This document shows, piece after piece, positions 1 through 64,000 of a DNA stretch of 64,000 nucleotides. The stretch lies in assembly GCA_047456305.1 (NCBI GenBank), contig CP179888.1, positions 253,307-317,306 of the forward strand, given 5' to 3'. Position 1 is the stretch's first letter. Every line of letters begins with the position of its first letter. Source of the stretch: Candidatus Nealsonbacteria bacterium (GTDB lineage: Bacteria; Patescibacteriota; Minisyncoccia; Minisyncoccales; CAZKCU01). The position numbers and the translations under genes were made by a program. The notes beneath the pieces are model-generated. The model searched no databases, had not been told where the DNA came from, and saw only the letters and a list, made by a program, of their open reading frames with translations.

Positions 1-40
1 TAAAAAGAAAGAATTTCTAAAAAGAGAGGAAATTAGAACG

Positions 41-2434
41 ATGGAAAGAGATATTCTTAGGGCCCGAGAAGGAACAACAAGAAGAGAAATAGAAGAAAAA
101 AGAGTAAGAGAAGAAGCTAAAGGGGAAAAATTAGAGAGAGAAAGGCTGAAGAGAGAAGAAGAAAAAAAGATAAAAATCGAGGAAGAAAGGAGAAAGGCTG
201 AAGAGGAAACGAGAAAGGCTGAGGAAGCAAAAAGAAGAGCCGAAGCTCTAAAAAAAACTAAAGAAGATAAGAAATTAGAAGAAATAAGGAAGATAGCCGA
301 AGAAAGAAGAAAAGAAATAGAGGAAGCTAAGAAAACAGAAGAAGAAGTACGGAAAGCCAAAGGGGAAAAGAAAAAAAGAGGGGAAGAAGAGATAAAATTA
401 AAAGAAGAAAAAGCTGAATTAGAAAAAGAGCTTGAGAAGCTCCAGGAAAAGAAAGAGCCCTTAGAAACAGAAAGGAATCAGCTTTCAGAAAGAGAAGCTC
501 AATTGAAAAAGACCTTAGAGCAGGTCTTAGAAAAGGAGGCAGAGATTGAAAGAGAAGAAAAAGCTATTGAAGAAAAAGAAAAGGAAGCAAAAACAGCTAA
601 AGAAAGAAAAAAAATAGAAACAAAGAGATGGAAGATAGAAGAAAAAAGACGACAGATAGAAAAAGAAAGATGGGAATGGGAAGAAGAAATTAACAAAATA
701 AAAGGTCAATTAAGAGAGGCTGATTTGAGGTATCATAAACTCCTAAGAGAAGAGGAAGAAATTAAAAACGATAAGAGAAAAATTTCAGATAGGCAGGAAG
801 AGATAAGATTGGAGAAAGAAAAAGCTGAATTAGAAAAAGAGCTTGAGAAACTCCAGGAAAAGAAAGAGCCCTTAGAAACAGAAAAGGCTCAGTTTTCAGA
901 AAGAGAAACTCAATTAAGAAAGTCCTTAGACCAGGTCTTAGAAAGGGAGGCAGATATTGAAAGAGAAGAAAAAGCTATTGAAGAAAAGGAAAAGGAAACA
1001 AAAACAGCTAAAGAAAGAAGAGAAATAGAAACAAAGAGATGGAAGGTAGAAGAAAAAAGACGACAGATAGAAAAAGAAAGATGGGAATGGGAAGAAGAAA
1101 TTAACAAAATAAAAGGTCAATTAAGAGAGGCTGATTTAAAATATCAGAAGATAAAAGATAAAGAGTTAGACCTCCAAAAAAAGATAGAAGAGGCTAGCCG
1201 CTTATTAAAAAAAGATGAGATTGAGGAAAAAAGAGAAGAAACAGAAATTGAAAAGAGAAAAAAAGAGGAGTTTTTGCAAAAACTAGCTCAAGTTAAAGAG
1301 GCAGAAAAAGAAGAGGCAGAAAGATTAAAGAAAGAGGAAGAAGAAAAGGAAAAACTAAGAGAAGAGAGAAGAGAAAGGGAAGAAATTGAGGAAAAGAGAA
1401 AAAAAGAAATAGAAAGATTAAAATTGGAGGAGAAGCAAAGATTGGAAAAAACCAGAGCTGAATTTTTGGCAGAGAAAGAAGGTAAAGAAGTAGAGAAAGA
1501 AAAATTAGAAAAAGAGAAAATAAAAGAAAGATTATCAGAAATTCAAAAAAGAGAAGAAGTAGAAAGGAAAAAATTCTTAGAAAGAATTCAAGGTAAAAAG
1601 AAAGAAATAAAAGAGGTTCAAAGACCAGTAAAAGAAATTGAAGAGCCCACTGTTCCCACACAGCCTGCTGTTCCTTTCCGGCCAACCGAGATTTTCCGTC
1701 CTCTTCCTCAAAAACCCTCTCTGGGAGAGAAATTTTGGGCCAGATTTATAATTTTTTTCGTAATTTTGGCTATCTTAGCTGCAATTTCTACCTTCTGGTA
1801 TTGGTTCCTCTTTATCAGAAAACCACCGCTGCCGCCCTCCCCTCCTCCCCAAAAAGAAATTATTATTGTCCCAGAAATAGCTATTCCCGAATCTTTAATC
1901 TCGGTTGAAATAATTCGAACTTTCGAGATTACGAAATCCGAAGAGACTCTCATCTACCTTTCTCAGATTCTTAAAGAAGACTTAGGGGAAGACCAGTTTA
2001 CCAGAATTATAATAAAAGATTTAACTAAGAAAAAAGTTCCCGGCCTGAAAGAATTTTTGGATACTTTCCAGGCCAAAACTCCAGAAGATTTTTATCAAAA
2101 ATTAAGCGATGAGTTCACTTTGTTTATTTATTCCCAAAAAGAAGGCAACAGATTGGGCCTGGTGACGAAAATAGAGACAAAAGAAGGACTACCAGAAATA
2201 CTAAGATTCTGGGAAGATATAATGGAAACAGACCTATCAAATTTTTTCGCTTTCCTGGGCAAGGATAAACCAGCTCTCAAAGATTACTTTACTAAAACCG
2301 CTTACCATCAGGGAGTTATTCGTTGCCAGACTTTTACTGAGGAAGATTTTGAAGCTTGTTATTTAATAACAGATAGTCACTTCATTTTCACAAGCTCTTT
2401 GGAAAGTATGAAAAAAACAATTGATAAGTTGTAA
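41..2434 (+). CDS. Glu/Lys-rich coiled-coil protein with one TM helix and a C-terminal extracytoplasmic domain; possibly 5'-truncated by the window edge
   Basis: 797-aa ORF. The frame stays open from nt 2 upstream of ATG 41. About 540 aa of E/K/R low complexity, then a Pro-rich linker, then the hydrophobic segment FWARFIIFFVILAILAAISTFWYWFLF, then a ~200-aa globular tail. No family recognised. Confidence 0.7.
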   Translation: MERDILRAREGTTRREIEEKRVREEAKGEKLERERLKREEEKKIKIEEERRKAEEETRKAEEAKRRAEALKKTKEDKKLEEIRKIAEERRKEIEEAKKTEEEVRKAKGEKKKRGEEEIKLKEEKAELEKELEKLQEKKEPLETERNQLSEREAQLKKTLEQVLEKEAEIEREEKAIEEKEKEAKTAKERKKIETKRWKIEEKRRQIEKERWEWEEEINKIKGQLREADLRYHKLLREEEEIKNDKRKISDRQEEIRLEKEKAELEKELEKLQEKKEPLETEKAQFSERETQLRKSLDQVLEREADIEREEKAIEEKEKETKTAKERREIETKRWKVEEKRRQIEKERWEWEEEINKIKGQLREADLKYQKIKDKELDLQKKIEEASRLLKKDEIEEKREETEIEKRKKEEFLQKLAQVKEAEKEEAERLKKEEEEKEKLREERREREEIEEKRKKEIERLKLEEKQRLEKTRAEFLAEKEGKEVEKEKLEKEKIKERLSEIQKREEVERKKFLERIQGKKKEIKEVQRPVKEIEEPTVPTQPAVPFRPTEIFRPLPQKPSLGEKFWARFIIFFVILAILAAISTFWYWFLFIRKPPLPPSPPPQKEIIIVPEIAIPESLISVEIIRTFEITKSEETLIYLSQILKEDLGEDQFTRIIIKDLTKKKVPGLKEFLDTFQAKTPEDFYQKLSDEFTLFIYSQKEGNRLGLVTKIETKEGLPEILRFWEDIMETDLSNFFAFLGKDKPALKDYFTKTAYHQGVIRCQTFTEEDFEACYLITDSHFIFTSSLESMKKTIDKL
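386..1146 (+). repeat. Tandem duplication, 2 copies with a 411-nt (137-aa) period, inside the E/K-rich CDS
   Basis: gaagagata...aaagctgaattagaaaaagagcttgagaa at 386 recurs at 797. The protein blocks EKELEKLQEKKEPLETE...KERWEWEEEINKIKGQLREADL are nearly identical. Confidence 0.9.
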
Positions 2435-2471
2435 ACTTTATATGTTTAGGAAAAAACTTTTTATTAAAAAA

Positions 2472-2804
2472 ATGAAAGAAAAATTAGAAAAGGAAAGGGC
2501 CTCAATTGAGGAACAACTTCAAAGTTTTGCCAAAAAAGATAAAAAACTACCCGGAGATTGGGAGACTCGTTTCCCACAATTCAATGGCGGCAATTTGGAA
2601 GAAGCAGCAGATGAAGTTGAGGAATACGAATCTTTGCTCCCGATTGAATTCAGTCTTGAAAATAGACTTAGAGATATTAATCTGGCTTTGGAAAAAATTA
2701 AAAAGGGGAGATATGGAAAGTGCGAGAAGTGCGGAAAGGAAATCTCCCGAGAGCGCCTCAAAGTCTGTCCTGAAGCCAGATTTTGTTTAAAATGCCAAAA
2801 ATAA
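2472..2804 (+). CDS. DksA/TraR-family C4 zinc-finger protein
   Basis: C-terminal CEKCGKEISRERLKVCPEARFCLKCQ (CxxC-x17-CxxC) preceded by a coiled-coil. ATG 2472 preferred over the track start 2421. Confidence 0.75.
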   Translation: MKEKLEKERASIEEQLQSFAKKDKKLPGDWETRFPQFNGGNLEEAADEVEEYESLLPIEFSLENRLRDINLALEKIKKGRYGKCEKCGKEISRERLKVCPEARFCLKCQK

Positions 2805-2859
2805 AATCTATTTGTAATGTTTAAAGTCTACATTATAATCGAAATTCGAACTTCCAGAT

Positions 2860-4407
2860 ATGCCGTCTAAAATTTTCTCAGCTGCCATAGTTGGTTTAGA
2901 CGCCCAAATTATTGAAGTAGAAGTCGATGCCTCATATGGATTGAGGCATTTTGAAATTGTCGGCCTGCCAGATAAAGCAGTCGAGGAATCAAAGGAAAGA
3001 GTGGGGACGGCAATAAAAAGTTCCGGCTTTCAATCTCCCCATCATCAGCCAATTCGGGTTTTGGTAAATCTTGCTCCAGCTGATTTAAAAAAAGAAGGGT
3101 CTTTATATGACCTTTCTATTGCTTTGGGTTTTCTGGTGGCTTCAAAACAAATAAAATTTGACCCGACAGATAAAATTTTTTTAGGTGAGCTGGCTTTAGA
3201 TGGAAAATTAAGACCGGTTAAAGGAACACTTTCTATTGCTCTGGCAGTAAAAAATGAAGAAAATTTTTCTGAAATAATCTTGCCCAAAGCCAATGCTCCA
3301 GAAGCTGCTCTGGTTTCTGCCAGAGTTTCAGGTTTAGACAGAAAAAACTTTAAGGTAGTTGGTGTCGAAAACCTGAAAGAAACTATTGATTATTTAGAGG
3401 GAAAAATTCAGCTATCTTCTTTTAAAGCGAAAATTAAGGATTTTTTTGGAAAACCGAATTATCCTGTTGACTTAGGATTCATTAAAGGACAGGAATATGC
3501 CAAAAGAGCTTTGGAAATTGTTGCTGCCGGAGCTCATAATCTTTTGATGGAGGGGCCTCCGGGCGCCGGCAAAACCCTTCTGGCTAAAGCCATCCCCTCT
3601 CTTTTGCCCCCTCTTTCTTTTGAAGAGTCATTAGAAGTTACAAAAATTTATAGTGTGGCCGGCCTCCTGCTGAAAGAAAAGCCTCTCTTAAATCTCAGGC
3701 CGTTCAGGTCTCCCCACCATGCTTCCTCAGAAGTTGCCTTAATTGGCGGCGGTAATCCTCCCAGGGCAGGAGAGATAACTTTGGCCCATCGGGGAGTTCT
3801 GTTTTTGGATGAATTCCCCGAATTCCATCGGGATGTTCTGGAAAGCCTCCGCCAGCCGATTGAAGAAGGGAGAATCACAATTTTAAGAGCAAGGCATTCC
3901 CTGACCCTGCCAGCCCGCTTTACCCTGGTAGCGGCAACCAATCCCTGTCCCTGCGGATACTACGGTGACCCAGAAAAGAAATGTAGCTGTACCCCTTCTC
4001 AAATTTCAATGTACCGTCGAAAACTCTCTGGACCTCTGATGGACAGGATTGACCTTTTTATTAATGTTCCCCAGTTAAAATACGAAAAACTGGCAGCTCC
4101 GGATGAGGAAAATAGGAGTTTGAGAATAAGAGAAGGAGTTGAGATCGCTCGCCGGATTCAACGAGAAAGATTCAAGAAAGAAAAAACCAACTCTGAGATG
4201 GAGTTTTCCCAAATAAAAAAATATTGTCAGATTGATTTAAAATCTCAAAATCTTCTGAGAAACTATGTCAATTCTGGCAAGCTTTCTGCCCGGGGTTATC
4301 ACCGAGTTTTAAAAGTGGCCAGAACCATTGCTGATTTAGATAACTCAGAGAACATTTCTTATAACCATTTAAGTGAAGCTTTAATGTATAGAATAAGAGA
4401 AGCCTAA
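2860..4407 (+). CDS. comM: Mg-chelatase-like ATPase, YifB/ComM family
   Basis: Lon-like N-terminal domain, Walker A GPPGAGKT, Walker B VLFLDEFPEF, CPCGY Zn motif, 515 aa. Confidence 0.9.
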   Translation: MPSKIFSAAIVGLDAQIIEVEVDASYGLRHFEIVGLPDKAVEESKERVGTAIKSSGFQSPHHQPIRVLVNLAPADLKKEGSLYDLSIALGFLVASKQIKFDPTDKIFLGELALDGKLRPVKGTLSIALAVKNEENFSEIILPKANAPEAALVSARVSGLDRKNFKVVGVENLKETIDYLEGKIQLSSFKAKIKDFFGKPNYPVDLGFIKGQEYAKRALEIVAAGAHNLLMEGPPGAGKTLLAKAIPSLLPPLSFEESLEVTKIYSVAGLLLKEKPLLNLRPFRSPHHASSEVALIGGGNPPRAGEITLAHRGVLFLDEFPEFHRDVLESLRQPIEEGRITILRARHSLTLPARFTLVAATNPCPCGYYGDPEKKCSCTPSQISMYRRKLSGPLMDRIDLFINVPQLKYEKLAAPDEENRSLRIREGVEIARRIQRERFKKEKTNSEMEFSQIKKYCQIDLKSQNLLRNYVNSGKLSARGYHRVLKVARTIADLDNSENISYNHLSEALMYRIREA

Positions 4408-5399
4408 TAAATATATCCTTTAATGGAAGGTGAACCTACTCTCAGCTTCCTATAATTCATTCTCCCTAAACCAATATAATTCATTTCTGAAAAAACAACT
4501 TTATCTCCTCTCACTTCTTCCACATAGCCCACATGACCATAATATCTATTGCCGCTAAGAGAAATTACTGCCCCCACCCGGGGAGTGCAATTGCTTCCTT
4601 TGCAAACTTTAAAACCAGACCTGATTGCCCCGTCTAACCAGTTTATAGCATTGCCCCAGCCAGGAATTATTCTTCTCTGAGCCACCCACCAAGTACATTG
4701 GCCCCAGGAATAAGTATGAGATTTATCGTAAAAATTACTAGTAGAGAGAGATGGTGGTTCCTCTTGAACAATTGGAACTGAAGGAAGTTTGCCGTCAGGA
4801 ATTATCAAAACCTCTTTCACTACAATGTCTCCGTCGCCAGAAAGATCATTAAATTCGATGATTTTTTCGGGATCTGTCTTGTATTTCTCAGCTATACTGC
4901 CAACTGTATCTCCTTTTTTTACTAAATGCATTACCCCAGAAACTGGCAAAATGAGAAGTTTTTGGTCAAGTTTAATCTTTGATTTTTGACTTAAATCATT
5001 TGCCCAGAGCAAAGTATCAAGAGAAATGCCAAAATGAGCAGCGATACCCGTAAGAGTATCGCCAGTTTGAACCGTGTATTCAATAATTCCTTCCCGGGTA
5101 GTGGTTCCCAGTTCGCTTTCAGAATCTCCTGACAAACTCCCCAAAACCTGAGGGGTAACCAAAATTGGAGGGGAGAAGGCAATGAGACTACTCTTTTGAA
5201 TTAAAAGGAAATCAGGTGATTCTTTTAAGGAGTTTTGAATTGGCCCAACAAATGGCTCCCCCCCACCTTCTGATTGATTATTTAGGTTAGCCAGAGAAGC
5301 ATTCAAATTTTGGGCTACCACAATTGAATTTACTTCTGACCAAAAGTGGTGAGGAATAAAAAGAAGAATTGAAAGTAAAATAATTGAAATTATCCCCAA
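4404..5399 (-). CDS. Secreted peptidoglycan hydrolase, 2x LysM plus C-terminal CHAP domain
   Basis: N-terminal TM/signal segment. LysM-like GDTLTGIAAHFGISLDTLLWANDL and GDTVGSIAEKYKTDPEKIIEFNDL. CHAP-like GQCTWWVAQRR...GHVGYVEEV. Confidence 0.8.
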   Translation of the reverse strand: MGIISIILLSILLFIPHHFWSEVNSIVVAQNLNASLANLNNQSEGGGEPFVGPIQNSLKESPDFLLIQKSSLIAFSPPILVTPQVLGSLSGDSESELGTTTREGIIEYTVQTGDTLTGIAAHFGISLDTLLWANDLSQKSKIKLDQKLLILPVSGVMHLVKKGDTVGSIAEKYKTDPEKIIEFNDLSGDGDIVVKEVLIIPDGKLPSVPIVQEEPPSLSTSNFYDKSHTYSWGQCTWWVAQRRIIPGWGNAINWLDGAIRSGFKVCKGSNCTPRVGAVISLSGNRYYGHVGYVEEVRGDKVVFSEMNYIGLGRMNYRKLRVGSPSIKGYIY

Positions 5400-5619
5400 A
5401 TAAAGGAAGGGGTCTTTTAGAGATCCCTTATTTTTTTGGGTAATCTTGTATATTTTTTCCTTTAAACGGCTCGAAAGCCATTTAAGGGTTTTTTTTAGTG
5501 GCGTAGGAATAGTTTTTTAACTTATCTATGCTTTTCGACCACTTTTCTCCAGTTTACTATTCCAAGCCCTAAAGTCAAGGGTCTTATCCACACCCAAGAA
5601 ACTATGCTAAAATAAAAAA

Positions 5620-6471
5620 ATGGACTTAACTTCAAAAAGAGATATTAAAAAATTGCTCAAAGAACGCCGTATTCAGCCGTCAAAAAGACTTGGCCAGAAT
5701 TTTTTGATTGATAAAGCTGTTATTAAAAAAATTATAAAGGAGGCTCGGCTCAAAACCAAAGACATTGTTTTGGAAATCGGTCCAGGAATTGGAACTTTAA
5801 CCCAGGACCTCTCAAAAGAGGCAAAAAAGCTAATTACCGTAGAAAAAGATTTAAAAATGTATGACATATTGAAGGAACTGTTGGAATGTTGGAATGTTAA
5901 AAATGTTGAGCTTGTTAAAGAAGATATTTTAAAATTTAATCCTCTAACCTATAAATTAAAGGCTAAAAGCTATAAAGTAGTGGCTAATTTGCCTTTTTAT
6001 CTTACTGCTCCGGCAATCAGAAAATTCCTGGAAACTAAATTGCCGCCAGAATTAATGATTTTAGTGGTTCAAAAAGAGGTGGCTCAAAGAATTTGCGCCA
6101 GACCTCCTAAAATGAATATCTTGGCTGTTTCCGTCCAATTTTATGCCAAGCCCGAGATTATAAGTTACGTATCAAAGAAATCTTTCTGGCCTTCCCCCAA
6201 GGTCGATAGTGCAATAATTAAAATTACCCCAACGAAACCCGGCGACATAATTATGAAACCCGGCAACGTTGATTTATTCTTTAGAATTGTTAAGGCTGGG
6301 TTTTCTCAACCAAGAAAACAACTTGTCAACAACCTCTCAAAAAAGTTAGAATTAAACAAACAAGGGGTTAAGTTCCGGCTTCTAAAAAATAATATTCAAC
6401 CTACTCAAAGAGCTGAAACCTTATTCATTAAAGATTGGATAAATCTAACAAAAAGTTATAAAATTAATTAA
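5620..6471 (+). CDS. rsmA: 16S rRNA (adenine1518/1519-N6) dimethyltransferase
   Basis: LGQNFLID and the SAM motif LEIGPGIGTLT; NLPFY; 283 aa. Confidence 0.92.
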   Translation: MDLTSKRDIKKLLKERRIQPSKRLGQNFLIDKAVIKKIIKEARLKTKDIVLEIGPGIGTLTQDLSKEAKKLITVEKDLKMYDILKELLECWNVKNVELVKEDILKFNPLTYKLKAKSYKVVANLPFYLTAPAIRKFLETKLPPELMILVVQKEVAQRICARPPKMNILAVSVQFYAKPEIISYVSKKSFWPSPKVDSAIIKITPTKPGDIIMKPGNVDLFFRIVKAGFSQPRKQLVNNLSKKLELNKQGVKFRLLKNNIQPTQRAETLFIKDWINLTKSYKIN

Positions 6472-6518
6472 TCATTATTAAGGATTTCAAATTATAGATT
6501 TTGTAGTATAATATTTCA

Positions 6519-8174
6519 ATGGCTCAAAAAATAAAAAATTTTTTCCTAAATCTTAAATGGAATAAAAAACGGTTAATCCCGACTTCCCCTCTCCCTAAAC
6601 GAAGATTGTGGTTTGATACCCGGGCATTCGCTTTTGTGCCAGTTCTTATTTTTCTTGGTATAGCTGCGGTTTCAGGTGCTTTCCTCACCTCATTTGGCCA
6701 GACGATATTAGGGGGGACAATCGGTAATCTTACTTTGGCTATTGTTGTAGCCATTCTTCAAATACCCTTACTTCTGGCAAATGTCTTTCTCTCTATGAGT
6801 ATTGCTATCTTAGGCGTAGTTACCTCGCCAGGATTTATCTCTCTTTCTTATACTAATCCAGCTGGAAACGAATTTCTCGCGGTCGGTTGGGCATTAACCA
6901 GAGATTTAGCCAATATAGGTTTTGTTATCATCTTAGTTATTATTGGATTAGCTACTGCTCTAAAAATTAGGGAATACCAATGGCAAAAAACTTTACCCCT
7001 TTTAATCGGAATAGCCTTATTAATTAATTTCACCCCGGTTATTTTGGGCCTAATTGTTGATGCTTCAAATATCATGATGCATTTCTTTTTAGGCGATATG
7101 GTTGATTTTACTTTTGTGGCAACGATATGGCATGAGCAACTAAATATCCTTCTTGACTCCGCTGCTTGGTCAAGAGACTTAAGTTTTCTCCCTTTTGCTC
7201 AGAGCCTTTTCCTAATCGTTTTCGGCTTTATAAGTGGCTTCATCTTTTTTCTCTTTAGCTTTCTTTTTATTTTACGATACATAGCCATCTGGATGTTAGT
7301 AATTTTATCTCCTATTGCTTTCTTTTGTTATATTCTACCAGCCACCCGGGACCTGTTTAAGACGTGGTGGAATCAATTTATTCAGTGGTCTATTATTGGA
7401 GTATCTGCCGCGTTTTTTCTCTGGCTATCCAGTCAGCTTTTACTCCTATCTTGGGAAGGAAAGGTAATGGGTGGAACGTTTGATACAGGAGAAAAAGCGA
7501 CAGCTCCCATAGCTGAGATGATGAATCAACTTTTACCTTATAGCATAGGGATTGGCTTCCTTATTGCCGGTTTTTTTGTGGCTCTCACCACCTCAGCTAT
7601 GGGAGCTACTGGCATTATTACTGCCACCCAAAAAGGAGCAAAAACAGCTCTAGCTTGGACAGCAAAGAAAACAGGAAGAGGAATCGAGAGAGGATTAAAA
7701 ATTCCAAAAGGAGCTGAACGGCTTGGCCGTTGGGCAGCTGGAAAGAAAATTTTTGGAGTTGCCGCGAGGCCATTAATAGGTTATGCAAAGAGACGGGGAG
7801 AAGAAGAAAAAAAAGAATTAGAGGGTTTACCTTTTGCAACTCGGGCGAAAATGACAAGAAAACCAGGACAGAGTATCCAAGATAGTCTCCGAGATGTAGT
7901 TAGAGGATTAGATGCGAGAAAGTTCGCAAGCGAAGCTCGACCTGATGATATAACCTTAGATGTGCTTAGAGCAATGAGTATGAAACAGGTTACCACAACA
8001 GGAGATAGGGGAAGCTCTAAGTTAAAGAATACTCTGCAAGATATAATCAGTAATAATTTTCAAACCCTCGCTACTGAAGTTAATGATCTATTGGCGGCGG
8101 GGAAAACTCAAGAAGCTAATAATTTAGCAGCGAAGATGAATCATATTATGACCAATACAAATTATACTACTTAA
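6519..8174 (+). CDS. Polytopic membrane protein, VirB6/TrbL-like (T4SS channel component candidate)
   Basis: At least 8 predicted TM helices followed by a charged cytoplasmic tail. Lies in the same locus as PrgI-like and VirB4 genes. The family assignment comes from architecture and context only. Confidence 0.5.
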   Translation: MAQKIKNFFLNLKWNKKRLIPTSPLPKRRLWFDTRAFAFVPVLIFLGIAAVSGAFLTSFGQTILGGTIGNLTLAIVVAILQIPLLLANVFLSMSIAILGVVTSPGFISLSYTNPAGNEFLAVGWALTRDLANIGFVIILVIIGLATALKIREYQWQKTLPLLIGIALLINFTPVILGLIVDASNIMMHFFLGDMVDFTFVATIWHEQLNILLDSAAWSRDLSFLPFAQSLFLIVFGFISGFIFFLFSFLFILRYIAIWMLVILSPIAFFCYILPATRDLFKTWWNQFIQWSIIGVSAAFFLWLSSQLLLLSWEGKVMGGTFDTGEKATAPIAEMMNQLLPYSIGIGFLIAGFFVALTTSAMGATGIITATQKGAKTALAWTAKKTGRGIERGLKIPKGAERLGRWAAGKKIFGVAARPLIGYAKRRGEEEKKELEGLPFATRAKMTRKPGQSIQDSLRDVVRGLDARKFASEARPDDITLDVLRAMSMKQVTTTGDRGSSKLKNTLQDIISNNFQTLATEVNDLLAAGKTQEANNLAAKMNHIMTNTNYTT

Positions 8175-8178
8175 GCCT

Positions 8179-8634
8179 ATGAAAAACCTTAGATTAAATC
8201 AAAATAATGGGATAACTTTTCCAGAAGAAGCTAGTTCTATCATTCGCTCACTTGTAGGAAAGTATGGGTTAGAAACGCTGGAAGAACTGATTAAAGAAGT
8301 TGGCTCATCAACAAAAGTATTAACACTTAAAGAAAAAAGCGAACTTAAAGGAAGACTTATAAGTCTTCCTGGTCGCCAAATAGCCAAAACAGTTAAAGAA
8401 GTTGCTCAGGAAAAAATCAGAAGTGAAGACGCATTCGTTGCTGCTCTCCAGGAACGCTTAAATATTCCGGGAAAAACTGCTAAAGAATTAGCTAAGGACT
8501 TGGAGGAGAAGGTTCTTAGTTTAGTCCAAATAACTTTTGGAGAAAGGGAAAAGATACCAACTGCCAAAGAAGTGGAGAAAACTAAACCAGCTCTTCCTAA
8601 GAAGCCAGACACCTATCGTGAACCAATTGAGTGA
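8179..8634 (+). CDS. Hypothetical soluble protein
   Basis: 151-aa ORF starting 5 nt after the VirB6-like gene. Ends in ...KKPDTYREPIE. No motif recognised. Confidence 0.5.
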   Translation: MKNLRLNQNNGITFPEEASSIIRSLVGKYGLETLEELIKEVGSSTKVLTLKEKSELKGRLISLPGRQIAKTVKEVAQEKIRSEDAFVAALQERLNIPGKTAKELAKDLEEKVLSLVQITFGEREKIPTAKEVEKTKPALPKKPDTYREPIE

Positions 8635-8740
8635 AGAAAAATTTAAAAAATATTAAGTATTGGAAAATAGACTGGTCAAGATTAATATCTTTCAAAATAA
8701 ATGGAAAGAGGGCTATTTCTAACCCTCTTCTTTATTTTGT

Positions 8741-10009
8741 TTACTTTGCCTTCGCGCCTCTGCGAGATTCTACCGCTTCCTTAGTTTTCTCCATCAACTT
8801 CTTGATTCTCTCTTCTTCGGTCTCTTCTTTTTTTTCTTCTTTTCCCTTTCCTTCAGGCATTCCTTTCTCTCCTTCTCCTTGAGGATTTCCCACCGGCATT
8901 CTCTTCCAGAGAGCAATGAGATCTTGTATAGGATTATCCGTTTTAACATCAAGAAAAGCGTTTCCATCAATTGCCATTCTTCTCTTAATTAGGTCCAAAT
9001 TCTCTGTTAGTAAATCTTTATATTTGGTAATAAAGCCCTCCGGGTTTTCTCTGAGCATTTTTTGAATATCTTCTAGAGATATTCCTGTTTGTTCAGTTAT
9101 CATTTCAAGCAGCGTACCAGTAGTCGCAGCTGCTCTTGCCTCGGCCTCTCGCTGACCAAGCCATTTTTTCAGGGTAGCGTCTCGGTACTCCTCTCGAGGA
9201 TTAATTTCTTTAACTTCAATTTTTCTAACATCTATTCCATAACGATCCAGAAATTCCTTTTCTAATAATTCCTCCTCTAGCTTCCCATATATTTCTTCCC
9301 CTATTGCTTCTGTCTTCTGAATCAATAGTTTATATGGCTTTGAAGTGATAGAATCTCGGACTGCCGGTTTTATCCGATTAACTATAGTCTCTAACCAACT
9401 TTGAACGGCAAACAGAGCCTTGCGAGGATTAACTACTCTCTGGGTTAAAATCACTTCTACATTTAAAGGTAGCAATTCCTCATCTTCAGCATTTTCAACT
9501 TCAGCCCAATAAATATCATCTTTAAGAAGAATGTAATCGAGCTTCTCTTTAGGATGGCTCTGAATTTCACCATTTTCTGCTACTCCGGTCCACTGAAAAA
9601 TATAGGTGTAGATTTGGTCAAACGGCCAAAATCCGTAATATCTTAAACCTCCAAATGGATGCCAACGTTCCCTTCCTTCCACAACATTTGATTTTCTATC
9701 TAAGGTATAACCTCTCCATTGAATTAAAGCTCGGCGAAACTGCCCGCCCTTAGTTACTTTATACACCTTTCCTTCCGGTGTTGTTACCTTTTTAAAAGTA
9801 GCACCTCTAACTACTGCCTTTGCTGTTCCCTCTTCTACAAAAGTAAAAAAAAGGTTTTTTTTTGCTAACACAAAGTAAATCAGAATAACTAAGAAAACCA
9901 AGGCTCCAAAAGTTACAACAAGGAATATCCAACCAAAAAATATAGTCCCTATTGCCAATCCTGCTAACAATCCAGTAAGGCAGAGTAACCAAAATATTAG
10001 CGCTTTCAT
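8741..10009 (-). CDS. SPFH/band-7 (prohibitin/stomatin-like) membrane protein
   Basis: Two N-terminal TM helices, then a band-7-like core (AKAVVRGA...VNPRKALFAVQSW) and an acidic/Lys-rich tail. Start set at ATG 10009, which has a strong AAGGAGG 6 nt upstream. The track start is 10162. Confidence 0.6.
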   Translation of the reverse strand: MKALIFWLLCLTGLLAGLAIGTIFFGWIFLVVTFGALVFLVILIYFVLAKKNLFFTFVEEGTAKAVVRGATFKKVTTPEGKVYKVTKGGQFRRALIQWRGYTLDRKSNVVEGRERWHPFGGLRYYGFWPFDQIYTYIFQWTGVAENGEIQSHPKEKLDYILLKDDIYWAEVENAEDEELLPLNVEVILTQRVVNPRKALFAVQSWLETIVNRIKPAVRDSITSKPYKLLIQKTEAIGEEIYGKLEEELLEKEFLDRYGIDVRKIEVKEINPREEYRDATLKKWLGQREAEARAAATTGTLLEMITEQTGISLEDIQKMLRENPEGFITKYKDLLTENLDLIKRRMAIDGNAFLDVKTDNPIQDLIALWKRMPVGNPQGEGEKGMPEGKGKEEKKEETEEERIKKLMEKTKEAVESRRGAKAK

Positions 10010-10387
10010 CTTCAAACCTCCTTTCCAAATAACCTTCATTATTTTTTTAAAAAGCTTCCAGAGATACTTCCCAAAACCAATAATTATTTTACTTAAAATA
10101 ATTATCTTTCGGGAAATCCAATCTAATCTCTGACGAATCCATTTCATCTTCATCTCTTTCATCTCCTATTCCTATTTATTTAATTTTAAATGTTTCTGGG
10201 ATTACCCAGAAGCCAAGGAAATCCTTTTCTTCTTTCCTTGACTTTTACATTATATCATTACTCCAAAATTTTGTCAAATTTTTGTATAAAGAATGATTCT
10301 AAGGTTAGCCATTGAATTTCTCTTGTAGTTTCTTTTTAATTTGTGGTAAAATTAGAAAAGGAGTAAAATAAAAAATAATAAATTACT

Positions 10388-10807
10388 ATGCGGTTTCAAG
10401 TTCCTCAATTTATTGAAAAAGAGGCAAAAATAGTGGGACCTTTAACTTTCAAGCAGTTTCTTTATTTAGGAGCAGCCGGAGTAATTTTGTTTTTCCTTTA
10501 TTTTTATTTAGCAGCAAAAAGTCCTTTATCCTTTGCCTTAATTACCATATTTTTGGTAATCGGGGCTTTGGCTTTTGCTTTTTTAAAAATTGGCGGTCAG
10601 CCTCTTTTAAGTATTTTGCTAAAATTTTTGAATTTTTCTTTTTCTTCAAAAATTTATCTCTGGAAAAAGAAAGCAATTTCTCCAAAGATTATCAAAAAAG
10701 AAGAAAAACTCAAAAAAGAAGAGCCCTCTAAAGAGCCAACCTTAAAAGTTGCCGAAAAAAGCAAACTAAAGAAGTTATCAACTCAAATTGAAATGAGAAT
10801 GAGATAA
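10388..10807 (+). CDS. PrgI/VirB3-like small T4SS membrane protein
   Basis: N-terminus MRFQVPQFIEKEAKIVGPLTFKQFLYLG followed by two TM helices, typical of the PrgI family. Sits immediately upstream of VirB4. Confidence 0.65.
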   Translation: MRFQVPQFIEKEAKIVGPLTFKQFLYLGAAGVILFFLYFYLAAKSPLSFALITIFLVIGALAFAFLKIGGQPLLSILLKFLNFSFSSKIYLWKKKAISPKIIKKEEKLKKEEPSKEPTLKVAEKSKLKKLSTQIEMRMR

Positions 10808-10811
10808 CATT

Positions 10812-11456
10812 ATGGCACAGCCAACAACCCAACAATTTTTAGAAATCGACCAAATCAGGCAGGGTATTCTTATTCTAAAGAATAAAACTTTAAGAGGAGT
10901 TTTGATGGTTTCTTCTCTTAATTTTGCCTTAAAGTCTGAGGACGAACAGAATGCCATTTTGTATCAATTTCAAAGTTTTTTGAATTCTCTGGATTTTTCC
11001 TGCCAAATTGTCGCCCAATCCCGAAAACTTAATATCACAGGTTATCTTGAAAAATTAAAAGAGTTAGAGAAAACTCAAGAAAATGAACTTTTGAAAATGC
11101 AAACTGCTGAATACCACGAGTTTATACAACATTTAGTAGAGACCGGAGCTATTCTGACAAAGAATTTTTTTGTTGTCATTCCTTACACTCTTTTGGAATC
11201 TCAGGGATTTGCTGCTGAAGGAAAGAAATTACTAAAAATGCCCAAAATTCCTACCCTAACCGAGGAGAACTTCCAAAGATATAAAAGCCAACTTTGGCAG
11301 AGAATGGAATTTGTTGCCTTAGGTTTAAGAAGGTGTGGCCTTCAGGCTGTTCCCTTGACCACTCCTGAACTTATTGAACTTTTCTGGAGCTTACACCATC
11401 CTAAAGAAGCTGAGGTCGGTTACTACCCCGAACTTCCCGGAGAATTAGTTATTTAA
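10812..11456 (+). CDS. VirB4 N-terminal-domain-like protein (stand-alone)
   Basis: FLEIDQIRQGILILKNKTLRGVLMVSSLNFALKSEDEQNAILYQFQSFLNSLDF resembles the N-domain pattern of Gram-positive VirB4/TraE. 214 aa with no NTPase motif. Confidence 0.45.
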   Translation: MAQPTTQQFLEIDQIRQGILILKNKTLRGVLMVSSLNFALKSEDEQNAILYQFQSFLNSLDFSCQIVAQSRKLNITGYLEKLKELEKTQENELLKMQTAEYHEFIQHLVETGAILTKNFFVVIPYTLLESQGFAAEGKKLLKMPKIPTLTEENFQRYKSQLWQRMEFVALGLRRCGLQAVPLTTPELIELFWSLHHPKEAEVGYYPELPGELVI

Positions 11457-11459
11457 CTG

Positions 11460-11481
11460 AGCACATAATACTTTATGTGCT
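11460..11481. repeat. AGCACATAA/TTATGTGCT palindrome family, copy 1
   Basis: agcacataa-tact-ttatgtgct lies between the VirB4-N-like gene and virB4. Confidence 0.8.
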
Positions 11482-11498
11482 TCGGTTAAATTTTATTA

Positions 11499-13304
11499 AT
11501 GTTTATGATAAATTTTTTCAAAAAATTTTTAAGAAAGGGGCCAGAGGTCCAAGAGAAGATTTTTGAAGCTGGGGCAATTGGAATCAAAGACATTATTGCT
11601 CCGGCCTCTATTGAAGTAACTCAAAATTATCTCAAACTCGGAGAAAAACTGGCTAAATCTTTTTTTATTTTTTCCTATCCCAGATATCTAAGCACGGCCT
11701 GGTTTTCTCCGGTCATTAATCTGGACACTCCGATGGATATTTCTTTTTTCATCCACCCGGTTGATATGAGCCGGATTTTAAAGCGACTGAGGAAAAAGAT
11801 AACTGAAGTTCAGTCCGAAATTATGGAGAGAGAAGAAAAAGGATTAATTCGCGATCCAGTTTTGGAAATTGCCTACCGAGATTTAGAAGTCTTAAGAGAT
11901 AAGTTTCAGTCTGCCCAAGAAAGAATGTTTAGATTCGGCTTATATCTCACTATTTATGGCGATACCCAAGAAGAGCTGAGAGAGACTGAAACTATTTTGA
12001 GGTCAATTCTGGAAGGGAGATTAGTCTATATAAAACCAGCTCTCTTCCAACAAAGGGAAGGTTTTATTTCTACCTCCCCTTATGGTCTGGATTTGCTGCA
12101 AGTTCATACCCCAATGAATACTGAACCTCTATCCAGCTCCTTTCCCTTTATTTCTTTTGACCTGAGCTCTAATGAAGGAATTTTATACGGAATCAACCAA
12201 CACAACAATTCCCTAATTTTGTTTGATAGATTTTCTTTGGAAAATTACAACGAAGTTTTTTTCGGAGTAGCCGGCTCAGGGAAGTCATATTTGGTAAAAA
12301 TTGAAATTTTGCGTTCTTTGATGACGGGTGTCGATGTCATCGTAATTGACCCGGAAAACGAATACAAATTTTTGTCTGAGGCTGTTGACGGTTCTTTCTT
12401 TAATATTTCCCTGGCCTCAACAGACAGAATCAATCCTTTTGATTTGCCAATCCCAAGAGAGGATGAGAGACCGGCTGATGTCTTAAGATCAAACATTATG
12501 AATTTAGTTGGTTTATTAAGGATTATGTTGGGAGGTTTAAGTCCGGAAGAAGACGCAATTATGGACCGGGCCCTAACTGAAACTTACGCTGCAAAAGATA
12601 TTACCCCGGACTCTGATTTTTCAAAAATTACTCCTCCTTTGATGTCAGATTTAGAGCAGGTTTTAGAAACCATGGAGGGAGCTGAAGGTTTGGTTAGAAG
12701 ATTAAGAAAATTCACCAAAGGAACCTATGCTAACTTCTTTAACAATTATTCAAACATTTCAATGGAAAATAAATTTGTTGTTTTCGGAATCAGAGATATG
12801 GAAGAAGAATTAAGACCAATGGCTATGTTCATAATTATGAGGTATATCTGGAATAAAGTCAGGTCTGAGTTGAAAAAAAGAATTTTAGTTGTTGATGAGG
12901 CCTGGTGGTTAATGCAGACCGAGGATGGGGCTTCTTTCTTATATGGTCTTGTTAAAAGAGCCAGAAAATACTGGTTAGGGGTAACTACTATTACCCAGGA
13001 TGTTTCTGATTTTATGAGGTCTGACTATGGCCAGCCAATTATTAACAATTCCTCTTTGAAACTTTTAATGAAACAGTCTCCGGCAGTGATTGATTCTATT
13101 CAAAAGGTTTTTAACCTAACCGAGGAGGAAAAACTTCGCCTACTCGAGGCAGCAGTTGGAGAGGGAGTCTTTTTTGCTGGCCAAAAGCATGTGGCAATTA
13201 GAGTGGTCGCCTCTTATTCTGAAGATCAATTAATCACCACTGCCCCCGAAGAAATTCTAAGAATAAAAGAAGCCAAAAAAAGATTAGTTGAAGAAAAATT
13301 ATAA
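11499..13304 (+). CDS. virB4: VirB4/TrbE-family T4SS ATPase
   Basis: Walker A GVAGSGKSY, Walker B ILVVDEAWWLM, N-domain IAPASIEVTQNYLKLGEKLAKSFFIFSYPRYL. 601 aa. Confidence 0.85.
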   Translation: MFMINFFKKFLRKGPEVQEKIFEAGAIGIKDIIAPASIEVTQNYLKLGEKLAKSFFIFSYPRYLSTAWFSPVINLDTPMDISFFIHPVDMSRILKRLRKKITEVQSEIMEREEKGLIRDPVLEIAYRDLEVLRDKFQSAQERMFRFGLYLTIYGDTQEELRETETILRSILEGRLVYIKPALFQQREGFISTSPYGLDLLQVHTPMNTEPLSSSFPFISFDLSSNEGILYGINQHNNSLILFDRFSLENYNEVFFGVAGSGKSYLVKIEILRSLMTGVDVIVIDPENEYKFLSEAVDGSFFNISLASTDRINPFDLPIPREDERPADVLRSNIMNLVGLLRIMLGGLSPEEDAIMDRALTETYAAKDITPDSDFSKITPPLMSDLEQVLETMEGAEGLVRRLRKFTKGTYANFFNNYSNISMENKFVVFGIRDMEEELRPMAMFIIMRYIWNKVRSELKKRILVVDEAWWLMQTEDGASFLYGLVKRARKYWLGVTTITQDVSDFMRSDYGQPIINNSSLKLLMKQSPAVIDSIQKVFNLTEEEKLRLLEAAVGEGVFFAGQKHVAIRVVASYSEDQLITTAPEEILRIKEAKKRLVEEKL

Positions 13305-13321
13305 AGAAAATGTAATAAATT

Positions 13322-13762
13322 ATGGATGAATACGAAGTAAATGAGGGAGGAGCTCTGGCAGCTCCTAAAGGAGAGGTTTCGGGAGAAATTGAAGCCTTAG
13401 AGGAAGCAACAAAAAAAGTAGGAGCTCTTTTTAGCCCCGAAGGAATTATAATGCTCTCGATGGCGCTTTTAGTTGATGGCGGTGAGCTTTTGTTCGAGTT
13501 TATTCCCGGAGCTGGACAAATTATTTCAATCGCAATTGATATTTTTGCTGTTCTTTTTTTTGGCTTTTGGATGTGGTTTTTTCGCTCGAAAAGGGCAAAA
13601 ATTACTCCTAAAGCTGCAGTTAGCAGAGCTAAAGTATTACAATGGGGAAAAAGAATGAAATGGCTAAGGCCCTTATGTTTTCTTATTGAATTAATCCCAA
13701 TAGGTAGTAGTTTTCTTCCTTTCTGGATTTTAATAGTTTATCTTGAATTAGTTTATGAATAA
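13322..13762 (+). CDS. Small integral membrane protein (T4SS-locus associated)
   Basis: 146 aa with an acidic N-terminus and 3-4 TM helices. Overlaps the next gene by 8 nt. Confidence 0.55.
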   Translation: MDEYEVNEGGALAAPKGEVSGEIEALEEATKKVGALFSPEGIIMLSMALLVDGGELLFEFIPGAGQIISIAIDIFAVLFFGFWMWFFRSKRAKITPKAAVSRAKVLQWGKRMKWLRPLCFLIELIPIGSSFLPFWILIVYLELVYE

Positions 13763-15314
13763 AAAACAAAAGTTTTTTTTCTTTTTTCTTTTTTTTCTTT
13801 TTTTTATCTTTTGGGCTCATTTTGTTTTGGCAATTGAATTCCGGGCACCGGAAATAAATTATCCTTCTCTTCCTTTCCCTGGGGTTGATTCTCCCCAGGT
13901 TTTTCTTGAAGAAATTAAAGAAGGTAAAATCCCCGGAGAACAGGCTTTTCCTCTCTATGTTAAGTATTTCTATTATCTATTCTTAACGATTGCAGGTTTG
14001 TTGGCTCTTGGGACAATAATTTATGGCGGTTTTCTTTATTTAATTTCAGCTGGCGCCCCGGTTAAAATGATTGCTGCCAGAGAGCAAATTACCGGAGGGA
14101 TTTTAGGGCTGGTTATTCTACTTTCTTCTTATCTAATTTTGGCCACTATCAACCCCCAGCTGACAATCCTTCGGCTTCCCGGCTTAGAAAAAATTACCCT
14201 ACCAGAGATAGAGCTTCCTGAACCTGGTGAAAAAAAACTTCCAACCTATTTCCAGATTCCCCTCGGAATGATTATTGAAAAGACGGTTCTAAACGAAGAA
14301 GCGCAGGAAAAATTAGATTATATCTACCAAACAACAGAAGAGGCAGCAAAAGCGGCAGAAGAGTTATATGAGCTAAGCGAAGAAATATATTCTTTGGTTA
14401 TGAGCGCTGATTGCGGTAATTCAAGATGTCGTGATATCGACTGCTCACCATTTGGATGTACCGGAAAAGACAATCAATCTCAAATAAACACCGTAATAAA
14501 AGAAATACCTCTGGCAATTAAAGATTTAGAAGAAAAAACAAACGAGATATCAATTGCAAAAATCCTTTTAATTAATGACCTTTCTCAATTAGAAGCAGCC
14601 GGGCTTTTAATGAGTTTAGCTTCTGGAGTGTTTGAATATGGTACTCGATTAAATATCGAGTCTTTTCAGGAAATTGAAATTACTTCTTTCCCTGATTGGG
14701 AAGATATTGATATTAAGATGAATGATAAGATAGCTAAAGACCCAGTTACATTTTACTTAGACAAAGAAAGAAATGAACAAGAAATCTATCTCGCCTCAGT
14801 GCTTCGCTTGGCAGGAGACGCTGGTCTTCCGCCTGAGCCTTTGGGAGGTTGGCCAGAACCCCCTCCAGCCGAACCTGGTAAATTACAATGGCCGACTGCA
14901 ACAACAGAAGTAACAAGTGAATTTGGATGGCGCATTCATCCCATATATGGAGTACTAATGTTCCATAACGGTATCGATATTGGGGCGTCCTATGAACCAG
15001 TTTATGCAACTGCTGATGGAACAGTAATTTTTGCAGGGCTGCTTGGTGGATATGGTTATCTTGTAGTTATTAAACACGACGAGCTCGCAACTTTATATGC
15101 TCATTTAAGTAAATACTCTATCTCTGTCAAACGAGGAGATGGAGTGGAAGCTGGCCAACGAATTGCACTAAGCGGCAATACTGGTACAAGTACTGGTCCT
15201 CACCTTCATTTTGAAGTCCGCCATGATCCTTATGATTTAGCTAAGGACTTTTATACATATTCTCTTCTTCGACCTTTAAATCCATTAGGCTATTTGTCAA
15301 AGATAGAATATTAA
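13755..15314 (+). CDS. T4SS-pilin-like (TrbC/VirB2-type) N-domain fused to a Cys-motif linker and a C-terminal M23 metallopeptidase
   Basis: Signal peptide; pilin-like hairpin YVKYFYYLFLTIAGLLALGTIIYGGFLYLISAGAP...GILGLVILLSSYLILATINPQL. M23 motifs HNGIDIG, YAHLS and GNTGTSTGPHLHFEV. Confidence 0.8.
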   Translation: MNKKQKFFFFFLFFLFFIFWAHFVLAIEFRAPEINYPSLPFPGVDSPQVFLEEIKEGKIPGEQAFPLYVKYFYYLFLTIAGLLALGTIIYGGFLYLISAGAPVKMIAAREQITGGILGLVILLSSYLILATINPQLTILRLPGLEKITLPEIELPEPGEKKLPTYFQIPLGMIIEKTVLNEEAQEKLDYIYQTTEEAAKAAEELYELSEEIYSLVMSADCGNSRCRDIDCSPFGCTGKDNQSQINTVIKEIPLAIKDLEEKTNEISIAKILLINDLSQLEAAGLLMSLASGVFEYGTRLNIESFQEIEITSFPDWEDIDIKMNDKIAKDPVTFYLDKERNEQEIYLASVLRLAGDAGLPPEPLGGWPEPPPAEPGKLQWPTATTEVTSEFGWRIHPIYGVLMFHNGIDIGASYEPVYATADGTVIFAGLLGGYGYLVVIKHDELATLYAHLSKYSISVKRGDGVEAGQRIALSGNTGTSTGPHLHFEVRHDPYDLAKDFYTYSLLRPLNPLGYLSKIEY

Positions 15315-15335
15315 TCAAAAGCTGCTAACCAAAAT

Positions 15336-16223
15336 ATGAAAAGATTATTTTTTAAAAAAAACTTAATTTTAAAAACTTTTCTCCTTCTGTTTTTATTTAT
15401 TTCTCTTTTCTTATTTTCGAATTTCTTTTATAATCAAAGTAAGGGAATTTTAGCAGTAGAAGAGACCGAGGAAGTAGAAGAGGCCGAGGAAGAAGAAAAG
15501 GGAAGACTACTCTGCGGAAAGGAAATTCCGGTTGGAGAAGCAATGGAGAAAACCGGGGAATTGTTGGAAGAAATAACAAGGGAACTTGAAAAAATTGAAT
15601 CAAATTCTTATTTTCTCATTAAAACTCAAGAAGACATGGAAGAACTGGCTAAAAATTGCACTATGGAAAACTGTACACCCAAATGTGAAGCTATTACTAT
15701 AAAAGGTGCTACTGTTGCGTGTATTCACAAACCTTGCCAGGGTGACCCTTGCGAAGAAAGAGAAAAAATAGAAAAATTATTTGAGAAAATTACTCGTCTT
15801 AATAAAGAAATTCAGGAAGGTAAAGATAAAATATATAAATTAATTTATAAAAGCGTAGAGCCTCTTTGCATAGAAGGAAATGAAGATATCAGAACTCCTG
15901 GGGAAAAAATTCTATGTGCTACTAATCCAGCTTGTTGGGAATTGACACGGGAAACGCTTCTATCTCTTTTGCCGGAAGATTTCTTAGAAAAAATAGGGCT
16001 CTGCCCAAGCATAACAGTCCAAAAAGCTATAAGCAGAAAATTAAATCTATCAAGGGGTGAATTTGAGAAATGCTATGTGCCGGCAGCTGAGTTAGAAAAG
16101 ATTGGGAAAATATTACTCAATTGCGATACAGTTATGAGCCAAAACCTGCCCCGAGAAACAAAAACAGAAGAAAAAGGAATACCTGTCTGCACCAGTTTGC
16201 ACAATTGGTTTTGTTGCTACTAA
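15336..16223 (+). CDS. Secreted Cys-rich coiled-coil protein
   Basis: N-terminal signal/TM segment, acidic stretch and 18 Cys. The motif NCTMENCTPKCE...CIHKPCQGDPC resembles SADCGNSRCRDIDCSPFGCTG in the middle of the preceding protein. Confidence 0.6.
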   Translation: MKRLFFKKNLILKTFLLLFLFISLFLFSNFFYNQSKGILAVEETEEVEEAEEEEKGRLLCGKEIPVGEAMEKTGELLEEITRELEKIESNSYFLIKTQEDMEELAKNCTMENCTPKCEAITIKGATVACIHKPCQGDPCEEREKIEKLFEKITRLNKEIQEGKDKIYKLIYKSVEPLCIEGNEDIRTPGEKILCATNPACWELTRETLLSLLPEDFLEKIGLCPSITVQKAISRKLNLSRGEFEKCYVPAAELEKIGKILLNCDTVMSQNLPRETKTEEKGIPVCTSLHNWFCCY

Positions 16224-16228
16224 AAAAT

Positions 16229-17332
16229 ATGTCAAATCTTAAAAAAAACGTTTTTGCTCTAATTTTCATCACTTCTTTTGTTTTATTTTTGGGAAGTTCT
16301 CTTTTTATTCAAGCAGCCGAAGAAGAAAGACCACTTGAAATCGAATATCCAGAAATTGGTGAATGGCGGCCAGAAACAGTAGAACAAGCTGTTCTTCCAG
16401 AATACATAAAATATATCTTTAATTTCGCCGTCGCAATTGCCGGCTTAGTTGCTTTTGGGGCCTTAGTTTATGGTGGGTTTCGTTATATAACCTCAGTTGG
16501 CGCGCCAATTGTCCAGACAGAGGCTAAAGACCAAATTTTTGCCGGCATTATAGGGCTTGTTATTTTACTTTCTTCTTATTTAATCTTAACTACTGTTAAT
16601 CCCCAATTAGTAATCTTGACTTTGGAAAAACCTGAATGGCCAGAACTTCCAACTGATTTGCCAGGAGTTTACCTTACTTACCTTATTGACGGAGAGGATG
16701 TAGTAAAATCTTATACTCAAAATGCATCTTCTTTGGATATGCCTAGTGATAGAATGACAGACGTCAAAATAGTCAATCCAATTGATTATGACTATGAAAC
16801 AGAAGAGAAAAAACCGGGAAAATACTACTATGGGGCAATCCTTTTCCCACAGACCGTCTATATAGGAGAACCGCCTGAAATTTGTCGTAGTATAATCCCT
16901 GGGGAAGTGGTAGAAGAGTGGACTTGTCGAATTTCTAAAAAAGCTGCTTCACTGGTTGTCTTTCGAGAAGTTGAAAAAACTGATGGCGAAGTCACACTTT
17001 GTACAGGGACAGAAGGGACAGGAGATTATTGTCACACCTGGGGTTTCACCCGGGATGGGGCGACGGACAACGAGTGGAAGGGATTAGAAAAGCTATCCAA
17101 AAAGGTTTGGTCAATTAAGATTGAAGGAAATTATTTGTTAATTCTTAAGGGTGTGGTCGAAGGTGCGTGGTATACTCGTGATACGGTATACCTCGCACGC
17201 TTTCAAGGCCCGGGTGAATGGCCGGACCTCACAAAATATACAATAAATCAATGTGGTCATCGGTCCTGGAATTTTTGGCATTACTACCAGGACTCTTGTG
17301 CCACCGAGTATATGATTATCCCAACGTATTAA
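16229..17332 (+). CDS. T4SS-pilin-like N-domain protein with a Cys-containing C-terminal beta-rich domain
   Basis: Start moved to ATG 16229 (MSNLKKN...). The N-domain YIKYIFNFAVAIAGLVAFGALVYGGFRYITSVGAP...GIIGLVILLSSYLILTTVNPQL is paralogous to the N-domain of 13755..15314. Confidence 0.75.
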   Translation: MSNLKKNVFALIFITSFVLFLGSSLFIQAAEEERPLEIEYPEIGEWRPETVEQAVLPEYIKYIFNFAVAIAGLVAFGALVYGGFRYITSVGAPIVQTEAKDQIFAGIIGLVILLSSYLILTTVNPQLVILTLEKPEWPELPTDLPGVYLTYLIDGEDVVKSYTQNASSLDMPSDRMTDVKIVNPIDYDYETEEKKPGKYYYGAILFPQTVYIGEPPEICRSIIPGEVVEEWTCRISKKAASLVVFREVEKTDGEVTLCTGTEGTGDYCHTWGFTRDGATDNEWKGLEKLSKKVWSIKIEGNYLLILKGVVEGAWYTRDTVYLARFQGPGEWPDLTKYTINQCGHRSWNFWHYYQDSCATEYMIIPTY

Positions 17333-17358
17333 AAGGCCACGTTCTTTTTGTCATTTAA

Positions 17359-17392
17359 TAAAAAACTACTCTATTTATTCGGGTAGTTTTTT
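17359..17392. terminator. AT-rich hairpin between convergent genes (possible bidirectional terminator)
   Basis: aaaactac-N13-gtagtttttt lies between the pilin-like gene (+) and jag (-). Confidence 0.35.
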
Positions 17393-17425
17393 AAACTAAC
17401 TTTTTATAGAAGTTAAAACTTAAAA

Positions 17426-17887
17426 TTAGGGATATGGTCTCACTACCACTCTTCTTTCTGGTTCTTGACCTATGCTTTCTGTCGTAACATTAGTTCTTGC
17501 CGCTAACTCCAAATGAATAATCCTTCTTTCATAGGCTGGCATTGAAGGAAGCTGTTTTTCTTTTTTTGACAGGGCTACCTCGTCAGCAGCAGCTCTTGCC
17601 ATTTCTTTTAAATAGTCAATTTTTTTCTTTTTATAATCTGAAATATCAAGGTCAATAAAAAAAGGTTCTTCAATTTGTCTTTTTAATATTGCCTTTAAAA
17701 GATGCTGGATTTCAGTTAGGGTCTGACCTCTTTCTCCGATTAAAATCTGAGGCTCTGAAGTCTTTATATTTATGGGAATGGTTTGGTCTTTCTGGGGCAA
17801 AATTTTAATTTCTACTTCAAAAGTCATCTTTTTAAAAAACTCTTCAACAGTTTCTTTAATTTTTTTAAGGCTATTTTGATTAAGCAT
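17426..17887 (-). CDS. jag: Jag/KhpB-type RNA-binding protein (KH + R3H)
   Basis: KH-like ILIGERGQTLTEIQHLLK and R3H-like ERRIIHLELA...TESIGQEPERRVVV. Located downstream of yidC. Confidence 0.85.
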   Translation of the reverse strand: MLNQNSLKKIKETVEEFFKKMTFEVEIKILPQKDQTIPINIKTSEPQILIGERGQTLTEIQHLLKAILKRQIEEPFFIDLDISDYKKKKIDYLKEMARAAADEVALSKKEKQLPSMPAYERRIIHLELAARTNVTTESIGQEPERRVVVRPYP

Positions 17888-18632
17888 GGTGTTTGAAAGT
17901 AATATATTGTTGGACTATTGAGAATAATGCGACCACTAACCAATAAAGGGCGACTGCTGCTGGAAACCGCCAAAGAATAAAAACTGTGAAAATTGGAAAG
18001 AAATAAAGCATCTGTTTTTGCATCATTTGAGAAAAATCGGACGAGCCTTTTTTTACTGATTTTTGCTTTGGCGTTACCATTTTTGTCTGAAAAAATTGAG
18101 CGATTCCAGCTCCAATTATTATCGCTATATTCGGCCAAAGCAAATGAGAAATTCCATTTACTTTAACAACAGCCGATTGAGTAAGATTTGTTATCCCTAA
18201 AAAAGTAGTATCAATCTGCCCGGGGTTGGGAACAAAGCTGTATAAAAAACTAAGCTGGTTTTCCCCAAATCCTCTCCAAAAAAGTCGGTAAAGAGCGATT
18301 AAAATTGGGAGCTGAACAATCAATGGTAAACATCCTGAGAAAGGATTAATCTTTTCTTTCTTATAAAGTTCCATTGTGGCCCTGGCCTGTTTTTCTTTAT
18401 CGTTTTTAAATTTTTCCTGAATTTCCTTTATTTTGGGCTGAAGATTAGAAAGTGCTTTTTGGGATTTAGCTCCTTTGGTTCCTAAAGGATAAAGAATAAT
18501 CTTAATTAAAATTGTTAAAGCAATAACTGCTATCCCAAAATCATGCCCCGGTAAATATTGATAGAGCAAAATCAGGGCATTAAATAAAGGCTGGTATAAT
18601 ATTACGTTAAAGGCGTTAATAAATAAATCCAT
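17880..18632 (-). CDS. yidC: Membrane protein insertase YidC (short, Gram-positive/Oxa1-like form)
   Basis: 250 aa. Motifs LQPKIKEIQEKFKNDKEKQ...ELYKKEKINPFSGCLPLIVQLPI. Sits in the rnpA-yidD-yidC-jag synteny. Confidence 0.9.
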   Translation of the reverse strand: MDLFINAFNVILYQPLFNALILLYQYLPGHDFGIAVIALTILIKIILYPLGTKGAKSQKALSNLQPKIKEIQEKFKNDKEKQARATMELYKKEKINPFSGCLPLIVQLPILIALYRLFWRGFGENQLSFLYSFVPNPGQIDTTFLGITNLTQSAVVKVNGISHLLWPNIAIIIGAGIAQFFQTKMVTPKQKSVKKGSSDFSQMMQKQMLYFFPIFTVFILWRFPAAVALYWLVVALFSIVQQYITFKHHA

Positions 18633-18648
18633 TTTTATTTATGGTTCA

Positions 18649-18704
18649 CCCCGTTAAATAATTCCGCTTTCAGCGGAATTGCTGCAAAGCAGCATTTAAC
18701 GGGG
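18649..18704. repeat. Nested three-way hairpin element, copy A
   Basis: 11-bp outer stem ccccgttaaat/atttaacgggg encloses the hairpins aattccgc-tttca-gcggaatt and gctgc-aaa-gcagc. Contains the yidD stop codon. Confidence 0.85.
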
Positions 18705-18908
18705 TAAATCTACTCCCCCAGGATTCCAAGGGTGACACTTTAATATCCTCTTTATTCCTTTTTTGGTGCCTATTACCGGGCCGTATCTCTTAATAGTTTG
18801 GTAGGTGTATTCTGAGCAACTGGGATAAAAACGGCATCTTTTACCAAAGTTTGGCGAAATAAAAATTTGATAAAATTTAATAATTTTTAAAATTATTTTT
18901 CCGAACAT
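18696..18908 (-). CDS. yidD: Membrane protein insertion efficiency factor YidD
   Basis: FYQIFISP...[19 protein letters not shown]...[17 protein letters not shown] 18908 preferred over the TTG at 18929. Confidence 0.9.
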
Positions 18909-18917
18909 TTTTATCGG

Positions 18918-18939
18918 AGCACATAACAATTTATGTACT
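18918..18939. repeat. AGCACATAA/TTATGTGCT palindrome family, copy 2
   Basis: agcacataa-caat-ttatgtact lies between rnpA and yidD. Confidence 0.75.
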
Positions 18940-18943
18940 CGAT

Positions 18944-19282
18944 TTAGATTATTTTTGCTTTTTTAAAAAGCTTATTTACTATTTCCTTAATTTCCTGAAA
19001 ATCCTTGGTTTCCAATCCTGGCCTGGCTATTACTACTCCGTCTATCCCTTTTTTAATTTCATTTAGTTTTATTCTGACTGACTCTCTTAATCTTCTTTTT
19101 ATTTTGTTGCGTAAGGTAGCTTTTTTAAAGAAAGTTTTACTAACCACAAAACCAAAACGGCTACTCTTTAGATTATTTTTTACTTTTTTTAGAACCAAAA
19201 AATCTTCTTTAAATCCTTTTCCCTCTTTAAAAACTTTTTCAAAATCTTTGTTTTTTTTTAGTCGGTTTTCTTTAAACAACAT
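18944..19282 (-). CDS. rnpA: Ribonuclease P protein component
   Basis: 112-aa basic protein with [16 protein letters not shown]...[22 protein letters not shown], directly downstream of rpmH. Confidence 0.88.
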
Positions 19283-19319
19283 CTAAAAAAATTTAAAATG
19301 TTTAGCTCAGCTTGAGATT

Positions 19320-19454
19320 TTAGACTGTGAGTTTTCGTCTCCCTTTTTTCCTTCGTCTAGTTAAAATCCTTTTACCTCCTTTAGTTTTCTTTCTTCTCAA
19401 AAACCCATGGATACGTTTTCTTTTTTTCCTTTTTGGCTGAAAGGTAATACTCAT
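19320..19454 (-). CDS. rpmH: 50S ribosomal protein L34
   Basis: Not in the ORF track because it is 44 aa. Translation by hand gives [44 protein letters not shown], which matches the L34 signature TFQP..RKR...HGF. Confidence 0.93.
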
Positions 19455-19456
19455 AA

Positions 19457-19515
19457 TTCAAGAATATATATTTTTATTTCTTAGCGAATCAAGGTTCTCG
19501 CCGAAGGCGAGGTTC
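19457..19515 (-). repeat. Promoter-hairpin cassette, copy 1 (upstream of rpmH)
   Basis: Minus strand reads gaacCTCGCCttcGGCGAGaaccTTGATTcgctaa-N-tatatattcttgaattATG. Shares about 35 nt with the copy at 20260. Confidence 0.8.
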
Positions 19516-19581
19516 ATATTTCTATTTTACTTAAACTTATAACAAAGTCAATTCATTTCCTTGATTTGTCATGGCTGTATG

Positions 19582-19608
19582 ATAAAAGTCAGGCAAGTTT
19601 GCCTGACT
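19582..19608 (-). terminator. Rho-independent terminator after tRNA-Arg
   Basis: Perfect 10-bp palindrome agtcaggcaa/ttgcctgact, followed on the minus strand by ttttat. Confidence 0.7.
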
Positions 19609-19631
19609 AAGGACTTTCATCCCATTTAAGA

Positions 19632-19703
19632 TGCCCTCGGTAGGAATCGAACCTACATCTGAAGCTCCGGAGGCCTCTGTTTTATCCATTAAACTACGAA
19701 GGC
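19632..19703 (-). tRNA. tRNA-Arg (anticodon CCG)
   Basis: Hand-folded 72-nt cloverleaf. Acceptor GCCTTCG/CGAGGGC, D stem GTTT/AAAC, anticodon stem GAGGC/GCTTC with loop CTCCGGA, T arm GTAGG-TTCGATT-CCTAC, discriminator A. CCA is not encoded. Confidence 0.9.
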
Positions 19704-19746
19704 ACAAAAGGGACGGGGTAATTCTACATCTCTTTAATTACCCGAA

Positions 19747-20259
19747 TTATAATGAAGGGTGAAGAAGAGATTTATCTCTTCGACTATTATATCTAAGTTT
19801 GTTTATTTCGTAACCTGCTATCCCAAAAGATACAGCTATATTTAAAGACTCTTTTTTGCCAAACATTGGCAGAGAAACTACTCTATTAACTCTTTTTAAA
19901 ACAGATTTCGAAACTCCCTTTATTTCATTTCCTATTACCAGGGCTAAGGGAAATTTTGCTTTAAACTTGTTATAGGGTAAACTATTTTTTGTTTGTTCCA
20001 AAGCCACAATAAAAACTTTTTCTTTTTTTAATTTTTCAATAACTCCCCAGCATTTCCAGTGATATTCCCATTTTATCCAGTTCTCTGCCCCTAAGGCTGT
20101 TTTTGAAATTTTTGGGTGGGGAGGAGTACCAGAAATTCCACAAAGAAAAATCTTATTTATCCCTAAAACATCGGCTGTTCTGAAAATAGAACCTATATTT
20201 TCCAAACTTCTAATATTATCACAAACGACATAGAATAACAATTCCTTTTTTAACTTCAT
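19747..20259 (-). CDS. SpoU/TrmH-family RNA 2'-O-methyltransferase
   Basis: LENIGSIFRTADVLG..., LVIGNEIKGVS, SLPMFGKKESLNIAVSFGIAGYEI. The last ~15 codons run into a hairpin repeat. Confidence 0.85.
   Translation of the reverse strand: MKLKKELLFYVVCDNIRSLENIGSIFRTADVLGINKIFLCGISGTPPHPKISKTALGAENWIKWEYHWKCWGVIEKLKKEKVFIVALEQTKNSLPYNKFKAKFPLALVIGNEIKGVSKSVLKRVNRVVSLPMFGKKESLNIAVSFGIAGYEINKLRYNSRRDKSLLHPSL
19761..19782. repeat. GAAGAGAT-tt-ATCTCTTC hairpin repeat (inside the 3' end of the trmH-like CDS)
   Basis: gaagaagagatttatctcttcg. The identical core recurs at 34880..34900 and 53699..53716. Confidence 0.85.
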
Positions 20260-20316
20260 TTCAAGATTATATATTTATACATTAGCGAATCAAGGTTCTC
20301 GCCGAAGGCGAGGTTC
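20260..20316 (-). repeat. Promoter-hairpin cassette, copy 2 (upstream of the trmH-like gene)
   Basis: Minus strand reads gaacCTCGCCttcGGCGAGaaccTTGATT-16 nt-TATAAT-cttgaa-ATG. Confidence 0.85.
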
Positions 20317-20385
20317 TTATTTTAAGTATTTTTTAATTTTCTTAAAATCTTCTTCTAATAACTTTTTATTTTGATTTCTTGTCCA

Positions 20386-21270
20386 TTAAATTAATCTGGT
20401 AATTAGAAATCCAATTATCAAAAATAAGGCAATAGGCGGTAGGGCAGGGATAGGTCTTCGGATTTTTTGGCTGGCAAATATCCAAAAACTGAAAAAAAGA
20501 CCAAATAGGGCAAATAGGGCGACAATTAGAGAATTTAAAATTCCTTCAGAAACTAAAGAGGTACAAAGAAGTAAAGGAAAAGCTATGTCTCCTCCGCCTA
20601 AAATTAAGAATTTTCCTCCGGGTTTAACTGTTTTAAGATTTTCTTTAAAGTCAGAAATTTTGGAAGGAACAATTAAAGCTAAAATGGCTCGACTTTCAAT
20701 CATTTCTTTTGCCATCTTTATCATATGTTTGGTGATATTCACTGCGATGAAGTCATAAATTGAAAGGATTATTAAAAGAGCGACCACTATCAAGGGCTCA
20801 AGTCTTAACCCTAAAATGCTACCTACTCCAGCAATTCCGAAAATAATGCAAAGATTGTGAACCAAAATTGTTGGTCTCTTTAACCACCAAAATATTAAAA
20901 TTCCTGCCAAAAATAAAGCGAAAATGTCTAAAATCCATAAACTAAGCAAAAGCGCGCTTCCCCAGAAAACTACTAAAATAAAGATTCCCTTAAATAATAT
21001 TCCTCTTCCTTTTTTAAATTTCCCGAAAAAAGAAACAAGTAAAATTAAGGAAGTGGTTAAGAGAAAATAAAGAAGAAAGTGCCAAAGGGAAATAGCAGGC
21101 AAAGAGATCTCTTGAATTTCTGAGATTCTATTAATTTTGAAGCTAGCTATAATTCCTAAAACTAAAGTCAAAGAAAACAAAAAAGCCTCGAAGAAAAAAA
21201 TTCTCCAAGGGCTTTGAAGAAAGGTGAATTTTATTTCCCCCGGCTCTTTATTTTGATTGTTTTTTGACAT
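20386..21270 (-). CDS. Presenilin / signal-peptide-peptidase-like intramembrane aspartyl protease (A22 family)
   Basis: About 9 TM helices with all three signature motifs in order: YD (LSIYDFIAV), GxGD (LILGGGDIAFP) and PAL (RPIPALPPIAL). Confidence 0.75.
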   Translation of the reverse strand: MSKNNQNKEPGEIKFTFLQSPWRIFFFEAFLFSLTLVLGIIASFKINRISEIQEISLPAISLWHFLLYFLLTTSLILLVSFFGKFKKGRGILFKGIFILVVFWGSALLLSLWILDIFALFLAGILIFWWLKRPTILVHNLCIIFGIAGVGSILGLRLEPLIVVALLIILSIYDFIAVNITKHMIKMAKEMIESRAILALIVPSKISDFKENLKTVKPGGKFLILGGGDIAFPLLLCTSLVSEGILNSLIVALFALFGLFFSFWIFASQKIRRPIPALPPIALFLIIGFLITRLI

Positions 21271-21343
21271 TTTTGATAGATAAATCTACTAGACGTCCGA
21301 TAAGCTAATTTCCCCTTCTTAGCTTGCTTAGATGAGTACTTTT

Positions 21344-22531
21344 TCATACTAATTTGAGTAATTCTTTTACTTTATCTTTCTTTTCCCAGGTAAATTCCGA
21401 CTCTTCCCTGCCAAAATGACCATAACAGGCGGTTTTTCGATAGATGGGCCGCAAAAGATTAAGCTGTTTAATTATTCCGCTTGGTGATAAATCAAAAATT
21501 TTGGGAATAATTTTAACTAATTTTTCTTCAGAAACTTTTCCTGTTCCGAAAGTATCTACACTTACCTCTGTTGGCTTTGTTCCTCCAATGACATAAGACA
21601 GTCTAACTTGGCATTTTTCAGCTAAATTTGCTGCCACAATATTTTTGGCAATATAGCGAGCCATATAGGCTCCTGACCTGTCAACCTTTGTCGAGTCTTT
21701 CCCGCTAAAAGAGCCACCGCCAATAGGAATTTGGGGGCCGTAAGCGTCAACAACATTTTTTCTCCCTGACATACCAGTATCAGAGACCGGTCCCCCAATG
21801 ACAAAGCGACCGGTGTTATTAATATAAATTTTTGTTTTTTTGTCTAATAAATTCTTGTCTACCCAAATTTTTCTATTAAAAATTTGGGCAGATGAACAAA
21901 CAGGTTTAATTACTCTTTTAATAATATCTCTTTTAATTCGATTTAAAGAGACATCGGATTCATGCTGAGCGGCAATTACCACATTGTCCAATCTTTTTGG
22001 TCGGCTATTTTCATATTCTATAGTAACCTGAGATTTTCCATCCGGTCTTAAATAAGGTAAAATTTTCTTTTTTCTAATTTCAGCCAGCCTCATGACCAAT
22101 TTATGAGCTAAGATAATTGGCAAAGGCATCAATTCTGGAGTTTCGTTACAGGCATAACCTACCGAACTACCTTGGTCGCCAGCCCCTTGTTTTTTAGTTC
22201 CGGTTCTTCTCACTCCTCTGGCAATATCAGGCGATTGTCCGTGAATAGTATTAAAAACTCCTACTGTCTTATAATCAAAGCCGTATTCTGGCTTATCATA
22301 GCCAATATCTTTGATTACCTCTCTGGCTAAATTATTCACGTCAACCCAAGTTTTAGTAGTAATTTCTCCGCCAACTATTACATAGCCATTGCCAACCATA
22401 ACCTCACAAGCCACCCGGCCATATTTATCATCCTTTAAAACTGCATCCAAAACAGTGTCAGCAATTTGATCTGCGACTTTGTCGGCGTGTCCAATGGCAA
22501 CTGATTCTGAAGTGAGAAAATATTTTTTCAT
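21344..22531 (-). CDS. metK: S-adenosylmethionine synthetase
   Basis: [20 protein letters not shown]-like N-terminus, [26 protein letters not shown]. 395 aa. Confidence 0.95.
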
Positions 22532-22593
22532 ATTTGAGTTATTTTATCATTTTATTTAAAAGTTTCAACCAGTCTTCTTTGAGCTCCAAGCCT

Positions 22594-23745
22594 TTACAAA
22601 AAAGGCGAAGGGTGAAAAGAAGTTAACCTTCTTTGAGCTTCAATTTTTTCTCGATTTGAAATTTTACTTTTTTGGATACCCTTCTTTATGAAATTTAGCA
22701 ATTTATCGTAGCATCTACGATCTACGAATTCCGGAGTTCCATCTTTCCCCCCGAACGCCCACGAGTATCTGGCTGGATCTTCATAAGAAGGTTTAGCTCC
22801 GTAAATTATTTCGCTGACTAGAGAAAGAGCCCGAATTGTTTTAGGACCTACACCTTTTAATGATAAAAGTTGTTCAAAATTTTTTGGCTCTTGAGATTTG
22901 GCAAAAAAGATGGTTTTTTCAAGCCGTTTCAAGTCAAATTTTTCTTTTTCTATGGGATGATGGTAAAATTCTACATCTTTTAATTCCATTTCGGTGAATC
23001 CTGCCATTCTTTTCTGCCTCATTAGAGAATTAGATTTTTCATTAATCAATTTAATATCTTTTAAAAATGTTTTTGGTTCCTTAGTTACCAATCCAGTTGA
23101 AATTTCTTTATTTTCTCTACTTTCTTTAGCAGTCAGATTTAAAGGTTTAACTTCAACATCAGAAATAATCCCTGAATGGGGTTCTTCAATAAAATCTTTG
23201 ACTTTAGAAGATAACCAGTGATATCTTCGAGCTTTTTGAAGACCTGTGTTCATTCCCTGTTGGACAATAGTATACTGGCCAGACTTTGAGAAAATTAAAT
23301 TATGATGATAGATAGAGAAATTATCCTGAATTAAAGCCGAGTCGACTTTGGCTGATATTTTGCTGGCGTAAATCATTTTGTCGATTTTCTCTATTGGCCA
23401 TCCTAAAAACTCTCCCCAATCCTGAATTTGCTGAGGAGTTTTTCTTGAAGTTTTTCCTTTCCCCCCGCAGATAAAAAGACCAAGGTCTGATTCTAAACCT
23501 CTTAATCCTTCTTTAAGAGCGCCCATTACTGTAGTAGTCAAGCCCGACGAATTCCAGTCAAATGCTAAAACACATCCAAAAGATTGAAACCAAACTGGAT
23601 CCGAAAGACGTTTCAAAAATTCCTCGGTTCCGAATTCCTCAACAATAGCTAAAACAATACCCCGCGACAATCTTTTCATCCTTTCAAATAGCCAATAGGG
23701 GCATCTTCCATAATCTAAGGGAACTGTGGCAATACCTGTTCGCAT
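22594..23745 (-). CDS. DUF763-family protein (archaeal-type, HhH-containing)
   Basis: MRTGIATVPLDYGRCPYWLFERMKRLSRGIV...FQSFGCVLAFDWNSSGLTTTV and HhH LKGVGPKTIRAL. Assigned from memory of the family pattern. Confidence 0.6.
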   Translation of the reverse strand: MRTGIATVPLDYGRCPYWLFERMKRLSRGIVLAIVEEFGTEEFLKRLSDPVWFQSFGCVLAFDWNSSGLTTTVMGALKEGLRGLESDLGLFICGGKGKTSRKTPQQIQDWGEFLGWPIEKIDKMIYASKISAKVDSALIQDNFSIYHHNLIFSKSGQYTIVQQGMNTGLQKARRYHWLSSKVKDFIEEPHSGIISDVEVKPLNLTAKESRENKEISTGLVTKEPKTFLKDIKLINEKSNSLMRQKRMAGFTEMELKDVEFYHHPIEKEKFDLKRLEKTIFFAKSQEPKNFEQLLSLKGVGPKTIRALSLVSEIIYGAKPSYEDPARYSWAFGGKDGTPEFVDRRCYDKLLNFIKKGIQKSKISNREKIEAQRRLTSFHPSPFL

Positions 23746-23809
23746 TATTTAATTTTATCAAAAAACCGGCTTTTGAGCCAGTTCCTATTTAGTATTATTT
23801 TTGTAAAAT

Positions 23810-24793
23810 TTATTTTTTAACTCTAGAAATTCTAATTAAACCTGAACAAGGAATAATCTCTATTCCTTTCTTTTCAAGTTCATCTAAAAATAGATTTACT
23901 CCCAAAGAATCGCTGCTCATATGGCCGGCAATTACTACATTGATGTTCGCACTTTCGGCTTCCTTCCGATGTTCTTCTGATTGATGCATTCCAATTATCG
24001 TACCGATTCCCGCTTGAGCCATTTTTTCATAAAGTTTTGGCGAGCCCTCAGTGCCACCAGTAATTTCAGTAAGGGCGATTTTACCACAGCGGTTTTCTTT
24101 ATCTCCCACAAAAATCTTAGGACCGGCCCCAATTTTAAGAGCCTCTTTATACTCTGGAATTTCTTTTAATAAATCCATTAAATCGTCAATCCTTTCTGGT
24201 TTTTCTTTTTCGATTAAATTTTTTAGAAATTTTGCTGCTAAATTGTCACAGGGGGTGTGAGAATTCATTAAATTCACTTTCAATAATTTAGCAGTATCAA
24301 CCGTTCTTTGATGGTTTAATTTATTCACTCCCCTGGACACTTCATCAATTCTTTCTTTCATCAACCCTTCGGCAATATTTATTGGGACTCCATAAAAATT
24401 TAAAACATCACATTGTAAATCCATCACATCTGCTAAATGAGCTAATCCCCTACCAAGAGGATGGTGAGAAATAATTAAGTCAATATCGCCAATTTCTTTA
24501 GCCAATAAAATCTCAGCTGGAGCAATATCAATGCCAATTAAAACTTTTTTAATTTCTTTGTCTTCAGCAATATTTAAAATTCTTGAATCTAAATAAGGAT
24601 TTTCTAAAGCTTCTTTGTCAAATTCTTCTTTCTCCTTATCCTCCAGTTTTTCATATTTTTCCCTTTTTCTTTCTAAAAACTTCTCTACTCCTTCTTTTCC
24701 TCTGAAATCTGCTTCAATCCCCATTTCTATAGCTAAGTTGTAAATCTCATTTATTTTCATTAGAATTTGTCCTTTCTCTCCCTTCTCCCACAT
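23810..24793 (-). CDS. Nif3/YbgI-family dinuclear-metal-centre protein
   Basis: DLIISHHPL motif, C-terminal VIAGHMSSD. An alternative start is ATG 24760 (MKINEIY...). Confidence 0.7.
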   Translation of the reverse strand: MWEKGEKGQILMKINEIYNLAIEMGIEADFRGKEGVEKFLERKREKYEKLEDKEKEEFDKEALENPYLDSRILNIAEDKEIKKVLIGIDIAPAEILLAKEIGDIDLIISHHPLGRGLAHLADVMDLQCDVLNFYGVPINIAEGLMKERIDEVSRGVNKLNHQRTVDTAKLLKVNLMNSHTPCDNLAAKFLKNLIEKEKPERIDDLMDLLKEIPEYKEALKIGAGPKIFVGDKENRCGKIALTEITGGTEGSPKLYEKMAQAGIGTIIGMHQSEEHRKEAESANINVVIAGHMSSDSLGVNLFLDELEKKGIEIIPCSGLIRISRVKK

Positions 24794-24965
24794 CAGACGC
24801 GGGAGAAGAAAAAGCAGGAGCGAGTTTTACTTTTTTAAAAAATTTTTGATATAATTCCTGAATTTGTTTTTCTTGTTCCTTTATGTCAAAAACTTCCCGG
24901 CGAATCCGAGCCTTTTCTTTGCGAATAAATTTCCTTAGGCTTTTGGGAAGTCTTCTCTTTACCAT
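24747..24965 (-). CDS. Small basic hypothetical protein
   Basis: 72-aa ORF MVKRRLPKSLRKFIRKEKARIRREVF.... Its 3' end overlaps the Nif3 start region. No family recognised. Confidence 0.35.
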   Translation of the reverse strand: MVKRRLPKSLRKFIRKEKARIRREVFDIKEQEKQIQELYQKFFKKVKLAPAFSSPASDVGEGRERTNSNENK

Positions 24966-25045
24966 AAATAAAAAACCACTTAAAAAGAATTAACATAATA
25001 TTTTGTATCTTAACTTAATTTAATTATTTTTTCAAGCAAAACTAC

Positions 25046-26482
25046 CTACTCTCCTTTAATTACAGCCAAGGGAACTAATTTTGCCACTTTTCTTGAGAGT
25101 CCAGCATTGTGAACTACTTCTACAACCTCATTAACATCTTTGTAAGCCAAGGGCGCTTCTTCAGCAATTCCTCGTATTGACCGGCACTTCACTAAAATCC
25201 CTTTTTCTTTTAATCTTCTAATCACCTCTTCTCCTCTAACCGCTCTCATTGCTGCATGTCGGGACATTGCCCTTCCGGCGCCGTGAGCTACGGTATGCCA
25301 AGCTTCTTTTGATTCTTCAATACCAGCTAAAACATACGAGGGAGTTCCCATTGAGCCAGGCAGGATAGCAGGTTGACCGGTTTCTCTATATTTCTCTGGA
25401 ATCTCAGGATGTCCTGGCGGAAAAGCTCTTGTTGCTCCCTTCCGATGAACTATTAATTTCATTTTTTTGCCATCAACCTCGTGTTCCTCAACTTTAGCAA
25501 TATTATGGGCAACATCGTAAAGTAATTTAAGTCCTCCCTTTCCCAAGACTGACTGCCAAACTTTTCTAATATAGTGGGTAATCATATGTTTATTCGACCA
25601 AGAATAGTTTGCCCCAGCACACATTGCCTTAAAATATCTTTGACCTTCTGAAGAATTGAATGGAACGCAGGCTAATTCTCTGTCTGGTAATTTTATTCTA
25701 TACTTTAACATAGCTTGCATCATTATTCTTATGTAATCGGTAGCAATTTGATGGCCAAGTCCACGAGACCCACAATGGACCATTACTACTATTTGGTCTT
25801 TAAATAGACCGAAAACTTCGGCTATCTTTTCATCAAAAACCTCTTCAATTTTTTCAATGCTACAAAAATGATTCCCACTCCCCAAAGTCCCAACTTGATC
25901 TCTTCCTCTCATTTTTGCTCGTTCTGAAACACAAGAAGCATCAGCTTCAATCATTCTCCCTTTCTCTTCGCAATTTTCAATATCCTCCTTCTCGCCATAC
26001 CCTTTTTCTACTAAATAAGGAACTCCTCCTTCTAAAATCTTATCTATTTCTTCAATTGAAAGTTTTATTTTTCTTCCTCGACCCAAACCCGAGGGAACCT
26101 CTCCCTGAATCTCAGTAGCTAATTTCTCTAAATAAGGTTTAATTTCTTTCTCAGTATATTCTGATTTTAATAATCTAATAGAGCACGAAATATCATAACC
26201 CACTCCGCCGGGTGATATTACCCCCTCAGGATATCTTGTAGCTGCTACCCCGCCGATAACAAAACCATAGCCGGTATGAGCATCGGGCATAGCTAAAGAA
26301 TATTTTACAATTCCCGGCAATGAAGCAACATTGATGATTTGCTTTATTGCGTCAGGTTCTATTTTTTCTAATAGTTTTCCTGAAACATAAAGTCTTGCCG
26401 GGACTCGCATATCAGCTCTGAAAGATTTCGGTATCTCCCATAAATAATCAGTTATTTTTTTGAAATCTTTTTTAGAAACCAT
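25046..26482 (-). CDS. rtcB: RNA-splicing ligase RtcB (3'-phosphate/5'-OH RNA ligase)
   Basis: PDAHTGYGF, GYDISC, GSGNHF, HCGSRGLGHQ, HRKGAT, PGSMGTPSY, HGAGR. 478 aa. Confidence 0.95.
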   Translation of the reverse strand: MVSKKDFKKITDYLWEIPKSFRADMRVPARLYVSGKLLEKIEPDAIKQIINVASLPGIVKYSLAMPDAHTGYGFVIGGVAATRYPEGVISPGGVGYDISCSIRLLKSEYTEKEIKPYLEKLATEIQGEVPSGLGRGRKIKLSIEEIDKILEGGVPYLVEKGYGEKEDIENCEEKGRMIEADASCVSERAKMRGRDQVGTLGSGNHFCSIEKIEEVFDEKIAEVFGLFKDQIVVMVHCGSRGLGHQIATDYIRIMMQAMLKYRIKLPDRELACVPFNSSEGQRYFKAMCAGANYSWSNKHMITHYIRKVWQSVLGKGGLKLLYDVAHNIAKVEEHEVDGKKMKLIVHRKGATRAFPPGHPEIPEKYRETGQPAILPGSMGTPSYVLAGIEESKEAWHTVAHGAGRAMSRHAAMRAVRGEEVIRRLKEKGILVKCRSIRGIAEEAPLAYKDVNEVVEVVHNAGLSRKVAKLVPLAVIKGE

Positions 26483-26505
26483 TCACTTAAAATTAATTAA
26501 AAATC

Positions 26506-27126
26506 CTAAAAAGAGGAAAATTTTAGAATTGTTTTAATGAAATATTGATGAACTCTAAGGTCATCTGTTAACTCGGGATGGAAAGTCAGGGCTAAAATAT
26601 TGTTTTTCTTTACTCCGATTATTTCATTTTTATATCTAACCCAAATTTTAGTCTCTCCCCAAACTTTTTCTATCGCTGGTGCTCGAATGAAAACTGTTCG
26701 GAAAGATTTACTACCGAGCTCTGGTATTTTGACATCAACCTCAAAAGAATTAACCTGCCGGCCATAAGCATTTCTCAAAACTTCCATTTCCATCAAACCC
26801 AACAAAATTGTGCCAGTTCGTTTAACTTGTTCATCTCCTTTTTTTGCCAATAAAATAGTACCAGCGCAGGTTCCCAAAATTGGCAACTCTTCTTTGGCCA
26901 GCTTTATTATTTTCTCTCGGATTCCGATTTTGAGCATCAATCTATTTATAGTCGTTGATTCTCCGCCTGGTATCACTAAGCCAAGAATATCGTTCAAGTC
27001 TTCTCTTTTTCTCACTATTACAACTTCTCCTTCAAGACCGAGTTTTTTCATTGCCTTTTCCAAAGCTTCAACATGCTCTGAAACCGCACCCTGTAAAGCC
27101 AAAACTCCTATTTTTAATCTCTTCAT
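26506..27126 (-). CDS. pdxT: Pyridoxal 5'-phosphate synthase glutaminase subunit
   Basis: [18 protein letters not shown] (catalytic Cys), FHPEL. Overlaps pdxS by 4 nt. Confidence 0.92.
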
Positions 27127-28028
27127 GTGCTCCGAATTTGCATCAATTGATCCTTTGTTAGCGTTTTTATATCCAAGCTTGGCATTGCTTCTCCTAATCC
27201 TTTTGAAACTTCAGCTATCAATTTCGGATCGTCGTAGTGCAAAGTAGCTTCAACTATTACCTTGGCATATTTTGCCGGGTTTGAACTCTTAAATATTCCT
27301 GAGCCAACAAATATGCCATCGGCACCCATTTGCATCATTAGAGCAGCATCAGCCGGGGTGGCAATGCCACCAGCCGCAAAATTAACTACTGGCAACCTTC
27401 CTAATCTTCTTATTTCTTTAACCAATTTAAACGGAATCCGATATTCTTTGGCCTTTTTCTTAAGATGACCCTCTGACATTTTTTTCAAAGCTCCAATTTC
27501 TCTCTTTATCAGTTTCATATGTCTTACTGCCTCAACAACATTCCCCGTTCCAGGCTCTCCCTTTGTTCTGATCATAGCTGCTCCTTCATTTATTCTTCGT
27601 AGGGCTTCGCCTAAATTTCTTGCCCCGCAAACAAAGGGGGTAATAAATTTTCTTTTCTCGATGTGTTCCTCTTCGTCAGCCGGGGTCAAAACCTCGCTTT
27701 CATCAACCATATCCACACCCAAAGCCTGGAGAATTTGGGCTTCAGCAAAATGGCCAATTCGACATTTGGCCATAACCGGAATTGTTACTATCTCCATTAT
27801 TTCTTGGATCTTTTCTGGATCAGCCATTCTGGCCACCCCACCTCTTATCCTAATGTCAGATGGAACAGCTTCCAAAGCCATAACCGCCACTGCCCCGGCT
27901 TTTTCAGCTATCTTTGCCTGCTCAGCATTAATAACATCCATTATCACCCCACTTTTTTGCATTTTGGCAAAGCCCCTTTTTAGTCTCTCTGTTCCTCTAT
28001 TCTCAATAATTCTTTTAGTTATTTTCAT
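27123..28028 (-). CDS. pdxS: Pyridoxal 5'-phosphate synthase lyase subunit
   Basis: [62 protein letters not shown]. Confidence 0.95.
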
Positions 28029-28159
28029 AAAATATTATTTATGGGCAATAAATTGCTAATAGTCGGCTTTTAATATACCTATAATAACAAAAATTTTGAA
28101 TAAGAACAAGTTTTTAAAAATATCTTCTTTTTAATCTTACTTTAATTTTCCCTAAGAAT

Positions 28160-28187
28160 AAAAGCCCCGTAAAATACGAGGCTTTTT
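28160..28187 (-). terminator. Hairpin terminator after the GH130 gene
   Basis: aaagccccg-taaaata-cgaggcttttt lies immediately 3' of the stop on the minus strand. Confidence 0.5.
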
Positions 28188-28190
28188 AAA

Positions 28191-29141
28191 TTAATATTCG
28201 GTACATTTCTCCAGGTACTCAAGAACATCGTCTAAATTAGCAATGGCTAGCGCTACCACTGAATCCGCAGCTCCATAATAAACTAAAAGTTCATTTGTTT
28301 TTTCATCAACAACCGCGCCGCAGGGAAAAACAACATCGTCTACATCACCCACTCTTTCGTAACTCTCTTTCGGACCAAAGACCCAATCTCGACTCCGGCG
28401 AATCACCTCAAGACTTTCTAAATCCAATAAAACCAGGCCAACTCGATAAATAGTACCTGAGGATGTATTTCTCCCCCCATGGTAAATAATCAACCAACCT
28501 TCTGGAGTTTCAATCGGCGGTGGACCTAACCCCACTCTGTGAGAATCCCAAGCTCTTTGTCTAGTAGAAATTAGCATCCTGTCTTTCCCCCAAAAATTCA
28601 GGTCTTTAGAAAAAGAAACCCAAATATCAGCCCTTCTATTAACAATAGGTCTGTTTATAAGGGCATAGTATCCTTTAATAGTTTTAGGGAATAAAGAAGC
28701 ATCTTTATTTGGAGGTATTAACTGATGCCCTAAACGTTTAAAATTAGAGAAATCTTTAGTTGCTATCAAAGAAATACCAGGAGGTTCTCCAACCACCTCA
28801 TTAAAGAAAGAAACGCAGGTAATTATATATTCTTGCCGTTCTTCCACCCAAACAATCCTCGGATCTTCTAATCCAAATGCCGCTTCGCCAAAATCTGATT
28901 CTGCCACTAATACTGGTTCGTGACTTATCCGCCAATTTGTTTTGCCGTCTTTACTTTTAGCAATTGTCAAATGGGAATATCCTTGTTTATCTTCAACCCG
29001 TACCAAAAGCAATATCTCATCATTAAATTTTATTGCGCCAGGATTAAAAACTGATGCCGCCCCATAGGGCCAATTTTCTGAAGTTAGAATCGGGTTTTCT
29101 TCATATCGCCTGAAAATCTCCTCAAATTTTCCTTTACTCAT
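28191..29141 (-). CDS. GH130-family glycoside phosphorylase/hydrolase (DUF377-type beta-propeller)
   Basis: NPGA, LEDPRIVWV, YYGAADSVVALA. A strong AAGGAGGG lies 5 nt upstream of the ATG. Confidence 0.75.
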   Translation of the reverse strand: MSKGKFEEIFRRYEENPILTSENWPYGAASVFNPGAIKFNDEILLLVRVEDKQGYSHLTIAKSKDGKTNWRISHEPVLVAESDFGEAAFGLEDPRIVWVEERQEYIITCVSFFNEVVGEPPGISLIATKDFSNFKRLGHQLIPPNKDASLFPKTIKGYYALINRPIVNRRADIWVSFSKDLNFWGKDRMLISTRQRAWDSHRVGLGPPPIETPEGWLIIYHGGRNTSSGTIYRVGLVLLDLESLEVIRRSRDWVFGPKESYERVGDVDDVVFPCGAVVDEKTNELLVYYGAADSVVALAIANLDDVLEYLEKCTEY

Positions 29142-29228
29142 TTCTTCCCTCCTTTTTTAATTTTTAGTTTTTAAATAACTACTATATTTCTACATTATCA
29201 TACTTTTATTTTTTTACAATCCTATATT

Positions 29229-29253
29229 AAAAACCCGCCAAAGCGGGATTTTG
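29229..29253 (-). terminator. Rho-independent terminator after archease
   Basis: Minus strand reads aaaatCCCGCtttgGCGGGttttt. Confidence 0.7.
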
Positions 29254-29288
29254 TTCTTAGAATAATTAAATGCTTTAAACTTATATAT

Positions 29289-29693
29289 TTAAATGTCAAA
29301 CAAAACGGTAGTTTGCCAGGTGCCATCTTTTTTTTGATGGATGTCTAAACTATGGTATGTGACGGCTTTGATGTCTTCGCCAAAGCTTTCTACTTTTTGG
29401 CCAACGAGTTCTGCTTTGAGTCCGGTATCAATGAATTTTTTAAAATTTACCTCGCTGTAAACTTCTTTATTAACTTGCGTTAAATATAGAACCTCGCTTA
29501 AAAAATCAACTAAAAGAGAAGACAACTCAGGAGAGCTTATTTTAATTTCTCTTTTTACTTTTCCTGGTAAAATTTCTGGTCTTTGGTTTTCTGTCATCGC
29601 TAAGAGCATATTTAAAAAAAGCTCTTCTTTATTTTTCCCAAAAGCTCTAATTTTTAAATCAGCTTTATGCTCTAAAATCTCGAATTTTTTCAT
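29289..29693 (-). CDS. Archease (RtcB activator/chaperone)
   Basis: FEILEHKADLKIRAFGKNKEELF...AVTYHSLDI. 134 aa. Overlaps the upstream Mur-ligase gene by 4 nt. Confidence 0.85.
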   Translation of the reverse strand: MKKFEILEHKADLKIRAFGKNKEELFLNMLLAMTENQRPEILPGKVKREIKISSPELSSLLVDFLSEVLYLTQVNKEVYSEVNFKKFIDTGLKAELVGQKVESFGEDIKAVTYHSLDIHQKKDGTWQTTVLFDI

Positions 29694-30895
29694 AAATTGA
29701 TTTTTTTAAATTCTTCTCGAACAACTGTCCTATCATCCCACGGTATTTTTTTACCCCCTTTTACACAAATCCAGGGTTCACAACCCTTACCAGTGATAAC
29801 CACTATATCATTTGTTTTGGCTAATTCCAGCGATTTTCTAATCGCCTCTCTTCTATCTAATATTTTTATTGCCATTTCTCTAGTCCCATCAGCAACTTGA
29901 TTTATAATTTCCATTGGGTCTTCGTCATAAGGGTCCTCATTAGTAACAATTACTTCCTGACAATATTTGGCGGCTATTTTTCCTAAAACCGGCCTTTTCC
30001 ATTTATCTCGGCCTCCTCCACAAGCACCGAGCACACAAATTAGTTTAGTAGTTTGTAGTTTGTAGTTAGTAGTTAGGGTTTGATAAACTTTTTCTAAAGC
30101 ATTGGGGGTAAAAGCGTAATCCACAAATATCTTAAAGGGGCTTGAAATCACCTCTTCCATTCTTCCGGGAATGCCGCCAGCTGCCTCTAATACTTTTTTA
30201 CAAATCTCTAAATTAATCCCCTGGGACAAGCCAACGCAAGTTGCGGCTAATGCATTATAAATATTAAAATCACCTATCAACCGAAGTTTAAATTGGATAT
30301 CTTTGTTATTAATATCTCCTTTATTTAATCCGTAGCTATATTTTTTCTTTGCTGGAAATCTCAAAAAATATTCCCTGTTTTCATCGTCTAAGTTTATAAT
30401 ATGAACCCCTTTGGTTATTTTAAAAAGTTTTCCTTTAGCGGCTCGATAATTTTCGAAGCTACCGTGAGTTTCAATGTGTTCTGGACTTAAATTTGTAAAA
30501 ACTGCTACCTCAAAATCAATGAATTTATGCCGGTACTGCTTTATTCCTTCAGACGTCACTTCCAAAACTACATACTTACACCCAGAGTTTAGTGCCTGCC
30601 TTAAAAATCTCTGAAGTTTGAAACGGCCGGGCATTGTCATCTTTAAAGTATTTGGCCACTCTTTTCCACCTATTTTAAATTTAATCGAAGATAAAGAAGC
30701 AACCTTGCATCCAGCTGCTACTAAAATTTTTGATGCCAATTCAACAACCGTTGATTTTCCATTGGTTCCGGTAACTCCAATAACAATTAATTTTCGCGAG
30801 GGAAATCTGTAAATTATTGCTCCTAAAAAAGCTAATAAAAAATGATACCAGTCCAACAGAAAAGAAGGAATAAACTTTTTAATTAAATCTTTCAT
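29690..30895 (-). CDS. Mur ligase family protein (MurE-like, lacking the N-terminal domain)
   Basis: GVTGTNGKST, LEVTSEG, DYAFTPNALEKV, GACGGGRDKWKRP. Confidence 0.7.
   Translation of the reverse strand: MKDLIKKFIPSFLLDWYHFLLAFLGAIIYRFPSRKLIVIGVTGTNGKSTVVELASKILVAAGCKVASLSSIKFKIGGKEWPNTLKMTMPGRFKLQRFLRQALNSGCKYVVLEVTSEGIKQYRHKFIDFEVAVFTNLSPEHIETHGSFENYRAAKGKLFKITKGVHIINLDDENREYFLRFPAKKKYSYGLNKGDINNKDIQFKLRLIGDFNIYNALAATCVGLSQGINLEICKKVLEAAGGIPGRMEEVISSPFKIFVDYAFTPNALEKVYQTLTTNYKLQTTKLICVLGACGGGRDKWKRPVLGKIAAKYCQEVIVTNEDPYDEDPMEIINQVADGTREMAIKILDRREAIRKSLELAKTNDIVVITGKGCEPWICVKGGKKIPWDDRTVVREEFKKINL
30038..30085. repeat. Heptamer-type AAACTAY tandem tract inside the Mur-ligase CDS
   Basis: The coding-strand (minus) reading is aactactaactacaaactacaaactactaaactaattt. 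It resembles the uvrB tract at 32672. Confidence 0.6.
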
Positions 30896-31856
30896 TTCTT
30901 TTTAATAAATCTTCTATATCTTGTATGATTGACCCCATTACCGTTGGAGTGGCTCCAGCACCAGGTCCAGTGAGAATATATGTTCCGTCGATTCCATAAA
31001 TCAAAGCAGCATTATTAACTCCCGGAGGTACTAACTGTAAAAATAAAGGGTTTTGGGTGCGATTCTTAAATCCACATGATACCAACCATTCATTTATCGG
31101 GAATTTAAATTCTCCAACTACATCCTCCTTGTTTTCTTCTTTGGCAATCGAAACAATATATCTCCTAAAAGTTGCCTCTCTAACCAATTTCTTCAAACCA
31201 ATCCCACCGATTTTCTGAGCATCGATATTTTTAGCTCTGATTTCACCGAAACCGCAAATATTAAGTAGTACGGAAATCTTCATTGGGATATCTTTACAAG
31301 CCTCGGTATTAATTACTTCAAGCACTTCTTGGGTTCCTGGTTCGGCGTAGCCCAATTTTTTTGCTTCTTCAACTACCTCATCCAAGGCTTTTCCTCTACT
31401 TAATCCATCAAAAATATAATTCAAAGTACCATTTATAACCAGATGGATTTCTTTTATCCCAGGAGTTAACCGATCTTTTAACCAATGTAATAGTCTAGTC
31501 CCACCACCTACAGTAGCAGAATAGCCAATTTTGCTTATCCAAGGTTTCAACTCAGGGAAATAATTACCTAATGCTCCTTTCTCAGAGCTCACCACTGGAA
31601 TTCCTTTTTCTACTAAATTTTTTATGTAATTATAGGCAATATTTCCATCGTCAAGCGTAGAAATACACAAGACAGCGATGTCTACTTTTTCGAAATACTT
31701 CAGCCAATTATTCAGTTCATCAATCTTTTTTTCTCCGGAATCATATATCCCTGAAGTTATAGCAATTACTGGGACCGCCCATCCTTTTTGAAGTACCCTT
31801 TTTTTTACTTCCTGACCAATTCTACCATAACCAATAAGGCCTATTTTTGCTTTCAT
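30879..31856 (-). CDS. Homoserine-dehydrogenase-family NAD(P)-binding oxidoreductase
   Basis: N-terminal IGLIGYGRIGQEV Rossmann motif; INGTLNYIF and LGYAEPG motifs of the HSDH catalytic domain. Confidence 0.55.
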   Translation of the reverse strand: MKAKIGLIGYGRIGQEVKKRVLQKGWAVPVIAITSGIYDSGEKKIDELNNWLKYFEKVDIAVLCISTLDDGNIAYNYIKNLVEKGIPVVSSEKGALGNYFPELKPWISKIGYSATVGGGTRLLHWLKDRLTPGIKEIHLVINGTLNYIFDGLSRGKALDEVVEEAKKLGYAEPGTQEVLEVINTEACKDIPMKISVLLNICGFGEIRAKNIDAQKIGGIGLKKLVREATFRRYIVSIAKEENKEDVVGEFKFPINEWLVSCGFKNRTQNPLFLQLVPPGVNNAALIYGIDGTYILTGPGAGATPTVMGSIIQDIEDLLKRNERFN

Positions 31857-31987
31857 ATGCTTTATTTTAACTTATTTTCCGAAAATTTTAAACCCTTGAA
31901 TAAAGGAAGGATTTAAGCTAAATTTAAGTGTATGTTCAACGAATTATAAATTCATTTCACATTTTCGATAAATTAAAATTTATCTCA

Positions 31988-33940
31988 ATGTTCAAGTTAA
32001 GGTCCTCATTTAAACCGACCGGCGACCAACCCCAGGCAATTGAAAAATTGACTAAAAATCTAAAAGATGGGAGGCGATTTAATGTGCTTTTAGGGACGAC
32101 TGGTAGCGGTAAAACCTATACAATGGCAAGGCTAATAGAAAAGGTCCAAAAACCAGTTTTGCTGATATCGCCAAATAAAACTTTATGCGCTCAATTGTTT
32201 CAGGAGTTCAAAGAGTTTTTTCCTGAAAATGCCATTCATTACTTTGTTTCATACTATGACTATTATCAACCTGAAGCTTATATCCCCCAAACCGACACCT
32301 ATATTGAAAAAGATGCTAAAATCAATGAGGAAATTGACAGACTAAGACATTCAGCAACTCAGGATTTGTTAATTAGAGATGATATTATTGTTGTCGCCTC
32401 GGTTTCTTGCATTTATAATATTGGATCGCCAGAAACTTATCAAAAAGTCTCTTTAGAAATTAAACCCGGCCAAAAAGTCAAGAGAAGGGATTTTTTAAAA
32501 AATCTTTGTGTTTTACAATACCGGAGAAATGATATTGATTTCAAGCCCGGAACTTTCCGAGTCAGAGGCAATATTGTCGATATTTATTTAGTAACGGGTA
32601 AAGAAATTTTGAGGGTGGAATTTTCCGGCGATCAAATTTCTTCCCTTTGGCAAGGAAATCCCGATTTTAAAAATAACTATAAACTAAAAACTATAAACTA
32701 TAAACTAATTTATCCGGCTCACTTTTGGGTTACCCCTGAAGAGAAATTGAGCATCGCCATTGAAAATATAAAATTAGAACTACAAGAGAGATTGAAAGAA
32801 TTAAAAAAGCAAAAAAAGTCGCTGGAAGCTCAAAGATTGGAACAGAGAACAAATTATGATTTAGAAATGTTAAAAGAAACCGGCTATTGTCACGGAATCG
32901 AGAACTACTCCCGGCATTTAGAATTTAGGGAACCCGGACAAGCTCCTTATACTTTAATTGATTACTTTCCGAATAATTTTATAGTTTTTATTGATGAATC
33001 CCATATGACCCTACCCCAGCTTCATGCTATGGCAAATCAAGATAGAGCCAGGAAGAAAACCCTCGTTGAATATGGTTTCAGGCTTCCTTCAGCTGTTGAT
33101 AATAGACCTTTAACCTTTGAGGAATTTGAAAAAAAGATTAATCAGGTAATTTATATTTCAGCCACTCCAGGAGAGGAAGAAAAAAGAAAGGCAACTAAAG
33201 AAAATATTATTGAACAATTAATTAAGCCAACCGGATTATTAGAACCCTCAATTGAAGTCAGACCAACAAGAAATCAAGTGAAAGATTTAATAAAAGAAGT
33301 TAAAAGAAGAGTTGCAAAAAGACAAAGAACTTTAGTAATCACTCTCACCAAAAGATTGGCCGAAGCCCTCTCTGATTATTTAGCCGAGGAGGGAATTAAA
33401 ACCCAATGGCTACATTCTGAAATCAAAACCTTAGAGAGACCTCAAATTTTAAAGGAATTGAGAGAAGGAAAATATGATGTTTTGGTTGGGATTAATCTTT
33501 TAAGAGAGGGGTTGGACTTACCAGAAGTTGCTTTAGTTGCAATTTTAGATGCTGATAAAGAAGGATTTTTAAGGTCAGAAACTACTTTAATTCAAACTAT
33601 GGGTCGGGCAGCCAGACACGAAGCTGGCCATGTTATTTTATATGCTGATAAAATTACCAAATCTATGAAAGCTGCGATAAAAGAAGTGAAAAGAAGAAGA
33701 AAAATTCAAATGGAATATAACAAACTTCACAATATTACACCGAAACCAATTATTAAACCGATAAGAGAATGGCCATTTGCCTCCAGGGAAAAGCCCACTG
33801 TTCTCACACAGGAGATAGGGTCAGAATTTTGGATAATCCGGGATAAAAAACTTCTAGAAAAAGAAATGAAAACAGCTGCCCACAATCTTGATTTCGAGAG
33901 GGCGGCAGAAATTAGAGACTTGATAAAAAAACTAAAATAA
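31988..33940 (+). CDS. uvrB: Excinuclease ABC subunit B
   Basis: GDQPQAI, GTTGSGKT, YYDYYQPEAY, DESH, helicase motifs, C-terminal UVR domain FERAAEIRD. ATG 31988 preferred over GTG 31928. Confidence 0.95.
   Translation: MFKLRSSFKPTGDQPQAIEKLTKNLKDGRRFNVLLGTTGSGKTYTMARLIEKVQKPVLLISPNKTLCAQLFQEFKEFFPENAIHYFVSYYDYYQPEAYIPQTDTYIEKDAKINEEIDRLRHSATQDLLIRDDIIVVASVSCIYNIGSPETYQKVSLEIKPGQKVKRRDFLKNLCVLQYRRNDIDFKPGTFRVRGNIVDIYLVTGKEILRVEFSGDQISSLWQGNPDFKNNYKLKTINYKLIYPAHFWVTPEEKLSIAIENIKLELQERLKELKKQKKSLEAQRLEQRTNYDLEMLKETGYCHGIENYSRHLEFREPGQAPYTLIDYFPNNFIVFIDESHMTLPQLHAMANQDRARKKTLVEYGFRLPSAVDNRPLTFEEFEKKINQVIYISATPGEEEKRKATKENIIEQLIKPTGLLEPSIEVRPTRNQVKDLIKEVKRRVAKRQRTLVITLTKRLAEALSDYLAEEGIKTQWLHSEIKTLERPQILKELREGKYDVLVGINLLREGLDLPEVALVAILDADKEGFLRSETTLIQTMGRAARHEAGHVILYADKITKSMKAAIKEVKRRRKIQMEYNKLHNITPKPIIKPIREWPFASREKPTVLTQEIGSEFWIIRDKKLLEKEMKTAAHNLDFERAAEIRDLIKKLK
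32672..32712. repeat. Heptamer tandem tract AACTATA/AACTAAA x5 inside uvrB
   Basis: aactataaactaaaaactataaactataaactaattt encodes NNYKLKTINYKL. Confidence 0.7.
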
Positions 33941-33968
33941 CTTAATATCAAACTATAAACATCCCACA

Positions 33969-34006
33969 TCGGAAGGGGGTCGGGAGAACCCTTCGGTTCT
34001 TCCGTG
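33969..34006. repeat. GC-rich hairpin element (AGAACC-cttc-GGTTCT core) between uvrB and rpsT
   Basis: cggaagggggtcgggagaacccttcggttcttccg. Further GC-rich cgagcg-type sequence extends to about 34080. Confidence 0.6.
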
Positions 34007-34100
34007 TAGGAAAATATTAAAAACCGAGGGTTTTTAAAGAGCGGTGTTAGTCGAGCGATGCGAGACGTGCCGCGACCTAACTAGGTGATACCACTACTAT

Positions 34101-34361
34101 ATGGCAATTACTAAATCGGCTAAAAAAGCGCTCAGGCAAAACTTAAAAAGAAAGTATCGAAACATACAAAAGAAAAAAATAATAAAAAACCTCTTAAAAG
34201 AGGTTAGGAATTTAATTTCTCAGAAAAAAATTAAAGAAGCAAAAAATCTTTTACCCAAAGTTTATAAATTATTAGATAAAGCAGCAAAAACTGGATTAAT
34301 TAAAAAAAACACTGCAGATAGAAAAAAAGCAAGGACAACTAAATTAATAAATAAATCCTAA
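34101..34361 (+). CDS. rpsT: 30S ribosomal protein S20
   Basis: MAITKSAKKALRQNLKRKYRN...KAAKTGLIKKNTADRKKAR. 86 aa. Confidence 0.9.
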   Translation: MAITKSAKKALRQNLKRKYRNIQKKKIIKNLLKEVRNLISQKKIKEAKNLLPKVYKLLDKAAKTGLIKKNTADRKKARTTKLINKS

Positions 34362-34375
34362 AAAAATGGGAATGA

Positions 34376-35500
34376 CTATATCTCGGTGATTAGTAAATCT
34401 AAGGCTGTCTGAGGGTCTATTTTCCCAGTTTTTATATTTAAATCTGCCTGAAAAATTTTTTGGTAGATTTTTTTTAGTTCATCAATTGTAAACCTTTTAG
34501 CTTGTTGAATTGACTTTCTTATTACATAAGGATGTAACTTTAGTTTTTCGCTAAGTATTCGCATATCGTTTACATATAATTCAGTTTTTGATTCGCATGA
34601 TTTTACCAAAAGTAAGTTCCGGAACTGAAAATTTATCATTGAAAGAAGATACAAAGGTGAATCCCCTTTTTCTAAATGTTTATGAATTAACAAAAGAGCC
34701 TGCTTTTTATTTCCTGAAGATATGGCATCGATAGTTTTAAAAATATCGGTTTCGATTTTTGGTCTAACTAAAAGTTCAACATCTTCTTCTCCAATTTCTT
34801 GTTTCTTCTTGTAGTCAAAGAGAACTTCGTTCTCTTTTCCACCTTCGCTCACCGAGCGAGGCGAAGCCGAGCGAAGGTTAAGAAGAGATTTATCTCTTCG
34901 CCTCGCTACGCGCGGCGCTCGGTAACAAACAAGTTTTCTAATTTCATTGCTAATCTGCCAAAGGTCATTCCCTATAAATTCAATTAACTTTCCTAAAGCT
35001 CTATCTGAAACCTGACACTGATATTTTTCAAATTCTTTCTTGACCCAGTTTTTTAATCTTTGACTTCCCAAAAGTTTAAATTCCTGGAATTTTGCCTGCC
35101 CTTTTAGAAAATTAAATAAGGCGTCATTTTTAGAAAACTCACCTTCTTCATAGAATAAAATTATATCCCCCGCACCAGAAACTTCGTTTCGGTGCAGGAC
35201 TGGTCCAGCACCGAGCTCCGCTCTGGTGCTGGGTTTTGAATCTCTGAATTTCTTAGAATTTTCTAAAAATTTTCTTTTAAACTCACTATTGGAAAAAGCG
35301 TTTTTTAATACCATCAATTTTTTTTCCTGAAACATTGAAATTATTTGAAACTCGCCTTTAAATTCCTGGTAGCTATCTTTTTTGAAATCAAAATACTTCA
35401 AATTCAATCCACTTTTGGAAGTTTTTTTGTAGTGCTCAATTATCTCATTCAACTTTTGTCGCGACCTGTAAGTATCAGGTCCATAAAGAAAGATAATCAT
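34376..35500 (-). CDS. holA: DNA polymerase III delta subunit, carrying two in-frame GC-rich repeat insertions
   Basis: MIIFLYGPDTYRSRQKL... N-terminus, C-terminal delta-like helical domain. ATG 35500 preferred; the track start 35515 lies in a hairpin. Confidence 0.75.
   Translation of the reverse strand: MIIFLYGPDTYRSRQKLNEIIEHYKKTSKSGLNLKYFDFKKDSYQEFKGEFQIISMFQEKKLMVLKNAFSNSEFKRKFLENSKKFRDSKPSTRAELGAGPVLHRNEVSGAGDIILFYEEGEFSKNDALFNFLKGQAKFQEFKLLGSQRLKNWVKKEFEKYQCQVSDRALGKLIEFIGNDLWQISNEIRKLVCYRAPRVARRRDKSLLNLRSASPRSVSEGGKENEVLFDYKKKQEIGEEDVELLVRPKIETDIFKTIDAISSGNKKQALLLIHKHLEKGDSPLYLLSMINFQFRNLLLVKSCESKTELYVNDMRILSEKLKLHPYVIRKSIQQAKRFTIDELKKIYQKIFQADLNIKTGKIDPQTALDLLITEI
34817..34923. repeat. 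Composite GC-rich hairpin element inserted in frame in holA (~35 codons)
   Basis: aaagagaac-ttc-gttctcttt + ttccaccttcg... + gaagagat-tt-atctcttc + cgcctcgctacgcgcggcgctcgg. Shares ctcttttccaccttcg with the intergenic copy at 44240. Confidence 0.8.
35172..35232. repeat. GC-rich double-hairpin insertion in frame in holA
   Basis: gcacc-agaaacttcgtttc-ggtgc and ccagcacc-N12-ggtgctgg. Encodes ...STRAELGAGPVLHRNEVSGAG.... Confidence 0.7.
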
Positions 35501-35534
35501 AGACCGAGCTTCCATTTATGGAAGCGAAGGTAAA

Positions 35535-35555
35535 GAAGAGGACTAAGTCCTCTTC
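35535..35555. repeat. GAAGAGGAC-taa-GTCCTCTTC hairpin overlapping the fpg stop codon
   Basis: gaagaggactaagtcctcttc. The tag stop of fpg lies in the loop or stem region. Confidence 0.8.
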
Positions 35556-36460
35556 GCCCTTTGGCAACTAGGACAGTAATGGACACTTCTGCCCCCTAAT
35601 TTTACCCTTTTTATTTTTGTGCCGCAACGCGGACAAGGTTCTCCTTCTCGGCGATAAACTTTTCTTTCTTTATCGAAATATCCTCTTTCTCCAGAAATCC
35701 TCCGAAAATCAGAAATACTTTCTCCACCAAGTTTAATTGCCTTTGCTAAAATTTCTCTCATTGCCTGATAAATTTCTTTCAATTCCTCATCAGTTAATTT
35801 TGAAACATTTTTGAAAGGATAAATTTTCGCCTGCCACAAAATTTCATCAGAGTAAATATTGCCAATCCCAGCAATGACAGTTTGGTCCATTAAAACTTGC
35901 TTTATCTTACCTCTTTTCCCTTTAAAACATTCTTTAAATTTTTCAAAAGTAAAATCTTTTTCTAAGGGTTCCGGGCCAAAAGAACATAATTCCTCTTTAA
36001 GTCCTTCATTATTCCAAAGTTCGACCTTGGCAAATTTTCTTAAATCTGACAGGGCTAACATTTGACCATTATCTAAAGTAAATAATAAATGAATATAGGT
36101 ATTAATTTTCTCCGCCAAGGGTCCGGCAGGAGGAATCCATTTCCCTCTGCTGAATTCCCACTTACCCAGGAGTAAGTGGCCAGTTAATTTTTGATGAATT
36201 AACAAAGAACGGTTCGAGGGGCCCACTTCTGTGGGAGGGCGGTGGGGAGGTATGTAGTCTGATAAATTAAAAATAATATTTTTCCCTCTTCGCCAGATTT
36301 TTTGAATTTTTTTACCCTTGATTTCTTTTTTAAATTGCTCAAAATCTTCGGGTTTTCTTACTACCTTGGGAAAATCGGTCCAAACATCAATAAAAGTCCT
36401 GTTAAGGACCTTTTTATTTAAATCTCGGATTATTGTTTCTACTTCGGGTAATTCCGGCAT
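35543..36460 (-). CDS. mutM: Formamidopyrimidine-DNA glycosylase
   Basis: MPELPEVETI N-terminus (the catalytic Pro2 requires start 36460, not 36484), H2TH, C-terminal zinc finger CPRCGTKIKRVKLGGRSVHYCPSCQ. Confidence 0.9.
   Translation of the reverse strand: MPELPEVETIIRDLNKKVLNRTFIDVWTDFPKVVRKPEDFEQFKKEIKGKKIQKIWRRGKNIIFNLSDYIPPHRPPTEVGPSNRSLLIHQKLTGHLLLGKWEFSRGKWIPPAGPLAEKINTYIHLLFTLDNGQMLALSDLRKFAKVELWNNEGLKEELCSFGPEPLEKDFTFEKFKECFKGKRGKIKQVLMDQTVIAGIGNIYSDEILWQAKIYPFKNVSKLTDEELKEIYQAMREILAKAIKLGGESISDFRRISGERGYFDKERKVYRREGEPCPRCGTKIKRVKLGGRSVHYCPSCQRAKRT
36210..36250. repeat. GC-rich insertion in frame in fpg
   Basis: cggttcgaggggCCCACttctGTGGGagggcggtggggagg encodes PPHRPPTEVGPSNR inside the N-terminal beta-sandwich. 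Confidence 0.55.
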
Positions 36461-36479
36461 ACGACCGAAGGGAGCACCA

Positions 36480-36502
36480 AGCATATAATTTATTTATGTG
36501 CT
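36480..36502. repeat. AGCACATAA/TTATGTGCT palindrome family, copy 3
   Basis: agcatataa-tttat-ttatgtgct lies between the response regulator stop and the fpg start. Confidence 0.75.
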
Positions 36503-36516
36503 CGGTTTCGCTCCAC

Positions 36517-36885
36517 TCATTTGAGTGCTCCTTTTACCTTCTCGATAATTTCTCCGGGAGTGAAGTGGGCTTTAATCAAATAATCAACTGCTCCTAATTT
36601 AAGTCCCCTTTCCACATCATCTTTCTGGCCGAGATTGGAAAGAATAATTACTGGAATCTGAGCTAAAGACATATCTTCTTTCATTTTTGATAAAACCTCA
36701 AATCCATCAATTCCCGGCAAAATTAAATCAAGTAAAACCAAATCCGGCTTCTCTTCTTTTATTTTTTTTATTCCCTCTTCACCATCAATTGCTTCTGTAA
36801 TATTGAAATTCTCTTTCTTGAGTTTCCGAACAATTAATTCTCTTAAAAATTTATCGTCCTCAACGATTAAAATTGTTTTTGCCAT
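36517..36885 (-). CDS. Stand-alone response-regulator receiver domain (CheY-like)
   Basis: ILIVEDD, DLVLLDLILPGIDG, PVIILSN, K at LIKAHF. 122 aa with no output domain. Confidence 0.88.
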   Translation of the reverse strand: MAKTILIVEDDKFLRELIVRKLKKENFNITEAIDGEEGIKKIKEEKPDLVLLDLILPGIDGFEVLSKMKEDMSLAQIPVIILSNLGQKDDVERGLKLGAVDYLIKAHFTPGEIIEKVKGALK

Positions 36886-36886
36886 A

Positions 36887-37255
36887 TTAATTACCTATTT
36901 GTTTTTTAACTTTATTAATTACCTCTTGGGGGTCGAATTCGGTTTTAATCAGCCAATCTTTCGCTCCCAACTCCTGAGCTTTATCAATTTCCACTGGCTG
37001 ACCAGAATTAGATATGACGATCACTGGAATTTTCTTCAACTCCCTGTCTTTTTTCATCTCTTCCATCACTTCAAAGCCTCCCATCTTTGGCATAATAATA
37101 TCAAGAAGAATAAGGTCGGGTTTTACCTCTTTCATTTTTCCCAGCCCCTCTTGCCCGTCTCTAGCCACTGAAGTTTCATATCCCTCAGCAGTTAGTTTCC
37201 TCTGGAGAAGGTCAATCATAATCTCTTCGTCTTCGACAATTAAAATTTTCTTCAT
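36887..37255 (-). CDS. Stand-alone response-regulator receiver domain (CheY-like)
   Basis: ILIVEDEE, DLILLDIIMPKMGG, PVIVISN, WLIKTEF. 122 aa. Separated from the next receiver gene by 1 nt. Confidence 0.88.
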   Translation of the reverse strand: MKKILIVEDEEIMIDLLQRKLTAEGYETSVARDGQEGLGKMKEVKPDLILLDIIMPKMGGFEVMEEMKKDRELKKIPVIVISNSGQPVEIDKAQELGAKDWLIKTEFDPQEVINKVKKQIGN

Positions 37256-37257
37256 AA

Positions 37258-37356
37258 TTCAAGATTATATATTTACCCTGTTAAATGCTGCTTTGCAGCA
37301 ATTTCGTCTTTGACGAAATTATTTAACAGGGTGAATACCTTAGCGAATCAAGATTC
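37258..37356 (-). repeat. Promoter-hairpin cassette, copy 3, interrupted by nested hairpin element copy B
   Basis: ttcaagattatatattt (-10 half) and ttagcgaatcaagattc (-35 half) are separated by the 56-nt element at 37276..37331. Confidence 0.8.
37276..37331. repeat. Nested three-way hairpin element, copy B (inverted relative to copy A)
   Basis: Outer stem ccctgttaaat/atttaacaggg encloses gctgc-ttt-gcagc and aatttcgtc-ttt-gacgaaatt. Confidence 0.85.
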
Positions 37357-37364
37357 TTATTATT

Positions 37365-38975
37365 TTACCCTGTTTTTAAAAATTCTCCAAATTTCTCTTT
37401 AATGGGTAAAGTAAAATGAAAGGTTGAACCTTTATTTTCTTCAGATTCAAACCAAATTTTTCCGCCATGGGCTTCAATAATGTTTTTAGTAATGAAAAGA
37501 CCAAGACCAGAACCTTCGGTTTCCATTCTCATTACATTGGCTGCTCGGAAAAACTTGGTAAATACTCTCGCTTTTTGGTTTTTTGGAATCCCCACCCCAG
37601 TATCTTTTATAGAAACCTCTATTTCCTTTTTAACACGTTTTAAAGAAACTGTCACCTTCCCACCAGCCAGGGTATACCTTATAGCATTGTCAAAAAGGTT
37701 TTGAATGGCCAGCCTCATTTTTTCGACATCAATCAAAACTAATGGTAATTTCTTTTCTGGTTTTTTAAACTCGACTTTAATTCCTCTTTTTTTACTCTCT
37801 TCTTTATAAGAGTTTACCACAAATTGGGCCACTACCTCAATATCAGCCCGGGTTGGTTTATAAAGATATCTTCCCTCCTCAATCCTGGTTACATTTAAAA
37901 GGTCGTTAATTAAAGTAATCATCCTTTCATTAGAACCGTAAGTTTTTTCAATAAAGTTTCTCTGTTCTTTGGTTGTCTCGCCAAGGTCTCCGTCGAGAAA
38001 CATTCTCAAAGTCCATTTTATTGCAGACAAGGGAGTCCTTAGCTGATGAGCGGCTATCGAAACAAACTCAGTTTTCATTCTCTCTATCCTCTTTTCCCTG
38101 GTAACATCGTGTAAAATAACCAGAGTTCCTAATTTCTCTTCTTCTCTCATTATAGGAATAGTAGAAACTTCTAAAACTAAATCTTCTTTGGTTTGAAATT
38201 CTTTTCTAAAAATTCCTTTAATTTCTGGTCCTAAAAGCTTCGCCAAAGATGCAAGAGCAGGGATATTACTTAATTCTAAAATTGGCCTATTTATTAAATC
38301 TTTGGCTCCAATATTAAAAAAAACTTCTGCCTGGGGATTAATTAATGCTAAATTATTTTTCTCGTCAAAAAGAAATAATCCATCAGTAAAATTGGTAATT
38401 ATTGCCTGGGTCTTATTCTTCTCTTCCTCTGTCGCTTTTAGAGCTTCCTTTATATCTTCCAAAATATTCAACAAAGCCCTGCCCGAAGCCTCTAAATCTT
38501 TAGTCTTTCCTACCAGTTCTTTAGTTTTTTCTCTTACTTTTTTTTCAAGTTCCTCCTGAAATTTTTTTAATACGCTAATATTAAAAAGAGCAAAAAAATA
38601 TCCTATCAAATTTCCCTTCTCGTCTTTTCTGAATTGGCCAGAAACATTAACTGGGATTTTTTTTCCATCTTTTGTCAAAAGTGTCATTTCTCTGATAATT
38701 CGTTTCTTTTTGCTAAGAATTTCTTCTTCTAAAGTCTTAACTCTTCTTTTCTCTAAAAATAAAAAGCTTGTTTCCTTTCCTACTATTTCCATCTCATTAT
38801 AACGGGTCAAATCTTGAAAGGCCCGATTAATGCCAATAATAACATCTGCCGGATTAACTATAAAAACCGGCAGAGGCAGGAACTCAGAGAACTCCTCAAT
38901 ATACCTTTCCAAGCTCTCTAAGTCTTCTCTGGTCTTTTGATACTCTAATTCTAAGGATAATCTTTTTCCAGGCAT
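37365..38975 (-). CDS. PAS-domain sensor histidine kinase
   Basis: Two PAS-like regions, H-box FVSIAAHQLRTPL, N-box NLFDNAIRY, G-boxes DTGVGI and GSGLGL. Confidence 0.88.
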   Translation of the reverse strand: MPGKRLSLELEYQKTREDLESLERYIEEFSEFLPLPVFIVNPADVIIGINRAFQDLTRYNEMEIVGKETSFLFLEKRRVKTLEEEILSKKKRIIREMTLLTKDGKKIPVNVSGQFRKDEKGNLIGYFFALFNISVLKKFQEELEKKVREKTKELVGKTKDLEASGRALLNILEDIKEALKATEEEKNKTQAIITNFTDGLFLFDEKNNLALINPQAEVFFNIGAKDLINRPILELSNIPALASLAKLLGPEIKGIFRKEFQTKEDLVLEVSTIPIMREEEKLGTLVILHDVTREKRIERMKTEFVSIAAHQLRTPLSAIKWTLRMFLDGDLGETTKEQRNFIEKTYGSNERMITLINDLLNVTRIEEGRYLYKPTRADIEVVAQFVVNSYKEESKKRGIKVEFKKPEKKLPLVLIDVEKMRLAIQNLFDNAIRYTLAGGKVTVSLKRVKKEIEVSIKDTGVGIPKNQKARVFTKFFRAANVMRMETEGSGLGLFITKNIIEAHGGKIWFESEENKGSTFHFTLPIKEKFGEFLKTG

Positions 38976-38991
38976 AAAATCAACGAATAAA

Positions 38992-39606
38992 CTACTCCCA
39001 CCTTATCACATACTCATGATAAGGATATCCTTTGTAGACACATTTAGTTTCTTGGATGGTTGTTTTTTCGCTTTTAATGACGAATTGAGCGACTCTTAGA
39101 AAATAACCAGCGTGAAAATTACATATTATAGGATGGAACTTATATCCTTCCACCCGAACTACTAGATATTTTTCTTTCTCTGAAAACTCGGAGGCTTCCA
39201 CCTCCCCGAAGTCAAAATGTTTTCGCCAATAGTTTGAGCTCTCTTCAAAACATCTCTTAGGAGAAATAAAATATTTCATTAATAGTTTAACAATAAAAGA
39301 ATATTTTGGAGCAGAATTTCCCATGTCAAAAATATCAGAATCTTCCCATTTAAAAATCTCCTTAGCTACAAGAATAACTAAAACACTTAAAGCTTCCGGA
39401 TACCATGCCAGTGGACGAATTCCCTTGAACTTTAAAGGATAACCCAATTCTTCCATCTTTCTTTCAACTAGCCTTACCCCTTCTTCTCCTTTTCTGTAGG
39501 AGATATAGACAGCATGGGTACGCAATATCTCCCCCCTTGAATTTCCCTTAATCTGTATCAGTCTATCGGCCTCTTTTTTTAATGAGGTGTTTTTTTGATT
39601 CATCAT
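38992..39606 (-). CDS. Hypothetical protein (possible ligand-binding accessory protein of the two-component module)
   Basis: 204-aa ORF located between the coiled-coil membrane protein and the kinase. No motif recognised with confidence. Confidence 0.5.
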   Translation of the reverse strand: MMNQKNTSLKKEADRLIQIKGNSRGEILRTHAVYISYRKGEEGVRLVERKMEELGYPLKFKGIRPLAWYPEALSVLVILVAKEIFKWEDSDIFDMGNSAPKYSFIVKLLMKYFISPKRCFEESSNYWRKHFDFGEVEASEFSEKEKYLVVRVEGYKFHPIICNFHAGYFLRVAQFVIKSEKTTIQETKCVYKGYPYHEYVIRWE

Positions 39607-40036
39607 TTTTTATTCTTACTTTTTTTAATTCTTTAATCTCTTTTTTTAGTTCTATCATTTTTAATTCCCGGCCAACAGCTGCTTTTTGGAACCTTTCTAA
39701 TTCCTCAATTTTTTTTTGAAGTTCTCTAGTTCTCTCTTCAACCCCTTCCTCAAGACTGGCTTTTTCTTCTTGTAAGGCTAATGTTCTGGCTCTAATTTTA
39801 ATTTCAAGAATTGTTCTGGCTTCTTCTAACTCTTTGGTCTTCTCTTTAACCTTTTTCTCCAGTTCTTCACTTATGGTCCAAAAATAATTTAATTTATTTC
39901 CGATAATAGCGAAAACAATCCCGCCAACTCCCAGGGCAATTAAAATAGTTAAAATAGTAGGTAGGGAAGGAAACATATATTCTGAAATGGGATAATTTAG
40001 ATAAGAAGGAAAAAGCCGAGTAATTTCTAATTCCAT
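39563..40036 (-). CDS. Membrane-anchored coiled-coil protein
   Basis: One TM helix (LPTILTILIALGVGGIVFAII), then LEKKVKEKTKELEEAR...ELERFQKAAVGRELKMIELKKEI. Shares the LEKKVxEKTKEL motif with the kinase. Confidence 0.55.
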   Translation of the reverse strand: MELEITRLFPSYLNYPISEYMFPSLPTILTILIALGVGGIVFAIIGNKLNYFWTISEELEKKVKEKTKELEEARTILEIKIRARTLALQEEKASLEEGVEERTRELQKKIEELERFQKAAVGRELKMIELKKEIKELKKVRIKNDESKKHLIKKRGR

Positions 40037-40067
40037 TTTATCATAAATTTAAAGCCTCTTTAAATTT

Positions 40068-40973
40068 TTAAGCTTTTGGCAATTTTTCCAACAAACTATA
40101 GAATTCAAAATTTCTTAGAATTTGAACAAGTTTTTCTTTGATATATCCTTTCCACTGACATTTTTTTAAATTAAAATCAATTGGAGCGTCTTTTCTAATC
40201 TCAGATAGCATCTTACTAAAAAATGCTTGTTCTTTGTATTTTATTAATCTTTCTTTTATTGCTGGCTTAATTTCTTTTGCCCTGCCGGTTTCCTCTTTTA
40301 TTTCTCGATAAAGATTTTCTAAGGAACCAAAAAGCTTTATTAGCTGAATAGCTGTTTTCTCACCTATGCCAATAACTCCCGGAATGTTATCAGAGGAATC
40401 ACCTTTTAGAGCCCTAAAATCAATCAGTTGAGATGGGCTAAGGCTATATCTCTCTTTTACTGCTTTTTCATCATAGATAATTGTATCTTTCAAGCCCTTT
40501 TTAAAAGTATAAACTTTAGTATTTTTATCAACTAACTGTAGGATATCAAGATCGCCGCTTAAAATAAGGGTTTCGATTTCAGGTATTATTTGTTTTTTGG
40601 GGGCAAGTTTAGAAATAGTCCCAATAATGTCATCTGCTTCAAATCCTTCCTTTTCAAAAATGGGCACGTTAAATCCTCTTAAGATTTCTTTTACTTTTGG
40701 AATTTGCTGATACAGTTCTTCTGGGGTTGGGGGCCTTTTTGCTTTATATTCTTTAAATTTTTTATGACGGAAAGTCGGACCCGGTAAATCAAAACAAGCT
40801 GCAATAAAATCTGGCTGAAATTCCTTTAGGGCTTTCAAGAAAACCAATATAAAACCGTAGACAGCGTTAACCAATTCTCCTTTTTTTGTAGTTAAAGGAG
40901 GCAAGGCATGATAAGCCCGATGAATTAAAGAATTACTGTCAATAATTATCAAGCGTTTTTTCTTGCCGTTCAT
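40068..40973 (-). CDS. 5'-3' exonuclease / flap endonuclease (Pol I N-terminal-domain homolog)
   Basis: LIIIDSNSLIHRAYHA, FEADDIIGT, SGDLDILQL, GDSSDNIPGVIGIGEKTA (H3TH). Confidence 0.9.
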   Translation of the reverse strand: MNGKKKRLIIIDSNSLIHRAYHALPPLTTKKGELVNAVYGFILVFLKALKEFQPDFIAACFDLPGPTFRHKKFKEYKAKRPPTPEELYQQIPKVKEILRGFNVPIFEKEGFEADDIIGTISKLAPKKQIIPEIETLILSGDLDILQLVDKNTKVYTFKKGLKDTIIYDEKAVKERYSLSPSQLIDFRALKGDSSDNIPGVIGIGEKTAIQLIKLFGSLENLYREIKEETGRAKEIKPAIKERLIKYKEQAFFSKMLSEIRKDAPIDFNLKKCQWKGYIKEKLVQILRNFEFYSLLEKLPKA

Positions 40974-41055
40974 TGTTTTATTTTAACACAAATTAAAAAA
41001 ACCTTCGAAGGAAGGTTAATGTTGAAGTCTCAAAGCGCCAATTCTTTGGTAAATC

Positions 41056-41517
41056 CTAAAACCGACCGCTCTGTCCAATTTTTATCTTTCTTTTATTCTG
41101 ACCAATAAACTCAAATTTTAGTATTATACTGTTTTGGGGCAGTATTTTGCCGATGCGGTCAGCCCATTCGATGGCAACGATATTTTTGGGATTAGAAATA
41201 ATTTCTTTAAAACCCAAATCTAAAATTTCTTTTGGTTTTTGGATGCGATAACAATCAATATGATAAAAGTTCGTAAACCTTAAATCTTTAATCTTAAATC
41301 TTTTAATTATTACAAAGGTAGGACTTAAAATTCTCTCTTTTATTCCTAACCCTTTGGCAAAGCCCTGTAAAAAAGTAGTTTTGCCACCACCTAAATCACC
41401 TATTAAACCAAAAACAATTGCTCTCTTTGCGGGGCTGCGTTTTAAAATGCTCTTGGCAAAAGATTCTCCAAGCTTTTTAGTTTGGGTAGAATTTTTAGTT
41501 AGAAAGGTTTTTTTCAT
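41056..41517 (-). CDS. tsaE: tRNA t6A biosynthesis ATPase TsaE
   Basis: GDLGGGKTTFLQGFAKGLGI, SPTFVII, HIDCYR, EWAD. Start ambiguous (41517, 41541 or 41544); the N-terminal extension lies in the hairpin ttgatgct-N12-agcatcaa. Confidence 0.85.
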   Translation of the reverse strand: MKKTFLTKNSTQTKKLGESFAKSILKRSPAKRAIVFGLIGDLGGGKTTFLQGFAKGLGIKERILSPTFVIIKRFKIKDLRFTNFYHIDCYRIQKPKEILDLGFKEIISNPKNIVAIEWADRIGKILPQNSIILKFEFIGQNKRKIKIGQSGRF

Positions 41518-41620
41518 TGATGCTTCGGCTTCGCTCAGCATCAATCCTGAGTTTGCCGACGGATTGACTTTTTAAGAAATTTAAGCTAATTTTAATTAAC
41601 TATTTTAATTCTAACTATTT

Positions 41621-43003
41621 ATGCCAGAAGTTTCAAAAAAAATTACAGGTCTAATAGAAATTTCTCCCAAAATACTTGCTGAAACTCAAAAGAAAATAAA
41701 AAATATTTCTGATTTTAAGGAAAAGATTGAAGAGTTTTTAAAAAAGAGTGTCTCGGAAATTTTAGAAGTTATTTTGGGAGGGGGAATAAGTCTCGATGTC
41801 TCTGACATTCACATTGAGCCAGAAGAAAATCAAGCTAAAATCCGAGCCAGAATTGATGGAATCTTACAAGATGTAATAATTTTTGATTTAAAAACATATC
41901 AAACCCTTCTCTCTCGGATTAAGCTTGTTTCTGGAATTAAATTAAATATTACTGATCGACCCCAGGATGGGAGATTCTCTATTGTAATGCCACCAGCCCG
42001 CCCAAGTTTTGCAAAACAAAATTTGGGTGGGCCATCTGAGCCAATTGAAATTAGGGCCTCAACCTTGCCAGCTGAGCATGGAGAATCAATTGTCCTGAGA
42101 ATTTTGAACCCAAAAGGCTTAATTGAAATTGAGGAATTAGGGGTGAGAAAAGATTTATTAGAAATTTTTAAAAAGGAAATAAAAAGGCCGAATGGAATGA
42201 TTATTGTTACCGGGCCTACCGGCTGCGGGAAAAGTACAACTCTATATGCCTTTTTAAAAACAATCCAAAAACCAGAGATTAAAATTATAACTATTGAAGA
42301 CCCTATTGAGTATCATTTAAAAGAGATTTCCCAGACTCAAATTTCTCCGGAAAAAGGTTATGATTTTGCCTCAGGTCTCAAATCCATTATGCGCCAAGAC
42401 CCTGATGTAATTTTAGTAGGAGAAATAAGAGATATGGAAACCGCCAAGATTAGTCTCCAGGCAGCCGTAACCGGCCATTTAGTTTTAACTACCTTGCATA
42501 CTAATGATGCTGCTGGAACAGTGGTCAGGTTGGAAGCCTTGGGAGAAAAACCAGTAAACATTGCTCCGGCAATAAACATGGCTGTCGCCCAAAGATTGGT
42601 CAGAAAAGTTTGCCAGAAATGCCTGAAGCTTGAAAAAATTTCTTCGCTTGATTTTAAAAAAATTAAAAAAGCCCTCAAGGAAATCCCAAAGAAAATAATT
42701 AATCCTCCTAATGGGGTTTCTCCACTATTGAAGGGCAAAAGTTCTGCTGCCTTAAAAATCCCTCAAGTTAAAGGGTGTAAAGATTGTAATTTTACAGGTT
42801 TCAGGGGCCGAATCGGGATTTTTGAGGCTTTTTTAGTTGATAATGAGATGGAAAAATTTATTCTAACTTCGCCTTCAATTTCAGCCCTAAGAGAAAAAGC
42901 TATAAAAAAAGGAATGCTCACTATGTACCAGGATGGAATAATAAAGGTCTTAGAAGGAATTACTACTATCAAAGAGGTAGAAAGAGTAACCGGAATGCAA
43001 TGA
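41621..43003 (+). CDS. GspE/PilB-family type II/IV secretion (pilus assembly) ATPase
   Basis: PQDGRF, Walker A GPTGCGKST, Asp box, Walker B ILVGEIRD, His box TGHLVLTTLHTND, tetracysteine CQKC...CKDC. Confidence 0.9.
   Translation: MPEVSKKITGLIEISPKILAETQKKIKNISDFKEKIEEFLKKSVSEILEVILGGGISLDVSDIHIEPEENQAKIRARIDGILQDVIIFDLKTYQTLLSRIKLVSGIKLNITDRPQDGRFSIVMPPARPSFAKQNLGGPSEPIEIRASTLPAEHGESIVLRILNPKGLIEIEELGVRKDLLEIFKKEIKRPNGMIIVTGPTGCGKSTTLYAFLKTIQKPEIKIITIEDPIEYHLKEISQTQISPEKGYDFASGLKSIMRQDPDVILVGEIRDMETAKISLQAAVTGHLVLTTLHTNDAAGTVVRLEALGEKPVNIAPAINMAVAQRLVRKVCQKCLKLEKISSLDFKKIKKALKEIPKKIINPPNGVSPLLKGKSSAALKIPQVKGCKDCNFTGFRGRIGIFEAFLVDNEMEKFILTSPSISALREKAIKKGMLTMYQDGIIKVLEGITTIKEVERVTGMQ
41996..42032. 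repeat. 37-nt near-perfect palindromic element inside the pilB-like CDS
   Basis: gcccgcccaagttttg-caaaa-caaaatttgggtgggc forms a 16-bp stem. Same family as 58271..58305. Confidence 0.85.
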
Positions 43004-43062
43004 AATCTCCGCTTTCATTTTAACGCTTCGCCTCGCTTGCTGCGCTCGCTCGGCTCGCGTGA

Positions 43063-43201
43063 ATAAATTAACCCCGAGGATGGGGGCCAGCTTGAGTTTT
43101 AGGAACACGAAGTCAGAATTTTTCCGAGGGGTAATTTCGCCGTAGCCAAATTATCCATCTCTGAAAAATTCCAGGGGCCCCCAGCTCCGGGGTTAATTTA
43201 T
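43063..43201. repeat. 139-nt element closed by ~25-bp imperfect terminal inverted repeats (MITE-like or structured RNA)
   Basis: ataaattaaccccgaggatgggggcc ... ggcccccagctccggggttaatttat. Preceded by GC-rich cgagcg-type sequence at 43020..43060. Confidence 0.7.
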
Positions 43202-43233
43202 AACACCTATTATAACACTAATTATAACAAGCT

Positions 43234-44217
43234 ATGAGAAATTTGTCAAGAGTAACGGTTCTCCTTCTTATTTTTTTCTGGTTAGGGACGACTGGAATAT
43301 TTTCAACTAACTTTATTTTTGCTACAGAAAAAATAGATATTAATACCGTTCCCATTGAAGATTTGGTTAAAATTATTCATATAGGAGAAAGTAGGGCAAG
43401 AGAATTGATTTCTCTAAGGCCCTTCTCTTCTTTAGATGAACTCACCAAAATAAAAGGTATAGGCGAAGCGAGGCTTAGGGATATCAAAGAACAGGGTTTG
43501 GCGTGGGTCACCCCTCATCAATCAGAAGTTCAACCTGAAGCAAAACCTCAACCCAATCCTGAGCTTCAGCCTATTGAGGAGTCCGAAATCCAACCCGAGC
43601 CAAAACCAATAACTTATCCTTTAGCTATTGTTATAAACGAACTTCTTCCTAATCCTGAGGGAATACCAGATGCTGAAGGAGAATGGATTGAAATTTTTAA
43701 TCAGAATAATTTTGAAGTTTTGCTTTCTGACTGGAAAATAACTGACACAGTAGGAAAAATTACTACTTATTCTCTCCCAAAAGGAACAAAAATTCCTCCT
43801 CAGGGCTTTTTAGTTCTTTCTCGGCCAACTACTAAAATCACTTTAAATAATGATGGTGATGGTCTAAAACTTATTCAACCTGATGGAAAAATAGTGGATG
43901 AGGTAACTTATGAAAAAGCTCCTCGAGGCCAGTCCTTTAACCTTGTTAACTCTGATTGGGCCTGGAACACGAATTTAACCCCTGGGGCAGCAAATTTTAT
44001 TCCTTTTGCTCAACCAGAAGAAAAAACAGAAACTGAACTCCTGAAAGATAAATCTGCTACTGAACCCGAAACAAAAAGAGAATTAGCAGCCGCAGGTCTA
44101 CAAATCTCAAAACCCTCAAAGTCTTTATTTGTTTTATTAATTGCTTTGGCTCTCGCCATTTCCTCAGGAATAATAATCTTAGTCTTAAAAAAGAAACTAT
44201 CAAGTACCCGAGCGTAG
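43234..44217 (+). CDS. ComEA-like helix-hairpin-helix DNA-binding protein with a lamin-tail domain and C-terminal TM anchor
   Basis: Signal/TM segment; HhH INTVPIEDLVKIIHIGESRARELI...IKGIGEARLRDI; LTD IVINELLPNPEG...GEWIEIFN; C-terminal TM LFVLLIALALAISSGIIILVL. Confidence 0.75.
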   Translation: MRNLSRVTVLLLIFFWLGTTGIFSTNFIFATEKIDINTVPIEDLVKIIHIGESRARELISLRPFSSLDELTKIKGIGEARLRDIKEQGLAWVTPHQSEVQPEAKPQPNPELQPIEESEIQPEPKPITYPLAIVINELLPNPEGIPDAEGEWIEIFNQNNFEVLLSDWKITDTVGKITTYSLPKGTKIPPQGFLVLSRPTTKITLNNDGDGLKLIQPDGKIVDEVTYEKAPRGQSFNLVNSDWAWNTNLTPGAANFIPFAQPEEKTETELLKDKSATEPETKRELAAAGLQISKPSKSLFVLLIALALAISSGIIILVLKKKLSSTRA

Positions 44218-44221
44218 CGAA

Positions 44222-44303
44222 GTCAAAGAGCGCTTCGCGCTCTTTTCCACCTTCGTCCCGCAAACGGGACTCGGTGGCTGAAGAAGAATAAATATTCTTC
44301 GCC
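44222..44303. repeat. Array of three GC-rich hairpins (aaagagcg/cgctcttt; ccacc..gtcccg/cgggac..ggtgg; gaagaata/tattcttc)
   Basis: Read directly from the sequence. Begins right after the stop of the ComEA/LTD gene. Confidence 0.8.
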
Positions 44304-44308
44304 TAGGG

Positions 44309-44337
44309 TTGATTTATAGGAAAAATTAAAATAAAAT
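44309..44337 (+). promoter_or_regulatory. Sigma70-type promoter giving a leaderless yebC mRNA
   Basis: TTGATT-17 nt-TAAAAT, then 6 nt, then ATG 44344. Confidence 0.55.
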
Positions 44338-44343
44338 TAAATT

Positions 44344-45081
44344 ATGTCAGGGCATTCTCACGCTAAAAAAATCTTACACAAGAAACAAATTACCGACGCT
44401 CAAAGAGGTAAGGTATTTTCAAAACTGGCTCGGATGATTTCAGTTGCTGCTCGAGAAGGTGGTGACCCGGAAACCAATCTTCAGCTACGACGGGCGTTAG
44501 AAGAGGCTAAGACTTTTGCCTTACCAAAGGAGAATATAGAAAGAGCGATAAAACGAGGAACCGGCGAGATTGGTGAAAAAAAATTAGAACAGTTTATTTT
44601 CGAGGCTTATGGTCCCGGTGGAATTGCAATTATTATTGAAGGAATTACTGATAATAAAAATCGAACTCTGAGCGAGATTAAACAGATTTTAAATCAAAAC
44701 AATGGAAAACTAGCTGATGCTGGCTCAGTGAAGTGGCTATTTGAAAGAAAAGGTTGTATTATTGTAGATTTAAAATTACAGATTGAAGATTTTAAAAATA
44801 AAGAAGATTTAGAGATCTTAGCGATTGAGGCCGGGGCAGAAGATATATATTGGCATAATAATCTTTTGGATGTTTATACAAAAATTGAGGAATTAGAAAA
44901 AGTAAAGAAAAATTTGGAAGAAAAAGGGATTAAAATTGAATCTGCTTCTTTGGATTGGGTAGCAAAAGAAGAAATTAAATCAGATGAAAAAACTAAAGAA
45001 GGCTGTCAAAAACTTTTTGAGGCCTTAGACGAATCAGAAGCTGTCCAAGATATTTATTCTAATATCAAGCCGAACACATAA
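44344..45081 (+). CDS. yebC: YebC/PmpR-family transcriptional regulator
   Basis: MSGHSHAKKILHKKQ..DAQRGKVFSKL, YEAYGPGG-like FEAYGPGGIAIIIE. 245 aa. Confidence 0.92.
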   Translation: MSGHSHAKKILHKKQITDAQRGKVFSKLARMISVAAREGGDPETNLQLRRALEEAKTFALPKENIERAIKRGTGEIGEKKLEQFIFEAYGPGGIAIIIEGITDNKNRTLSEIKQILNQNNGKLADAGSVKWLFERKGCIIVDLKLQIEDFKNKEDLEILAIEAGAEDIYWHNNLLDVYTKIEELEKVKKNLEEKGIKIESASLDWVAKEEIKSDEKTKEGCQKLFEALDESEAVQDIYSNIKPNT

Positions 45082-45096
45082 TTTTTATGTGCTCGG
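45070..45096. repeat. AGCACATAA/TTATGTGCT palindrome family, copy 4 (contains the yebC stop)
   Basis: ccgaacacataa-ttt-ttatgtgctcgg. Confidence 0.8.
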
Positions 45097-45102
45097 CGAA
45101 TC

Positions 45103-45171
45103 GAAGAACATTCGTTCTTCTCTACCCTTCGCTGCGGCTCGGGTAGATGAAGAAGAGAACGTAGTTCTCTT
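45103..45171. repeat. Array of three GC-rich hairpins (gaagaac/gttcttc; ctaccc/gggtag; aagagaac/gttctctt)
   Basis: Read directly from the sequence, between yebC and the next gene. Confidence 0.8.
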
Positions 45172-45189
45172 TGCCCTTAAAATTTAGTC

Positions 45190-45504
45190 ATGCCAACTGA
45201 ACAATTTATTAGAAAGAAAGCAGTGGAACTTTTAAGAAAAGAGGGTTGGATCACCTGGTATCCTTCTCGTGCGAAATATAAACAAAATGACATTTTCGGA
45301 ATTATTGATTTATTAGCCGTCAAAAAAAAGAAATTGAAGAAAATTCAACTGACCACCCTCCCGAACGTTTCGGCCAAGAGAAAAAAAATAACAAATTTCC
45401 TTAAAACATTTAAAGTAGAGCTTCTCATTGAGATTTGGGCCTGGGATAAACGGAAGAGAAAATTCAGAAAAGAAAAGATTAATATAAAAATAAAAGGGGC
45501 TTGA
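45190..45504 (+). CDS. Hypothetical basic protein (weak resemblance to a PD-(D/E)XK nuclease fold)
   Basis: 104 aa. LRKEGWITWYP...DIFGIIDLLAVKKKK pattern. Preceded by TAAAAT-6 nt-ATG. Confidence 0.5.
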   Translation: MPTEQFIRKKAVELLRKEGWITWYPSRAKYKQNDIFGIIDLLAVKKKKLKKIQLTTLPNVSAKRKKITNFLKTFKVELLIEIWAWDKRKRKFRKEKINIKIKGA

Positions 45505-45507
45505 AAC

Positions 45508-45536
45508 TTGACAAGCCTTGCTCAGAAAACTATAAT
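45508..45536 (+). promoter_or_regulatory. Consensus sigma70 promoter
   Basis: TTGACA-17 nt-TATAAT, perfect in both hexamers. Confidence 0.65.
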
Positions 45537-45629
45537 CTTTGTATCCCTTAGAAAATGGTTAATAGAGAGATTGAAAAGGTCGAAAACAATTGAATAAAAA
45601 TTAATAAAATTTAATAAAGAGAATTAATT

Positions 45630-45800
45630 ATGATTTACAAAGACAAAATTCTAACTCCTATTATTAGCCAGGAGCCAGAAAAGGCTCCCGGAGAGACTCC
45701 TGAAGAAACTCCTGCAGAAACTCCTGCAGAGGAAGAAACTCCTGCAGAGGAAACTCCTGCAGAAACTCCTGCAGAGGAAGAAAAGAAAGAGGAAGTTTAG
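45630..45800 (+). CDS. Small acidic repeat protein (56 aa, ETPAE repeats); alternatively part of a non-coding transcript
   Basis: Hand translation gives MIYKDKILTPIISQEPEKAPGETPEETPAETPAEEETPAEETPAETPAEEEKKEEV. Below the track cutoff. Bracketed by the consensus promoter and a strong terminator. Confidence 0.4.
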   Translation: MIYKDKILTPIISQEPEKAPGETPEETPAETPAEEETPAEETPAETPAEEEKKEEV

Positions 45801-45810
45801 GAGTAAATTA

Positions 45811-45838
45811 AAACCCCGCTTTAAAAGGCGGGGTTTTA
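45811..45838. terminator. Rho-independent (bidirectional) terminator
   Basis: aaaCCCCGC-tttaaaag-GCGGGGtttt lies between the small ORF (+) and tyrS (-). Confidence 0.75.
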
Positions 45839-45854
45839 AAAAACGGGGTTTTAA

Positions 45855-47054
45855 TCAGATAATCTTGACGAATTTTCTTTTCCCTACTTGGACAATCTGT
45901 CCCTTTTTTATTTCTATAACTTTTTGCCAGTCTTCCTGAATCTGCCTATCTATTTTCACTCCTTTTTGTAAAACTAATCTTTTAGCCTCAGATTTAGAAA
46001 GGGCTAATTTTGTTTTTAAGAGAAGGTCGAGTAAAGCAATCTTCTTTTTTCGAATTCGAATTTCTGGAATTTTTGCCGGTATTTTTTTTTCTTTGAAGAT
46101 GCGATTAAATTCCTTCTCAGCTTCAAGAGCTGCCTTTTTAGTATAATAAGAAGCAACAATTTCTCTAGCTAGCTTTGTTTTAGCATCTCTGGGGTTTAGT
46201 TTCTTTTTTTTTATTTGAGCTGAGATTTGTTTTATCTCATTCGTTGGCAAATCGGTGCATAGTTCAAAAGCAAGAATAATCAAGCTATCCGGCCAACTCA
46301 TTATCTTGCCATACATCTTTTCCGGTTTTTCGTCTAGGCTAACTATATTCCCCTCTGTTTTCCCCATTTTCTTCCCCTCTGGGTCAACCAGAAGTTTAGT
46401 TGTCAGCACGAACTTTTCCTTATTTTTCATCTTCTTCATTAACCTTCTCCCTGCCAACATATTAAAAGTTTGATCGTTTCCTCCTATTTCTAGATCAACA
46501 TCCATCGTAACGCTGTCGTAAGCTTGAAATATTGGATACAAAAATTCATGCACGTGAATGTCTCTACCTGCTTTTATTCGTCTTTGAAACATATCTCTTT
46601 CTAATAATCTAGCAACAGTAAACTTGGAAGCTAAAGCAAGCATATCTATTGGTTTTAATTTATTAGTCCATTCTTCGTTATGCAAAAACCTAACATTTAA
46701 CTTGTTGAAATCTAAAATTTTCCCAATCTGCTTTTTGTAATTTTTAGCAAAAATTAACACTTGCTTACGTGTTAACGTCTTTCTTGTCGCATATTTACCA
46801 GCTGGGTCGCCAATGGTGGCTGTAAAGTCGCCTATTAAAACAATGGTCTCATGCCCCAAGTCTTGAAATTGACGCAATTTTCTTAAAACTACAAAGTGGC
46901 CTAAATGAAGCTTACCTGTAGGATCAATACCGGTATAAACCCTAAGTTTCTTGCCAGATTTTAAAACTTTTTCTAATGCCTTGCTGTTAGGATAAATATT
47001 TTCTACTCCTCGGGTTAAAAGTTCTTCAATTTTTTTGGGATTAATTTTGGTCAT
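45855..47054 (-). CDS. tyrS: Tyrosyl-tRNA synthetase
   Basis: HIGH-type GKLHLGH, KMSKS-type KMGKT, C-terminal S4 domain. 399 aa. Confidence 0.93.
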   Translation of the reverse strand: MTKINPKKIEELLTRGVENIYPNSKALEKVLKSGKKLRVYTGIDPTGKLHLGHFVVLRKLRQFQDLGHETIVLIGDFTATIGDPAGKYATRKTLTRKQVLIFAKNYKKQIGKILDFNKLNVRFLHNEEWTNKLKPIDMLALASKFTVARLLERDMFQRRIKAGRDIHVHEFLYPIFQAYDSVTMDVDLEIGGNDQTFNMLAGRRLMKKMKNKEKFVLTTKLLVDPEGKKMGKTEGNIVSLDEKPEKMYGKIMSWPDSLIILAFELCTDLPTNEIKQISAQIKKKKLNPRDAKTKLAREIVASYYTKKAALEAEKEFNRIFKEKKIPAKIPEIRIRKKKIALLDLLLKTKLALSKSEAKRLVLQKGVKIDRQIQEDWQKVIEIKKGQIVQVGKRKFVKII

Positions 47055-47115
47055 TTTTTTAGTTTAACATATTTTTAAAGATGAATAAAATCAAAAATTA
47101 TGATACCATATAAAT

Positions 47116-49047
47116 ATGCCAAAAAGAAGATTTTATCGAAAAATTTATCAGAAGGACAAAAAAGGAAAAAGAAGAAGTAGATCTCTTTTAATTTTAAAAT
47201 TCTTTGGATATTTTCTTTTATTTTTTGTTTTTATTTCTTTATTTTTATTTGTTTACTATGCCAAAGACCTTCCCCGACCAGAAAGATTTACCGAAAAGCC
47301 ATTTATCCAATCAACTAAAATTTACGACAAGACAGGGGAAATTCTTCTCTATGATATTTATGGTGAAGAAAAAAGAGATGTTATTTCTTTGGACCAAGTT
47401 CCAGAATATTTAAAGGAGGCTGTGATTGTGGCTGAAGATATTAATTTTTATCACCATTTTGGATTAGACATTAAGGGAATAATCCGAGCCGTCCTATCTA
47501 ATTTAAGAGTGGGTAAAGCAATTTATGGAGGATCAACTATCAGTCAGCAACTCATCCGTTCTTCTTTCTTAACTAGAGAAAAAACTTTAAAAAGAAAGGT
47601 GAGAGAGATTATTTTAACTCTTGAGTTAGAAAGAAGATATTCTAAAGATGAAATTTTAGAATTTTATTTGAATCAGGTCCCTTTTGGTTCTAATACCTAT
47701 GGAGTAGAAGCTGCTTGCCAGACTTATTTTAACAAACCTATCTCTGAAATCTCTTTGCCAGAAGCTGCTATTTTAGTTTCTTTAATCAGGTCCCCGAGTT
47801 ATCTTTCTCCTTACGGAGAACACAAAGATAAGCTCCTATCTAGAAAAGATTATATCTTAGACAGAATGTTAAAAGAAGGATATTTAACTCAAGAAGAAAG
47901 AGATAAAACCAAAGAATCTGAAATAACCTTTGCCAAAATTTTACAGCCAATCCGAGCTCCTCATTTTGTAATGTATGTTATGGAATACCTTAAACAAAGG
48001 TACGGAGAAGATTTTTTAAAAGAAAAAGGGCTTAGAGTTTATACCTCTTTAGATTGGGAACTCCAGGAATGGGCTGAAAAAGTAATTAAAGAAGGGGGAG
48101 AGATTAATAAAAATTACCGAGCTCATAACGCCAGCTTAGTGGCTATTGACCCAAAAACCGGTCAAATTTTGGCTATGGTGGGGTCAATAGATTATTTCGG
48201 AGACCTTTTCCCTGAGGATTGTTTAGCAGGAGAAAATTGTTTATTTGAACCTTATCCTAATGTTACAATTCGAGGACGCCAGCCAGGCTCTGCTTTTAAA
48301 CCTTTTGTCTATGCTACCGCTTTTAAAAAGGGTTATGATGATAAAGTTGTCGTGATCGACGAAGAAACTAATTTCGGCACCCCGGCCTACCCTTATATCC
48401 CCAGAAATTATGATGGACTTTTCCGGGGTCAGGTCTCTTTGAGACAGGCTTTGGCTCAATCTTTGAATGTCCCTTCAATAAAAGTCCTGGCCAATTTTGC
48501 CGGTTTACAAGATAGCATCCAGACTGCTAAGGATTTAGGTATTACTACCTTAACTAAGCCTCCTTCTTTTTACGGTCTCCCTTTGGTCCTGGGCGGCGGA
48601 GAGGTAACTTTATTAGAAATGGTTTCAGCTTATGGAACTTTTGCTGCCAAAGGCTGGCATGTTCCCCCAGTCTCTATTTTAAAAATCGAGGATTCTACTG
48701 GAAATATTATTGAGGAAAATAAAAAAACTCCAAAAATGGTCTTGGAGCCGGAAGTTGCTTCCCTTATTAATGACATTTTATCAGACAATGAAGCCAGAGC
48801 TCCTATGTTTGGAAGCCGTCCTTTGCTTTATTTTGAAAGCTACCAGGTGGCGGCAAAAACTGGAACGACCCAAAACTATAAAGATGGCTGGGTAATTGGT
48901 TATACTCCTTCAATAGCGGCTGGGGTTTGGGTTGGAAACAACAATAACTCTTCGATGTCAAAACAACCAGGGATAGTTTTAGCCGGTCCTATCTGGAGAA
49001 GATTTATGGAGAAAGTTCTTTTATTAAGAGGAACTGAGAACTTCTGA
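47116..49047 (+). CDS. Class A penicillin-binding protein (transglycosylase + transpeptidase)
   Basis: N-terminal TM; GT51 motifs EDINFYHHFG, GGSTISQQL, RKVRE; transpeptidase motifs SAFKP, SLN, KTGTT. Confidence 0.92.
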   Translation: MPKRRFYRKIYQKDKKGKRRSRSLLILKFFGYFLLFFVFISLFLFVYYAKDLPRPERFTEKPFIQSTKIYDKTGEILLYDIYGEEKRDVISLDQVPEYLKEAVIVAEDINFYHHFGLDIKGIIRAVLSNLRVGKAIYGGSTISQQLIRSSFLTREKTLKRKVREIILTLELERRYSKDEILEFYLNQVPFGSNTYGVEAACQTYFNKPISEISLPEAAILVSLIRSPSYLSPYGEHKDKLLSRKDYILDRMLKEGYLTQEERDKTKESEITFAKILQPIRAPHFVMYVMEYLKQRYGEDFLKEKGLRVYTSLDWELQEWAEKVIKEGGEINKNYRAHNASLVAIDPKTGQILAMVGSIDYFGDLFPEDCLAGENCLFEPYPNVTIRGRQPGSAFKPFVYATAFKKGYDDKVVVIDEETNFGTPAYPYIPRNYDGLFRGQVSLRQALAQSLNVPSIKVLANFAGLQDSIQTAKDLGITTLTKPPSFYGLPLVLGGGEVTLLEMVSAYGTFAAKGWHVPPVSILKIEDSTGNIIEENKKTPKMVLEPEVASLINDILSDNEARAPMFGSRPLLYFESYQVAAKTGTTQNYKDGWVIGYTPSIAAGVWVGNNNNSSMSKQPGIVLAGPIWRRFMEKVLLLRGTENF

Positions 49048-49066
49048 AGTAATACCTAAAAAAATG

Positions 49067-50197
49067 CTATGTCCCTTTAATTGGCATTGCAACATAGATA
49101 TAACTTTCATCCCCTACTGGTTTTAAAACTCCAGGGCCTACCTCGCCATTTAGCTCAAAAATCACCTCTGAACTTTTTATATTCAAGAGCCCGCTATTTA
49201 AAAATCTATAATTAAAAGAAATTTCTTCCTCTTTCCCTTTTGTTTTCCCTGAGAGTAAAGAATGGTATTCTCCAGTTTCGGGATTCTGGCTGGAAATCTC
49301 TACTATTTCTTTTTTAGGGTCAATTTTAAATTTGACCTCATTTATTTTCCCGCTAAAAAGACTGGCCGCTTTAATCTGATTTAAAAATTCCTGCTTATCT
49401 AAAATAACCTGAGTTTCATATTTTTTAGGAATAATTTCTTGATAGTTTGGGTATTCTCCTTCGATTAATTTTGAAGTAAGATGAATTTCTGGATGGGGGG
49501 TTTCGGACATTGTAGACTCAAATAAAATTTGGTTAGGGTTAACCAGGATTTTAATCTCTCCTTGTTTTTCTCCAAAAATATTAATTATTTCTTTTGCTGT
49601 TTTTTGGGGCAGAATCAGGGAGATTTCCTTTTCAATTGTAAGTGGTTTTTTTAAAAACAGAGTTTTTTCACCTAATCTAAAACTATCAGTAGCTGCCATT
49701 TTTATTAAGTCTTTTTGGATAAGGAAATGGATGCCTGAAATTTCAGGCTTTACTGTAGAAGGAAGAGCAATGTCTACAATTTGATTTAAGGCCTGACAAA
49801 AAGAATAACTGTCAAGAGAAAATGAGATGCCTTCTGATATTTCAGGAATAATCGGAAAATCTTCTGAGCTTTGTCCTTTTATTTTGGTTTTATAACCCTC
49901 ACATTCAACAGATAGAATTTGATTATGGGCTGTTAATTCAACCGGTTTTTCAGGTAAGAGACTTATAAAAGTTGACAAAATAGAACTTGGAACAGTAACC
50001 TCACCTTCTTTTTCTATTTTAGAAAGAACCCACCATTTAATTCCTATTTCTAAGTCTGTCGCTGCTAATAATAAAAAGTTTTTTTCAGCTTTTAAAAGAA
50101 GATTTCTAAGAATAGGTAAAGTAAAAGATTTAGAGGAAACTCTTTCAATGATGTTAAGTCCTTGTTTTAATTTATTTTGTAATATTATTAATTTCAT
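49067..50197 (-). CDS. dnaN: DNA polymerase III beta sliding clamp
   Basis: 376 aa with three-domain length. LPILRNLLLKA, MAATDSFRL. Sits directly downstream of dnaA. Confidence 0.9.
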   Translation of the reverse strand: MKLIILQNKLKQGLNIIERVSSKSFTLPILRNLLLKAEKNFLLLAATDLEIGIKWWVLSKIEKEGEVTVPSSILSTFISLLPEKPVELTAHNQILSVECEGYKTKIKGQSSEDFPIIPEISEGISFSLDSYSFCQALNQIVDIALPSTVKPEISGIHFLIQKDLIKMAATDSFRLGEKTLFLKKPLTIEKEISLILPQKTAKEIINIFGEKQGEIKILVNPNQILFESTMSETPHPEIHLTSKLIEGEYPNYQEIIPKKYETQVILDKQEFLNQIKAASLFSGKINEVKFKIDPKKEIVEISSQNPETGEYHSLLSGKTKGKEEEISFNYRFLNSGLLNIKSSEVIFELNGEVGPGVLKPVGDESYIYVAMPIKGT

Positions 50198-50255
50198 TAT
50201 AGTTATAGGTAATGGGTAAAACTATTTTTTTAAATAGATTAGTCAAAAGAAAACT

Positions 50256-50342
50256 AGTGGAAAACGAGCAAAGAAGTAGTTAATTAATTAGGGATAATAA
50301 AAAGAAGAAAAGAAAAAGAAATTTTTAAAGAGATTTTCCACT
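50256..50342. promoter_or_regulatory. Inverted pair of DnaA-box-like 9-mers TTTTCCACT in the dnaA-dnaN spacer
   Basis: agtggaaaa at 50256..50264 and ttttccact at 50334..50342, plus tttttcaca at 50357..50365. The spacer is AT-rich. Confidence 0.4.
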
Positions 50343-50402
50343 TTTAATACCATGCCTTTTTCACAAATTGACCAAGGAAATTTTTAGCAAAAGGGTAAAA
50401 AC

Positions 50403-51752
50403 TCAGATGCTAAAAACAAGTTGCCTGATTAACTCAATTTCTTCCTTTAAATTTTCGTTTGTTTCAAGTTCTTTTAAAATTTTCTTGTAGGAATGAATAG
50501 CTGTGGTATGGTCTTTTCCCCCTATTTTCCTTCCTATAAAAGGGTAGGAACTTTTTAAGTCTTCCCTTAATAAATACATCGCAATCTGGCGAGGTCTGAC
50601 GATTTCTCTTTTACGTGAGGAATCTAAAAGGTTATTTTCTTTAAGGTCGTAAAACTTAGCTACCGCCCTGATTATTTTTTTCGGTGTGGCTATTTTAGTT
50701 GGAGAAAAGAGTAATTTTTTAAGCAAAGATTTAGCTTCTTCGGGCTCTAAGGATTGGTTATTTAACTTTTGATAAGCGACTAATCTGTTCAAAGCTCCTT
50801 CAAGTTCCCTAATATTTCTTTGGATGTTTGATGCGATATAGACAAGAGTTTCTTCGGGAGGGCTAATTTTTTTTTCTTGGGCCTTTGTTTTAAGAATAGC
50901 CATTCTTGTTTCGAAATCAGGATAACCAATATCAGCTATCATTCCTCCCTCAAACCTAGACCTTAGTCTCTCCGTGAGTGCAGGGATAGCCTTTGGGGGC
51001 CGGTCAGAGGAAAGAACTATTTGTTTATTTCTTTCGTAAAGGGTATTAAAAGTATGGAAAAACTCTTCTTGGGTTTTTTCTTTCCCAGCCAGAAATTGAA
51101 CATCATCAATAATAAGGACATCTATCGCCCGGTATTTCGTTTTAAAACTTTCCATAGTATGATTTTTAATTGCCGTTACCACCCCAGAGGTGAATTTTTC
51201 AGAAGGAATATATTTTAATTTTTTTTCTGGAAAATTTTTAGTTATCTCATTACCGATTGCCTGCAGTAAATGGGTTTTGCCGAGACCCACCCCTCCATAA
51301 ACAAATAAAGGATTGTAGATAAGGCCAGGATCTTTTGAGGATGCCCAGGCAGCGGCCTGTGGTAGTTCATTAAAAGGGCCGACTACAAAATTTTCAAAAG
51401 TATAGCGGGGGTTAAGATTAGTATCTTTGTCAATTTTTAATTCTTGAAACTCAAGCTGGTCCGATTCTGGGTAAGAGAAAGAGGGTTTTTTAAAAACTTT
51501 TAATCCCTGTCGGACAACAGTATATTTAATCTCTTTAATTTCTTCGTCCAAACTATGCAAGAGTTTAAAAATAATTTTGTTGTATTTATTTTCAAGCCAC
51601 TCTTTGGCAAAAGAATTGGGAACAGAAACTATAACCTGGCCTTCTTTCTGAGAAAGAATCCCGGTATTTTTAAACCATGTACTAAAATTAGCCTGGGAAA
51701 TATTTAATTGGATTTGGGCCAAAACCGTCTGCCACAATTCCTCCTTGGTCAT
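50403..51752 (-). CDS. dnaA: Chromosomal replication initiator DnaA
   Basis: Walker A GGVGLGKTHL, IDDVQFL, sensor motifs, C-terminal DNA-binding KDHTTAIHSYKKI. A GGGGA SD lies 7 nt upstream. Confidence 0.95.
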   Translation of the reverse strand: MTKEELWQTVLAQIQLNISQANFSTWFKNTGILSQKEGQVIVSVPNSFAKEWLENKYNKIIFKLLHSLDEEIKEIKYTVVRQGLKVFKKPSFSYPESDQLEFQELKIDKDTNLNPRYTFENFVVGPFNELPQAAAWASSKDPGLIYNPLFVYGGVGLGKTHLLQAIGNEITKNFPEKKLKYIPSEKFTSGVVTAIKNHTMESFKTKYRAIDVLIIDDVQFLAGKEKTQEEFFHTFNTLYERNKQIVLSSDRPPKAIPALTERLRSRFEGGMIADIGYPDFETRMAILKTKAQEKKISPPEETLVYIASNIQRNIRELEGALNRLVAYQKLNNQSLEPEEAKSLLKKLLFSPTKIATPKKIIRAVAKFYDLKENNLLDSSRKREIVRPRQIAMYLLREDLKSSYPFIGRKIGGKDHTTAIHSYKKILKELETNENLKEEIELIRQLVFSI

Positions 51753-52060
51753 AAGTGTTCCCCTAAAATTAAAAGATAAAATATTTTTGCGTTTTTAATT
51801 ACGCCTTAATTTTTTGGTTTTTCTTTCTTAATAAATTATACCACAAAGTCAATCGGATAGTAAAATAAACATCAAATTCAGAAAGATGTTAATAAACTGG
51901 GGAGAACTTGTGGGTTATAAAAAACTTAATAGTCGGTTAATATTCTAATCCAAATTAATAGAAAATTTCTGAAAAGAATCAACGGGAAAGAAATATATTG
52001 CCAACACTTTCCTTAAACTCAAACAGGTTGACAGATATTTTTAGGAGGTTAATAATAAAA

Positions 52061-52218
52061 GTGAGGGGGTGCGAGGGAATCTCCTCTAAGGACACGGTTT
52101 TAATGGAGGAGGTTTGAGGTACGTGCCTGGTTACGTCCGACACCAGTGAGTCTCTGATAAACTGATATCATTAAGGCCGCTCCCCCTCACTAAAGAAGAG
52201 GTGCTTCACCTCTTTTTT
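52061..52218 (+). ncRNA. Candidate structured RNA or riboswitch-like leader with an intrinsic terminator (family not identified)
   Basis: GC-rich island. The closing stem gtgaggggg(t)gcg / cgc(t)ccccctcac encloses ~105 nt with internal helices (cuccuc/gaggag, cugg/ccag, gaua/uauc). It is followed by aagaggtg-ctt-cacctcttTTTT at 52196..52218, 30 nt before ATG 52248. Confidence 0.45.
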
Positions 52219-52247
52219 AGTTTTTAAAGATGTGTTAAACTAAAAAT

Positions 52248-52820
52248 ATGAGATACAAAATTGCTGTTTCTGGAGCAGCCCAGATTGGCCATTGCTGTAA
52301 GGGGATTAAGGAGTTGTCTAAAAAAATTGGGCGAGAAATTTTTCGCCAAAATTGTGTCCTGGTTACTGGAGCTACAACCGGTGTCCCCTATTTTGCTGCC
52401 TTAGGATGTAAGGAGGTGGGAGGATTCAGTATTGGTTTTTCACCAGCAACCTCTGAAGCCGCCCACTTAAAAAGATATAAACTTCCAGTGGATGCTTTTG
52501 ATGTAATGGTTTATACCGGCGCTGATTATGTGGGGAGAAATGTAATTATGACAAAGGCAGTAGATGGAGTGATTATTATCTGCGGGAGAATGGGGACCTT
52601 GCATGAATTCGCCACTGCTTTTGAAATTCAAAAACCAATTGCGGTTTTAGAAGAAACAGGGGGAACGGCTGATAAAATTAAGAAGATTGCCACTGGTCCT
52701 TATCGAGGGGTTAAAAAAATTATTTATGAAAAAAATCCCAAAGAATTGGTAAAAAAATTAATTGAATTAATTAAAAAAGAGAAAAAAGAAAATTCTAAAC
52801 TAAAAGGTCGACTCAAATAG
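52248..52820 (+). CDS. TIGR00725/LOG-like Rossmann-fold nucleotide-binding protein
   Basis: IAVSGAA...LVTGATTGVPYFAALG...GVIIICGRMGTLHEF pattern. Confidence 0.6.
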   Translation: MRYKIAVSGAAQIGHCCKGIKELSKKIGREIFRQNCVLVTGATTGVPYFAALGCKEVGGFSIGFSPATSEAAHLKRYKLPVDAFDVMVYTGADYVGRNVIMTKAVDGVIIICGRMGTLHEFATAFEIQKPIAVLEETGGTADKIKKIATGPYRGVKKIIYEKNPKELVKKLIELIKKEKKENSKLKGRLK

Positions 52821-52840
52821 AAAATAAGTTTTTAAAAATT

Positions 52841-53116
52841 ATGCCAAATGAAGAACCTCAAGTTCCCGAGGAAGGAAAATTAGTGGGGGAAATTACTCAC
52901 TATTTCGGGAATATAGGGGTGGCGGTTATTAAGCTTTCTGATACCTTAAAAGCAGGAGATAGTATTAGAATTGTTGGAGGGGACACTGATTTTACTCAGG
53001 CTGTAGAATCTATGGAAATCGAGCACAAAAAAATTGAAACAGCTAAGGCTGGAGATTCTGCTGGTTTAAAAGTTGAGCAAAAAGTAAGAGAGGGATATAA
53101 GGTATACAAAGTGTAA
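52841..53116 (+). CDS. Small EF-Tu-domain-2-like beta-barrel protein
   Basis: GEITHYFGNIGVAVIKLSDTLKAGDSIRIVG...IETAKAGDSAGLKV. Confidence 0.55.
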   Translation: MPNEEPQVPEEGKLVGEITHYFGNIGVAVIKLSDTLKAGDSIRIVGGDTDFTQAVESMEIEHKKIETAKAGDSAGLKVEQKVREGYKVYKV

Positions 53117-53142
53117 AGGCAACACCAATATACTAATTAGGC

Positions 53143-53209
53143 ACTAATTTACGAATTTTAGCAATTCGTATAATTAGTACATTCCTGTGAAATTCGTATT
53201 TGATTAGTG
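53143..53209. promoter_or_regulatory. Operator-like inverted repeat plus a third half-site upstream of mgtC
   Basis: actaatttacgaatt-ttagc-aattcgtataattagt, followed by aattcgtatttgattagt. Confidence 0.4.
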
Positions 53210-53218
53210 CAGCATCTT

Positions 53219-53671
53219 ATGGAGTTTTTAGTTAACTCTCAAATTAGAATTATTTTACAATTATTACTGGCTGCTTTTTTGGGCGGACTAATCGGCCTAG
53301 AAAGAGAATATAAGAGAAAAGAAGCCGGACTTCAAACTTATAGTTTGGTAGCTTTGGGGACTTGTCTTTTTACTGTGATTACTTTTGAATTATTTAATTT
53401 TTTTATCAACAAAGAAGGTATTAGTTTTGACCCTTCCAGAATAATTCAGGCCATAGCTGTTGGAATTGGTTTTATTGGAGCCGGGGTGATTTTCCGCCAG
53501 CCATCAGGGGTTGTAGGTTTAACTACTGCTGCCGGTTTATGGACAACTGCGGCTATTGGAATTGCTATAGGAGTTAAGCTTTATTTTTTAGCTATTTTTG
53601 CTACTTTTTTAGCTCTTCTGGTATTGGCCGGCTTTGGAATATTGGAAGAGAAAATTTTTAAGAAGTCTTGA
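53219..53671 (+). CDS. mgtC: MgtC/SapB-family membrane protein
   Basis: LLAAFLGGLIGLEREYKRKEAGLQTYSLVALG...GAGVIF...GLTTAAGLWTTAAIGIAIG. The alternative GTG start is at 53207. Confidence 0.88.
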   Translation: MEFLVNSQIRIILQLLLAAFLGGLIGLEREYKRKEAGLQTYSLVALGTCLFTVITFELFNFFINKEGISFDPSRIIQAIAVGIGFIGAGVIFRQPSGVVGLTTAAGLWTTAAIGIAIGVKLYFLAIFATFLALLVLAGFGILEEKIFKKS

Positions 53672-53720
53672 CCGCTTAAGCGATAGCGCAGAGCAAAAGA
53701 AGAGATTTATCTCTTCGCCC
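53672..53720. repeat. GC-rich hairpin element with a GAAGAGAT-tt-ATCTCTTC core
   Basis: cgcttaagcg...gaagagatttatctcttcgccc lies directly after the mgtC stop. Confidence 0.8.
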
Positions 53721-53801
53721 ACTGAAGGAGAGATGATAAAATAACTAAAAGAAAAAAGGAACCGTTCGTTCAGCTCACTGTAATTTACTTCGCAAATTAA
53801 A

Positions 53802-54140
53802 ATGAAACCTCAAAAAATTATCGGCTGGCTCTTATTATTCACCGGCCTAATAATAATATTTTACAGCATTTTTGCTTCTTATAATATTTTTACTGGAAAA
53901 GCTCTGGAGCCAACAGTTTTTAAGACGTCAGAAAAAGAAGCAGTTTTGCCTCAAAAAGGTAAAGTTCAGACCCAAGAGGCTCAAATGCAAGAAATGATTG
54001 GGGGGCAATTGAAAGAAATGCTGCCGGTTGATTTTATACCAAAACTTTTAAATCTGCTTGCTTGGTCAATAATGGCGGGAATTATGATTTTCGCTGGCAC
54101 CCAGATATCAAGTCTGGGCATTAAATTAATAAAAAGGTAA
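53802..54140 (+). CDS. Small two-TM membrane protein
   Basis: 112 aa with hydrophobic N- and C-terminal helices. Confidence 0.5.
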   Translation: MKPQKIIGWLLLFTGLIIIFYSIFASYNIFTGKALEPTVFKTSEKEAVLPQKGKVQTQEAQMQEMIGGQLKEMLPVDFIPKLLNLLAWSIMAGIMIFAGTQISSLGIKLIKR

Positions 54141-54221
54141 TTACTCTTTCAATTTTTTCCGGCACAGTTTTTAGCTGCGCTTTTTTGGTTTTCAAAATAA
54201 ATGTGATATAAAAAAGAGAAT

Positions 54222-56720
54222 ATGCAATTCTTCGCTGATTTTCATCTACATTCAAAATATTCAAGAGCGACCTCTCCTCAGATGGATTTGGAAAATCTTG
54301 ATAAGTGGGCAAAAATTAAAGGAATAAAAGTTTTAGGGACTACTGATTTTACCCATCCTATTTGGTTTAAAGAGTTAAAGGAGAAATTAGAACCTGCTGA
54401 GCCAGGTTTATTTAAATTAAAAAATTCAGATTCAGAAACCCGTTTTATTTTAACTACAGAAATTAGCTGCATTTATTCAAAAAAAGGAAGGGTTCGAAAG
54501 ATTCATATTATAGTTTTTGCTCCTGATTTTAAAACAGTTGAAAAAATTAATACCCATTTGGGCTGGATTGGGAATCTAAAATCAGATGGCCGGCCAATTT
54601 TAGGATTAGATGCCAAAGAATTAGCAAAAATTGTTTTAAATGTTTCCGATAGTTGTTTAGTAGTACCTGCTCACTGTTTATTGCCTAATACTTATCTTCA
54701 TAGTAATCTAGGGATCAAAATGATAAAAGATATATCTGTAGGTGATCGTGTTTACACGCATGAAGGGCGATTTAAGAAAGTAGAAAAAGTTTATACAAGA
54801 GCTTATAAAGGGCAAATTTATAACATAAAACCTTACTATTTTAGGATAGGGTTGAAAACTACTTCTGAACATCCTTTTTATATAATTAAGACTCATTGGT
54901 GCCCTAATATGGGGCATACTATTTGCAAGAAGAGTTGTGCCTTTATTGATCACAGTAGTTGTTCTTATAAGTATTTTGAAAATTATCAACCTAAATGGAT
55001 ACAAGCGAAAAATATTAGAAAAGGAGATGTTCTGATTTTTCCTCGCTTTAATAAAATTATTAAGAATATAAAGGAGATAAAACTTAATAGATATTTAAAG
55101 CGAAGCGAATATCAATTAGAAAGAAATTTTATAAAAGCTGCTAGTGGTACCAGAGCGAACTTTATACCCAATACAATAAAAATAACTAAGGGGTTTTGCA
55201 GATTAGTTGGTTATTATTTGTCCGAAGGATATACAGATTATAGAGATTCTGTTTCTTTCTGTTTTAATGAGAAAGAAAAAGATTATATTGAGGATGTAAA
55301 AAATTTGATGGCGAAGATATTTCATCTTTCCTATTGTCGGAAATACAAAAGAAAAAGTAGCAAAAGTACAGAATTAATATTTTTCTCAAAACCTCTCGCT
55401 CAGATTTTTGGTAGATTATTCTATGATGATTCTATTTTAAGAAGAGCCCATACGAAGTGTTTACCCCATTGGATGTTGAATTTACCGCTAGACAAACAGG
55501 TAGAAATTTTAAAAAGTTGGTGGTGGGGAGATACGGGATGTACTTCTTCAAGGATGTTGATGAATCAAATGAAAATAATTTGTCTTAGACTAGGAATAAT
55601 TCCTTCTATTAATCAACAATCTAAAGAAGATTTTAATGAGAAATATGCTCATAAGCATAAAATAGAAGATAGGACTATTTGGGCACAACACGATCATTTT
55701 CATTTCTACGGACTCTCATTTTTCCAAGATTTATTTGGGTTATTGGAAACTTCTGAATTTAAAAAATTTAATACTAAACTTCATCGAAGACATGGATGGA
55801 TTGATGAGGATTATGTTTATATGCCGATTCGCGATATTGAAATCACAAATTATAAAGGAAAGGTTTATAATTTAGAAGTAGAGAAAGATAATTCTTATGT
55901 TAGTGAATTTGCAACAGTTCATAATTGTTGGACTCCATGGTTTGCTTTGTTTGGTTCAAAATCAGGGTTTGATTCAATTGAAGAATGTTTTGAAGATTAT
56001 TCAAAATATATTTTTGCCGGCGAAACTGGGTTATCTGCGAACCCGAAAATGTTTTGGCGGATGCCTGATGGTCGAAAACTTAGTTTAATCTCAAACAGTG
56101 ATTCACACAGTCCGGCCAAGTTGGGCAGAGAAGCAAATGTTTTTGACACGGAATTGAGTTATAATGCGATAATAGAAGCCATTAAACAAAAAGACCCTCA
56201 AAAATTTTTATACACCATTGAATTTTTTCCCGAAGAGGGCAAATATCATTTTGACGGCCACAGGAATTGCAATATAAGTTTAAGTCCGGCTGAAACCAAA
56301 AAATACAATGGAATTTGTCCTCGCTGTGGAAGACCCTTAACTGTTGGAGTTCTAAATCGAGTTGAACAATTAGCCGACCGGCCCGAGGGATTTAAGCCTC
56401 AAGGTGCCATACCTTTTAAAAGTTTGATTCCTTTGGCAGAAATAATTGCTGAAGTTTTAGGTGTTGGGGTTGGCACAAAAGAAGTAGAAAAACAATACAA
56501 GGACCTGATTGAAAAATTCGGTTCAGAATTTAATGTTTTGCTTAACGTTTCTGTTTCTGATTTGAGAGCAGCAACTTTGCCCGAAATTGCCGAAGCCATT
56601 TCAAGAGTCCGCGAGGGAAAAGTGAGTGTTGAGCCAGGCTACGATGGAGTTTATGGGAAAATCAGGATTTTTTCGAAAGGTGAGAAAAAAGACTTATCTC
56701 GCCAAGGAACCTTGTTTTAA
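54222..56720 (+). CDS. EndoQ-like PHP-domain nuclease (TIGR00375-type) interrupted by an intein
   Basis: N-extein FADFHLHSKYSRATS...GTTDFTHPIWF...VVPAH. C-extein CWTPWFALFGSKSGFDSIEE...SNSDSHSP...CPRCGRPLTVGVLNRV. The exteins total about 415 aa. Confidence 0.85.
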   Translation: MQFFADFHLHSKYSRATSPQMDLENLDKWAKIKGIKVLGTTDFTHPIWFKELKEKLEPAEPGLFKLKNSDSETRFILTTEISCIYSKKGRVRKIHIIVFAPDFKTVEKINTHLGWIGNLKSDGRPILGLDAKELAKIVLNVSDSCLVVPAHCLLPNTYLHSNLGIKMIKDISVGDRVYTHEGRFKKVEKVYTRAYKGQIYNIKPYYFRIGLKTTSEHPFYIIKTHWCPNMGHTICKKSCAFIDHSSCSYKYFENYQPKWIQAKNIRKGDVLIFPRFNKIIKNIKEIKLNRYLKRSEYQLERNFIKAASGTRANFIPNTIKITKGFCRLVGYYLSEGYTDYRDSVSFCFNEKEKDYIEDVKNLMAKIFHLSYCRKYKRKSSKSTELIFFSKPLAQIFGRLFYDDSILRRAHTKCLPHWMLNLPLDKQVEILKSWWWGDTGCTSSRMLMNQMKIICLRLGIIPSINQQSKEDFNEKYAHKHKIEDRTIWAQHDHFHFYGLSFFQDLFGLLETSEFKKFNTKLHRRHGWIDEDYVYMPIRDIEITNYKGKVYNLEVEKDNSYVSEFATVHNCWTPWFALFGSKSGFDSIEECFEDYSKYIFAGETGLSANPKMFWRMPDGRKLSLISNSDSHSPAKLGREANVFDTELSYNAIIEAIKQKDPQKFLYTIEFFPEEGKYHFDGHRNCNISLSPAETKKYNGICPRCGRPLTVGVLNRVEQLADRPEGFKPQGAIPFKSLIPLAEIIAEVLGVGVGTKEVEKQYKDLIEKFGSEFNVLLNVSVSDLRAATLPEIAEAISRVREGKVSVEPGYDGVYGKIRIFSKGEKKDLSRQGTLF
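54675..55925 (+). mobile_element. Intein (417 aa) with a LAGLIDADG homing-endonuclease domain
   Basis: Starts at Cys (CLLPNTYL...GDRVYT), block B TTSEHPF, LAGLIDADG motifs LVGYYLSEGY and ILKSWWWGDTG, terminal KVYNLEVEKDNSYVSEFATVHN followed by +1 Cys. 1251 nt, in frame. Confidence 0.85.
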
Positions 56721-56723
56721 AAT

Positions 56724-57086
56724 ATGATCGAAAATTATAAATTTGGTTCAATTACAATCGATGGAAAAACCTATAACCATGATGTTGAAGTTCGCTGGAC
56801 AGATGAAGTTTTAAAATGGTGGAGAAAAGAATCCCATCTGATTGACGCTGAAGACGTAAAAAGAGCAGTTGAACAAAACCCTGACACAATTATTATTGGG
56901 ACTGGAGAATCGGGAATAGCTAGAGTCACCGAAGATACCCAGAGGTTTATTACCAAGGAAAATATCAAACTGATTATTGATAAAACCGGAGAGGCAGTAA
57001 AAACTTTCAACATAATCAAAAGAGAATCGGAGAGAGAAGAAAGGAGACAAAGAAAGGTGATAGGGTTGTTTCACTTGACTTGTTAA
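56724..57086 (+). CDS. Mth938-domain (DUF498) protein
   Basis: YKFGSITIDGKTYNHDVEV...THLIDAEDV...PDTIIIGTGESG...IKLIIDKTGEAVKTFN. Confidence 0.7.
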   Translation: MIENYKFGSITIDGKTYNHDVEVRWTDEVLKWWRKESHLIDAEDVKRAVEQNPDTIIIGTGESGIARVTEDTQRFITKENIKLIIDKTGEAVKTFNIIKRESEREERRQRKVIGLFHLTC

Positions 57087-57266
57087 TTGAATCGTGTATG
57101 ATAGAGTTAGACCGATAAGTCGAGTATCTTAAGTTAAGTCTTGTTAATACTCCAAAATTAGTTTCCAATTTTGGAGGCCACCATTAGCGAAGGCCAAAAT
57201 TAAGCATAGCGACCGAGGGTCTAAAAGGTCGTTTTTTATTAATCTAAATTTAATCTATTAGAATTT

Positions 57267-57473
57267 ATGGCCTTCAAAAAATTCGATGAAACGCCCCGTG
57301 AAGGGGGTTTCCAGCGTCAGATGTTCGATGTTTCTAAAATGAATATTAAATGTCGTGATTGTGGGACAGAAATAACTCAGCTACCTTTTAACCCAGACCC
57401 TGAGAGATTAGATTCTATTCGCTGTCAAGATTGTATGCGTAAATTCCGAGAGCAGAGACCAAGAAGATTTTAG
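57267..57473 (+). CDS. Small zinc-ribbon protein (CxxC-x20-CxxC)
   Basis: IKCRDCGTEITQLPFNPDPERLDSIRCQDCMRKF, basic tail, followed by a terminator. Confidence 0.6.
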   Translation: MAFKKFDETPREGGFQRQMFDVSKMNIKCRDCGTEITQLPFNPDPERLDSIRCQDCMRKFREQRPRRF

Positions 57474-57491
57474 TTTTATTCTTCAGCTAAC

Positions 57492-57518
57492 AAAAAACCC
57501 GCTCTTGGCGGGTTTTTT
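57492..57518. terminator. Rho-independent (bidirectional) terminator
   Basis: aaaaaaCCCGC-tcttg-GCGGGtttttt lies between convergent genes. Confidence 0.8.
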
Positions 57519-57555
57519 GTTATAATGGATTTATTTCTCAGTCGCCTCTCTATTG

Positions 57556-58659
57556 TTAAAAATTTTTACCTAAAAAGGAAATTGAGCTTCCTTTGACCTT
57601 AAATTTTCCTTCAATGAATTTTTCAATTACCCAGATGTTAGTTTTACAATGATTGGTAATTTCTGAAACTGTAACTTGGTTTTTGCCAGGGGCTAAGGCC
57701 ATAAAAATTAAAATTTGATCTCCTAAATGTTTATCCAAACAGGCTCCAGATTTCTGTTCTTTTAATAATTCCAAAGCTGCTTCTTTGCCTACATCTTCTG
57801 CCCTCTTACCTAATTTTCCCAAATTATCGGTTCCAATTACTGTATTTTCAAATTCGACAATTAGGCAAATTTGACTGCCCGGGCATTGAGTTTGATAATA
57901 CTCAATTTTTTCTTCAATGGGTAATTTTAATTTTCCTAAAATCTCTCTTACCCCAGCAATTTGGCGCTCAGCCACTTTTTTATCTTTCAAGATATTTGAG
58001 GCTCCGGAGATTACTAAAATTTTTTTAAGTGAACCTCGCTCAGTAAGATTAAGATTTTTTAGTTTAGACGGAAAAACTCTTATCTCCACTTTTGCTCCAC
58101 CTTCTGGGTAATATCCTCGTTTTAAAACACTGATTTCAACTAGCGGAGAACGGTTCTCCGTCAAATTCATTTTTTCTAAAGTTGGTAAAAAGACATAGCG
58201 AAAATAATCAATAGTAGGCGAGAAAAAAGTATCAGTTGCTCCGCCAGTAAAAATAATTTTTAGAGGCTTGCCCTCCCAAATTTTGTTAGACAAAACTTGG
58301 GAGGGTGAAGGAGCAAATAAAGCCGGCAGAATCAAAGTTTGTAAAACTAAGGTTATGCTTCCAGCAGTAGGAATATTTACAGAGACCCGGTCTCTGTAAA
58401 TATCTCCAGGGTAAAACTTAATTTCTTCACTTTCTAATCTATCACCTTCTAACCGTCCATTACAGAACTGTGCCAAAGCTTGAATGCCTAAAAGATGTTG
58501 AATGGACAGGCCCGGTTTGGGCCTCGACTTGCGAATATTGAAAATTCGGCAGGGTTTTTGAGTTACTGCCGAAAGAGCGCAGGCACTTCGTAAAGTTTGA
58601 CCTCCGCCGGAGCCGTAGGAACCGTCAATTTCAATAAGATTTTGATTTGGCATAATCAA
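57556..58659 (-). CDS. rtcA: RNA 3'-terminal phosphate cyclase
   Basis: IDGSYGSGGGQTLRSACALS, RPKPGLSIQHL, GGATD, DKHLGDQIL. Carries an in-frame palindromic element. Confidence 0.9.
   Translation of the reverse strand: MIMPNQNLIEIDGSYGSGGGQTLRSACALSAVTQKPCRIFNIRKSRPKPGLSIQHLLGIQALAQFCNGRLEGDRLESEEIKFYPGDIYRDRVSVNIPTAGSITLVLQTLILPALFAPSPSQVLSNKIWEGKPLKIIFTGGATDTFFSPTIDYFRYVFLPTLEKMNLTENRSPLVEISVLKRGYYPEGGAKVEIRVFPSKLKNLNLTERGSLKKILVISGASNILKDKKVAERQIAGVREILGKLKLPIEEKIEYYQTQCPGSQICLIVEFENTVIGTDNLGKLGKRAEDVGKEAALELLKEQKSGACLDKHLGDQILIFMALAPGKNQVTVSEITNHCKTNIWVIEKFIEGKFKVKGSSISFLGKNF
58271..58305. repeat. 35-nt palindromic element inside the rtcA CDS
   Basis: ccctcccaaattttg-ttaga-caaaacttgggaggg. 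Family partner of 41996..42032. Confidence 0.85.
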
Positions 58660-58780
58660 CTAAAATTTTCTTCTTCATTAATTTTAGCACGATATTTAGA
58701 TTTTTTAATTTTTAATGTAGGAGGCTTGACAGAGTTTCTTGGTATAATAGAATAAGTTATTGGAGAGAAACTTAAGGGGC

Positions 58781-58808
58781 TTGACAAGAGTCCTCCAGTG
58801 AGTAAAAT
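58781..58808 (+). promoter_or_regulatory. Sigma70-type promoter for the greA leader
   Basis: ggcTTGACA-16 nt-TAAAAT. Shares the ggcttgaca context with the promoter at 45508. Confidence 0.5.
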
Positions 58809-59021
58809 AAAATCGAAGAGATTGTAAATACTCCGCAATTAAAAAAAATTATGTCGAGAAATCAAAAAAATTCACACCTTAGGATTAGAAAAACCTGTTT
58901 TCCAACTGGCATTGTTTGGGTTATGGTTTATTCCACCCCACTTGCCAAAGAAGTTTTTCGGGAGGATTCGGGAATTAGATTAAATAGATAAATAAAGCTC
59001 GACAATAAATAAAGAATTTCC

Positions 59022-59049
59022 AAACCTCCCGAAAGGGGGGTTTGTCCTT
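59022..59049 (+). terminator. Leader terminator or attenuator hairpin immediately upstream of greA
   Basis: CCTCCC-gaaa-GGGGGG followed by tttgtcctt. The upstream CGGGAGG (58959..58965) can pair alternatively with CCTCCCG. Confidence 0.45.
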
Positions 59050-59051
59050 AT

Positions 59052-59528
59052 ATGACAAAAGAAAAGAAGTTTTATTTAACTAAAGAAGGATTAGAGAAAA
59101 TAAAGAAAGAATACAAAGACCTCAAAGATCTCAAATTTTTTAAAACCAAGGGAGAGATGCCCAAAATTTGGCATTCCGAGGATTTAAATCCTGAATACCT
59201 CTCTTTCCAGGAAGATTTAAGTTTTCTAGAGACAAGGATAGCTGAACTTGAATACATTTTTAAAAGTGCGGAATTAATTAAAGTCCCCTCAAAAGAAAAA
59301 CAAAATATCATTAATTTAGGAGCTCAGGTAATAATTGAGGTCGATGGTCAAACCGATGAATTTGAAATCGTTGGAACATTAGAGGCCAATCCTGCTATTG
59401 GTAAAATTTCTAATGAATCTCCGGTTGGAAAAATTCTTTTGGGTCATAAAGTTGGTGATGAGGTTGTTATATCTTCGCCAGTTATGACAACTTATAAAAT
59501 AAAGAAAATAAAATACAATATTTCTTAG
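59052..59528 (+). CDS. greA: Transcription elongation factor GreA
   Basis: N-terminal coiled-coil LTKEGLEKIKKEYKDL; C-terminal ISNESPVGKILLGHKVGDEV. 158 aa. Confidence 0.88.
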   Translation: MTKEKKFYLTKEGLEKIKKEYKDLKDLKFFKTKGEMPKIWHSEDLNPEYLSFQEDLSFLETRIAELEYIFKSAELIKVPSKEKQNIINLGAQVIIEVDGQTDEFEIVGTLEANPAIGKISNESPVGKILLGHKVGDEVVISSPVMTTYKIKKIKYNIS

Positions 59529-59555
59529 AATAATTTCAATTACCTCAGATTATTT

Positions 59556-59579
59556 AGAGAGGATTTTTCCTCTCTTTTT
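59556..59579 (+). terminator. Rho-independent terminator after greA
   Basis: agagagga-tttt-tcctctct followed by tttt. Confidence 0.75.
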
Positions 59580-59620
59580 AATTCATTGAGTCTATGGTAA
59601 AATTAAATGAAGAATGAAGT

Positions 59621-60238
59621 ATGAAAAATATCCTCAATTTTTTAATTGAAGTTGGAAAGTTAAAAGGAATACCAAGGAAGGGTTGGGTACTAAGAGGAAT
59701 AAAAAATCCTGAGACAATTGCTTCCCATACTTTTAGAATAGCCATTATGTCTTGGCTTTTGGGTAGAGAAAAGAAAATTAATATAAATAAGGTTATTAAA
59801 ATATCTTTAATTCATGACCTCTGTGAAGTCTATGCTGGAGACACTACCCCCTATGATAATAAGCTTTTTTCTAAAGATAAGAAAAAGTGGAAGGAAATAA
59901 CTAAAAAATGGCCTAGGTTTTCGAAAGAAGAAAAAGAAAAAATTTCTCAAAAAAAATATAAAAAGGAAAACAAAGCATTGGAGAAACTCATTTTAAACCT
60001 ATCCCCAGATTTAAAGAAAGAAATAAGAAGTCTTTGGAATGATTATGAGAAAGGTTTAACAAGAGAAGGAAAATTTGTTCGTCAACTAGATCGGGTAGAA
60101 AATTTATTACAGGCTATGGAATATTGGGAAAAAGATAAGCAATTTGCAATTGAACCTTGGTGGATTCAAATAGAAGAATTAGTAGATGACCCAATTTTGC
60201 TTAAATTTATTAAAGAGATGGAAAAAAAATTTTATTAA
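59621..60238 (+). CDS. HD-domain phosphohydrolase (YfbR-like 5'-nucleotidase family)
   Basis: PRKGWVLRGI..PETIASHTFR...LIHDLCEVYAGDTTP. Confidence 0.8.
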   Translation: MKNILNFLIEVGKLKGIPRKGWVLRGIKNPETIASHTFRIAIMSWLLGREKKININKVIKISLIHDLCEVYAGDTTPYDNKLFSKDKKKWKEITKKWPRFSKEEKEKISQKKYKKENKALEKLILNLSPDLKKEIRSLWNDYEKGLTREGKFVRQLDRVENLLQAMEYWEKDKQFAIEPWWIQIEELVDDPILLKFIKEMEKKFY

Positions 60239-60274
60239 ATAGAGAAATTAAAGAGAAAATAAGGAACAGAACAT

Positions 60275-60517
60275 ATGGAGTGTAAAAAAGACTACAACCC
60301 GCCCACCGCGTCCTCCCATTCGCTTAAATGCGAGCGGGCCCCTCAAAATTTAAGAGATTGCCCCTGTACTTATCCTGGCTGTCCAAGAAAAGGAATTTGT
60401 TGCCAGTGTCTAAAATATCATTTGGAAAATAACGAACTTCCAGCCTGTTGTTTTTCTAAAGAGGCAGAAAGAACTTATGACCGCTCCTTTAAGAAATTTA
60501 TTGCAGAGTTTAAATAA
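60275..60517 (+). CDS. Small Cys-rich protein
   Basis: CPCTYPGCPRKGICCQCLKYHLENNELPACCF. The N-terminal ~25 codons are unusually GC-rich with internal inverted repeats. Confidence 0.55.
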   Translation: MECKKDYNPPTASSHSLKCERAPQNLRDCPCTYPGCPRKGICCQCLKYHLENNELPACCFSKEAERTYDRSFKKFIAEFK

Positions 60518-60522
60518 AAGTT

Positions 60523-61482
60523 ATGAGAGAAACAATTTTAGATTTTCCAAAACAATTTAAAGAAGGCATAGAAAAAGCAAAAGATGTTAGGGTTGAGGGA
60601 AGATTTGAAAATATTATAATTTGTGGAATGGGTGGTTCAGCTTTACCTGCTGACCTTTTACTTATTTTTTTTAATGATTTGAAATTACCCCTCTATATTC
60701 ATCGCAGCTACAACCTTCCTCCTCAAGCAACTAAAGAAAGCTTAATAATTTGTATTTCTTTTTCCGGGAATACTAAAGAGACAATTTCAACCTTTAAAGA
60801 AGCTCAAGAAAGAAAACTTAAAGCAGCAGCTATTACTGCTGGAGGAGAACTTGCAAAGTCTGCCAAAAAATATAATACGCCTCTTGTTTTTCTGCCTTCT
60901 GTCAAAATCCAACCCCGCTGGGCCTTCGGCTATCTTTTTGGGGCTTTGATTAAAGTCTTATCTAATTCTGGAGTGATTGAAGATAATTCTGATGAGATTT
61001 TAAAAATAGCTGAAAAGCTAAAACCCCTTGAATTAGAAACTCAGGGTAAAAGTTTAGCTAAAAAATTAGTTGGCAAAATTCCCCTTGTCTATGCTTCAAA
61101 TAAATTTAAATCTTTGGCTCGGATTTGGAAAATAAATTTCAATGAAAATTCAAAAATAATGGCTTTTTGGAACTATTTTCCTGAACTTATTCATGACGAG
61201 ATTGTAGGATATAGCAATCTCAAAAATTTTCATGTGATTATACTTCGAGATTCAGATGACCATCCAAAGATTTTAAAAGCAATGGACTTAACCGCTGATT
61301 TATTAAAGCAGAAAGGCATTGAAGTTGATTTTGTTGAACTTGAGAAAAAAAATGTTTTAGAAAAAGTGTTTAACAATTTAATTCTCTCTGATTGGGTAAG
61401 CTATTATTTGGCAAAAGAATATAAAATTGATCCAACTCCAGTAGAAATTGTGGAAGAATTTAAGAAAAAATTGAAAGAGTAA
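60523..61482 (+). CDS. Bifunctional phosphoglucose/phosphomannose isomerase (SIS domain)
   Basis: IIICGMGGSALPADLL, ICISFSGNTKET. Length and architecture fit the PGI/PMI family. Confidence 0.75.
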   Translation: MRETILDFPKQFKEGIEKAKDVRVEGRFENIIICGMGGSALPADLLLIFFNDLKLPLYIHRSYNLPPQATKESLIICISFSGNTKETISTFKEAQERKLKAAAITAGGELAKSAKKYNTPLVFLPSVKIQPRWAFGYLFGALIKVLSNSGVIEDNSDEILKIAEKLKPLELETQGKSLAKKLVGKIPLVYASNKFKSLARIWKINFNENSKIMAFWNYFPELIHDEIVGYSNLKNFHVIILRDSDDHPKILKAMDLTADLLKQKGIEVDFVELEKKNVLEKVFNNLILSDWVSYYLAKEYKIDPTPVEIVEEFKKKLKE

Positions 61483-61573
61483 GTGAGCCCATTAGAAATT
61501 TGGAACTCAAGAGTAATTTCCCGAGTTTTTTTCTCGGACTTTTTGTGTTAAGATATTAAAAATAAAATCATTT

Positions 61574-62818
61574 ATGTCCAAAAAATGCTCCAGGACAATT
61601 TGTTTTGTCCACTATGGAATCGGTTGGAAAGATGGCGTTAATATGGCCTTTAAAACTTTGGCTCAGGAAATTAAAAAAAAGGAGCCTTCTTTGAATTTCT
61701 GCTTTTTGGGCGGTGTAATTAAAGAACGGTTTTTAAAGCCTGCTCTTTATAAAGTAATACCTGAACTTCTTCCCAAAAGAACCAAATTAACTAAAGACTA
61801 TATTCAAAAAAAGAGCAAAATTATTGCTAAAAAACTTGCCAAAAACACTGAAGCAATGGAAGTGGTAGTTATTGAAAATCCTTTTTTAGGTAGTTATAAT
61901 TTGCCGGTTATGCTGGGATATTCTCTTTATGCCAGTTGCCAAAAACCAAAAGGGACCAAAGTATTTTTTAGAATTCATGATTTCTATAAAGATTTTCCAA
62001 GATATTCTAAAGAGCTTCAAAAAATTTTTTCTCCTCAAGAAATTAAAGAAATTACCAATGGAAAAGGCGTCGATGGTTTTTTAATAATTAATCGTAGGCT
62101 CCGAGAAAAGCTAATTAAAGAAGGAGTGTCCAAAGAAAAAATATTTTATCTACCCAACGGGATTAATGAAAAAATATTTAACAAACCTTTGACTAAAAAA
62201 GAAGAGAGGTTGATTTGCCAAAGTTTAAAAATTCCTCCACAAAAAACAAAAAAAAGCAAAATTTTACTTTATCCAGTCCGAATAATACCAAGAAAAAACA
62301 TTGAAGAGGCAATCTTGCTAACTGCCCTTATTCGAAAGATAACAAAGGAAAACTATATTTTGATAATTTCTGGTAAAGTTGACAAAAATGACCCTTTGAG
62401 CAAAACTTATTATACTAGGTTAAAGAAACTCAAGAGATTAGCAAGCTTCCCGATAATTTTCACTAAAAATAGAATAAAAAAATTCAATATAGGTGATTTA
62501 TATCAAATTTCTGAGGCTATCTTGATGACCAGCAGAAAAGAAGGTTTTGGCTATCCTTTTTTGGAATGCTGGTTTGCCCGAAAAATTGTTATTGGCCGGC
62601 GGATTGAAGAGGTTATAAGGGATTTTGAAAAAAGCGGGCTCAGGTTTTGGTGGCTTTACCGTCAATTTTCTATTCCTGCTTTAATTAAACAGATTGAACT
62701 TCTTCAAAATAGAAAGAAACAAAAACAAATTATTGTTGCTAACCTAAAGGCAGCCAGAAAGGTCTATAAAATATCAAAGGTTAGCAAGAATTTTTTGAAA
62801 TTGGTTGGTCTAAAATGA
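61574..62818 (+). CDS. GT-B (group 1 / GT4-like) glycosyltransferase
   Basis: C-terminal SRKEGFGYPFLECWFARKIVIG (E-x7-E-like motif). Confidence 0.6.
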   Translation: MSKKCSRTICFVHYGIGWKDGVNMAFKTLAQEIKKKEPSLNFCFLGGVIKERFLKPALYKVIPELLPKRTKLTKDYIQKKSKIIAKKLAKNTEAMEVVVIENPFLGSYNLPVMLGYSLYASCQKPKGTKVFFRIHDFYKDFPRYSKELQKIFSPQEIKEITNGKGVDGFLIINRRLREKLIKEGVSKEKIFYLPNGINEKIFNKPLTKKEERLICQSLKIPPQKTKKSKILLYPVRIIPRKNIEEAILLTALIRKITKENYILIISGKVDKNDPLSKTYYTRLKKLKRLASFPIIFTKNRIKKFNIGDLYQISEAILMTSRKEGFGYPFLECWFARKIVIGRRIEEVIRDFEKSGLRFWWLYRQFSIPALIKQIELLQNRKKQKQIIVANLKAARKVYKISKVSKNFLKLVGLK

Positions 62819-63996
62819 GAGAAGTTAATCCAAATAAAATTAAAAGAGCAGAGATTATTGTGGGTATTCCTTCTTATAACGAAGCAGACACTATTTCCAA
62901 TGTTGTCCGACAAGTAGACGCAGGACTTGAAAAGTATTTTAGGAACAGAAAAAAGGTGATAATTAATACTGACAATAACTCTCCCGATAAGACAGGCAAA
63001 GTTTTTTTAGGAACAAAAACAAAAACTCCAAAGATTTATATTTCAACCTCACCCGGTATTCGGGGGAAGGGAAATAATTTCCACAATCTTTTTTTAAAAA
63101 TAAAAAATTTAGGGGCAGAGGCTGCAGCTAGTATTGATGCTGATATAAAAAGCGTCACAGCTGAATGGGTGAAATGTCTTTTAGAGCCAATTACTGCAGA
63201 TTATGACTACGTATCTCCACTTTATCTTCGGGACAAAAATGATGGCACCATAACTAATCATATTTGCTACCCTTTAGCTTATGGACTTTTGGGCTATAAT
63301 ATTCGCCAGCCTATTGGAGGAGATGCGGGTTTTTCAAAAAGATTGGTTGAATACTGGCTAAATCAAAAATGGACAGAGCCAGTAAGAAATTACGGCATCG
63401 ACATTTTTATGACTTCAAATGCTATCAAAGGAGGATTTAGATTGGGCCAGGTAAATTTAGGGTCGAAAATTCACAAACCAAGCGCTCCTAAATTGGGCAA
63501 TATGTTTTTAGAAGTTATAGATACTCTTTTTAAATTTTTGTCTGAGAACAAAAATTTATGGCAAAAAGAAATAAATTTGCAAACTCTACCCTTAATTTGC
63601 GATGCAAAAAACAAAGCAGGATATCAAGAACTCTCTATTGATAATGAGGTGATTGAAGAAAAGGCAATTTCTGAATTTCAAGAGAATTATAAATATATAA
63701 AAAAATATATCTCCCAAGAACTTCGTTCTCAGCTTGAAGAAATGTTTCTCCGGAAAAAATCTTTAAAAATAACCCTTGACCTTTGGCCTGAAATAGTTTA
63801 CCAGTTATTTTATCTCTATGATATTAATTCAAGCAACACTTCAATCATTAAATTTTTGAGAGCCCTTTATTTTGGAAGGATTGTTTCTTTTATTAAGGAA
63901 ACATCTGGCAAGACCCAGGAAGAATCAGAAAAAATAATCCAAAAACAGGCTCACTACTTCTTTGAGAAAAGAAATTATTTACTGTCGTTGCCTTAA
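62815..63996 (+). CDS. GT-A (family 2-like) glycosyltransferase
   Basis: IVGIPSYNEADTI and a DAD motif (SIDADIKS). Overlaps the upstream GT gene by 4 nt. Confidence 0.55.
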   Translation: MREVNPNKIKRAEIIVGIPSYNEADTISNVVRQVDAGLEKYFRNRKKVIINTDNNSPDKTGKVFLGTKTKTPKIYISTSPGIRGKGNNFHNLFLKIKNLGAEAAASIDADIKSVTAEWVKCLLEPITADYDYVSPLYLRDKNDGTITNHICYPLAYGLLGYNIRQPIGGDAGFSKRLVEYWLNQKWTEPVRNYGIDIFMTSNAIKGGFRLGQVNLGSKIHKPSAPKLGNMFLEVIDTLFKFLSENKNLWQKEINLQTLPLICDAKNKAGYQELSIDNEVIEEKAISEFQENYKYIKKYISQELRSQLEEMFLRKKSLKITLDLWPEIVYQLFYLYDINSSNTSIIKFLRALYFGRIVSFIKETSGKTQEESEKIIQKQAHYFFEKRNYLLSLP

Positions 63997-64000
63997 ATCA

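Follow-up and report, generated by a model that had tools for sequence, protein, structure and literature searches.

Hairpin-forming GC-rich repeats inside the holA gene of a Candidatus Nealsonbacteria bacterium

In the 64,000-nt stretch of a Candidatus Nealsonbacteria genome analyzed here (the window), the gene holA for the delta subunit of DNA polymerase III is interrupted by two blocks with a GC content of 0.55-0.58 (34820-34909 and 35180-35239), while the remaining gene shows a value of about 0.30. What are these blocks, how did they get into the gene and what do they mean for the encoded protein? A sequence-only reading had taken them for in-frame insertions of hairpin repeats that are shared with intergenic arrays, an interpretation which is largely right. 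We consider it probable that the blocks are small non-autonomous selfish palindromic repeats of the REP/RPE type, which spread within and between Patescibacteria genomes and are tolerated at permissive sites.

The holA gene and its two blocks

The holA reading frame is uninterrupted over its whole length according to the ORF list. Both the C-terminal (DNA_pol3_delta_C, PF21694, 1.3e-27) and the N-terminal domain (DNA_pol3_delta, PF06144, 5.5e-05) are found by Pfam, and the best Foldseek matches of the predicted fold are the delta subunits of B. subtilis (3zh9, 4.8e-18) and E. coli (8giy_A, 1jr3_D), i.e., the gene product has the N- and C-terminal domains and the three-domain clamp-loader fold of a delta subunit. 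Among 3112 homologs, a 100% match is annotated as DNA polymerase III subunit delta of Ca. Nealsonbacteria. The gene order fpg-holA-rpsT-uvrB is conserved in three related loci (L001, L003, L005). The most likely start codon is the ATG at 35500 (MIIFLYGPD); the start at 35515 in the ORF list would add the residues MEARS, which derive from a repeat unit at 35502..35559 (see below). HolA of this clade has a base length of 311-315 aa, compared to 374 aa in the window, where the inserts account for 59/374 residues.

Alignment of holA orthologs, which the sequence-only reading had proposed as a check, reveals a clean presence/absence pattern for both blocks, and neither of them aligns to conserved HolA residues. 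The closest relatives (P0004-P0006, locus L001), which share 93-96% aligned HolA identity, are without either block. One further relative (P0002) has the block at 35180-35239, in the following element A, together with a short form of the other block, in the following Insert B, while another one (P0003) has the Insert B block and lacks that of element A. DNA alignment to such insert-free relatives defines the true boundaries, with a TAC junction ambiguity for Insert B. That is, the two blocks as such stand, but their limits shift to 34814..34924 (111 nt, 37 codons) and 35168..35233 (66 nt, 22 codons). The empty site of element A reads TTCAAAA|GATATA in L001 and L005 with zero duplicated bases, and that of Insert B is AGTTAC|AAG in L001 and about 50 further loci. 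The short form of Insert B is widespread among holA orthologs. Element A is also present at the identical nucleotide position in holA of locus L115, where 61/66 positions of the element match compared to only 83/120 of the flanks; it thus occupies one identical position in two HolA lineages with only about 58% identity.

The description of the blocks as stacked hairpins holds. Their DNA folds beat those of shuffled sequences (z = -5.8 for 35168..35233, -3.7 to -4.3 for 34814..34924), and the RNA folding energies of the two blocks are -40 and -51.7 kcal/mol. The frame is preserved as had been claimed: both insertions have triplet length and lack stop codons, and therefore the gene stays open. 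This fits a more general picture, in which internal CDS indels between close relatives are all multiples of three while intergenic indels show any length. Two apparent non-triplet genic indels are no exception, i.e., the one at 2298 of L008 is really 51 nt long and the one at 7639 of L050 is located at the C-terminal end of uvrB.

A structural model, also suggested beforehand, places the inserts exactly in the only two disordered segments of HolA. In the AlphaFold prediction, pLDDT drops below 50 only for residues 90-110 and 194-231, which both form coil between folded elements. Element A sits in a loop of domain I and Insert B in the linker between domains II and III. Judged from the open frame, the ribosome most likely reads through the inserts, which would yield disordered, hydrophilic segments that are presumably neutral for HolA. 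Peptides by which translation could be recognized are LGAG(L/P)VPHR and the HolA segment SEGGKENEVLFDYK.

In-frame GC-rich inserts of other families are present in further genes of the window, among them fpg; the inserts of a pilB-like and an rtcA-like gene contain perfect palindromes. The fpg insert (36216-36257) was considered as a member of the families described below and rejected: it shows a DNA fold of -4.8 kcal/mol (z = -2.4) and was assigned to a separate family since it is not a good palindrome.

Table 1. Location of holA, its inserts and related repeat units within the window
Feature	Position	Strand	Description
holA, DNA polymerase III delta subunit	34376..35500	minus	374 aa, intact, both inserts inside
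Element A, two-hairpin 66-nt in-frame repeat	35168..35233	minus	encodes PSTRAELGAGPVLHRNEVSGAG, HolA residues 90-111
Element A hairpin 1	35205..35232	minus	CCAGCACC-A-GAGC GGA GCTC-GGTGCTGG; minimum-free-energy fold as DNA and RNA
Element A hairpin 2	35169..35198	minus	CTGCACCGAAAC GAA GTTTC-T-GGTGCGG; DNA and RNA folds
Insert B, composite of two nested E units	34814..34924	minus	111 nt; ~(Y)RAPRVARRRDKSLLNLRSASPRSVSEGGKENEVLFD(Y), HolA residues ~195-231
Outer unit E1, 3' part	34814..34850	minus	GCGAAGGTGG linker + hairpin AAAGAGAAC-GAA-GTTCTCTTT + GAC end
Inner unit E2	34853..34901	plus	reversed within E1 at GCGAAG|GT linker; core gaagagaTTTAtctcttcg at 34882-34900
Outer unit E1, 5' part	34902..34924	minus	(TAC)CGAGCGCCGCGCGTAGCGAGG, degenerate first hairpin; aligns to short form
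E unit in fpg-holA spacer, complete	35502..35559	plus	CCGAGC-[GCTTCCA TTTA TGGAAGC]-GAAGGT-AAA-[GAAGAGGAC TAA GTCCTCTTC]-GCCC
Intergenic composite E array	44207..44305	plus	reverse unit inside forward unit, also at GCGAAG|GT; contains ctcttttccaccttcg
Intergenic E-related unit	53672..53722	plus	exact core gaagagatttatctcttcg
Partial E-type hairpin	19762..19782	plus	exact core gaagagatttatctcttcg; adjoins tRNA-Arg (19630-19704, minus)
E unit between yebC-like gene and next ORF	45100..45140	minus	nhmmer E = 3e-04; motif cluster

Two repeat families and their distribution

The two blocks belong to different families. Sharing with intergenic arrays, which had been stated for both, holds for Insert B, whose E-unit relatives in the window are located at 35502-35559, 44207-44305, 45100-45140, 53672-53722 and 19762-19782. 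It does not hold for the block 35168..35233, which has no other copy in the window and represents a separate, widely dispersed family with relatives in other genomes.

In element A, two related hairpins of about 29 nt (28-30 nt) form a dimer with one hairpin at each end, and the ends of the element form an imperfect 12-nt inverted repeat. We found about 30 full-length copies with 23 distinct sequences and roughly 90-100% identity, where the variation sits mostly in the hairpin loops and the spacer. Carriers of full-length copies are, among others, MAGs labelled Nealsonbacteria, Parcubacteria and Paceibacteria, while MAGs labelled Uhrbacteria and Vogelbacteria contain only hairpin 1. Most copies are intragenic; besides spacers, the hosts comprise more than 15 unrelated genes, including those for UvrB, UvrC, PolX, TatD, Pth, PilB, PRPP synthetase, dCTP deaminase and a MiaB-like enzyme. 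The element is roughly at least 90% identical across hosts whose HolA proteins share only 55-58%. Gain or loss is recent, i.e., an intergenic copy at 17672-17737 of L046 is absent from L052 despite 99% identical flanks. The 5' flank shows an A at positions -3, -2 and -1 in 22/27, 22/27 and 18/27 sites, respectively. For the two available filled/empty pairs, the overlap is 0 bp, i.e., no target is duplicated. Two copies were also observed head-to-tail, following the GCGGGG end of another element.

Genic copies of element A are nearly all found in one orientation and frame, which yields the peptide PSTRA(K/E)LGAG..HRNEVSGAG. Four frames of the element are open, and the other two are shut by the TAG of the ACTAGT spacer. 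Since the codon phases of AAA trinucleotides are nearly even (0.37/0.33/0.30), such a bias towards a single frame is not obviously predicted for a selfish element that is blind to the frame. It requires strong selection after insertion or something else not yet understood.

E units follow the plan ACCGAGC, hairpin 1, GCGAAGGT, NNN, hairpin 2, G(A/C)C with a total of 54-57 nt. Their hairpins of 18-21 nt are arranged as pairs, tandems and nests; tandem units are found in L027 and L047, nested ones in holA of the window, L005, L011 and at 44207. A search with nhmmer reports 95 matches in 1.1 Mb of related loci. About half of them (46) lie in spacers; the others are inside ORFs, where both directions occur. 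The hairpins are conserved as structures: among 20 units, 97.7% of the cells pair and 12/16 pairs change on both sides, which none of 500 shuffles reaches (0/500), while the linkers are invariant. Junctions are less uniform, i.e., TAC, TA, AC or a microhomology of 0-12 nt is observed, which would agree with a short duplication as well as with none. Given this inconsistency, the E-unit junctions fit no single known transposition chemistry. In some cases, what looks like an E-unit insertion may be a deletion from the compared locus.

Insert B is not a single repeat unit but consists of two nested ones. The 3' part of the outer unit E1 matches model positions 17-53 (nhmmer E = 1e-09) with a perfect 9-bp stem in its hairpin at 34817-34837, and the inner unit E2 matches positions 1-49 (E = 4e-10), where a CGAAG/CTTCG microhomology leaves the E2 edges uncertain by 5-10 nt. 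Nesting is also visible from a comparison with L003 and L015, whose short form differs by 54 nt, as well as from L011 versus L015; the short form reads CGAGCCCCGCGACAGCGGGGCGAAGG in L015, L007 and L019. The core of E2 is identical at 19764 and 53699. Its reported exact recurrence at two other loci could thus be reproduced, i.e., gaagagatttatctcttcg occurs three times (19764, 34882, 53699) with 0 occurrences expected by chance. The same applies to the word shared with the intergenic array, ctcttttccaccttcg, which occurs twice (34832, 44240; 0.08 expected).

E units also change gene ends. The unit at 35502..35559 (nhmmer E = 8e-12, DNA fold z = -5.5) provides the stop codon and C-terminal residues of fpg; L001 lacks this unit, and its fpg and holA overlap at ATGA. 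The array at 44207..44305 is a clean 99-nt insertion with respect to L001, with flanks TA...TA, and the LTD-domain gene upstream of it takes its stop codon from the array. The E-related unit of 53672..53722 is also found in frame inside HolA of locus L076.

Mobilization and competing explanations

On the preferred reading, element A enters after a short run of purines or A (AAA|) without duplicating target bases. For Insert B, a first E unit entered at AGTTAC|AAA, and a second one then nested within it in reverse. Both would have landed in holA where an extra peptide is harmless. Mobilization may take place in trans by an enzyme that recognizes folded single-stranded hairpins, i.e., of the HUH/Y1 type known from IS200/IS605 and REP-RAYT systems; taken by itself, we give this enzyme class a rather low probability. 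No transposase was found in the window by means of the ORF list and Pfam. The gene blocks unique to the window (21344-23745, 26506-29141, 30879-31856) and their neighbors show Pfam matches to metK, DUF763, pdxT/pdxS, GH130 and hom, and none to a transposase or integrase. A tblastn search with IS200 TnpA and the E. coli RAYT over 1.1 Mb of related loci gave a best E of 0.28, which is a weak negative given the approximate query sequences. Scanning genome contigs with hairpin 1 revealed no full-length parent of element A. The same hairpin has 0 matches on IMG/VR viral contigs, and GenBank phages show no blastn match to element A; with both searches empty, a phage vector is without evidence. The sites attC of integrons, CRISPR/TIGR arrays, inteins and introns were excluded by architecture, size and the lack of arrays or cassettes, and Rfam reports for 33800-36600 only mir-8364, with 23 bits versus a gathering score of 67 (E = 0.48).

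Alternatively, the hairpins could be functional cis elements selected in place, e.g., for slowing of ribosomes at domain boundaries, as RNase or stability determinants or for tuning of the fpg-holA operon, such that the peptide is a by-product. The structures of the holA blocks are very stable and significant, with covarying stems and invariant linkers in the E units, and intergenic copies are located at gene ends, where they could be terminators or stabilizers. Some protein sites are furthermore shared by different families. This is the case for core position 174 and the SK|DIIL site of HolA as well as for a PilB loop, where L019 has element A and the window another palindrome. However, about 50 holA orthologs are without any insert at position 174, presence differs between genomes with 93-99% identical flanks, and copies of one element are spread over more than 15 unrelated genes plus spacers. 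E units lie in host genes on either strand, which does not agree with a strand-specific RNA function. Selection in place is therefore improbable in our view. Hairpins of this strength might also obstruct ribosomes, which leads to the idea that the inserts are removed before HolA matures, either by ribosomal bypassing, as it happens to GC-rich hairpins inserted into genes of the AT-rich mitochondrial DNA of fungi, or by an unrecognized RNA excision. This we hold to be very unlikely: removed sequence would not need to be of triplet length and stop-free as all internal genic copies are, genic element A is nearly always in one open frame and avoids the TAG-containing ones, and 66 nt is far below known self-splicing introns, with no match to an Rfam family.

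The identical position of element A in two HolA lineages of about 58% identity and the widespread short form of Insert B would agree with lineage-specific HolA loops that are vertically inherited and repeatedly lost rather than mobile DNA. This is contradicted by the identical 66-nt sequence in unrelated genes and spacers; in addition, element A is more conserved than its flanks (92% vs. 69%), the GC content (0.55-0.65) departs from that of the gene (about 0.30), and an intergenic copy is present in one and absent from the other of two loci with 99% identical flanks, so that we give hardly any credence to inherited loops. Even less credible is an artefact of mis-assembly or a decay of holA into a pseudogene. 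The sequence does come from a metagenome-assembled genome, and palindromes can provoke assembly errors, but two other independent assemblies (GCA_013282455.1, GCA_964518365.1) show the same holA inserts with the same junctions. Decay, which had been named beforehand together with a second gene copy as speaking against insertion, disagrees with the intact ORF, with a single frame of holA in 85/85 related loci and with the preserved domains and delta fold, and there is no second holA in the window.

Known repeat systems and implications

Among known systems, in-frame palindromic repeats are textbook knowledge for Rickettsia. These RPEs are found between genes as well as in frame in housekeeping genes, where a conserved peptide is tolerated (PMC2229807, PMC10969869). 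The holA elements are likewise palindromic, reside in a reduced AT-rich genome and occur both intergenic and in frame in conserved genes. However, the hosts differ (Rickettsia versus Patescibacteria), and RPEs are also larger (105-150 bp with one long stem-loop) compared to 66 nt or 54-57 nt with two short hairpins each.

REPs have been described inside genes for replication and repair, e.g., uvrA/B/C/D, recBCD, polA and dnaE, where related species sometimes share the insertion site (PMC3733652). Intragenic REPs/REPINs resemble the holA elements in that hairpin units of 20-40 nt often form dimers which encode 20-30 amino acids. The host genes are similar, too, i.e., holA, uvrB, uvrC and polX (fpg carries a different family), and clustered or mosaic arrangements of holA-type repeats resemble BIMEs. 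On the other hand, REPs are mainly extragenic while most element A copies are intragenic. The REP tag GTAG/CGTC is absent from element A, and only a subset of E units shows GTAG or GTGG next to hairpin 2, where the flank is TAC or CAC. REPINs are mobilized by RAYT tyrosine transposases, for which there is no match in the 1.1 Mb using approximate queries.

Elements of the IS200/IS605 type have hairpins at both ends, cause no target duplication, insert 3' of a short sequence and form head-to-tail tandems. Of the two families, only element A shares these IS200/IS605/PATE traits (terminal hairpins, no duplication in two pairs, AAA| flank, tandems). In contrast, no Y1/HUH transposase was found near or among the loci, and the TAC/TA of E junctions could be a duplication of 2-3 bp. 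Fungal mitochondrial GC clusters and double-hairpin elements are short GC-rich palindromes of AT-rich genomes that are found in frame in genes and that nest and stack. They are similar to the holA repeats in terms of invasion and nesting, but are organellar, eukaryotic and of unrelated sequence. DDE MITEs such as Correia, ERIC or RUP share the small size, the structure and the lack of autonomy, and some of them are part of an ORF in frame (PMC2229807). Compared to them, element A lacks a TA or any other target-site duplication, E units lack terminal inverted repeats, and the holA elements have half the usual MITE size or less.

Our full-text literature search found no description of in-frame palindromic repeats in Patescibacteria/CPR. 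The repeats explain odd extra segments in HolA and other essential CPR proteins, which pipelines for annotation, alignment, phylogenomics and structure prediction would otherwise read as lineage-specific protein features. They also alter gene ends via stop codons, false N-terminal extensions and the separation of genes that overlap in relatives. Since element A is near-identical in hosts with 55-58% HolA identity, it is a marker of DNA transfer between these ultra-small symbionts, which are supposed to be isolated.

What is unexpected is that element A has spread across CPR in a frame-specific manner. A rather speculative reading is that element A is an ORF-adapted mini-element that spreads horizontally across the Candidate Phyla Radiation, i.e., it would insert after AAA with no duplication, use almost only one of its four open frames, encode a benign 22-residue loop rich in Gly/Ala/Pro/Ser and enter the same permissive loops of essential enzymes again and again. 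In a stronger version, the conserved peptide itself may be functional, e.g., as a shared binding or processing tag. The peptide LGAG(L/P)VPHR is searchable in existing groundwater metaproteomes, and the nearly exclusive use of one frame by element A represents a natural experiment on which peptide insertions are tolerated by essential proteins. If the ORF-adapted reading is true, element A would descend from a single-strand HUH-type transposon and be adapted to coding sequence, which is so far undescribed in these bacteria, and it would represent a general source of lineage-specific protein insertions in CPR genomes.

Two in-frame insertions in holA

The affected gene encodes the delta subunit of DNA polymerase III (HolA) according to Pfam, and the best matches of its predicted fold are the delta subunits of B. 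subtilis and E. coli. Its product is 100% identical to the NCBI entry "DNA polymerase III subunit delta" of a Candidatus Nealsonbacteria MAG (639,534-bp contig) and comprises 374 aa, compared to 311-315 aa as usual in the clade. The start from the ORF list (35515) adds the residues MEARS, which derive from an upstream hairpin unit.

The sequence-only reading had described two GC-rich, stacked-hairpin blocks within this AT-rich gene and interpreted them as insertions; the description proves correct and the interpretation finds support. Within the window (35.5% GC), the GC fraction of holA rises from about 0.30 to 0.55-0.58 at exactly two places, the folds of both blocks are far more stable than those of shuffled sequence, and the exact words said to be shared with other loci recur (gaagagatttatctcttcg three times, ctcttttccaccttcg twice, about zero expected by chance). 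The suggested ortholog alignment was run on syntenic DNA of relatives and provides base-exact junctions. Both blocks are absent in relatives with HolA 93-96% identical over aligned residues (DNA locus L001, homologous proteins P0004-P0006). Furthermore, L003/P0002 shows block 2 and a 57-nt short form of block 1, while L005/P0003 has no block 2 and carries block 1 with an extra 45-nt nested unit. The window's arrangement is also found in two independent NCBI assemblies, which rules out an assembly artefact.

The claimed preservation of the reading frame holds, and holA is single-frame in 85/85 related loci. Since indels inside genes all come in multiples of three when close relatives are compared, while intergenic indels are not so restricted, we infer that the inserts are translated. 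The proposed structural model (AlphaFold2, mean pLDDT 73.7) locates both inserts on the only segments with pLDDT<50, i.e., residues 90-110 and 194-231, both coil. In domain I, the first insert separates helix 82-86 from strand 113-118; the second follows the final helix of domain II (180-192) and leads into domain III.

Repeat units also rewrite gene ends (35502-35559 and 44207-44215). The genes fpg and holA share an ATGA overlap in L001; in the window, the unit inserted at 35502-35559 gives fpg a new C-terminus (..CQRAKRT*) and holA a false upstream ATG. An LTD-domain protein ends in residues (STRA) and a stop codon contributed by the array at 44207; in other loci, HolA has acquired a C-terminal PSEAR extension in the same way.

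Coordinates of the insertions, repeat copies and gene blocks
Feature	Position	Strand	Remarks
holA	34376..35500	minus	start MIIFLYGPD as in orthologs
Block 2 (element A)	35168..35233		66 nt, between ..GATTCAAAA and GATATAATT.., zero duplicated bases
Block 1 (insert B)	34814..34924		111 nt, site ..AGTTAC|AAG.., TAC assignable to either side
Inner E unit of insert B	34853-34901	plus	nhmmer; at GCGAAG|GT linker
Third-family palindrome	41997-42032	plus	in pilB-like T2SSE ATPase gene
Third-family palindrome	58270-58305	minus	in 367-aa rtcA-like ORF
Fourth-family copy	36216-36257	minus	in fpg, 42 nt
Fourth-family copy	60292-60344	plus	in 80-aa Cys-rich ORF
Fourth-family copy	L067 6499-6547		
GC hairpin/promoter-like cassette	20261-20318, 19467-19538, 37261-37359		upstream of genes; absent in L001
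AT-richer hairpin repeats	18637-18699, 37268-37330		both absent in L001
Blocks missing from syntenic L001	21344-23745, 26506-29141, 30879-31856		

Two dispersed hairpin families

Copies of the two-hairpin element A were searched by local blastn and by scanning one genome per species with the 28-nt pattern of hairpin 1, which matched 29 further DNA stretches. There are 30 full-length copies (23 distinct sequences) in MAGs labelled Nealsonbacteria, Parcubacteria and Paceibacteria as well as in several Saccharibacteria-labelled ones; those with the labels Uhrbacteria and Vogelbacteria show hairpin 1 only. The few departures from the consensus are mostly located in the two triloops and the ACYAGTC spacer; hairpin 1 was constrained by the search pattern, hairpin 2 was free. 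An intergenic copy (L046 17672-17737) is missing from L052 despite 99% identical flanks, which marks recent mobility of element A. The bases -3/-2/-1 on the 5' side are A in 22, 22 and 18 of 27 distinct sites, two copies are placed after the GCGGGG end of another copy, and no target duplication is observed in any filled/empty pair compared.

Element A resides within bona fide genes at about 18 independent sites, among them those of HolA, UvrB, UvrC, PolX, TatD, an HDAC-family protein, Pth, PRPP synthetase, dCTP deaminase, a MiaB-like enzyme, DegV/Dak2 and PilB. All these sites show one orientation and phase, i.e., PSTRA(K/E)LGAG(L/P)VPHRN(E/K)VSGAG is encoded throughout; the sole reverse case (L091) is found in an ORF without Pfam support. 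The common variant leaves 4/6 frames open, with the TAG of its ACTAGT spacer closing the other two. Given that AAA is spread nearly evenly over the codon phases of this genome (0.37/0.33/0.30), target choice cannot explain the frame bias. It reflects either selection against all other phases or a feature of insertion that is not yet understood. At locus L115, where HolA shares about 58% identity with that of the window, element A is found at the identical nucleotide position and is better kept than its flanks (61/66 vs. 83/120 matches), which argues for a recurrent target or for precise loss in intermediate lineages. In four copies (L088 6339, L090 2529, L092 7355, L103 792), another small hairpin (e.g., CCCCGCACCAGAGAAATCTCGGTGCGGGG) takes the place of the inner stem-loop of hairpin 2 or enlarges it, such that hairpin modules nest within element A too.

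Insert B belongs to the second family (E). In a set of 77 different holA sequences, inserts concentrate directly after KKLVSY: 28 have one of 12-159 nt at this hotspot, and in about 50 the site is empty. Its most frequent occupant is a 54-57-nt unit composed of CGA, a hairpin GCCCCGC-GACA-GCGGGGC, GAAGGTGG, a second hairpin AAAGAGAAC-GAA-GTTCTCTTT, and GAC(Y)AC. Variants use GAAGAGA-TTTA-TCTCTTC as second hairpin, i.e., the core word of the sequence-only reading, and units also occur in tandem (three in L027) and nested. In insert B, the outer unit runs along the coding strand and encloses an oppositely oriented unit of the second type; the intergenic array 44207-44305 shows the identical nesting at the identical linker position. 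Within related DNA totalling 1.1 Mb, a profile built from nine units finds 95 E copies; 46 are intergenic, the remainder being in long ORFs in both orientations and several frames, where some of these ORFs are merely upstream extensions. Over 20 diverse units, stems pair in 97.7% of cells (slid controls 43-51%), 12/16 stem pairs vary at both partners, which none of 500 shuffles matched, and the linkers ACCGAG and CGAAGGT are invariant. That is, what stays constant is the hairpin architecture, the signature one would expect of a structure-recognising process.

Further repeats and differences in the window

A third in-frame palindrome family (CCCGCCCAAGTTTTGCAAAACAAAATTTGGGTGGGC; RNA fold -26.7 kcal/mol, z = -6.3) has a pilB copy that is absent in L001 and L010. 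The PilB loop holding it in the window holds element A in L019, i.e., one permissive loop has been hit by different families. The two window copies of a fourth GC-rich in-frame family (CTACAnnCCnCCCACCnnnnCCTCCC, a small hairpin, GGCCCCTC) are read in one frame (DYIPPHRPPTEVGPS and DYNPPTASSHSLKCERAP); the fpg copy, only weakly palindromic, is absent in L001, L005 and L009. Another repeated cassette joins a GC hairpin (GAACCTCGCCTTCGGCGAGAACC) to a promoter-like TTGATT-16 nt-TATAAT. Its copy at 37261-37359 contains a 63-nt AT-richer hairpin between the -35 and -10 boxes. An AT-richer hairpin repeat family (..CCCTGTTAAAT..ATTTAACAGGG..) forms the inverted pair I1 (92% complementary). The uvrB-rpsT spacer contains GC-richer blocks (33938-34012, 75 nt; 34028-34096, 69 nt) absent in L001, where uvrB and rpsT overlap; neither block folds significantly better than shuffled sequence (z = -1.4, -0.6), and neither matches family A or E.

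Window-only gene blocks encode a full-length metK and DUF763, pdxT/pdxS and a GH130 phosphorylase, and a homoserine-dehydrogenase-like gene; L001 keeps only a 97-aa S-AdoMet_synt_C fragment. After the yebC-like gene, L001 has RuvC (Pfam), whereas the window has a 104-aa ORF without Pfam hit (45190-45504), whose ..DIFGIIDLLAVKK.. presumably resembles a PD-(D/E)xK nuclease motif; the ORF may encode a non-orthologous substitute for the resolvase. Region 1-1600 is Lys/Glu-rich and coding, with many purine-rich sub-repeats and a 300-nt segment repeated at 411-nt spacing (381-680, 792-1091; 92% identical), unrelated to the hairpin elements.

Possible mobilisation and known parallels

The A and E elements are dispersed repeats, recently gained and lost, conserved in structure and in frame at predicted disordered sites. 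They are probably selfish, non-autonomous elements mobilised in trans. It is conceivable that the hairpins function as RNA pausing or stability elements, or that the inserts are bypassed or excised, but strains are polymorphic, E units occur in both orientations and the frame is constrained, all of which speaks against these readings.

As selfish elements, A copies could be mobilised by single-strand transposition via HUH/Y1 enzymes (IS200/IS605, REP-RAYT families), which is characterized by missing target duplication, a fixed short 5' target, hairpins at the ends and head-to-tail copies. Element A resembles these systems in all four traits; E-unit junctions are too variable for classification. 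No HUH/Y1 enzyme was found by Pfam on the window-only gene blocks and neighbouring genes or by tblastn of approximate TnpA/RAYT queries against 1.1 Mb of related loci, and we consider such a mobiliser possible though rather unlikely.

Three known systems come closest to the A and E elements: mitochondrial GC clusters, which behave similarly, Rickettsia palindromic elements and intragenic REP dimers. Neither family fits DDE-type MITEs. Rickettsia palindromic elements are fused in frame into conserved genes and tolerated there (PMC2229807, PMC10969869). The A and E elements are alike in this respect, but differ in the defining size, single long stem and host. Intragenic REP dimers encode 20-30 residues, notably in replication/repair genes and sometimes at the same site across related species (PMC3733652); element A is without their GTAG/CGTC tag. 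Full-text literature searching revealed no description of such elements in Patescibacteria. It is the CPR-wide, frame-specific spread of element A that would surprise a specialist.

Follow-up and report, generated by a model that had tools for sequence, protein, structure and literature searches.

A REP-sized palindromic element that probably enters and leaves genes of Patescibacteria as an exact 39-nt unit

Introduction

Among the bacterial cases known to us, palindromic elements inserted in frame have essentially been a Rickettsia curiosity. The Rickettsia palindromic elements (RPEs) are about 100-150 bp long, add 30-50 residues to a protein and are not known outside Rickettsia. The transposable element IS91 inserts beside CTTG/GTTC and IS608 beside TTAC, without duplication and with precise excision. 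RPE-1 to RPE-8 were reportedly described by Ogata and co-workers in 2000 and by Claverie and Ogata in 2003. Passages of PMC1779305 and PMC10969869 cite this RPE work. REPs carry the tag GTAG or CGTC at one end (PMC3733652). MITEs (Correia, ERIC/RU and cMITEs) are short and non-autonomous, carry inverted repeats and in some cases lie within genes (PMC11602168, PMC2229807, PMC2759123); they measure 50-800 bp, have TIRs around an internal segment and duplicate their target, and about 90% of them are intergenic (PMC11602168). Coding hairpin repeats are also found in mitochondrial genes of Nematomorpha (PMC6649704) and of sponges (RHE, PMC2800124).

We analyzed a 64,000-nt stretch of DNA from a Candidatus Nealsonbacteria MAG (hereafter the window), which represents 64 kb of about 640 kb. 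The original prediction for this DNA was that a perfect palindrome is inserted in frame in two genes, encoding a PilB-like ATPase and RtcA.

Results

Three copies of the element in the window

Both predicted sequences are present within intact pilB-like and rtcA open reading frames, and they are one element in unrelated genes. However, the window holds three copies and not two, because a copy in metK had been missed (Table 1). The palindromes are perfect only when G.T is counted as a pair: two G.T mismatches occur in the pilB copy, and one A.C on the plus strand (G.T on the gene strand) in the rtcA copy. The core pattern, with an expectation of 0.00 by chance, was observed three times. When a covariance model of the family was run with filters off, these copies scored 44-65 bits and the next best hit 11 bits; no fourth copy was found in the window. 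In the NCBIfam scan, RtcA and MetK were above the curated cutoffs, and the ATPase was placed in the GspE/PilB family, under the equivalog cutoffs. A homology search found an NCBI protein identical to the MetK of the window (P0001).

Table 1. Coordinates of the element copies, their host genes and the empty uvrB site in the window
Feature	Coordinates	Strand	Sequence or product	Score or residues
Copy 1 (pilB-like ATPase), 43-nt unit	41993..42035	+	CCAG-CCCGCCCAAGTTTTGCAAAACAAAATTTGGGTGGG-CCAT	54.6 bits
Copy 1, 35-nt core	41997-42031			
Copy 1, 37-nt palindrome	41996-42032			
Copy 1, 39-nt indel	41993-42031 (three equivalent alternatives, the last at 41996-42034)			
Copy 1, peptide			ARPSFAKQNLGGP	PilB-like residues 126-138
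Copy 2 (rtcA)	58267..58309	-	gene sense TTCA-CCCTCCCAAGTTTTGTCTAACAAAATTTGGGAGGG-CAAG	65 bits
Copy 2, core	58271-58305			
Copy 2, 39-nt indel	58271-58309			
Copy 2, peptide			SPSQVLSNKIWEG	RtcA residues 118-130
Copy 3 (metK), new in this analysis	21854..21896	-	gene sense TTCA-TCTGCCCAAATTTTTAATAGAAAAATTTGGGTAGA-CAAG	49.7 bits
Copy 3, core	21858-21892			
Copy 3, 39-nt indel	21858-21896			
Copy 3, peptide			13 residues	MetK residues 213-225
Host gene of copy 1	41621..43003	+	GspE/PilB-family secretion or pilus ATPase	460 aa
Host gene of copy 2	57556..58659	-	RtcA, RNA 3'-terminal phosphate cyclase	367 aa
Host gene of copy 3	21344..22531	-	MetK, methionine adenosyltransferase	395 aa
Empty site in uvrB	32960..32980	+	GAT TAC TTT / CCG AAT AAT TTT	

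Presence and absence of an exact 39-nt block

Insertion at places where homologs are shorter had been predicted, and it holds for all three copies against orthologs. The predicted size of about 12-14 codons can be narrowed: each copy is an exact indel of 39 nt, or 13 codons, relative to a close relative that is 95-98% identical. The 39-nt gaps were found in the relatives L115 for pilB (gene 98.3% identical in nucleotides), L116 for rtcA (94.8%) and L117 for metK (95.5%). The placement of the pilB indel is ambiguous because of a CCA microhomology. A fourth exact 39-nt indel is located in uvrB. This site is empty in the window, whereas a family copy, exactly 13 codons long, occupies it in MAG L015 (Nealsonbacteria) and MAG L005 (Saccharibacteria). 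Distant orthologs that possess the extra residues also carry the palindrome, a result that does not refute the prediction.

The pilB insert was absent from all of the best 120 homologs listed, including the 98.3% identical gene. Thus, on sequence comparison, the pilB copy is a clear recent gain. The same allele was also detected on an independent contig (L127). In metK, filled orthologs occur in at least four clades, each of which has empty nearest neighbours at 88-97% amino acid identity. All metK copies share derived changes (a TCY..GAY outer pair and T-A at the loop-proximal pair), and their K/M pair varies in a compensatory way (G.T, G-C, T-A). These features point to a single insertion long ago, after which the element would have been lost exactly and repeatedly.

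The 95-98% identical relative has none of the three window copies, and its roughly 19 kb of orthologous DNA contain no copy. In another relative, whose RtcA is 82% identical, no copy was found in 21 kb around oriC. Near-identical strains differ in having the element, and the alignments show that it comes and goes as one block of exactly 39 nt.

A family spread across Patescibacteria

The element recurs across Patescibacteria, with further copies in Saccharibacteria and in many lineages of Parcubacteria; the assemblies are independent and come from NCBI, JGI, ENA and Logan. The 43-nt family consensus is YTYR-CCCKCCCAARTTTTGC-NNN-GCAAAAYTTGGGMGGG-YRAR. It consists of the 35-nt core CCCKCCCAARTTTTGC-NNN-GCAAAAYTTGGGMGGG, in which the 3-nt loop is free and the stem has a conserved G.T/A.C mismatch, and of a semi-conserved tetranucleotide, TTYA or CYYG, on each side. 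In the alignment of 53 copies, information content drops sharply beyond this 43-nt span, and 42 copies (79%) share this stem mismatch. Both strands fold into stable hairpins (z -2.8 to -7.1). Compensatory changes filled 82 double-change cells, compared with 40.5 in shuffles. The G/T versus T/A difference between the two predicted copies was rightly taken as compensatory, since this pair covaries across the family (T-A 32, G-C 12, G.T 4).

The hosts are housekeeping proteins unrelated to one another, among them UvrB, DnaE, RpoC, LepA, a class II aminoacyl-tRNA synthetase, ComEC and a Mur ligase, with YqeY-like and RecO-like ORFs assigned by sequence motifs only. About 60-67% of the family copies are in long ORFs; in the comparison with random positions, the values are 67% for the copies and 79.5% for random positions. 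Second insertions within the loops of existing copies were also observed. A family model search yielded one new copy among 35 loci (L065). In 14 other loci, it yielded second copies in L134 and L137 and a nested one in L120; no extra copies were found in the close relatives L115-L118 and L145.

Template switching can make palindromes, and local origin of each palindrome in this way, or as an assembly artefact, would remove the need for one element. However, an identical sequence of at least 35 nt lies in dozens of unrelated genes from independent assemblies, with exact indel boundaries, and we give this explanation almost no credence. No family copy was matched in viral contigs; hence no phylum-wide vector was seen there, and a phage vector was rejected. 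Rfam at gathering thresholds gave no match to the element and only a tRNA, so a known RNA family was likewise rejected.

Position in the host proteins

The inserts in PilB and RtcA map between predicted secondary-structure elements. In the PilB model, the insert is the sole segment of the region with pLDDT<50, and is predicted to lie between strands E115-122 and E142-151. The RtcA insert (pLDDT about 61) is modelled between helix 102-114 and strand 133-139. For MetK, the closest solved structure, 3iml, has a 12-residue gap at the insertion point. The core consensus is free of stop codons in all frames of both strands, and one can arise only in the loop or from the TAAA/TGAA flank variants. Thus, a copy in a gene merely lengthens the protein.

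Peptides such as SPSQVLxNKIWEGK recur in several proteins, as would be expected if the inserts were peptide modules selected in loops. However, the three reading frames are used 11:10:16, so that the same DNA gives three unrelated peptide families, and both orientations occur. In addition, about one third of the copies are outside long ORFs, no NCBIfam family matched the three element peptides, and the inserts are predicted by AlphaFold with low confidence. A peptide module is therefore highly improbable. The original prediction also read the arm difference as G:U versus U:A, with pairing retained. Pairing in the stem is indeed kept, but the pattern is not specific to mRNA, since the G.T strand coincides with the gene strand in 13 copies and is opposite to it in 19, and an mRNA-specific hairpin was rejected. 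The use of all frames and both orientations shows that the element acts at the level of DNA rather than as a peptide module or a signal in mRNA.

Conservation and junctions

At orthologous sites, the copies have diverged far less than the genes that carry them, synonymous positions included. The element region of rtcA is identical at 44-47 of 48 nt across genes that are only 67-70% identical, and that of uvrB at 39 of 45 nt between Saccharibacteria and Nealsonbacteria (gene 63% identical). Since a purely neutral passenger should decay, this conservation requires recurrent site-specific insertion or selection at the DNA level.

Selection on DNA or RNA would apply if the palindrome were a functional cis-element, for example a putative binding site of a conserved Patescibacteria protein with a role in nucleoid organisation, replication, repair or uptake, which is placed in coding sequence since these genomes have almost no intergenic space. 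The retention of the sequence across Saccharibacteria and Parcubacteria lineages, its conservation beyond that of the hosts, the compensatory changes that preserve the stem and the shared stem mismatch all argue for such an element. However, the copy-free relatives described above show that the copies are dispensable. The positions are scattered over unrelated genes, there is no orientation bias with respect to transcription, and Rfam gave no match. We consider both the cis-element and this account of its placement unlikely.

Other roles were considered as well. As a Shine-Dalgarno donor, the GGGAGGG arm would be suitably spaced from a start codon in only one of 53 copies, and this role was rejected. 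No canonical parS occurs in the window, and the close relatives without copies lend no support to a parS-like site. The replication origin is near 52 kb (dnaA, dnaN), and the three copies, too few for a strand bias, have no consistent orientation.

At the junctions, CAAG is found on the 3' side at three of the four sites (rtcA, metK and uvrB), and pilB has the CCA microhomology instead. No consistent target-site duplication was detected in the junction flanks, with a mean of 1.2 matches out of 4. Models of a 2-, 3- or 4-nt duplication each fit some sites alone and were rejected. A model in which one end belongs to the element and the other to the target was also rejected, because the flank types assort independently between the ends. 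No single target motif was seen at the junctions.

Recurrent insertion would mean that the shared sites in rtcA, metK and uvrB are hot spots of an active site-specific integrase, with filled alleles that are all recent and empty ones that were never filled. The rtcA copies of three lineages are nearly identical, loop and flanks included; the PilB hairpin turn holds several unrelated palindromic inserts in other lineages; and the pilB copy is itself a recent gain. However, distant metK copies share derived, non-consensus differences and diverge from one another by compensatory changes, a pattern that descent in place would produce, and the empty sites have no obvious common target sequence. Hot spots are thus a possible but rather doubtful explanation.

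Discussion

Our results are probably best explained by a largely stop-free palindrome of REP size, which moves into and out of genes as a unit of exactly 39 nt and belongs to a family widespread in Patescibacteria. Such an element would be selfish or nearly neutral. Its copies persist where the 13 added residues lie between elements of secondary structure, and small genomes with high coding density would explain why a REP-like element lands within genes. The exact gain and loss of 39 nt points to an uncharacterised enzymatic activity. Integration and excision may depend on an enzyme acting in trans, which would recognise the hairpin and cleave beside a tetranucleotide. This enzyme would resemble the HUH/Y1 single-strand transposases (IS200/IS605, RAYT-REP, IS91), whose precise excision without target duplication is similar to the gain and loss observed here. 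No transposase domain was found among the 60 ORFs of the window, and no enzyme could be tied to the element.

A stronger claim is that an active, sequence-specific system inserts and removes the 39-nt hairpin cassette at set positions in essential genes, its sequence being held phylum-wide by a host enzyme or DNA-binding protein that recognises it. We regard this as a tentative, minority possibility. If true, the element would represent a new kind of element-host relation, or a cis-acting chromosomal signal within coding sequence, and not decaying junk.

The novelty asserted in the original prediction stands so far as full-text literature searches of incomplete coverage go: these gave no description of the element. 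It provides a second bacterial case of in-frame palindromes, with a much smaller element that is spread across a large and poorly understood radiation, the ultrasmall Patescibacteria (CPR), and occurs in core genes such as those for RpoC, DnaE, UvrB and MetK. It explains some of the 13-residue insertions observed here in the proteins of these bacteria, and therefore matters for alignment, phylogeny and structure prediction. Its presence or absence is a strain marker at 95-98% identity. A puzzle is that the 43-nt sequence is near invariant across the phylum while single copies come and go.

The coding hairpins of mitochondria resemble the present element in being tolerated in the coding sequence of compact genomes. 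However, they are organellar, have other sizes and sequences, and are not phylum-wide. With MITEs, the element shares a short, non-autonomous, inverted-repeat form that is at times intragenic, but it is 39-43 nt long, consists entirely of hairpin, is mostly genic and has no consistent direct repeats.

The predicted likeness to RPEs is valid as an analogy and not as homology. In both, a reduced genome carries a repeated palindrome in frame in genes that are unrelated and often essential. The ORFs stay intact, the insert falls where the protein tolerates it, the distribution among relatives is patchy, and no transposase is known. However, the present element adds 39 nt and 13 residues and is about 3-fold shorter, and there is no sequence similarity. 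Its hosts are Patescibacteria (Saccharibacteria and Parcubacteria), across which the sequence is near constant. Curated domain models of RPEs have been built in TIGRFAM/NCBIfam; none matched the three peptides and three host proteins at E<=1 in NCBIfam release 20.0, which may no longer include them.

The element resembles REP/REPIN-RAYT systems in its size class of 20-40 nt, in an imperfect palindrome whose mismatch is conserved, in the conserved tetranucleotide beside the stem, in being non-autonomous and in lacking a target duplication. However, REPs are extragenic by definition, whereas all three window copies and most of the family are in long ORFs. REPs often form doublets or clusters, whereas the present copies are singletons with TTYA or CYYG on both sides in place of GTAG or CGTC. 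REPs also reach a high copy number; the window holds 3 copies in 64 kb. No RAYT/Y1 gene was found in the 64 kb of about 640 kb covered by the window. In the IS200/IS605 and IS91 elements and their miniature derivatives, the two subterminal hairpins differ from each other and the asymmetry is fixed, whereas the present element is one symmetric hairpin whose flank types assort independently, in a window without a transposase. Their hairpin-dependent insertion beside a tetranucleotide, without duplication, may nevertheless be shared, and their mode of movement, with precise excision, fits both the exact 39-nt gain and loss and the CAAG (=CTTG) at three of the four junctions, pilB being the exception.

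Copies of the Element in the Window

A mismatch-tolerant pattern search of the window (GC content about 35%) detected a third copy of the palindrome, in metK, where the chance expectation was zero. A covariance model of 56 family members was then run on the window with the filters off. The pilB-like, rtcA, and metK copies scored 44-65 bits, and no other site in the window exceeded 11.5 bits. Therefore, the window contains exactly three copies, each within a conserved gene. The two copies first reported, in the pilB-like gene and rtcA, were correctly placed, and both host ORFs were intact. They had been described as perfect palindromes; both are palindromic, but neither is strictly perfect, since two G.T mismatches interrupt the pilB copy and one (read as G.T on the gene strand) the rtcA copy.

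Features of the window and of loci from other genomes and metagenomes
Feature	Locus	Position	Strand	Remarks
GspE/PilB-family ATPase gene	window	41621-43003	+	copy at 41996-42032; insert ARPSFAKQNLGGP (13 residues) in the window protein only, absent from all 120 listed homologs
rtcA	window	57556-58659	-	copy at 58271-58305; insert SPSQVLSNKIWEG (13 residues) in the window protein, P0241, P0242, P0260, and P0263, absent from the other listed homologs
metK	window	21344-22531	-	copy at 21858-21892; 13-residue insert in 9 of 120 listed homologs, absent from the remainder
uvrB	window	31928-33940		empty allele for the 13-codon insertion
Second rtcA palindrome	window	58373-58403		perfect 15+1+15, ATATTTACAGAGACC-G-GGTCTCTGTAAATAT
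Three-hairpin element	window	18645-18708		upstream of yidC
Three-hairpin element	window	37270-37337		upstream of ORF 36887-37255
PilB gene with unrelated insert	L123	6001-7407
RtcA gene with unrelated insert	L124	6001-7161
PilB gene with unrelated insert	L122	1501-2838
Core repeats, Saprospiraceae g2_MAG_00029	L009, L010, L013, L033, L039, L067, L071, L088, L092, L095
Core repeats, Omnitrophota RS_11_35	L003, L081, L096, L101
Intein ORF	window	54222-56720		832 aa; Intein_splicing + LAGLIDADG_3
Syntenic gene	L145	11933-13180		415 aa; no intein domain on record
Reverse-transcriptase gene	L145	5643-6776		RVT_1
dnaN + dnaA	window	49067-51752	-	followed by an intergenic gap of ~500 bp (about 51753-52247)
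Type IV secretion-like cluster	window	10388-17332		PrgI, TraG/VirB4-like ATPase, M23 peptidase, T4SS pilin

Exact 39-nt Insertions and Empty Alleles

For each of the three proteins, the 120 best homologs were aligned. As in the original prediction, extra residues were present where homologs are shorter; the size, put at about 12-14 codons, is exactly 13 codons (39 nt) at each site. Among the listed homologs, the insert was absent from a 95%-identical PilB-like protein, a 90%-identical RtcA, and the two closest MetK homologs (92-93% identical). In the DNA of the closest relative (JGI sample 3300022538; gene identities of 98.3% for pilB, 94.8% for rtcA, and 95.5% for metK), a single clean 39-nt gap was found at each of the three sites. 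At uvrB, one Nealsonbacteria MAG and one Saccharibacteria MAG carry a 13-codon insertion at the equivalent codon. The element is thus gained and lost as exactly 39 nt.

The pilB copy is a recent gain, since it is missing from all other homologs examined, one gene being 98.3% identical. The metK copies look old: in lineages about 77% identical in nucleotides, they share derived non-consensus states (T..A outer pair and T-A loop-proximal pair), and the K/M pair differs among them in a compensatory way, being G.T in the window, G-C in locus L120, and T-A in locus L121. Filled metK alleles were found in at least four clades, whose nearest neighbours are empty at 88-97% amino acid identity; only tip relationships of the neighbour-joining tree, which has weak deep resolution, were used. 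Because the filled clades each have empty close neighbours, this pattern implies that the metK element was probably lost exactly and repeatedly. In rtcA, the empty P0243 (95.4% identical) is a nearer neighbour of the filled P0242 than the window protein is. Nested second insertions were detected in the loops of copies already in place, in metK of L121 and the AdoHcyase gene of L120.

At orthologous sites, the copies are conserved far better than their host genes. The rtcA element is identical at 44-47 of 48 nt vs. 67-70% gene identity (about 53% at third codon positions), and the uvrB element at 39 of 45 nt between Nealsonbacteria and Saccharibacteria genes that are 63% identical. Such strong conservation is what the main rival to a mobile element, a palindrome selected as a cis-element, has in its favour. 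However, the copies are scattered in position and show no orientation preference, and single copies are dispensable, because close relatives are without them: none of the three window copies is present in the 95-98% identical relative, whose orthologous DNA (about 19 kb) contains no copy at all, and a relative with an 82%-identical RtcA carries no copy in the 21 kb surrounding dnaA.

Location of the Inserts in the Proteins

The structure mapping placed the PilB and RtcA inserts between predicted secondary-structure elements. In the AlphaFold models, the PilB insert (residues 126-138) is exactly a segment with pLDDT < 50, between two strands, and the RtcA insert (residues 118-130; pLDDT about 61) separates a helix from a strand. 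At the insert points, the closest solved structures of MetK (3iml) and UvrB (2fdc) show gaps. This context fits tolerated insertion sites, and we infer from it that the four insertion points are probably surface loops.

Consensus, Hosts, and Reading Frames of the Family

Species-representative genomes were scanned with CCCAARTTTT-N7-AAAAYTTGGG, which gave at least 114 loci. Among the 113 usable matches listed, 53 have in common the longer consensus YTYR-CCCKCCCAARTTTTGC-NNN-GCAAAAYTTGGGMGGG-YRAR and form one family. Further copies thus exist beyond the window, at least 53 among the genome matches listed; the counts are for matches from one scan, not per-genome totals. The information content of the family alignment collapses beyond the 43-nt span. 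By record title, the family occurs in Saccharibacteria, Nealson-, Wolfe-, Portnoy-, Jorgensen-, Sungii-, and Taylorbacteria, and unclassified Patescibacteria MAGs. The other matches listed represent different local repeat families with the core alone in common (e.g., in one MAG each of Saprospiraceae and Omnitrophota).

The stem is maintained by compensatory changes. The G/T vs. T/A difference between the first two copies belongs to the K/M pair, which covaries across the family (T-A in 32 copies, G-C in 12, and G.T in 4), and the loop-proximal pairs occur as GC, TA, AT, and CG variants. Double-change cells numbered 82 vs. 40.5 in shuffles. The stem mismatch is a conserved family trait, not scattered decay; the identical G.T/A.C mismatch occupies the R/Y position in 42 of 53 copies. 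Both strands form stable hairpins (-10.7 to -15 kcal/mol, z -2.8 to -7.1).

Stop-free frames of at least 150 aa contain 37 of 55 copies, vs. 79.5% of positions drawn at random from the same loci; at least three of the 37 sit right where the frame opens and could lie immediately before the gene. All three frames are used (11:10:16), giving one peptide family each: (T/A)(L/R)P(S/N)F..(K/Q)NLGG, PPKF...K(L/F)GR, and P(S/A)Q(I/V)L..K(T/I)WEG. The core consensus is stop-free in every frame on both strands. A stop can arise only in the loop or through the TAAA and TGAA variants of the flank, and these variants are missing from the frame in which they would read as stop. In 13 copies the G.T strand is that of the gene; in 19 it is the opposite one. 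Hence the element acts as DNA, and neither as an mRNA signal nor as a peptide.

Host genes encode UvrB, DNA polymerase III alpha, RNA polymerase beta', LepA, a Mur ligase, a class II aminoacyl-tRNA synthetase, and ComEC. Scanning metagenomes for the pilB loop variant recovered the window's pilB allele on an independent contig. The pilB-type copy, including the loop, was also found in rtcA and a 577-aa ORF, in ORFs whose sequence motifs alone suggest a YqeY/GatB-like and a RecO-like protein, and at some sites with short ORFs.

Junctions and Possible Mechanism

No consistent target duplication was found at the junctions, which do not fit a classical transposon. Deletion of the left tetranucleotide and the 35-nt core leaves sensible codons in rtcA, metK, and uvrB, with CAAG directly 3' of each of these junctions; the pilB junction, from a recent event, has CCA microhomology instead. 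The flanks are of two discrete types (alignment A1 of the family, columns 3-6 and 42-45): TTYA at 48 ends and CYYG at 41, with 11 mixed ends. Flank positions 1 and 4 covary strongly (Fisher p = 5e-16), and the types at the two ends of one copy assort independently.

HUH single-strand transposases recognize hairpins, cut beside a tetranucleotide, make no duplication, and excise precisely. They would be the closest mechanistic analogy (IS200/IS605 with RAYT-REP; IS91). Neither an HUH enzyme nor any transposase domain is encoded in the 64-kb window. The element is probably selfish or near-neutral and mobilised in trans.

Other Palindromic Repeats

The second rtcA palindrome encodes the conserved peptide DIYRDRVSVNI at the same length as in homologs, and the nucleotides of its 9+1+9 core are conserved in an rtcA gene that is only 72% identical. 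In two relatives (P0244 and P0246), a 36-nt insert lies at the centre of this palindrome. The intergenic three-hairpin element (about 65 nt) occurs twice in opposite orientation, each copy just upstream of a minus-strand gene start. Its outer stem ACCCYGTTAAAT/ATTTAACRGGGT surrounds GCTGC-NNN-GCAGC and AATTYCGYC-NNN-GRCGRAATT, and it had no match in Rfam.

At the PilB hairpin turn and the RtcA loop, other Patescibacteria carry unrelated short palindromic inserts (e.g., CCCCCCACCA-AAAT-TGGTGGGGGG, GCTCGGC-TTC-GCCGAGC, GATGAATCT-TTAG-ATTCATC, and CCCCAAATTCGC-GAAA-GCGAATTTGGGG). Patescibacteria may have a general tendency to take up palindromes in frame, with several families involved. The core CCCAAATTTT-N7-AAAATTTGGG is also the centre of different genome-specific palindromic repeats in non-Patescibacteria MAGs (e.g., ATAGGAAACCC...GGGTTTCCTAT and GCCGACC..CCCAAATTTTCC); in the Saprospiraceae MAG, the majority of core copies are outside long ORFs. 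This could reflect distant relationship or convergence.

Other Genes of the Window and Its Relatives

The syntenic gene of L145, a relative, is shorter than the intein ORF and has no intein domain on record, so the intein gives the window one more selfish insertion in frame; that the two genes are homologous is inferred from position only. The surroundings of the neighbours of the L145 reverse-transcriptase gene are syntenic with the window, which has no counterpart of that gene. The cumulative GC-skew minimum is around 40-44 kb, near dnaN/dnaA, and a replication origin is probably inside the window. The type IV secretion-like cluster is also kept in the close relative (L117).

Comparison with Known Systems

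The original prediction likened the element to Rickettsia palindromic elements. The likeness holds for behaviour and does not extend to length, host range, or homology. REP elements, which bear GTAG or CGTC tags (PMC3733652), are alike in size and shape; unlike this element, they are extragenic and dependent on RAYTs. MITEs differ in being larger, with target duplications, and about 90% intergenic (PMC11602168). In agreement with the prediction, the full-text literature searched, which covered few subscription papers, held no account of such elements in Patescibacteria/CPR. In-frame palindromic selfish DNA is a known concept; what appears to be new is the element itself, its REP-like size, its phylum-wide reach, and its gain and loss as exactly 13 codons.

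Follow-up and report, generated by a model that had tools for sequence, protein, structure and literature searches.

The window, a stretch of 64,000 nt from a Candidatus Nealsonbacteria bacterium, carries a GC-rich island of about 130 nt between dnaA and a SLOG cluster4 / TIGR00725-like gene (Table 1). The GC content is 0.48–0.49 at 52050–52199, compared with 0.23–0.31 in the upstream intergenic DNA. The + strand of 52055–52225 has a minimum free energy of −67.8 kcal/mol against −47.4 ± 3.4 kcal/mol for 200 dinucleotide shuffles (z = −5.97), none of which equalled it, and the − strand of the same region has a z of −4.17. The initial annotation had proposed a structured RNA with its own terminator at 52061–52218; its neighbouring genes are correctly named, the island is as described and the features it listed are all present there. 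The SLOG gene is followed by a gene for a 91-aa EF-Tu-domain-2-like beta-barrel protein and then by one for an MgtC-family protein. Among proteins of solved structure, those closest to SLOG4 are a Thermotoga hypothetical protein and Moco carrier proteins.

Table 1. Features of the RNA gene and its flanks, in window coordinates
Feature	Position	Strand	Description
dnaA	50403–51752	−	Flank of the RNA gene
RNA promoter	52028–52056	+	TTGACA 52028–52033, 17-nt spacer, AATAAT 52051–52056; 11 of 12 consensus matches
Structured RNA core	52061–52192	+	132 nt; limits from the covariance model
P1, 5' strand	52061–52069	+	GUGAGGGGG; pairs with 52182–52190; 95.7% of cells paired over 8 pairs
P2 hairpin	52073–52086	+	GAGG / CCUC, loop GAAUCU; covarying pairs
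Pseudoknot, 5' strand	52090–52093	+	GGAC; pairs with GUCC 52135–52138 in the P4 loop
P3, 5' strand	52095–52106	+	CGGUUUUAAUGG; pairs with 52168–52179
P3–P6 internal loop	52107–52110	+	Unpaired, conserved AGGA; opposite R-A at 52164–52165
P6, 5' strand	52111–52115	+	GGUUU; pairs with AAACU 52159–52163
Palindrome 1	52119–52126	+	GUACGUGC, extendable to AGGUACGUGCCU at 52117–52128; proposed intermolecular helix
P4 hairpin	52127–52146	+	CUGGU / ACCAG; 10-nt loop UACGUCCGAC holds the pseudoknot 3' strand GUCC (52135–52138)
Palindrome 2	52148–52154	+	Weak, odd-length GAGUCUC, directly 3' of P4
3' strands	52159–52190	+	P6 52159–52163, P3 52168–52179, P1 52182–52190
Intrinsic terminator	52195–52218	+	Stem GAAGAGGUG / CACCUCUUU, loop CUU, U-run; hairpin 52195–52215, T-run 52213–52218
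SLOG promoter and start	52233–52250	+	TGt-TAAACT, −10 box 52236–52241, 6 nt, ATG 52248; not part of the RNA
SLOG cluster4 / TIGR00725-like gene	52248–52820	+	Flank of the RNA gene; ATG at 52248

Searches with the RNA against 80 dnaA loci from GTDB species, using nhmmer and blastn, matched only L001, the closest of these loci, with a DnaA 92% identical to that of the window; the covariance model agrees, finding none elsewhere among them. Fuzzy motif matches in three further loci (L027, L073 and L054) were coding-like sequence on inspection. The dnaA of other relatives faces rpmH-rnpA-yidD-yidC instead of the RNA. By its DnaA protein the window falls among Nealsonbacteria-like Patescibacteria. 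With the SLOG protein as the search anchor about 95 loci were collected, approximately 85 of them with enough upstream DNA, and in 78 of these, from Nealsonbacteria-like Patescibacteria, the RNA immediately precedes the SLOG gene and shares its strand. Homologues in this position are found in L001, among L081–L097 and among L098–L177. The 78 loci yielded 64 distinct sequences of 120–135 nt for alignment. Under the covariance model R1 these members score 64–128 bits on the + strand, and the reverse strand never exceeds 21 bits; the window RNA scores 98.1 bits (E = 2.9e-23, + strand) and is the sole match, a single copy, within the 64-kb window. The members belong to a single clade, within which SLOG identity is 76% or more; a second protein search, begun with the most divergent SLOG protein (L169), yielded nothing below 74% identity.

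In most loci the gene just upstream of the RNA is tRNA-Arg(CCG). The tRNA-Arg(CCG) of the window is located at 19630–19704 (−) and is followed by rpmH-rnpA-yidD-yidC-jag (17426–19704, −). Since the rpmH set of the relatives faces dnaA, an inversion of about 32 kb appears to have occurred in the lineage of the window, L001, L081 and L088, with breakpoints between dnaA and rpmH and between tRNA-Arg and the RNA promoter. The RNA moved together with the SLOG operon in this inversion. The position of the RNA beside dnaA is a lineage-specific outcome of this inversion and is incidental.

The SLOG operon also occurs without an adjacent RNA, in L165/167/168, L174/175 and L089, and the SLOG / beta-barrel / MgtC operon is intact in the first two of these groups. 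In L141 (1–321) the RNA locus is cut down to the TTGACA promoter, approximately 45 nt, ...GGGCTCACTAAA and a terminator, beside an intact SLOG operon; it resembles what a deletion within the RNA gene would leave behind. L089 (1–1180) encodes a SLOG protein identical to that of L088, and has upstream of it an unrelated ORF and no RNA, the upstream identity of the two being confined to the last ~45 nt before the ATG. This difference reflects either rearrangement at the strain level or a chimeric assembly.

The closing stem of 12 bp that had been described for the island is present, formed by gtgagggggtgcg (52061–52073) and cgctccccctcac (52178–52190) with one U-U mismatch, although only its outer 8–9 bp are family-wide and constitute P1. 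In its inner part, GCG/CGC pairing is in competition with the outer pairs of P2 and P3, with P3 favoured by covariation. In the family consensus P1 is 8 bp and GAGGGGG-rich, with an innermost pair that is GC in 55 sequences and AU in 7. The pairs of P2 covary (15–26: AU 43, GC 18; 17–24: AU 34, CG 12, GC 9), and the consensus has a single-stranded aGGRca between P2 and P3. The pseudoknot is 94.1% paired compared with 87.3% in shuffles (0 of 500 as good), while slid controls pair at 5–54%. Its third pair is AU in 47 sequences, GC in 9 and CG in 2, and the pseudoknot as a whole covaries as GGGC:GCCC and GGCC:GGCC. P3 has 12 pairs, 91.1% paired, ten of them with both sides changed.

The internal loop between P3 and P6 is conserved at columns 55–57 (G in 59, G in 61 and A in 61 of 64) and at column 130 (A in 61 of 64). 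For this aGGA / RA loop, which is symmetric (5 x 5), a canonical k-turn was considered and on that account rejected. Pairing in the upper P6 helix is 91.8%, with pair 59–127 as GC 49, AU 7 and CG 3 and pair 62–126 as CG 24, UA 20 and AU 5. Both sides change in all four pairs of P4, as in 83–106 (GC 20, AU 12, GU 10, UA 5); its overall pairing is only 71.5%, owing to a one-column register shift between clades. P6, palindrome 1, P4 and palindrome 2 mostly abut one another, separated by few linker bases or none. The 3' tail after P1 is a conserved ACUA/ACCA-like sequence (columns 160–162: C 45, U 41 and A 54 of 64).

On the MAFFT alignment 81.7% of cells are paired, compared with 72.4% in shuffles, and 35 of 48 pairs are changed on both sides. 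The model-fitted alignment, which leans toward the model structure but with which the MAFFT and alignment-free results agree, gives 86.0% against 72.2%, with 39 of 48 pairs changed on both sides. No shuffle of 500 was as good in either case, the shuffle controls being ones that ignore phylogeny. When the 3' partners are slid by 1–3 columns the pairing falls to 38–53%. The members come from one fairly narrow clade, in which the SLOG protein is at least 76% identical, and some of the covariation counts therefore reflect shared ancestry. The covariation supports a conserved fold that comprises P1, P2, the 12-bp P3, P6, the P4 hairpin and the GGAC:GUCC pseudoknot. Conservation and covariation among relatives, on which the initial annotation had made its candidate depend, are clearly seen in the 64 distinct homologues, with 35 or 39 of the 48 pairs changed on both sides, depending on the alignment.

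The frequent G-U pairs are compatible with the + strand only. This bears on the alternative that the conserved feature is not an RNA at all but an element of the DNA itself, for instance a set of operator palindromes or a structure tied to an origin next to dnaA. The copy in the window does lie within the dnaA upstream region and does contain palindromes; in most relatives, however, it is far from dnaA. The long-range compensatory changes are strand-specific, with many G-U pairs, and the model scores of 64–128 bits drop to 21 or less on the reverse strand. The palindromes also vary in sequence, unlike a protein operator. A DNA-level element is for these reasons extremely improbable.

A TTGACA and a TAnnnT box are present at the same distance from P1 in nearly all of the 63 homologous loci inspected, with the layout cTTGACA, ~17 nt, TAnnnT, ~6–7 nt and P1. 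The predicted start of the window RNA, at about 52061–52063, falls on the first bases of P1. At the other end, the terminator is directly after the RNA as had been reported, although its stem is 9–12 bp and not 8. Its hairpin begins 4 nt past the closing stem in the window and 4–6 nt past P1 across loci, and its T-run ends 29 nt before the ATG of the SLOG gene, which agrees with the gap of ~30 nt first given. A hairpin and U-run follow the RNA in nearly all loci, with stem sequences that are unrelated (GAAGAGG.., CCCGUUAGAG.., GGGAAG.., GACGAGAAA.. and AUAGCUAA..). Comparison of the homologous loci revealed no conserved complementarity or alternative pairing between the terminators and the fold. 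The positionally conserved promoter 5' and the intrinsic terminator 3', both recognised by consensus matches, are those of a stand-alone small RNA gene.

Between the end of the RNA and the SLOG ATG lie 43 to 206 nt, depending on the locus, and the longer spacers contain inserted palindromic repeats. In many loci such repeat elements, of 50–150 nt, part the terminator from the ATG. One type of palindromic repeat unit, CCCGTTAGA...TCTAACGGG, is the terminator of the RNA in some loci (L001 3525–3560; L087, L111, L123, L127 and L131) and a MITE-like insertion of ~50–75 nt before the SLOG start in others (L105, L107, L112, L117, L136 and L164).

A −10 box, often TGnTAAAAT-like, is positioned 5–8 nt before the SLOG ATG in most loci, including those that lack the RNA. 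The SLOG mRNA therefore looks leaderless. This would be in keeping with the genome as a whole: a Shine-Dalgarno-like motif (GGAG/GAGG/AGGA at −20 to −5) is found in only 3 of the 49 window ORFs of at least 150 aa, and many of the 49 have TAAAAT, TATAAT or TAAACT 5–8 nt before the ATG. Most genes of this genome would therefore seem to have leaderless transcripts. Against this Shine-Dalgarno-poor background the conserved internal AAGGAGG of the RNA stands out. The arrangement of promoters and terminator argues that the RNA gene and the SLOG operon are probably separate transcription units.

The initial annotation had taken the order of structured RNA, terminator and gene as typical of a riboswitch; the structured RNA and its terminator stand, but this reading of them is not supported. 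In a terminating riboswitch, an aptamer for a nucleotide-like ligand would set the read-through of the terminator into the SLOG/LOG-like operon. The RNA is like such riboswitches in having a P1-closed, pseudoknotted and covariation-backed fold with conserved unpaired purines, followed by a terminator and a metabolic gene, and the enzyme family encoded downstream handles nucleotides. The order of RNA, terminator and gene is seen, in the same orientation, in 78 loci, and the RNA remained beside the SLOG gene when an inversion exchanged all of the DNA upstream. A conserved expression platform is nevertheless absent: none of the terminator stems shares bases with the conserved fold or has complementarity to it, and a conserved switching helix is therefore lacking. 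The variable spacer interrupted by repeats, the −10 box of the downstream gene itself, the apparently leaderless mRNAs and the operons that remain intact where the RNA is missing likewise argue against a cis-acting riboswitch, which is improbable. Where mRNAs appear to be mostly leaderless, an aptamer-like RNA and a terminator ahead of a metabolic gene thus do not suffice to identify a riboswitch.

The raiA motif RNA has a similar history. Conserved, structured and found ahead of a single gene family, it was at first suspected of being a riboswitch; since a terminator of its own and the promoter of the gene come between the two, it is now regarded as an independent small RNA. This RNA is ~200 nt and is found in Firmicutes and Actinobacteria, and palindromic self-pairing is not known for it. 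The window RNA resembles it in its upstream position, but differs in fold, size and phyla, and Rfam would detect a raiA motif.

At gathering scores, the only Rfam 15 match in the whole window is a tRNA at 19632–19703, and the same search of seven homologous loci gave only tRNA. With the threshold relaxed to E ≤ 10, positions 51760–52300 gave only terminator-to-miRNA noise, and L115 and L132 only noise. No Rfam 15 family fits the RNA, including riboswitches, SRP, 6S, tmRNA, RNase P, ldcC, raiA, OLE, ROOL and GOLLD, in line with the earlier failure to match it by eye to a known consensus. A literature search returned no relevant description of a TIGR00725-associated RNA or a CPR small RNA. By these comparisons of sequence and model, the RNA is a member of a family absent from the RNA catalogues. 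It has no conserved ORF, each of the three + frames having at least one stop in 54–60 of the 64 sequences, and the longest ORFs of the members differ in strand and position. A 54-aa GTG ORF antisense to the RNA (51979–52143, −) is not conserved in relatives and was taken as spurious.

A divergent version of a known housekeeping RNA (SRP/4.5S, 6S, a tmRNA piece, an RNase P fragment or a tRNA-like RNA) might be missed by such models in a poorly sampled taxon. The strong promoter, the tRNA gene that adjoins the RNA in most genomes and the G-C-rich terminal stem of 8 bp followed by ACCA or ACUA would all be in keeping with this. The terminal stem and tail are, however, the only likeness to an acceptor end. 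ARAGORN found no tRNA or tmRNA gene in 51700–52400, three divergent members have no Rfam match even at E ≤ 10, and no SRP domain IV motif, 6S-type central bubble or T-arm is visible by eye in the RNA. Beside the operon the RNA is absent or decayed in some genomes, which is unexpected of an essential RNA unless a copy is located elsewhere. A missed housekeeping RNA is accordingly very improbable.

Directly 5' of P4 every member has a self-complementary sequence, palindrome 1, which is usually 8 nt. Treated as a helix with a zero-nucleotide loop it is 93.0% paired, compared with 57.1 ± 2.3% in shuffles, and its covariation score of 0.84 is the highest in the RNA. The central bases, which are adjacent to each other, pair in 57 of the 64 sequences and do so as GC (21), UA (16), AU (11) and CG (8). 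Pairing is 88.4% on the MAFFT alignment and the palindrome is also found alignment-free. There are 27 distinct versions, including GGAUAUCC, GGACGUCC, GCAGCUGC, GCAAUUGC, GAAGCUUC, GUAGCUAC, GCACGUGC, GGAAUUCC, UGCUAGCA and GAACAUGUUC, and at least 13 different perfect 6-nt palindromes were counted by eye at this position. The version in the window needs two G-U pairs. The 64 RNAs contain 94 perfect Watson-Crick palindromes of 8 nt or more, where dinucleotide shuffles contain 29.6 ± 5.3.

Palindrome 2 of the relatives is 8–16 nt, as in GUUUAAAC, GUUCGAAC, CGAAUUCG, GAAAUUUC, GAAGCUUC, GUUUGAAC and AAAAUUUU. With G-U pairs allowed, a palindrome of at least 6 nt is present here in 62 of the 64 sequences, its length being even in 47 and its centre a single base in 15. 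The evidence for palindrome 2 is weaker than that for palindrome 1, and the palindrome itself is less regular, imperfect or odd-centred in approximately a quarter of the sequences, including that of the window. The odd-centred versions could be small hairpins. A long hairpin, CUAGGUUUGAACUUAG, was considered for palindrome 2 and rejected as not family-wide, its outer pairs being absent in other clades.

Adjacent bases of one chain cannot pair together, so the simplest reading of palindrome 1 is pairing with a second molecule. Its sequence varies yet stays self-complementary, from which a homodimer is inferred. These features suggest that two copies of the RNA may pair through their palindromes. 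Given the contiguity of P6, the palindromes and P4, two molecules paired through both palindromes would form two four-way junctions joined by two short helices. The gain in RNAcofold homodimer energy over shuffles, calculated for 12 members, gave z scores from −4.5 to +1.6 with no consistent difference, which speaks neither for nor against a dimer.

An RNA with its own promoter and terminator could also be a monomer that binds protein, for example SLOG4, the beta-barrel protein or a partner from a housekeeping machine, with the palindromes serving as small hairpins or protein sites. The conserved purine-rich internal loop and the conserved 3' tail are both typical of protein sites, palindrome 2 could be a hairpin of 3–4 bp in the 15 sequences where it is odd-centred, and the cofold energies lend dimers no support. 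However, a hairpin would not select for self-complementary bases at adjacent central positions, where four pair types are used in 57 of 64 sequences. A protein site would be expected to keep its sequence and not its palindromy, whereas at least 13 perfect 6-nt palindromes (by eye) occupy the one position. A monomeric, protein-binding small RNA is consequently unlikely, though worth keeping in mind.

Self-complementary sequences that pair two copies of the same RNA are present in the dimer initiation sites of retroviruses and in the dimerisation loops of the oskar and bicoid mRNAs. Those palindromes are in hairpin loops of long viral RNAs or mRNAs; the window RNA is small and bacterial and has two internal palindromes.

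The argument from adjacent bases has been used for the OLE and GOLLD RNAs, in which loops that bridge chains were seen by cryo-EM (Kretsch et al., Nature 2025, PMC12286853). Palindromic positions covary, adjacent bases included, in OLE L9.3 and GOLLD L21a (GGCC / GAUC / AGCU and GC / CG), and such palindromic covariation is taken there as the signature of symmetric intermolecular pairing (PMC12286853). Palindrome 1 bears the same signature more strongly: its self-complementarity is kept by covariation, adjacent bases included, as is the case for homo-oligomeric RNAs. The RNA is also like OLE, ROOL and GOLLD in being a stand-alone structured RNA of unknown function, but those RNAs are several hundred nt long and from other bacteria, while the window RNA is ~130 nt, from CPR, and its oligomer is predicted from sequence. 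The palindromes of OLE, ROOL and GOLLD are located in hairpin loops and form kissing loops; those of the window RNA would be 8-nt internal strands flanking a junction hairpin. Rfam shows no sequence or model similarity to any of the three.

The region 52061–52192 is probably a stand-alone gene for a structured non-coding RNA of ~130 nt, the representative of an uncatalogued family in Nealsonbacteria-like Patescibacteria (CPR), with its own promoter and terminator and a P1-closed pseudoknotted fold, which would act in trans as a homodimer. The near-consensus sigma-70-type promoter would drive transcription from the first bases of P1 and the intrinsic terminator would end it, both ends being predicted. 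The transcript would form a three-way junction of P1, P2 and P3, with P3 running through the purine-rich aGGA / RA loop into P6. P6 would close a junction that holds palindrome 1 of 8 nt, the P4 hairpin and palindrome 2 free of linkers, while GUCC in the P4 loop would pair with the GGAC between P2 and P3 as the pseudoknot. Palindrome 1, and probably palindrome 2, would pair with the same palindrome of a second molecule, generating a homodimer that is symmetric and domain-swapped, or perhaps an assembly of higher order, and this would act in trans. The best guess from gene order is a functional link with the SLOG4 / small beta-barrel / MgtC operon that involves no cis regulation. Whether this would be a partnership with the proteins of the operon or the sensing in trans of a nucleotide-like molecule is a matter of guesswork.

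The CPR/Patescibacteria have tiny genomes, and almost no non-coding RNAs have been described in them beyond the universal ones. An RNA that is strongly promoted and tightly conserved in such genomes likely does something important. Conserved quaternary structure made of RNA only has been shown only recently, and only for the very large RNAs OLE, ROOL and GOLLD. It is tentatively proposed, at slightly less than an even chance, that this CPR-specific RNA of ~130 nt has a conserved quaternary structure and is the smallest natural bacterial RNA known to have one. It would be a symmetric domain-swapped dimer, or a chain or ring, held together by an internal palindromic helix on either side of a pseudoknotted hairpin, and would work with the adjacent LOG-like SLOG4, beta-barrel and MgtC proteins. 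If this is true, a 130-nt example is easy to synthesise, mutate and solve, and the questions of why bacterial RNAs self-assemble and of what their assembly does become directly testable.

Other features of the window and of related loci were observed. The AT-rich, dnaA-proximal part of the intergenic region, at 51753–52027, is ~85–90% identical to that of L001 (by eye) and has the DnaA-box-like words ttataccaca and tgtgggttat; it may be a replication origin. The dnaA-rpmH intergenic region of L009 (~3720–3920) carries direct repeats of tttttccgcccaaggcggatccgcc, which are located ~200–400 nt upstream of dnaA and read in the opposite orientation. At 54222–56720 (+) of the window, a TIGR00375 / MJ0043_C-family (PHP-domain, EndoQ-like) gene is split by an intein, and an intein-free version of this gene, ~395–420 aa, is found in relatives.
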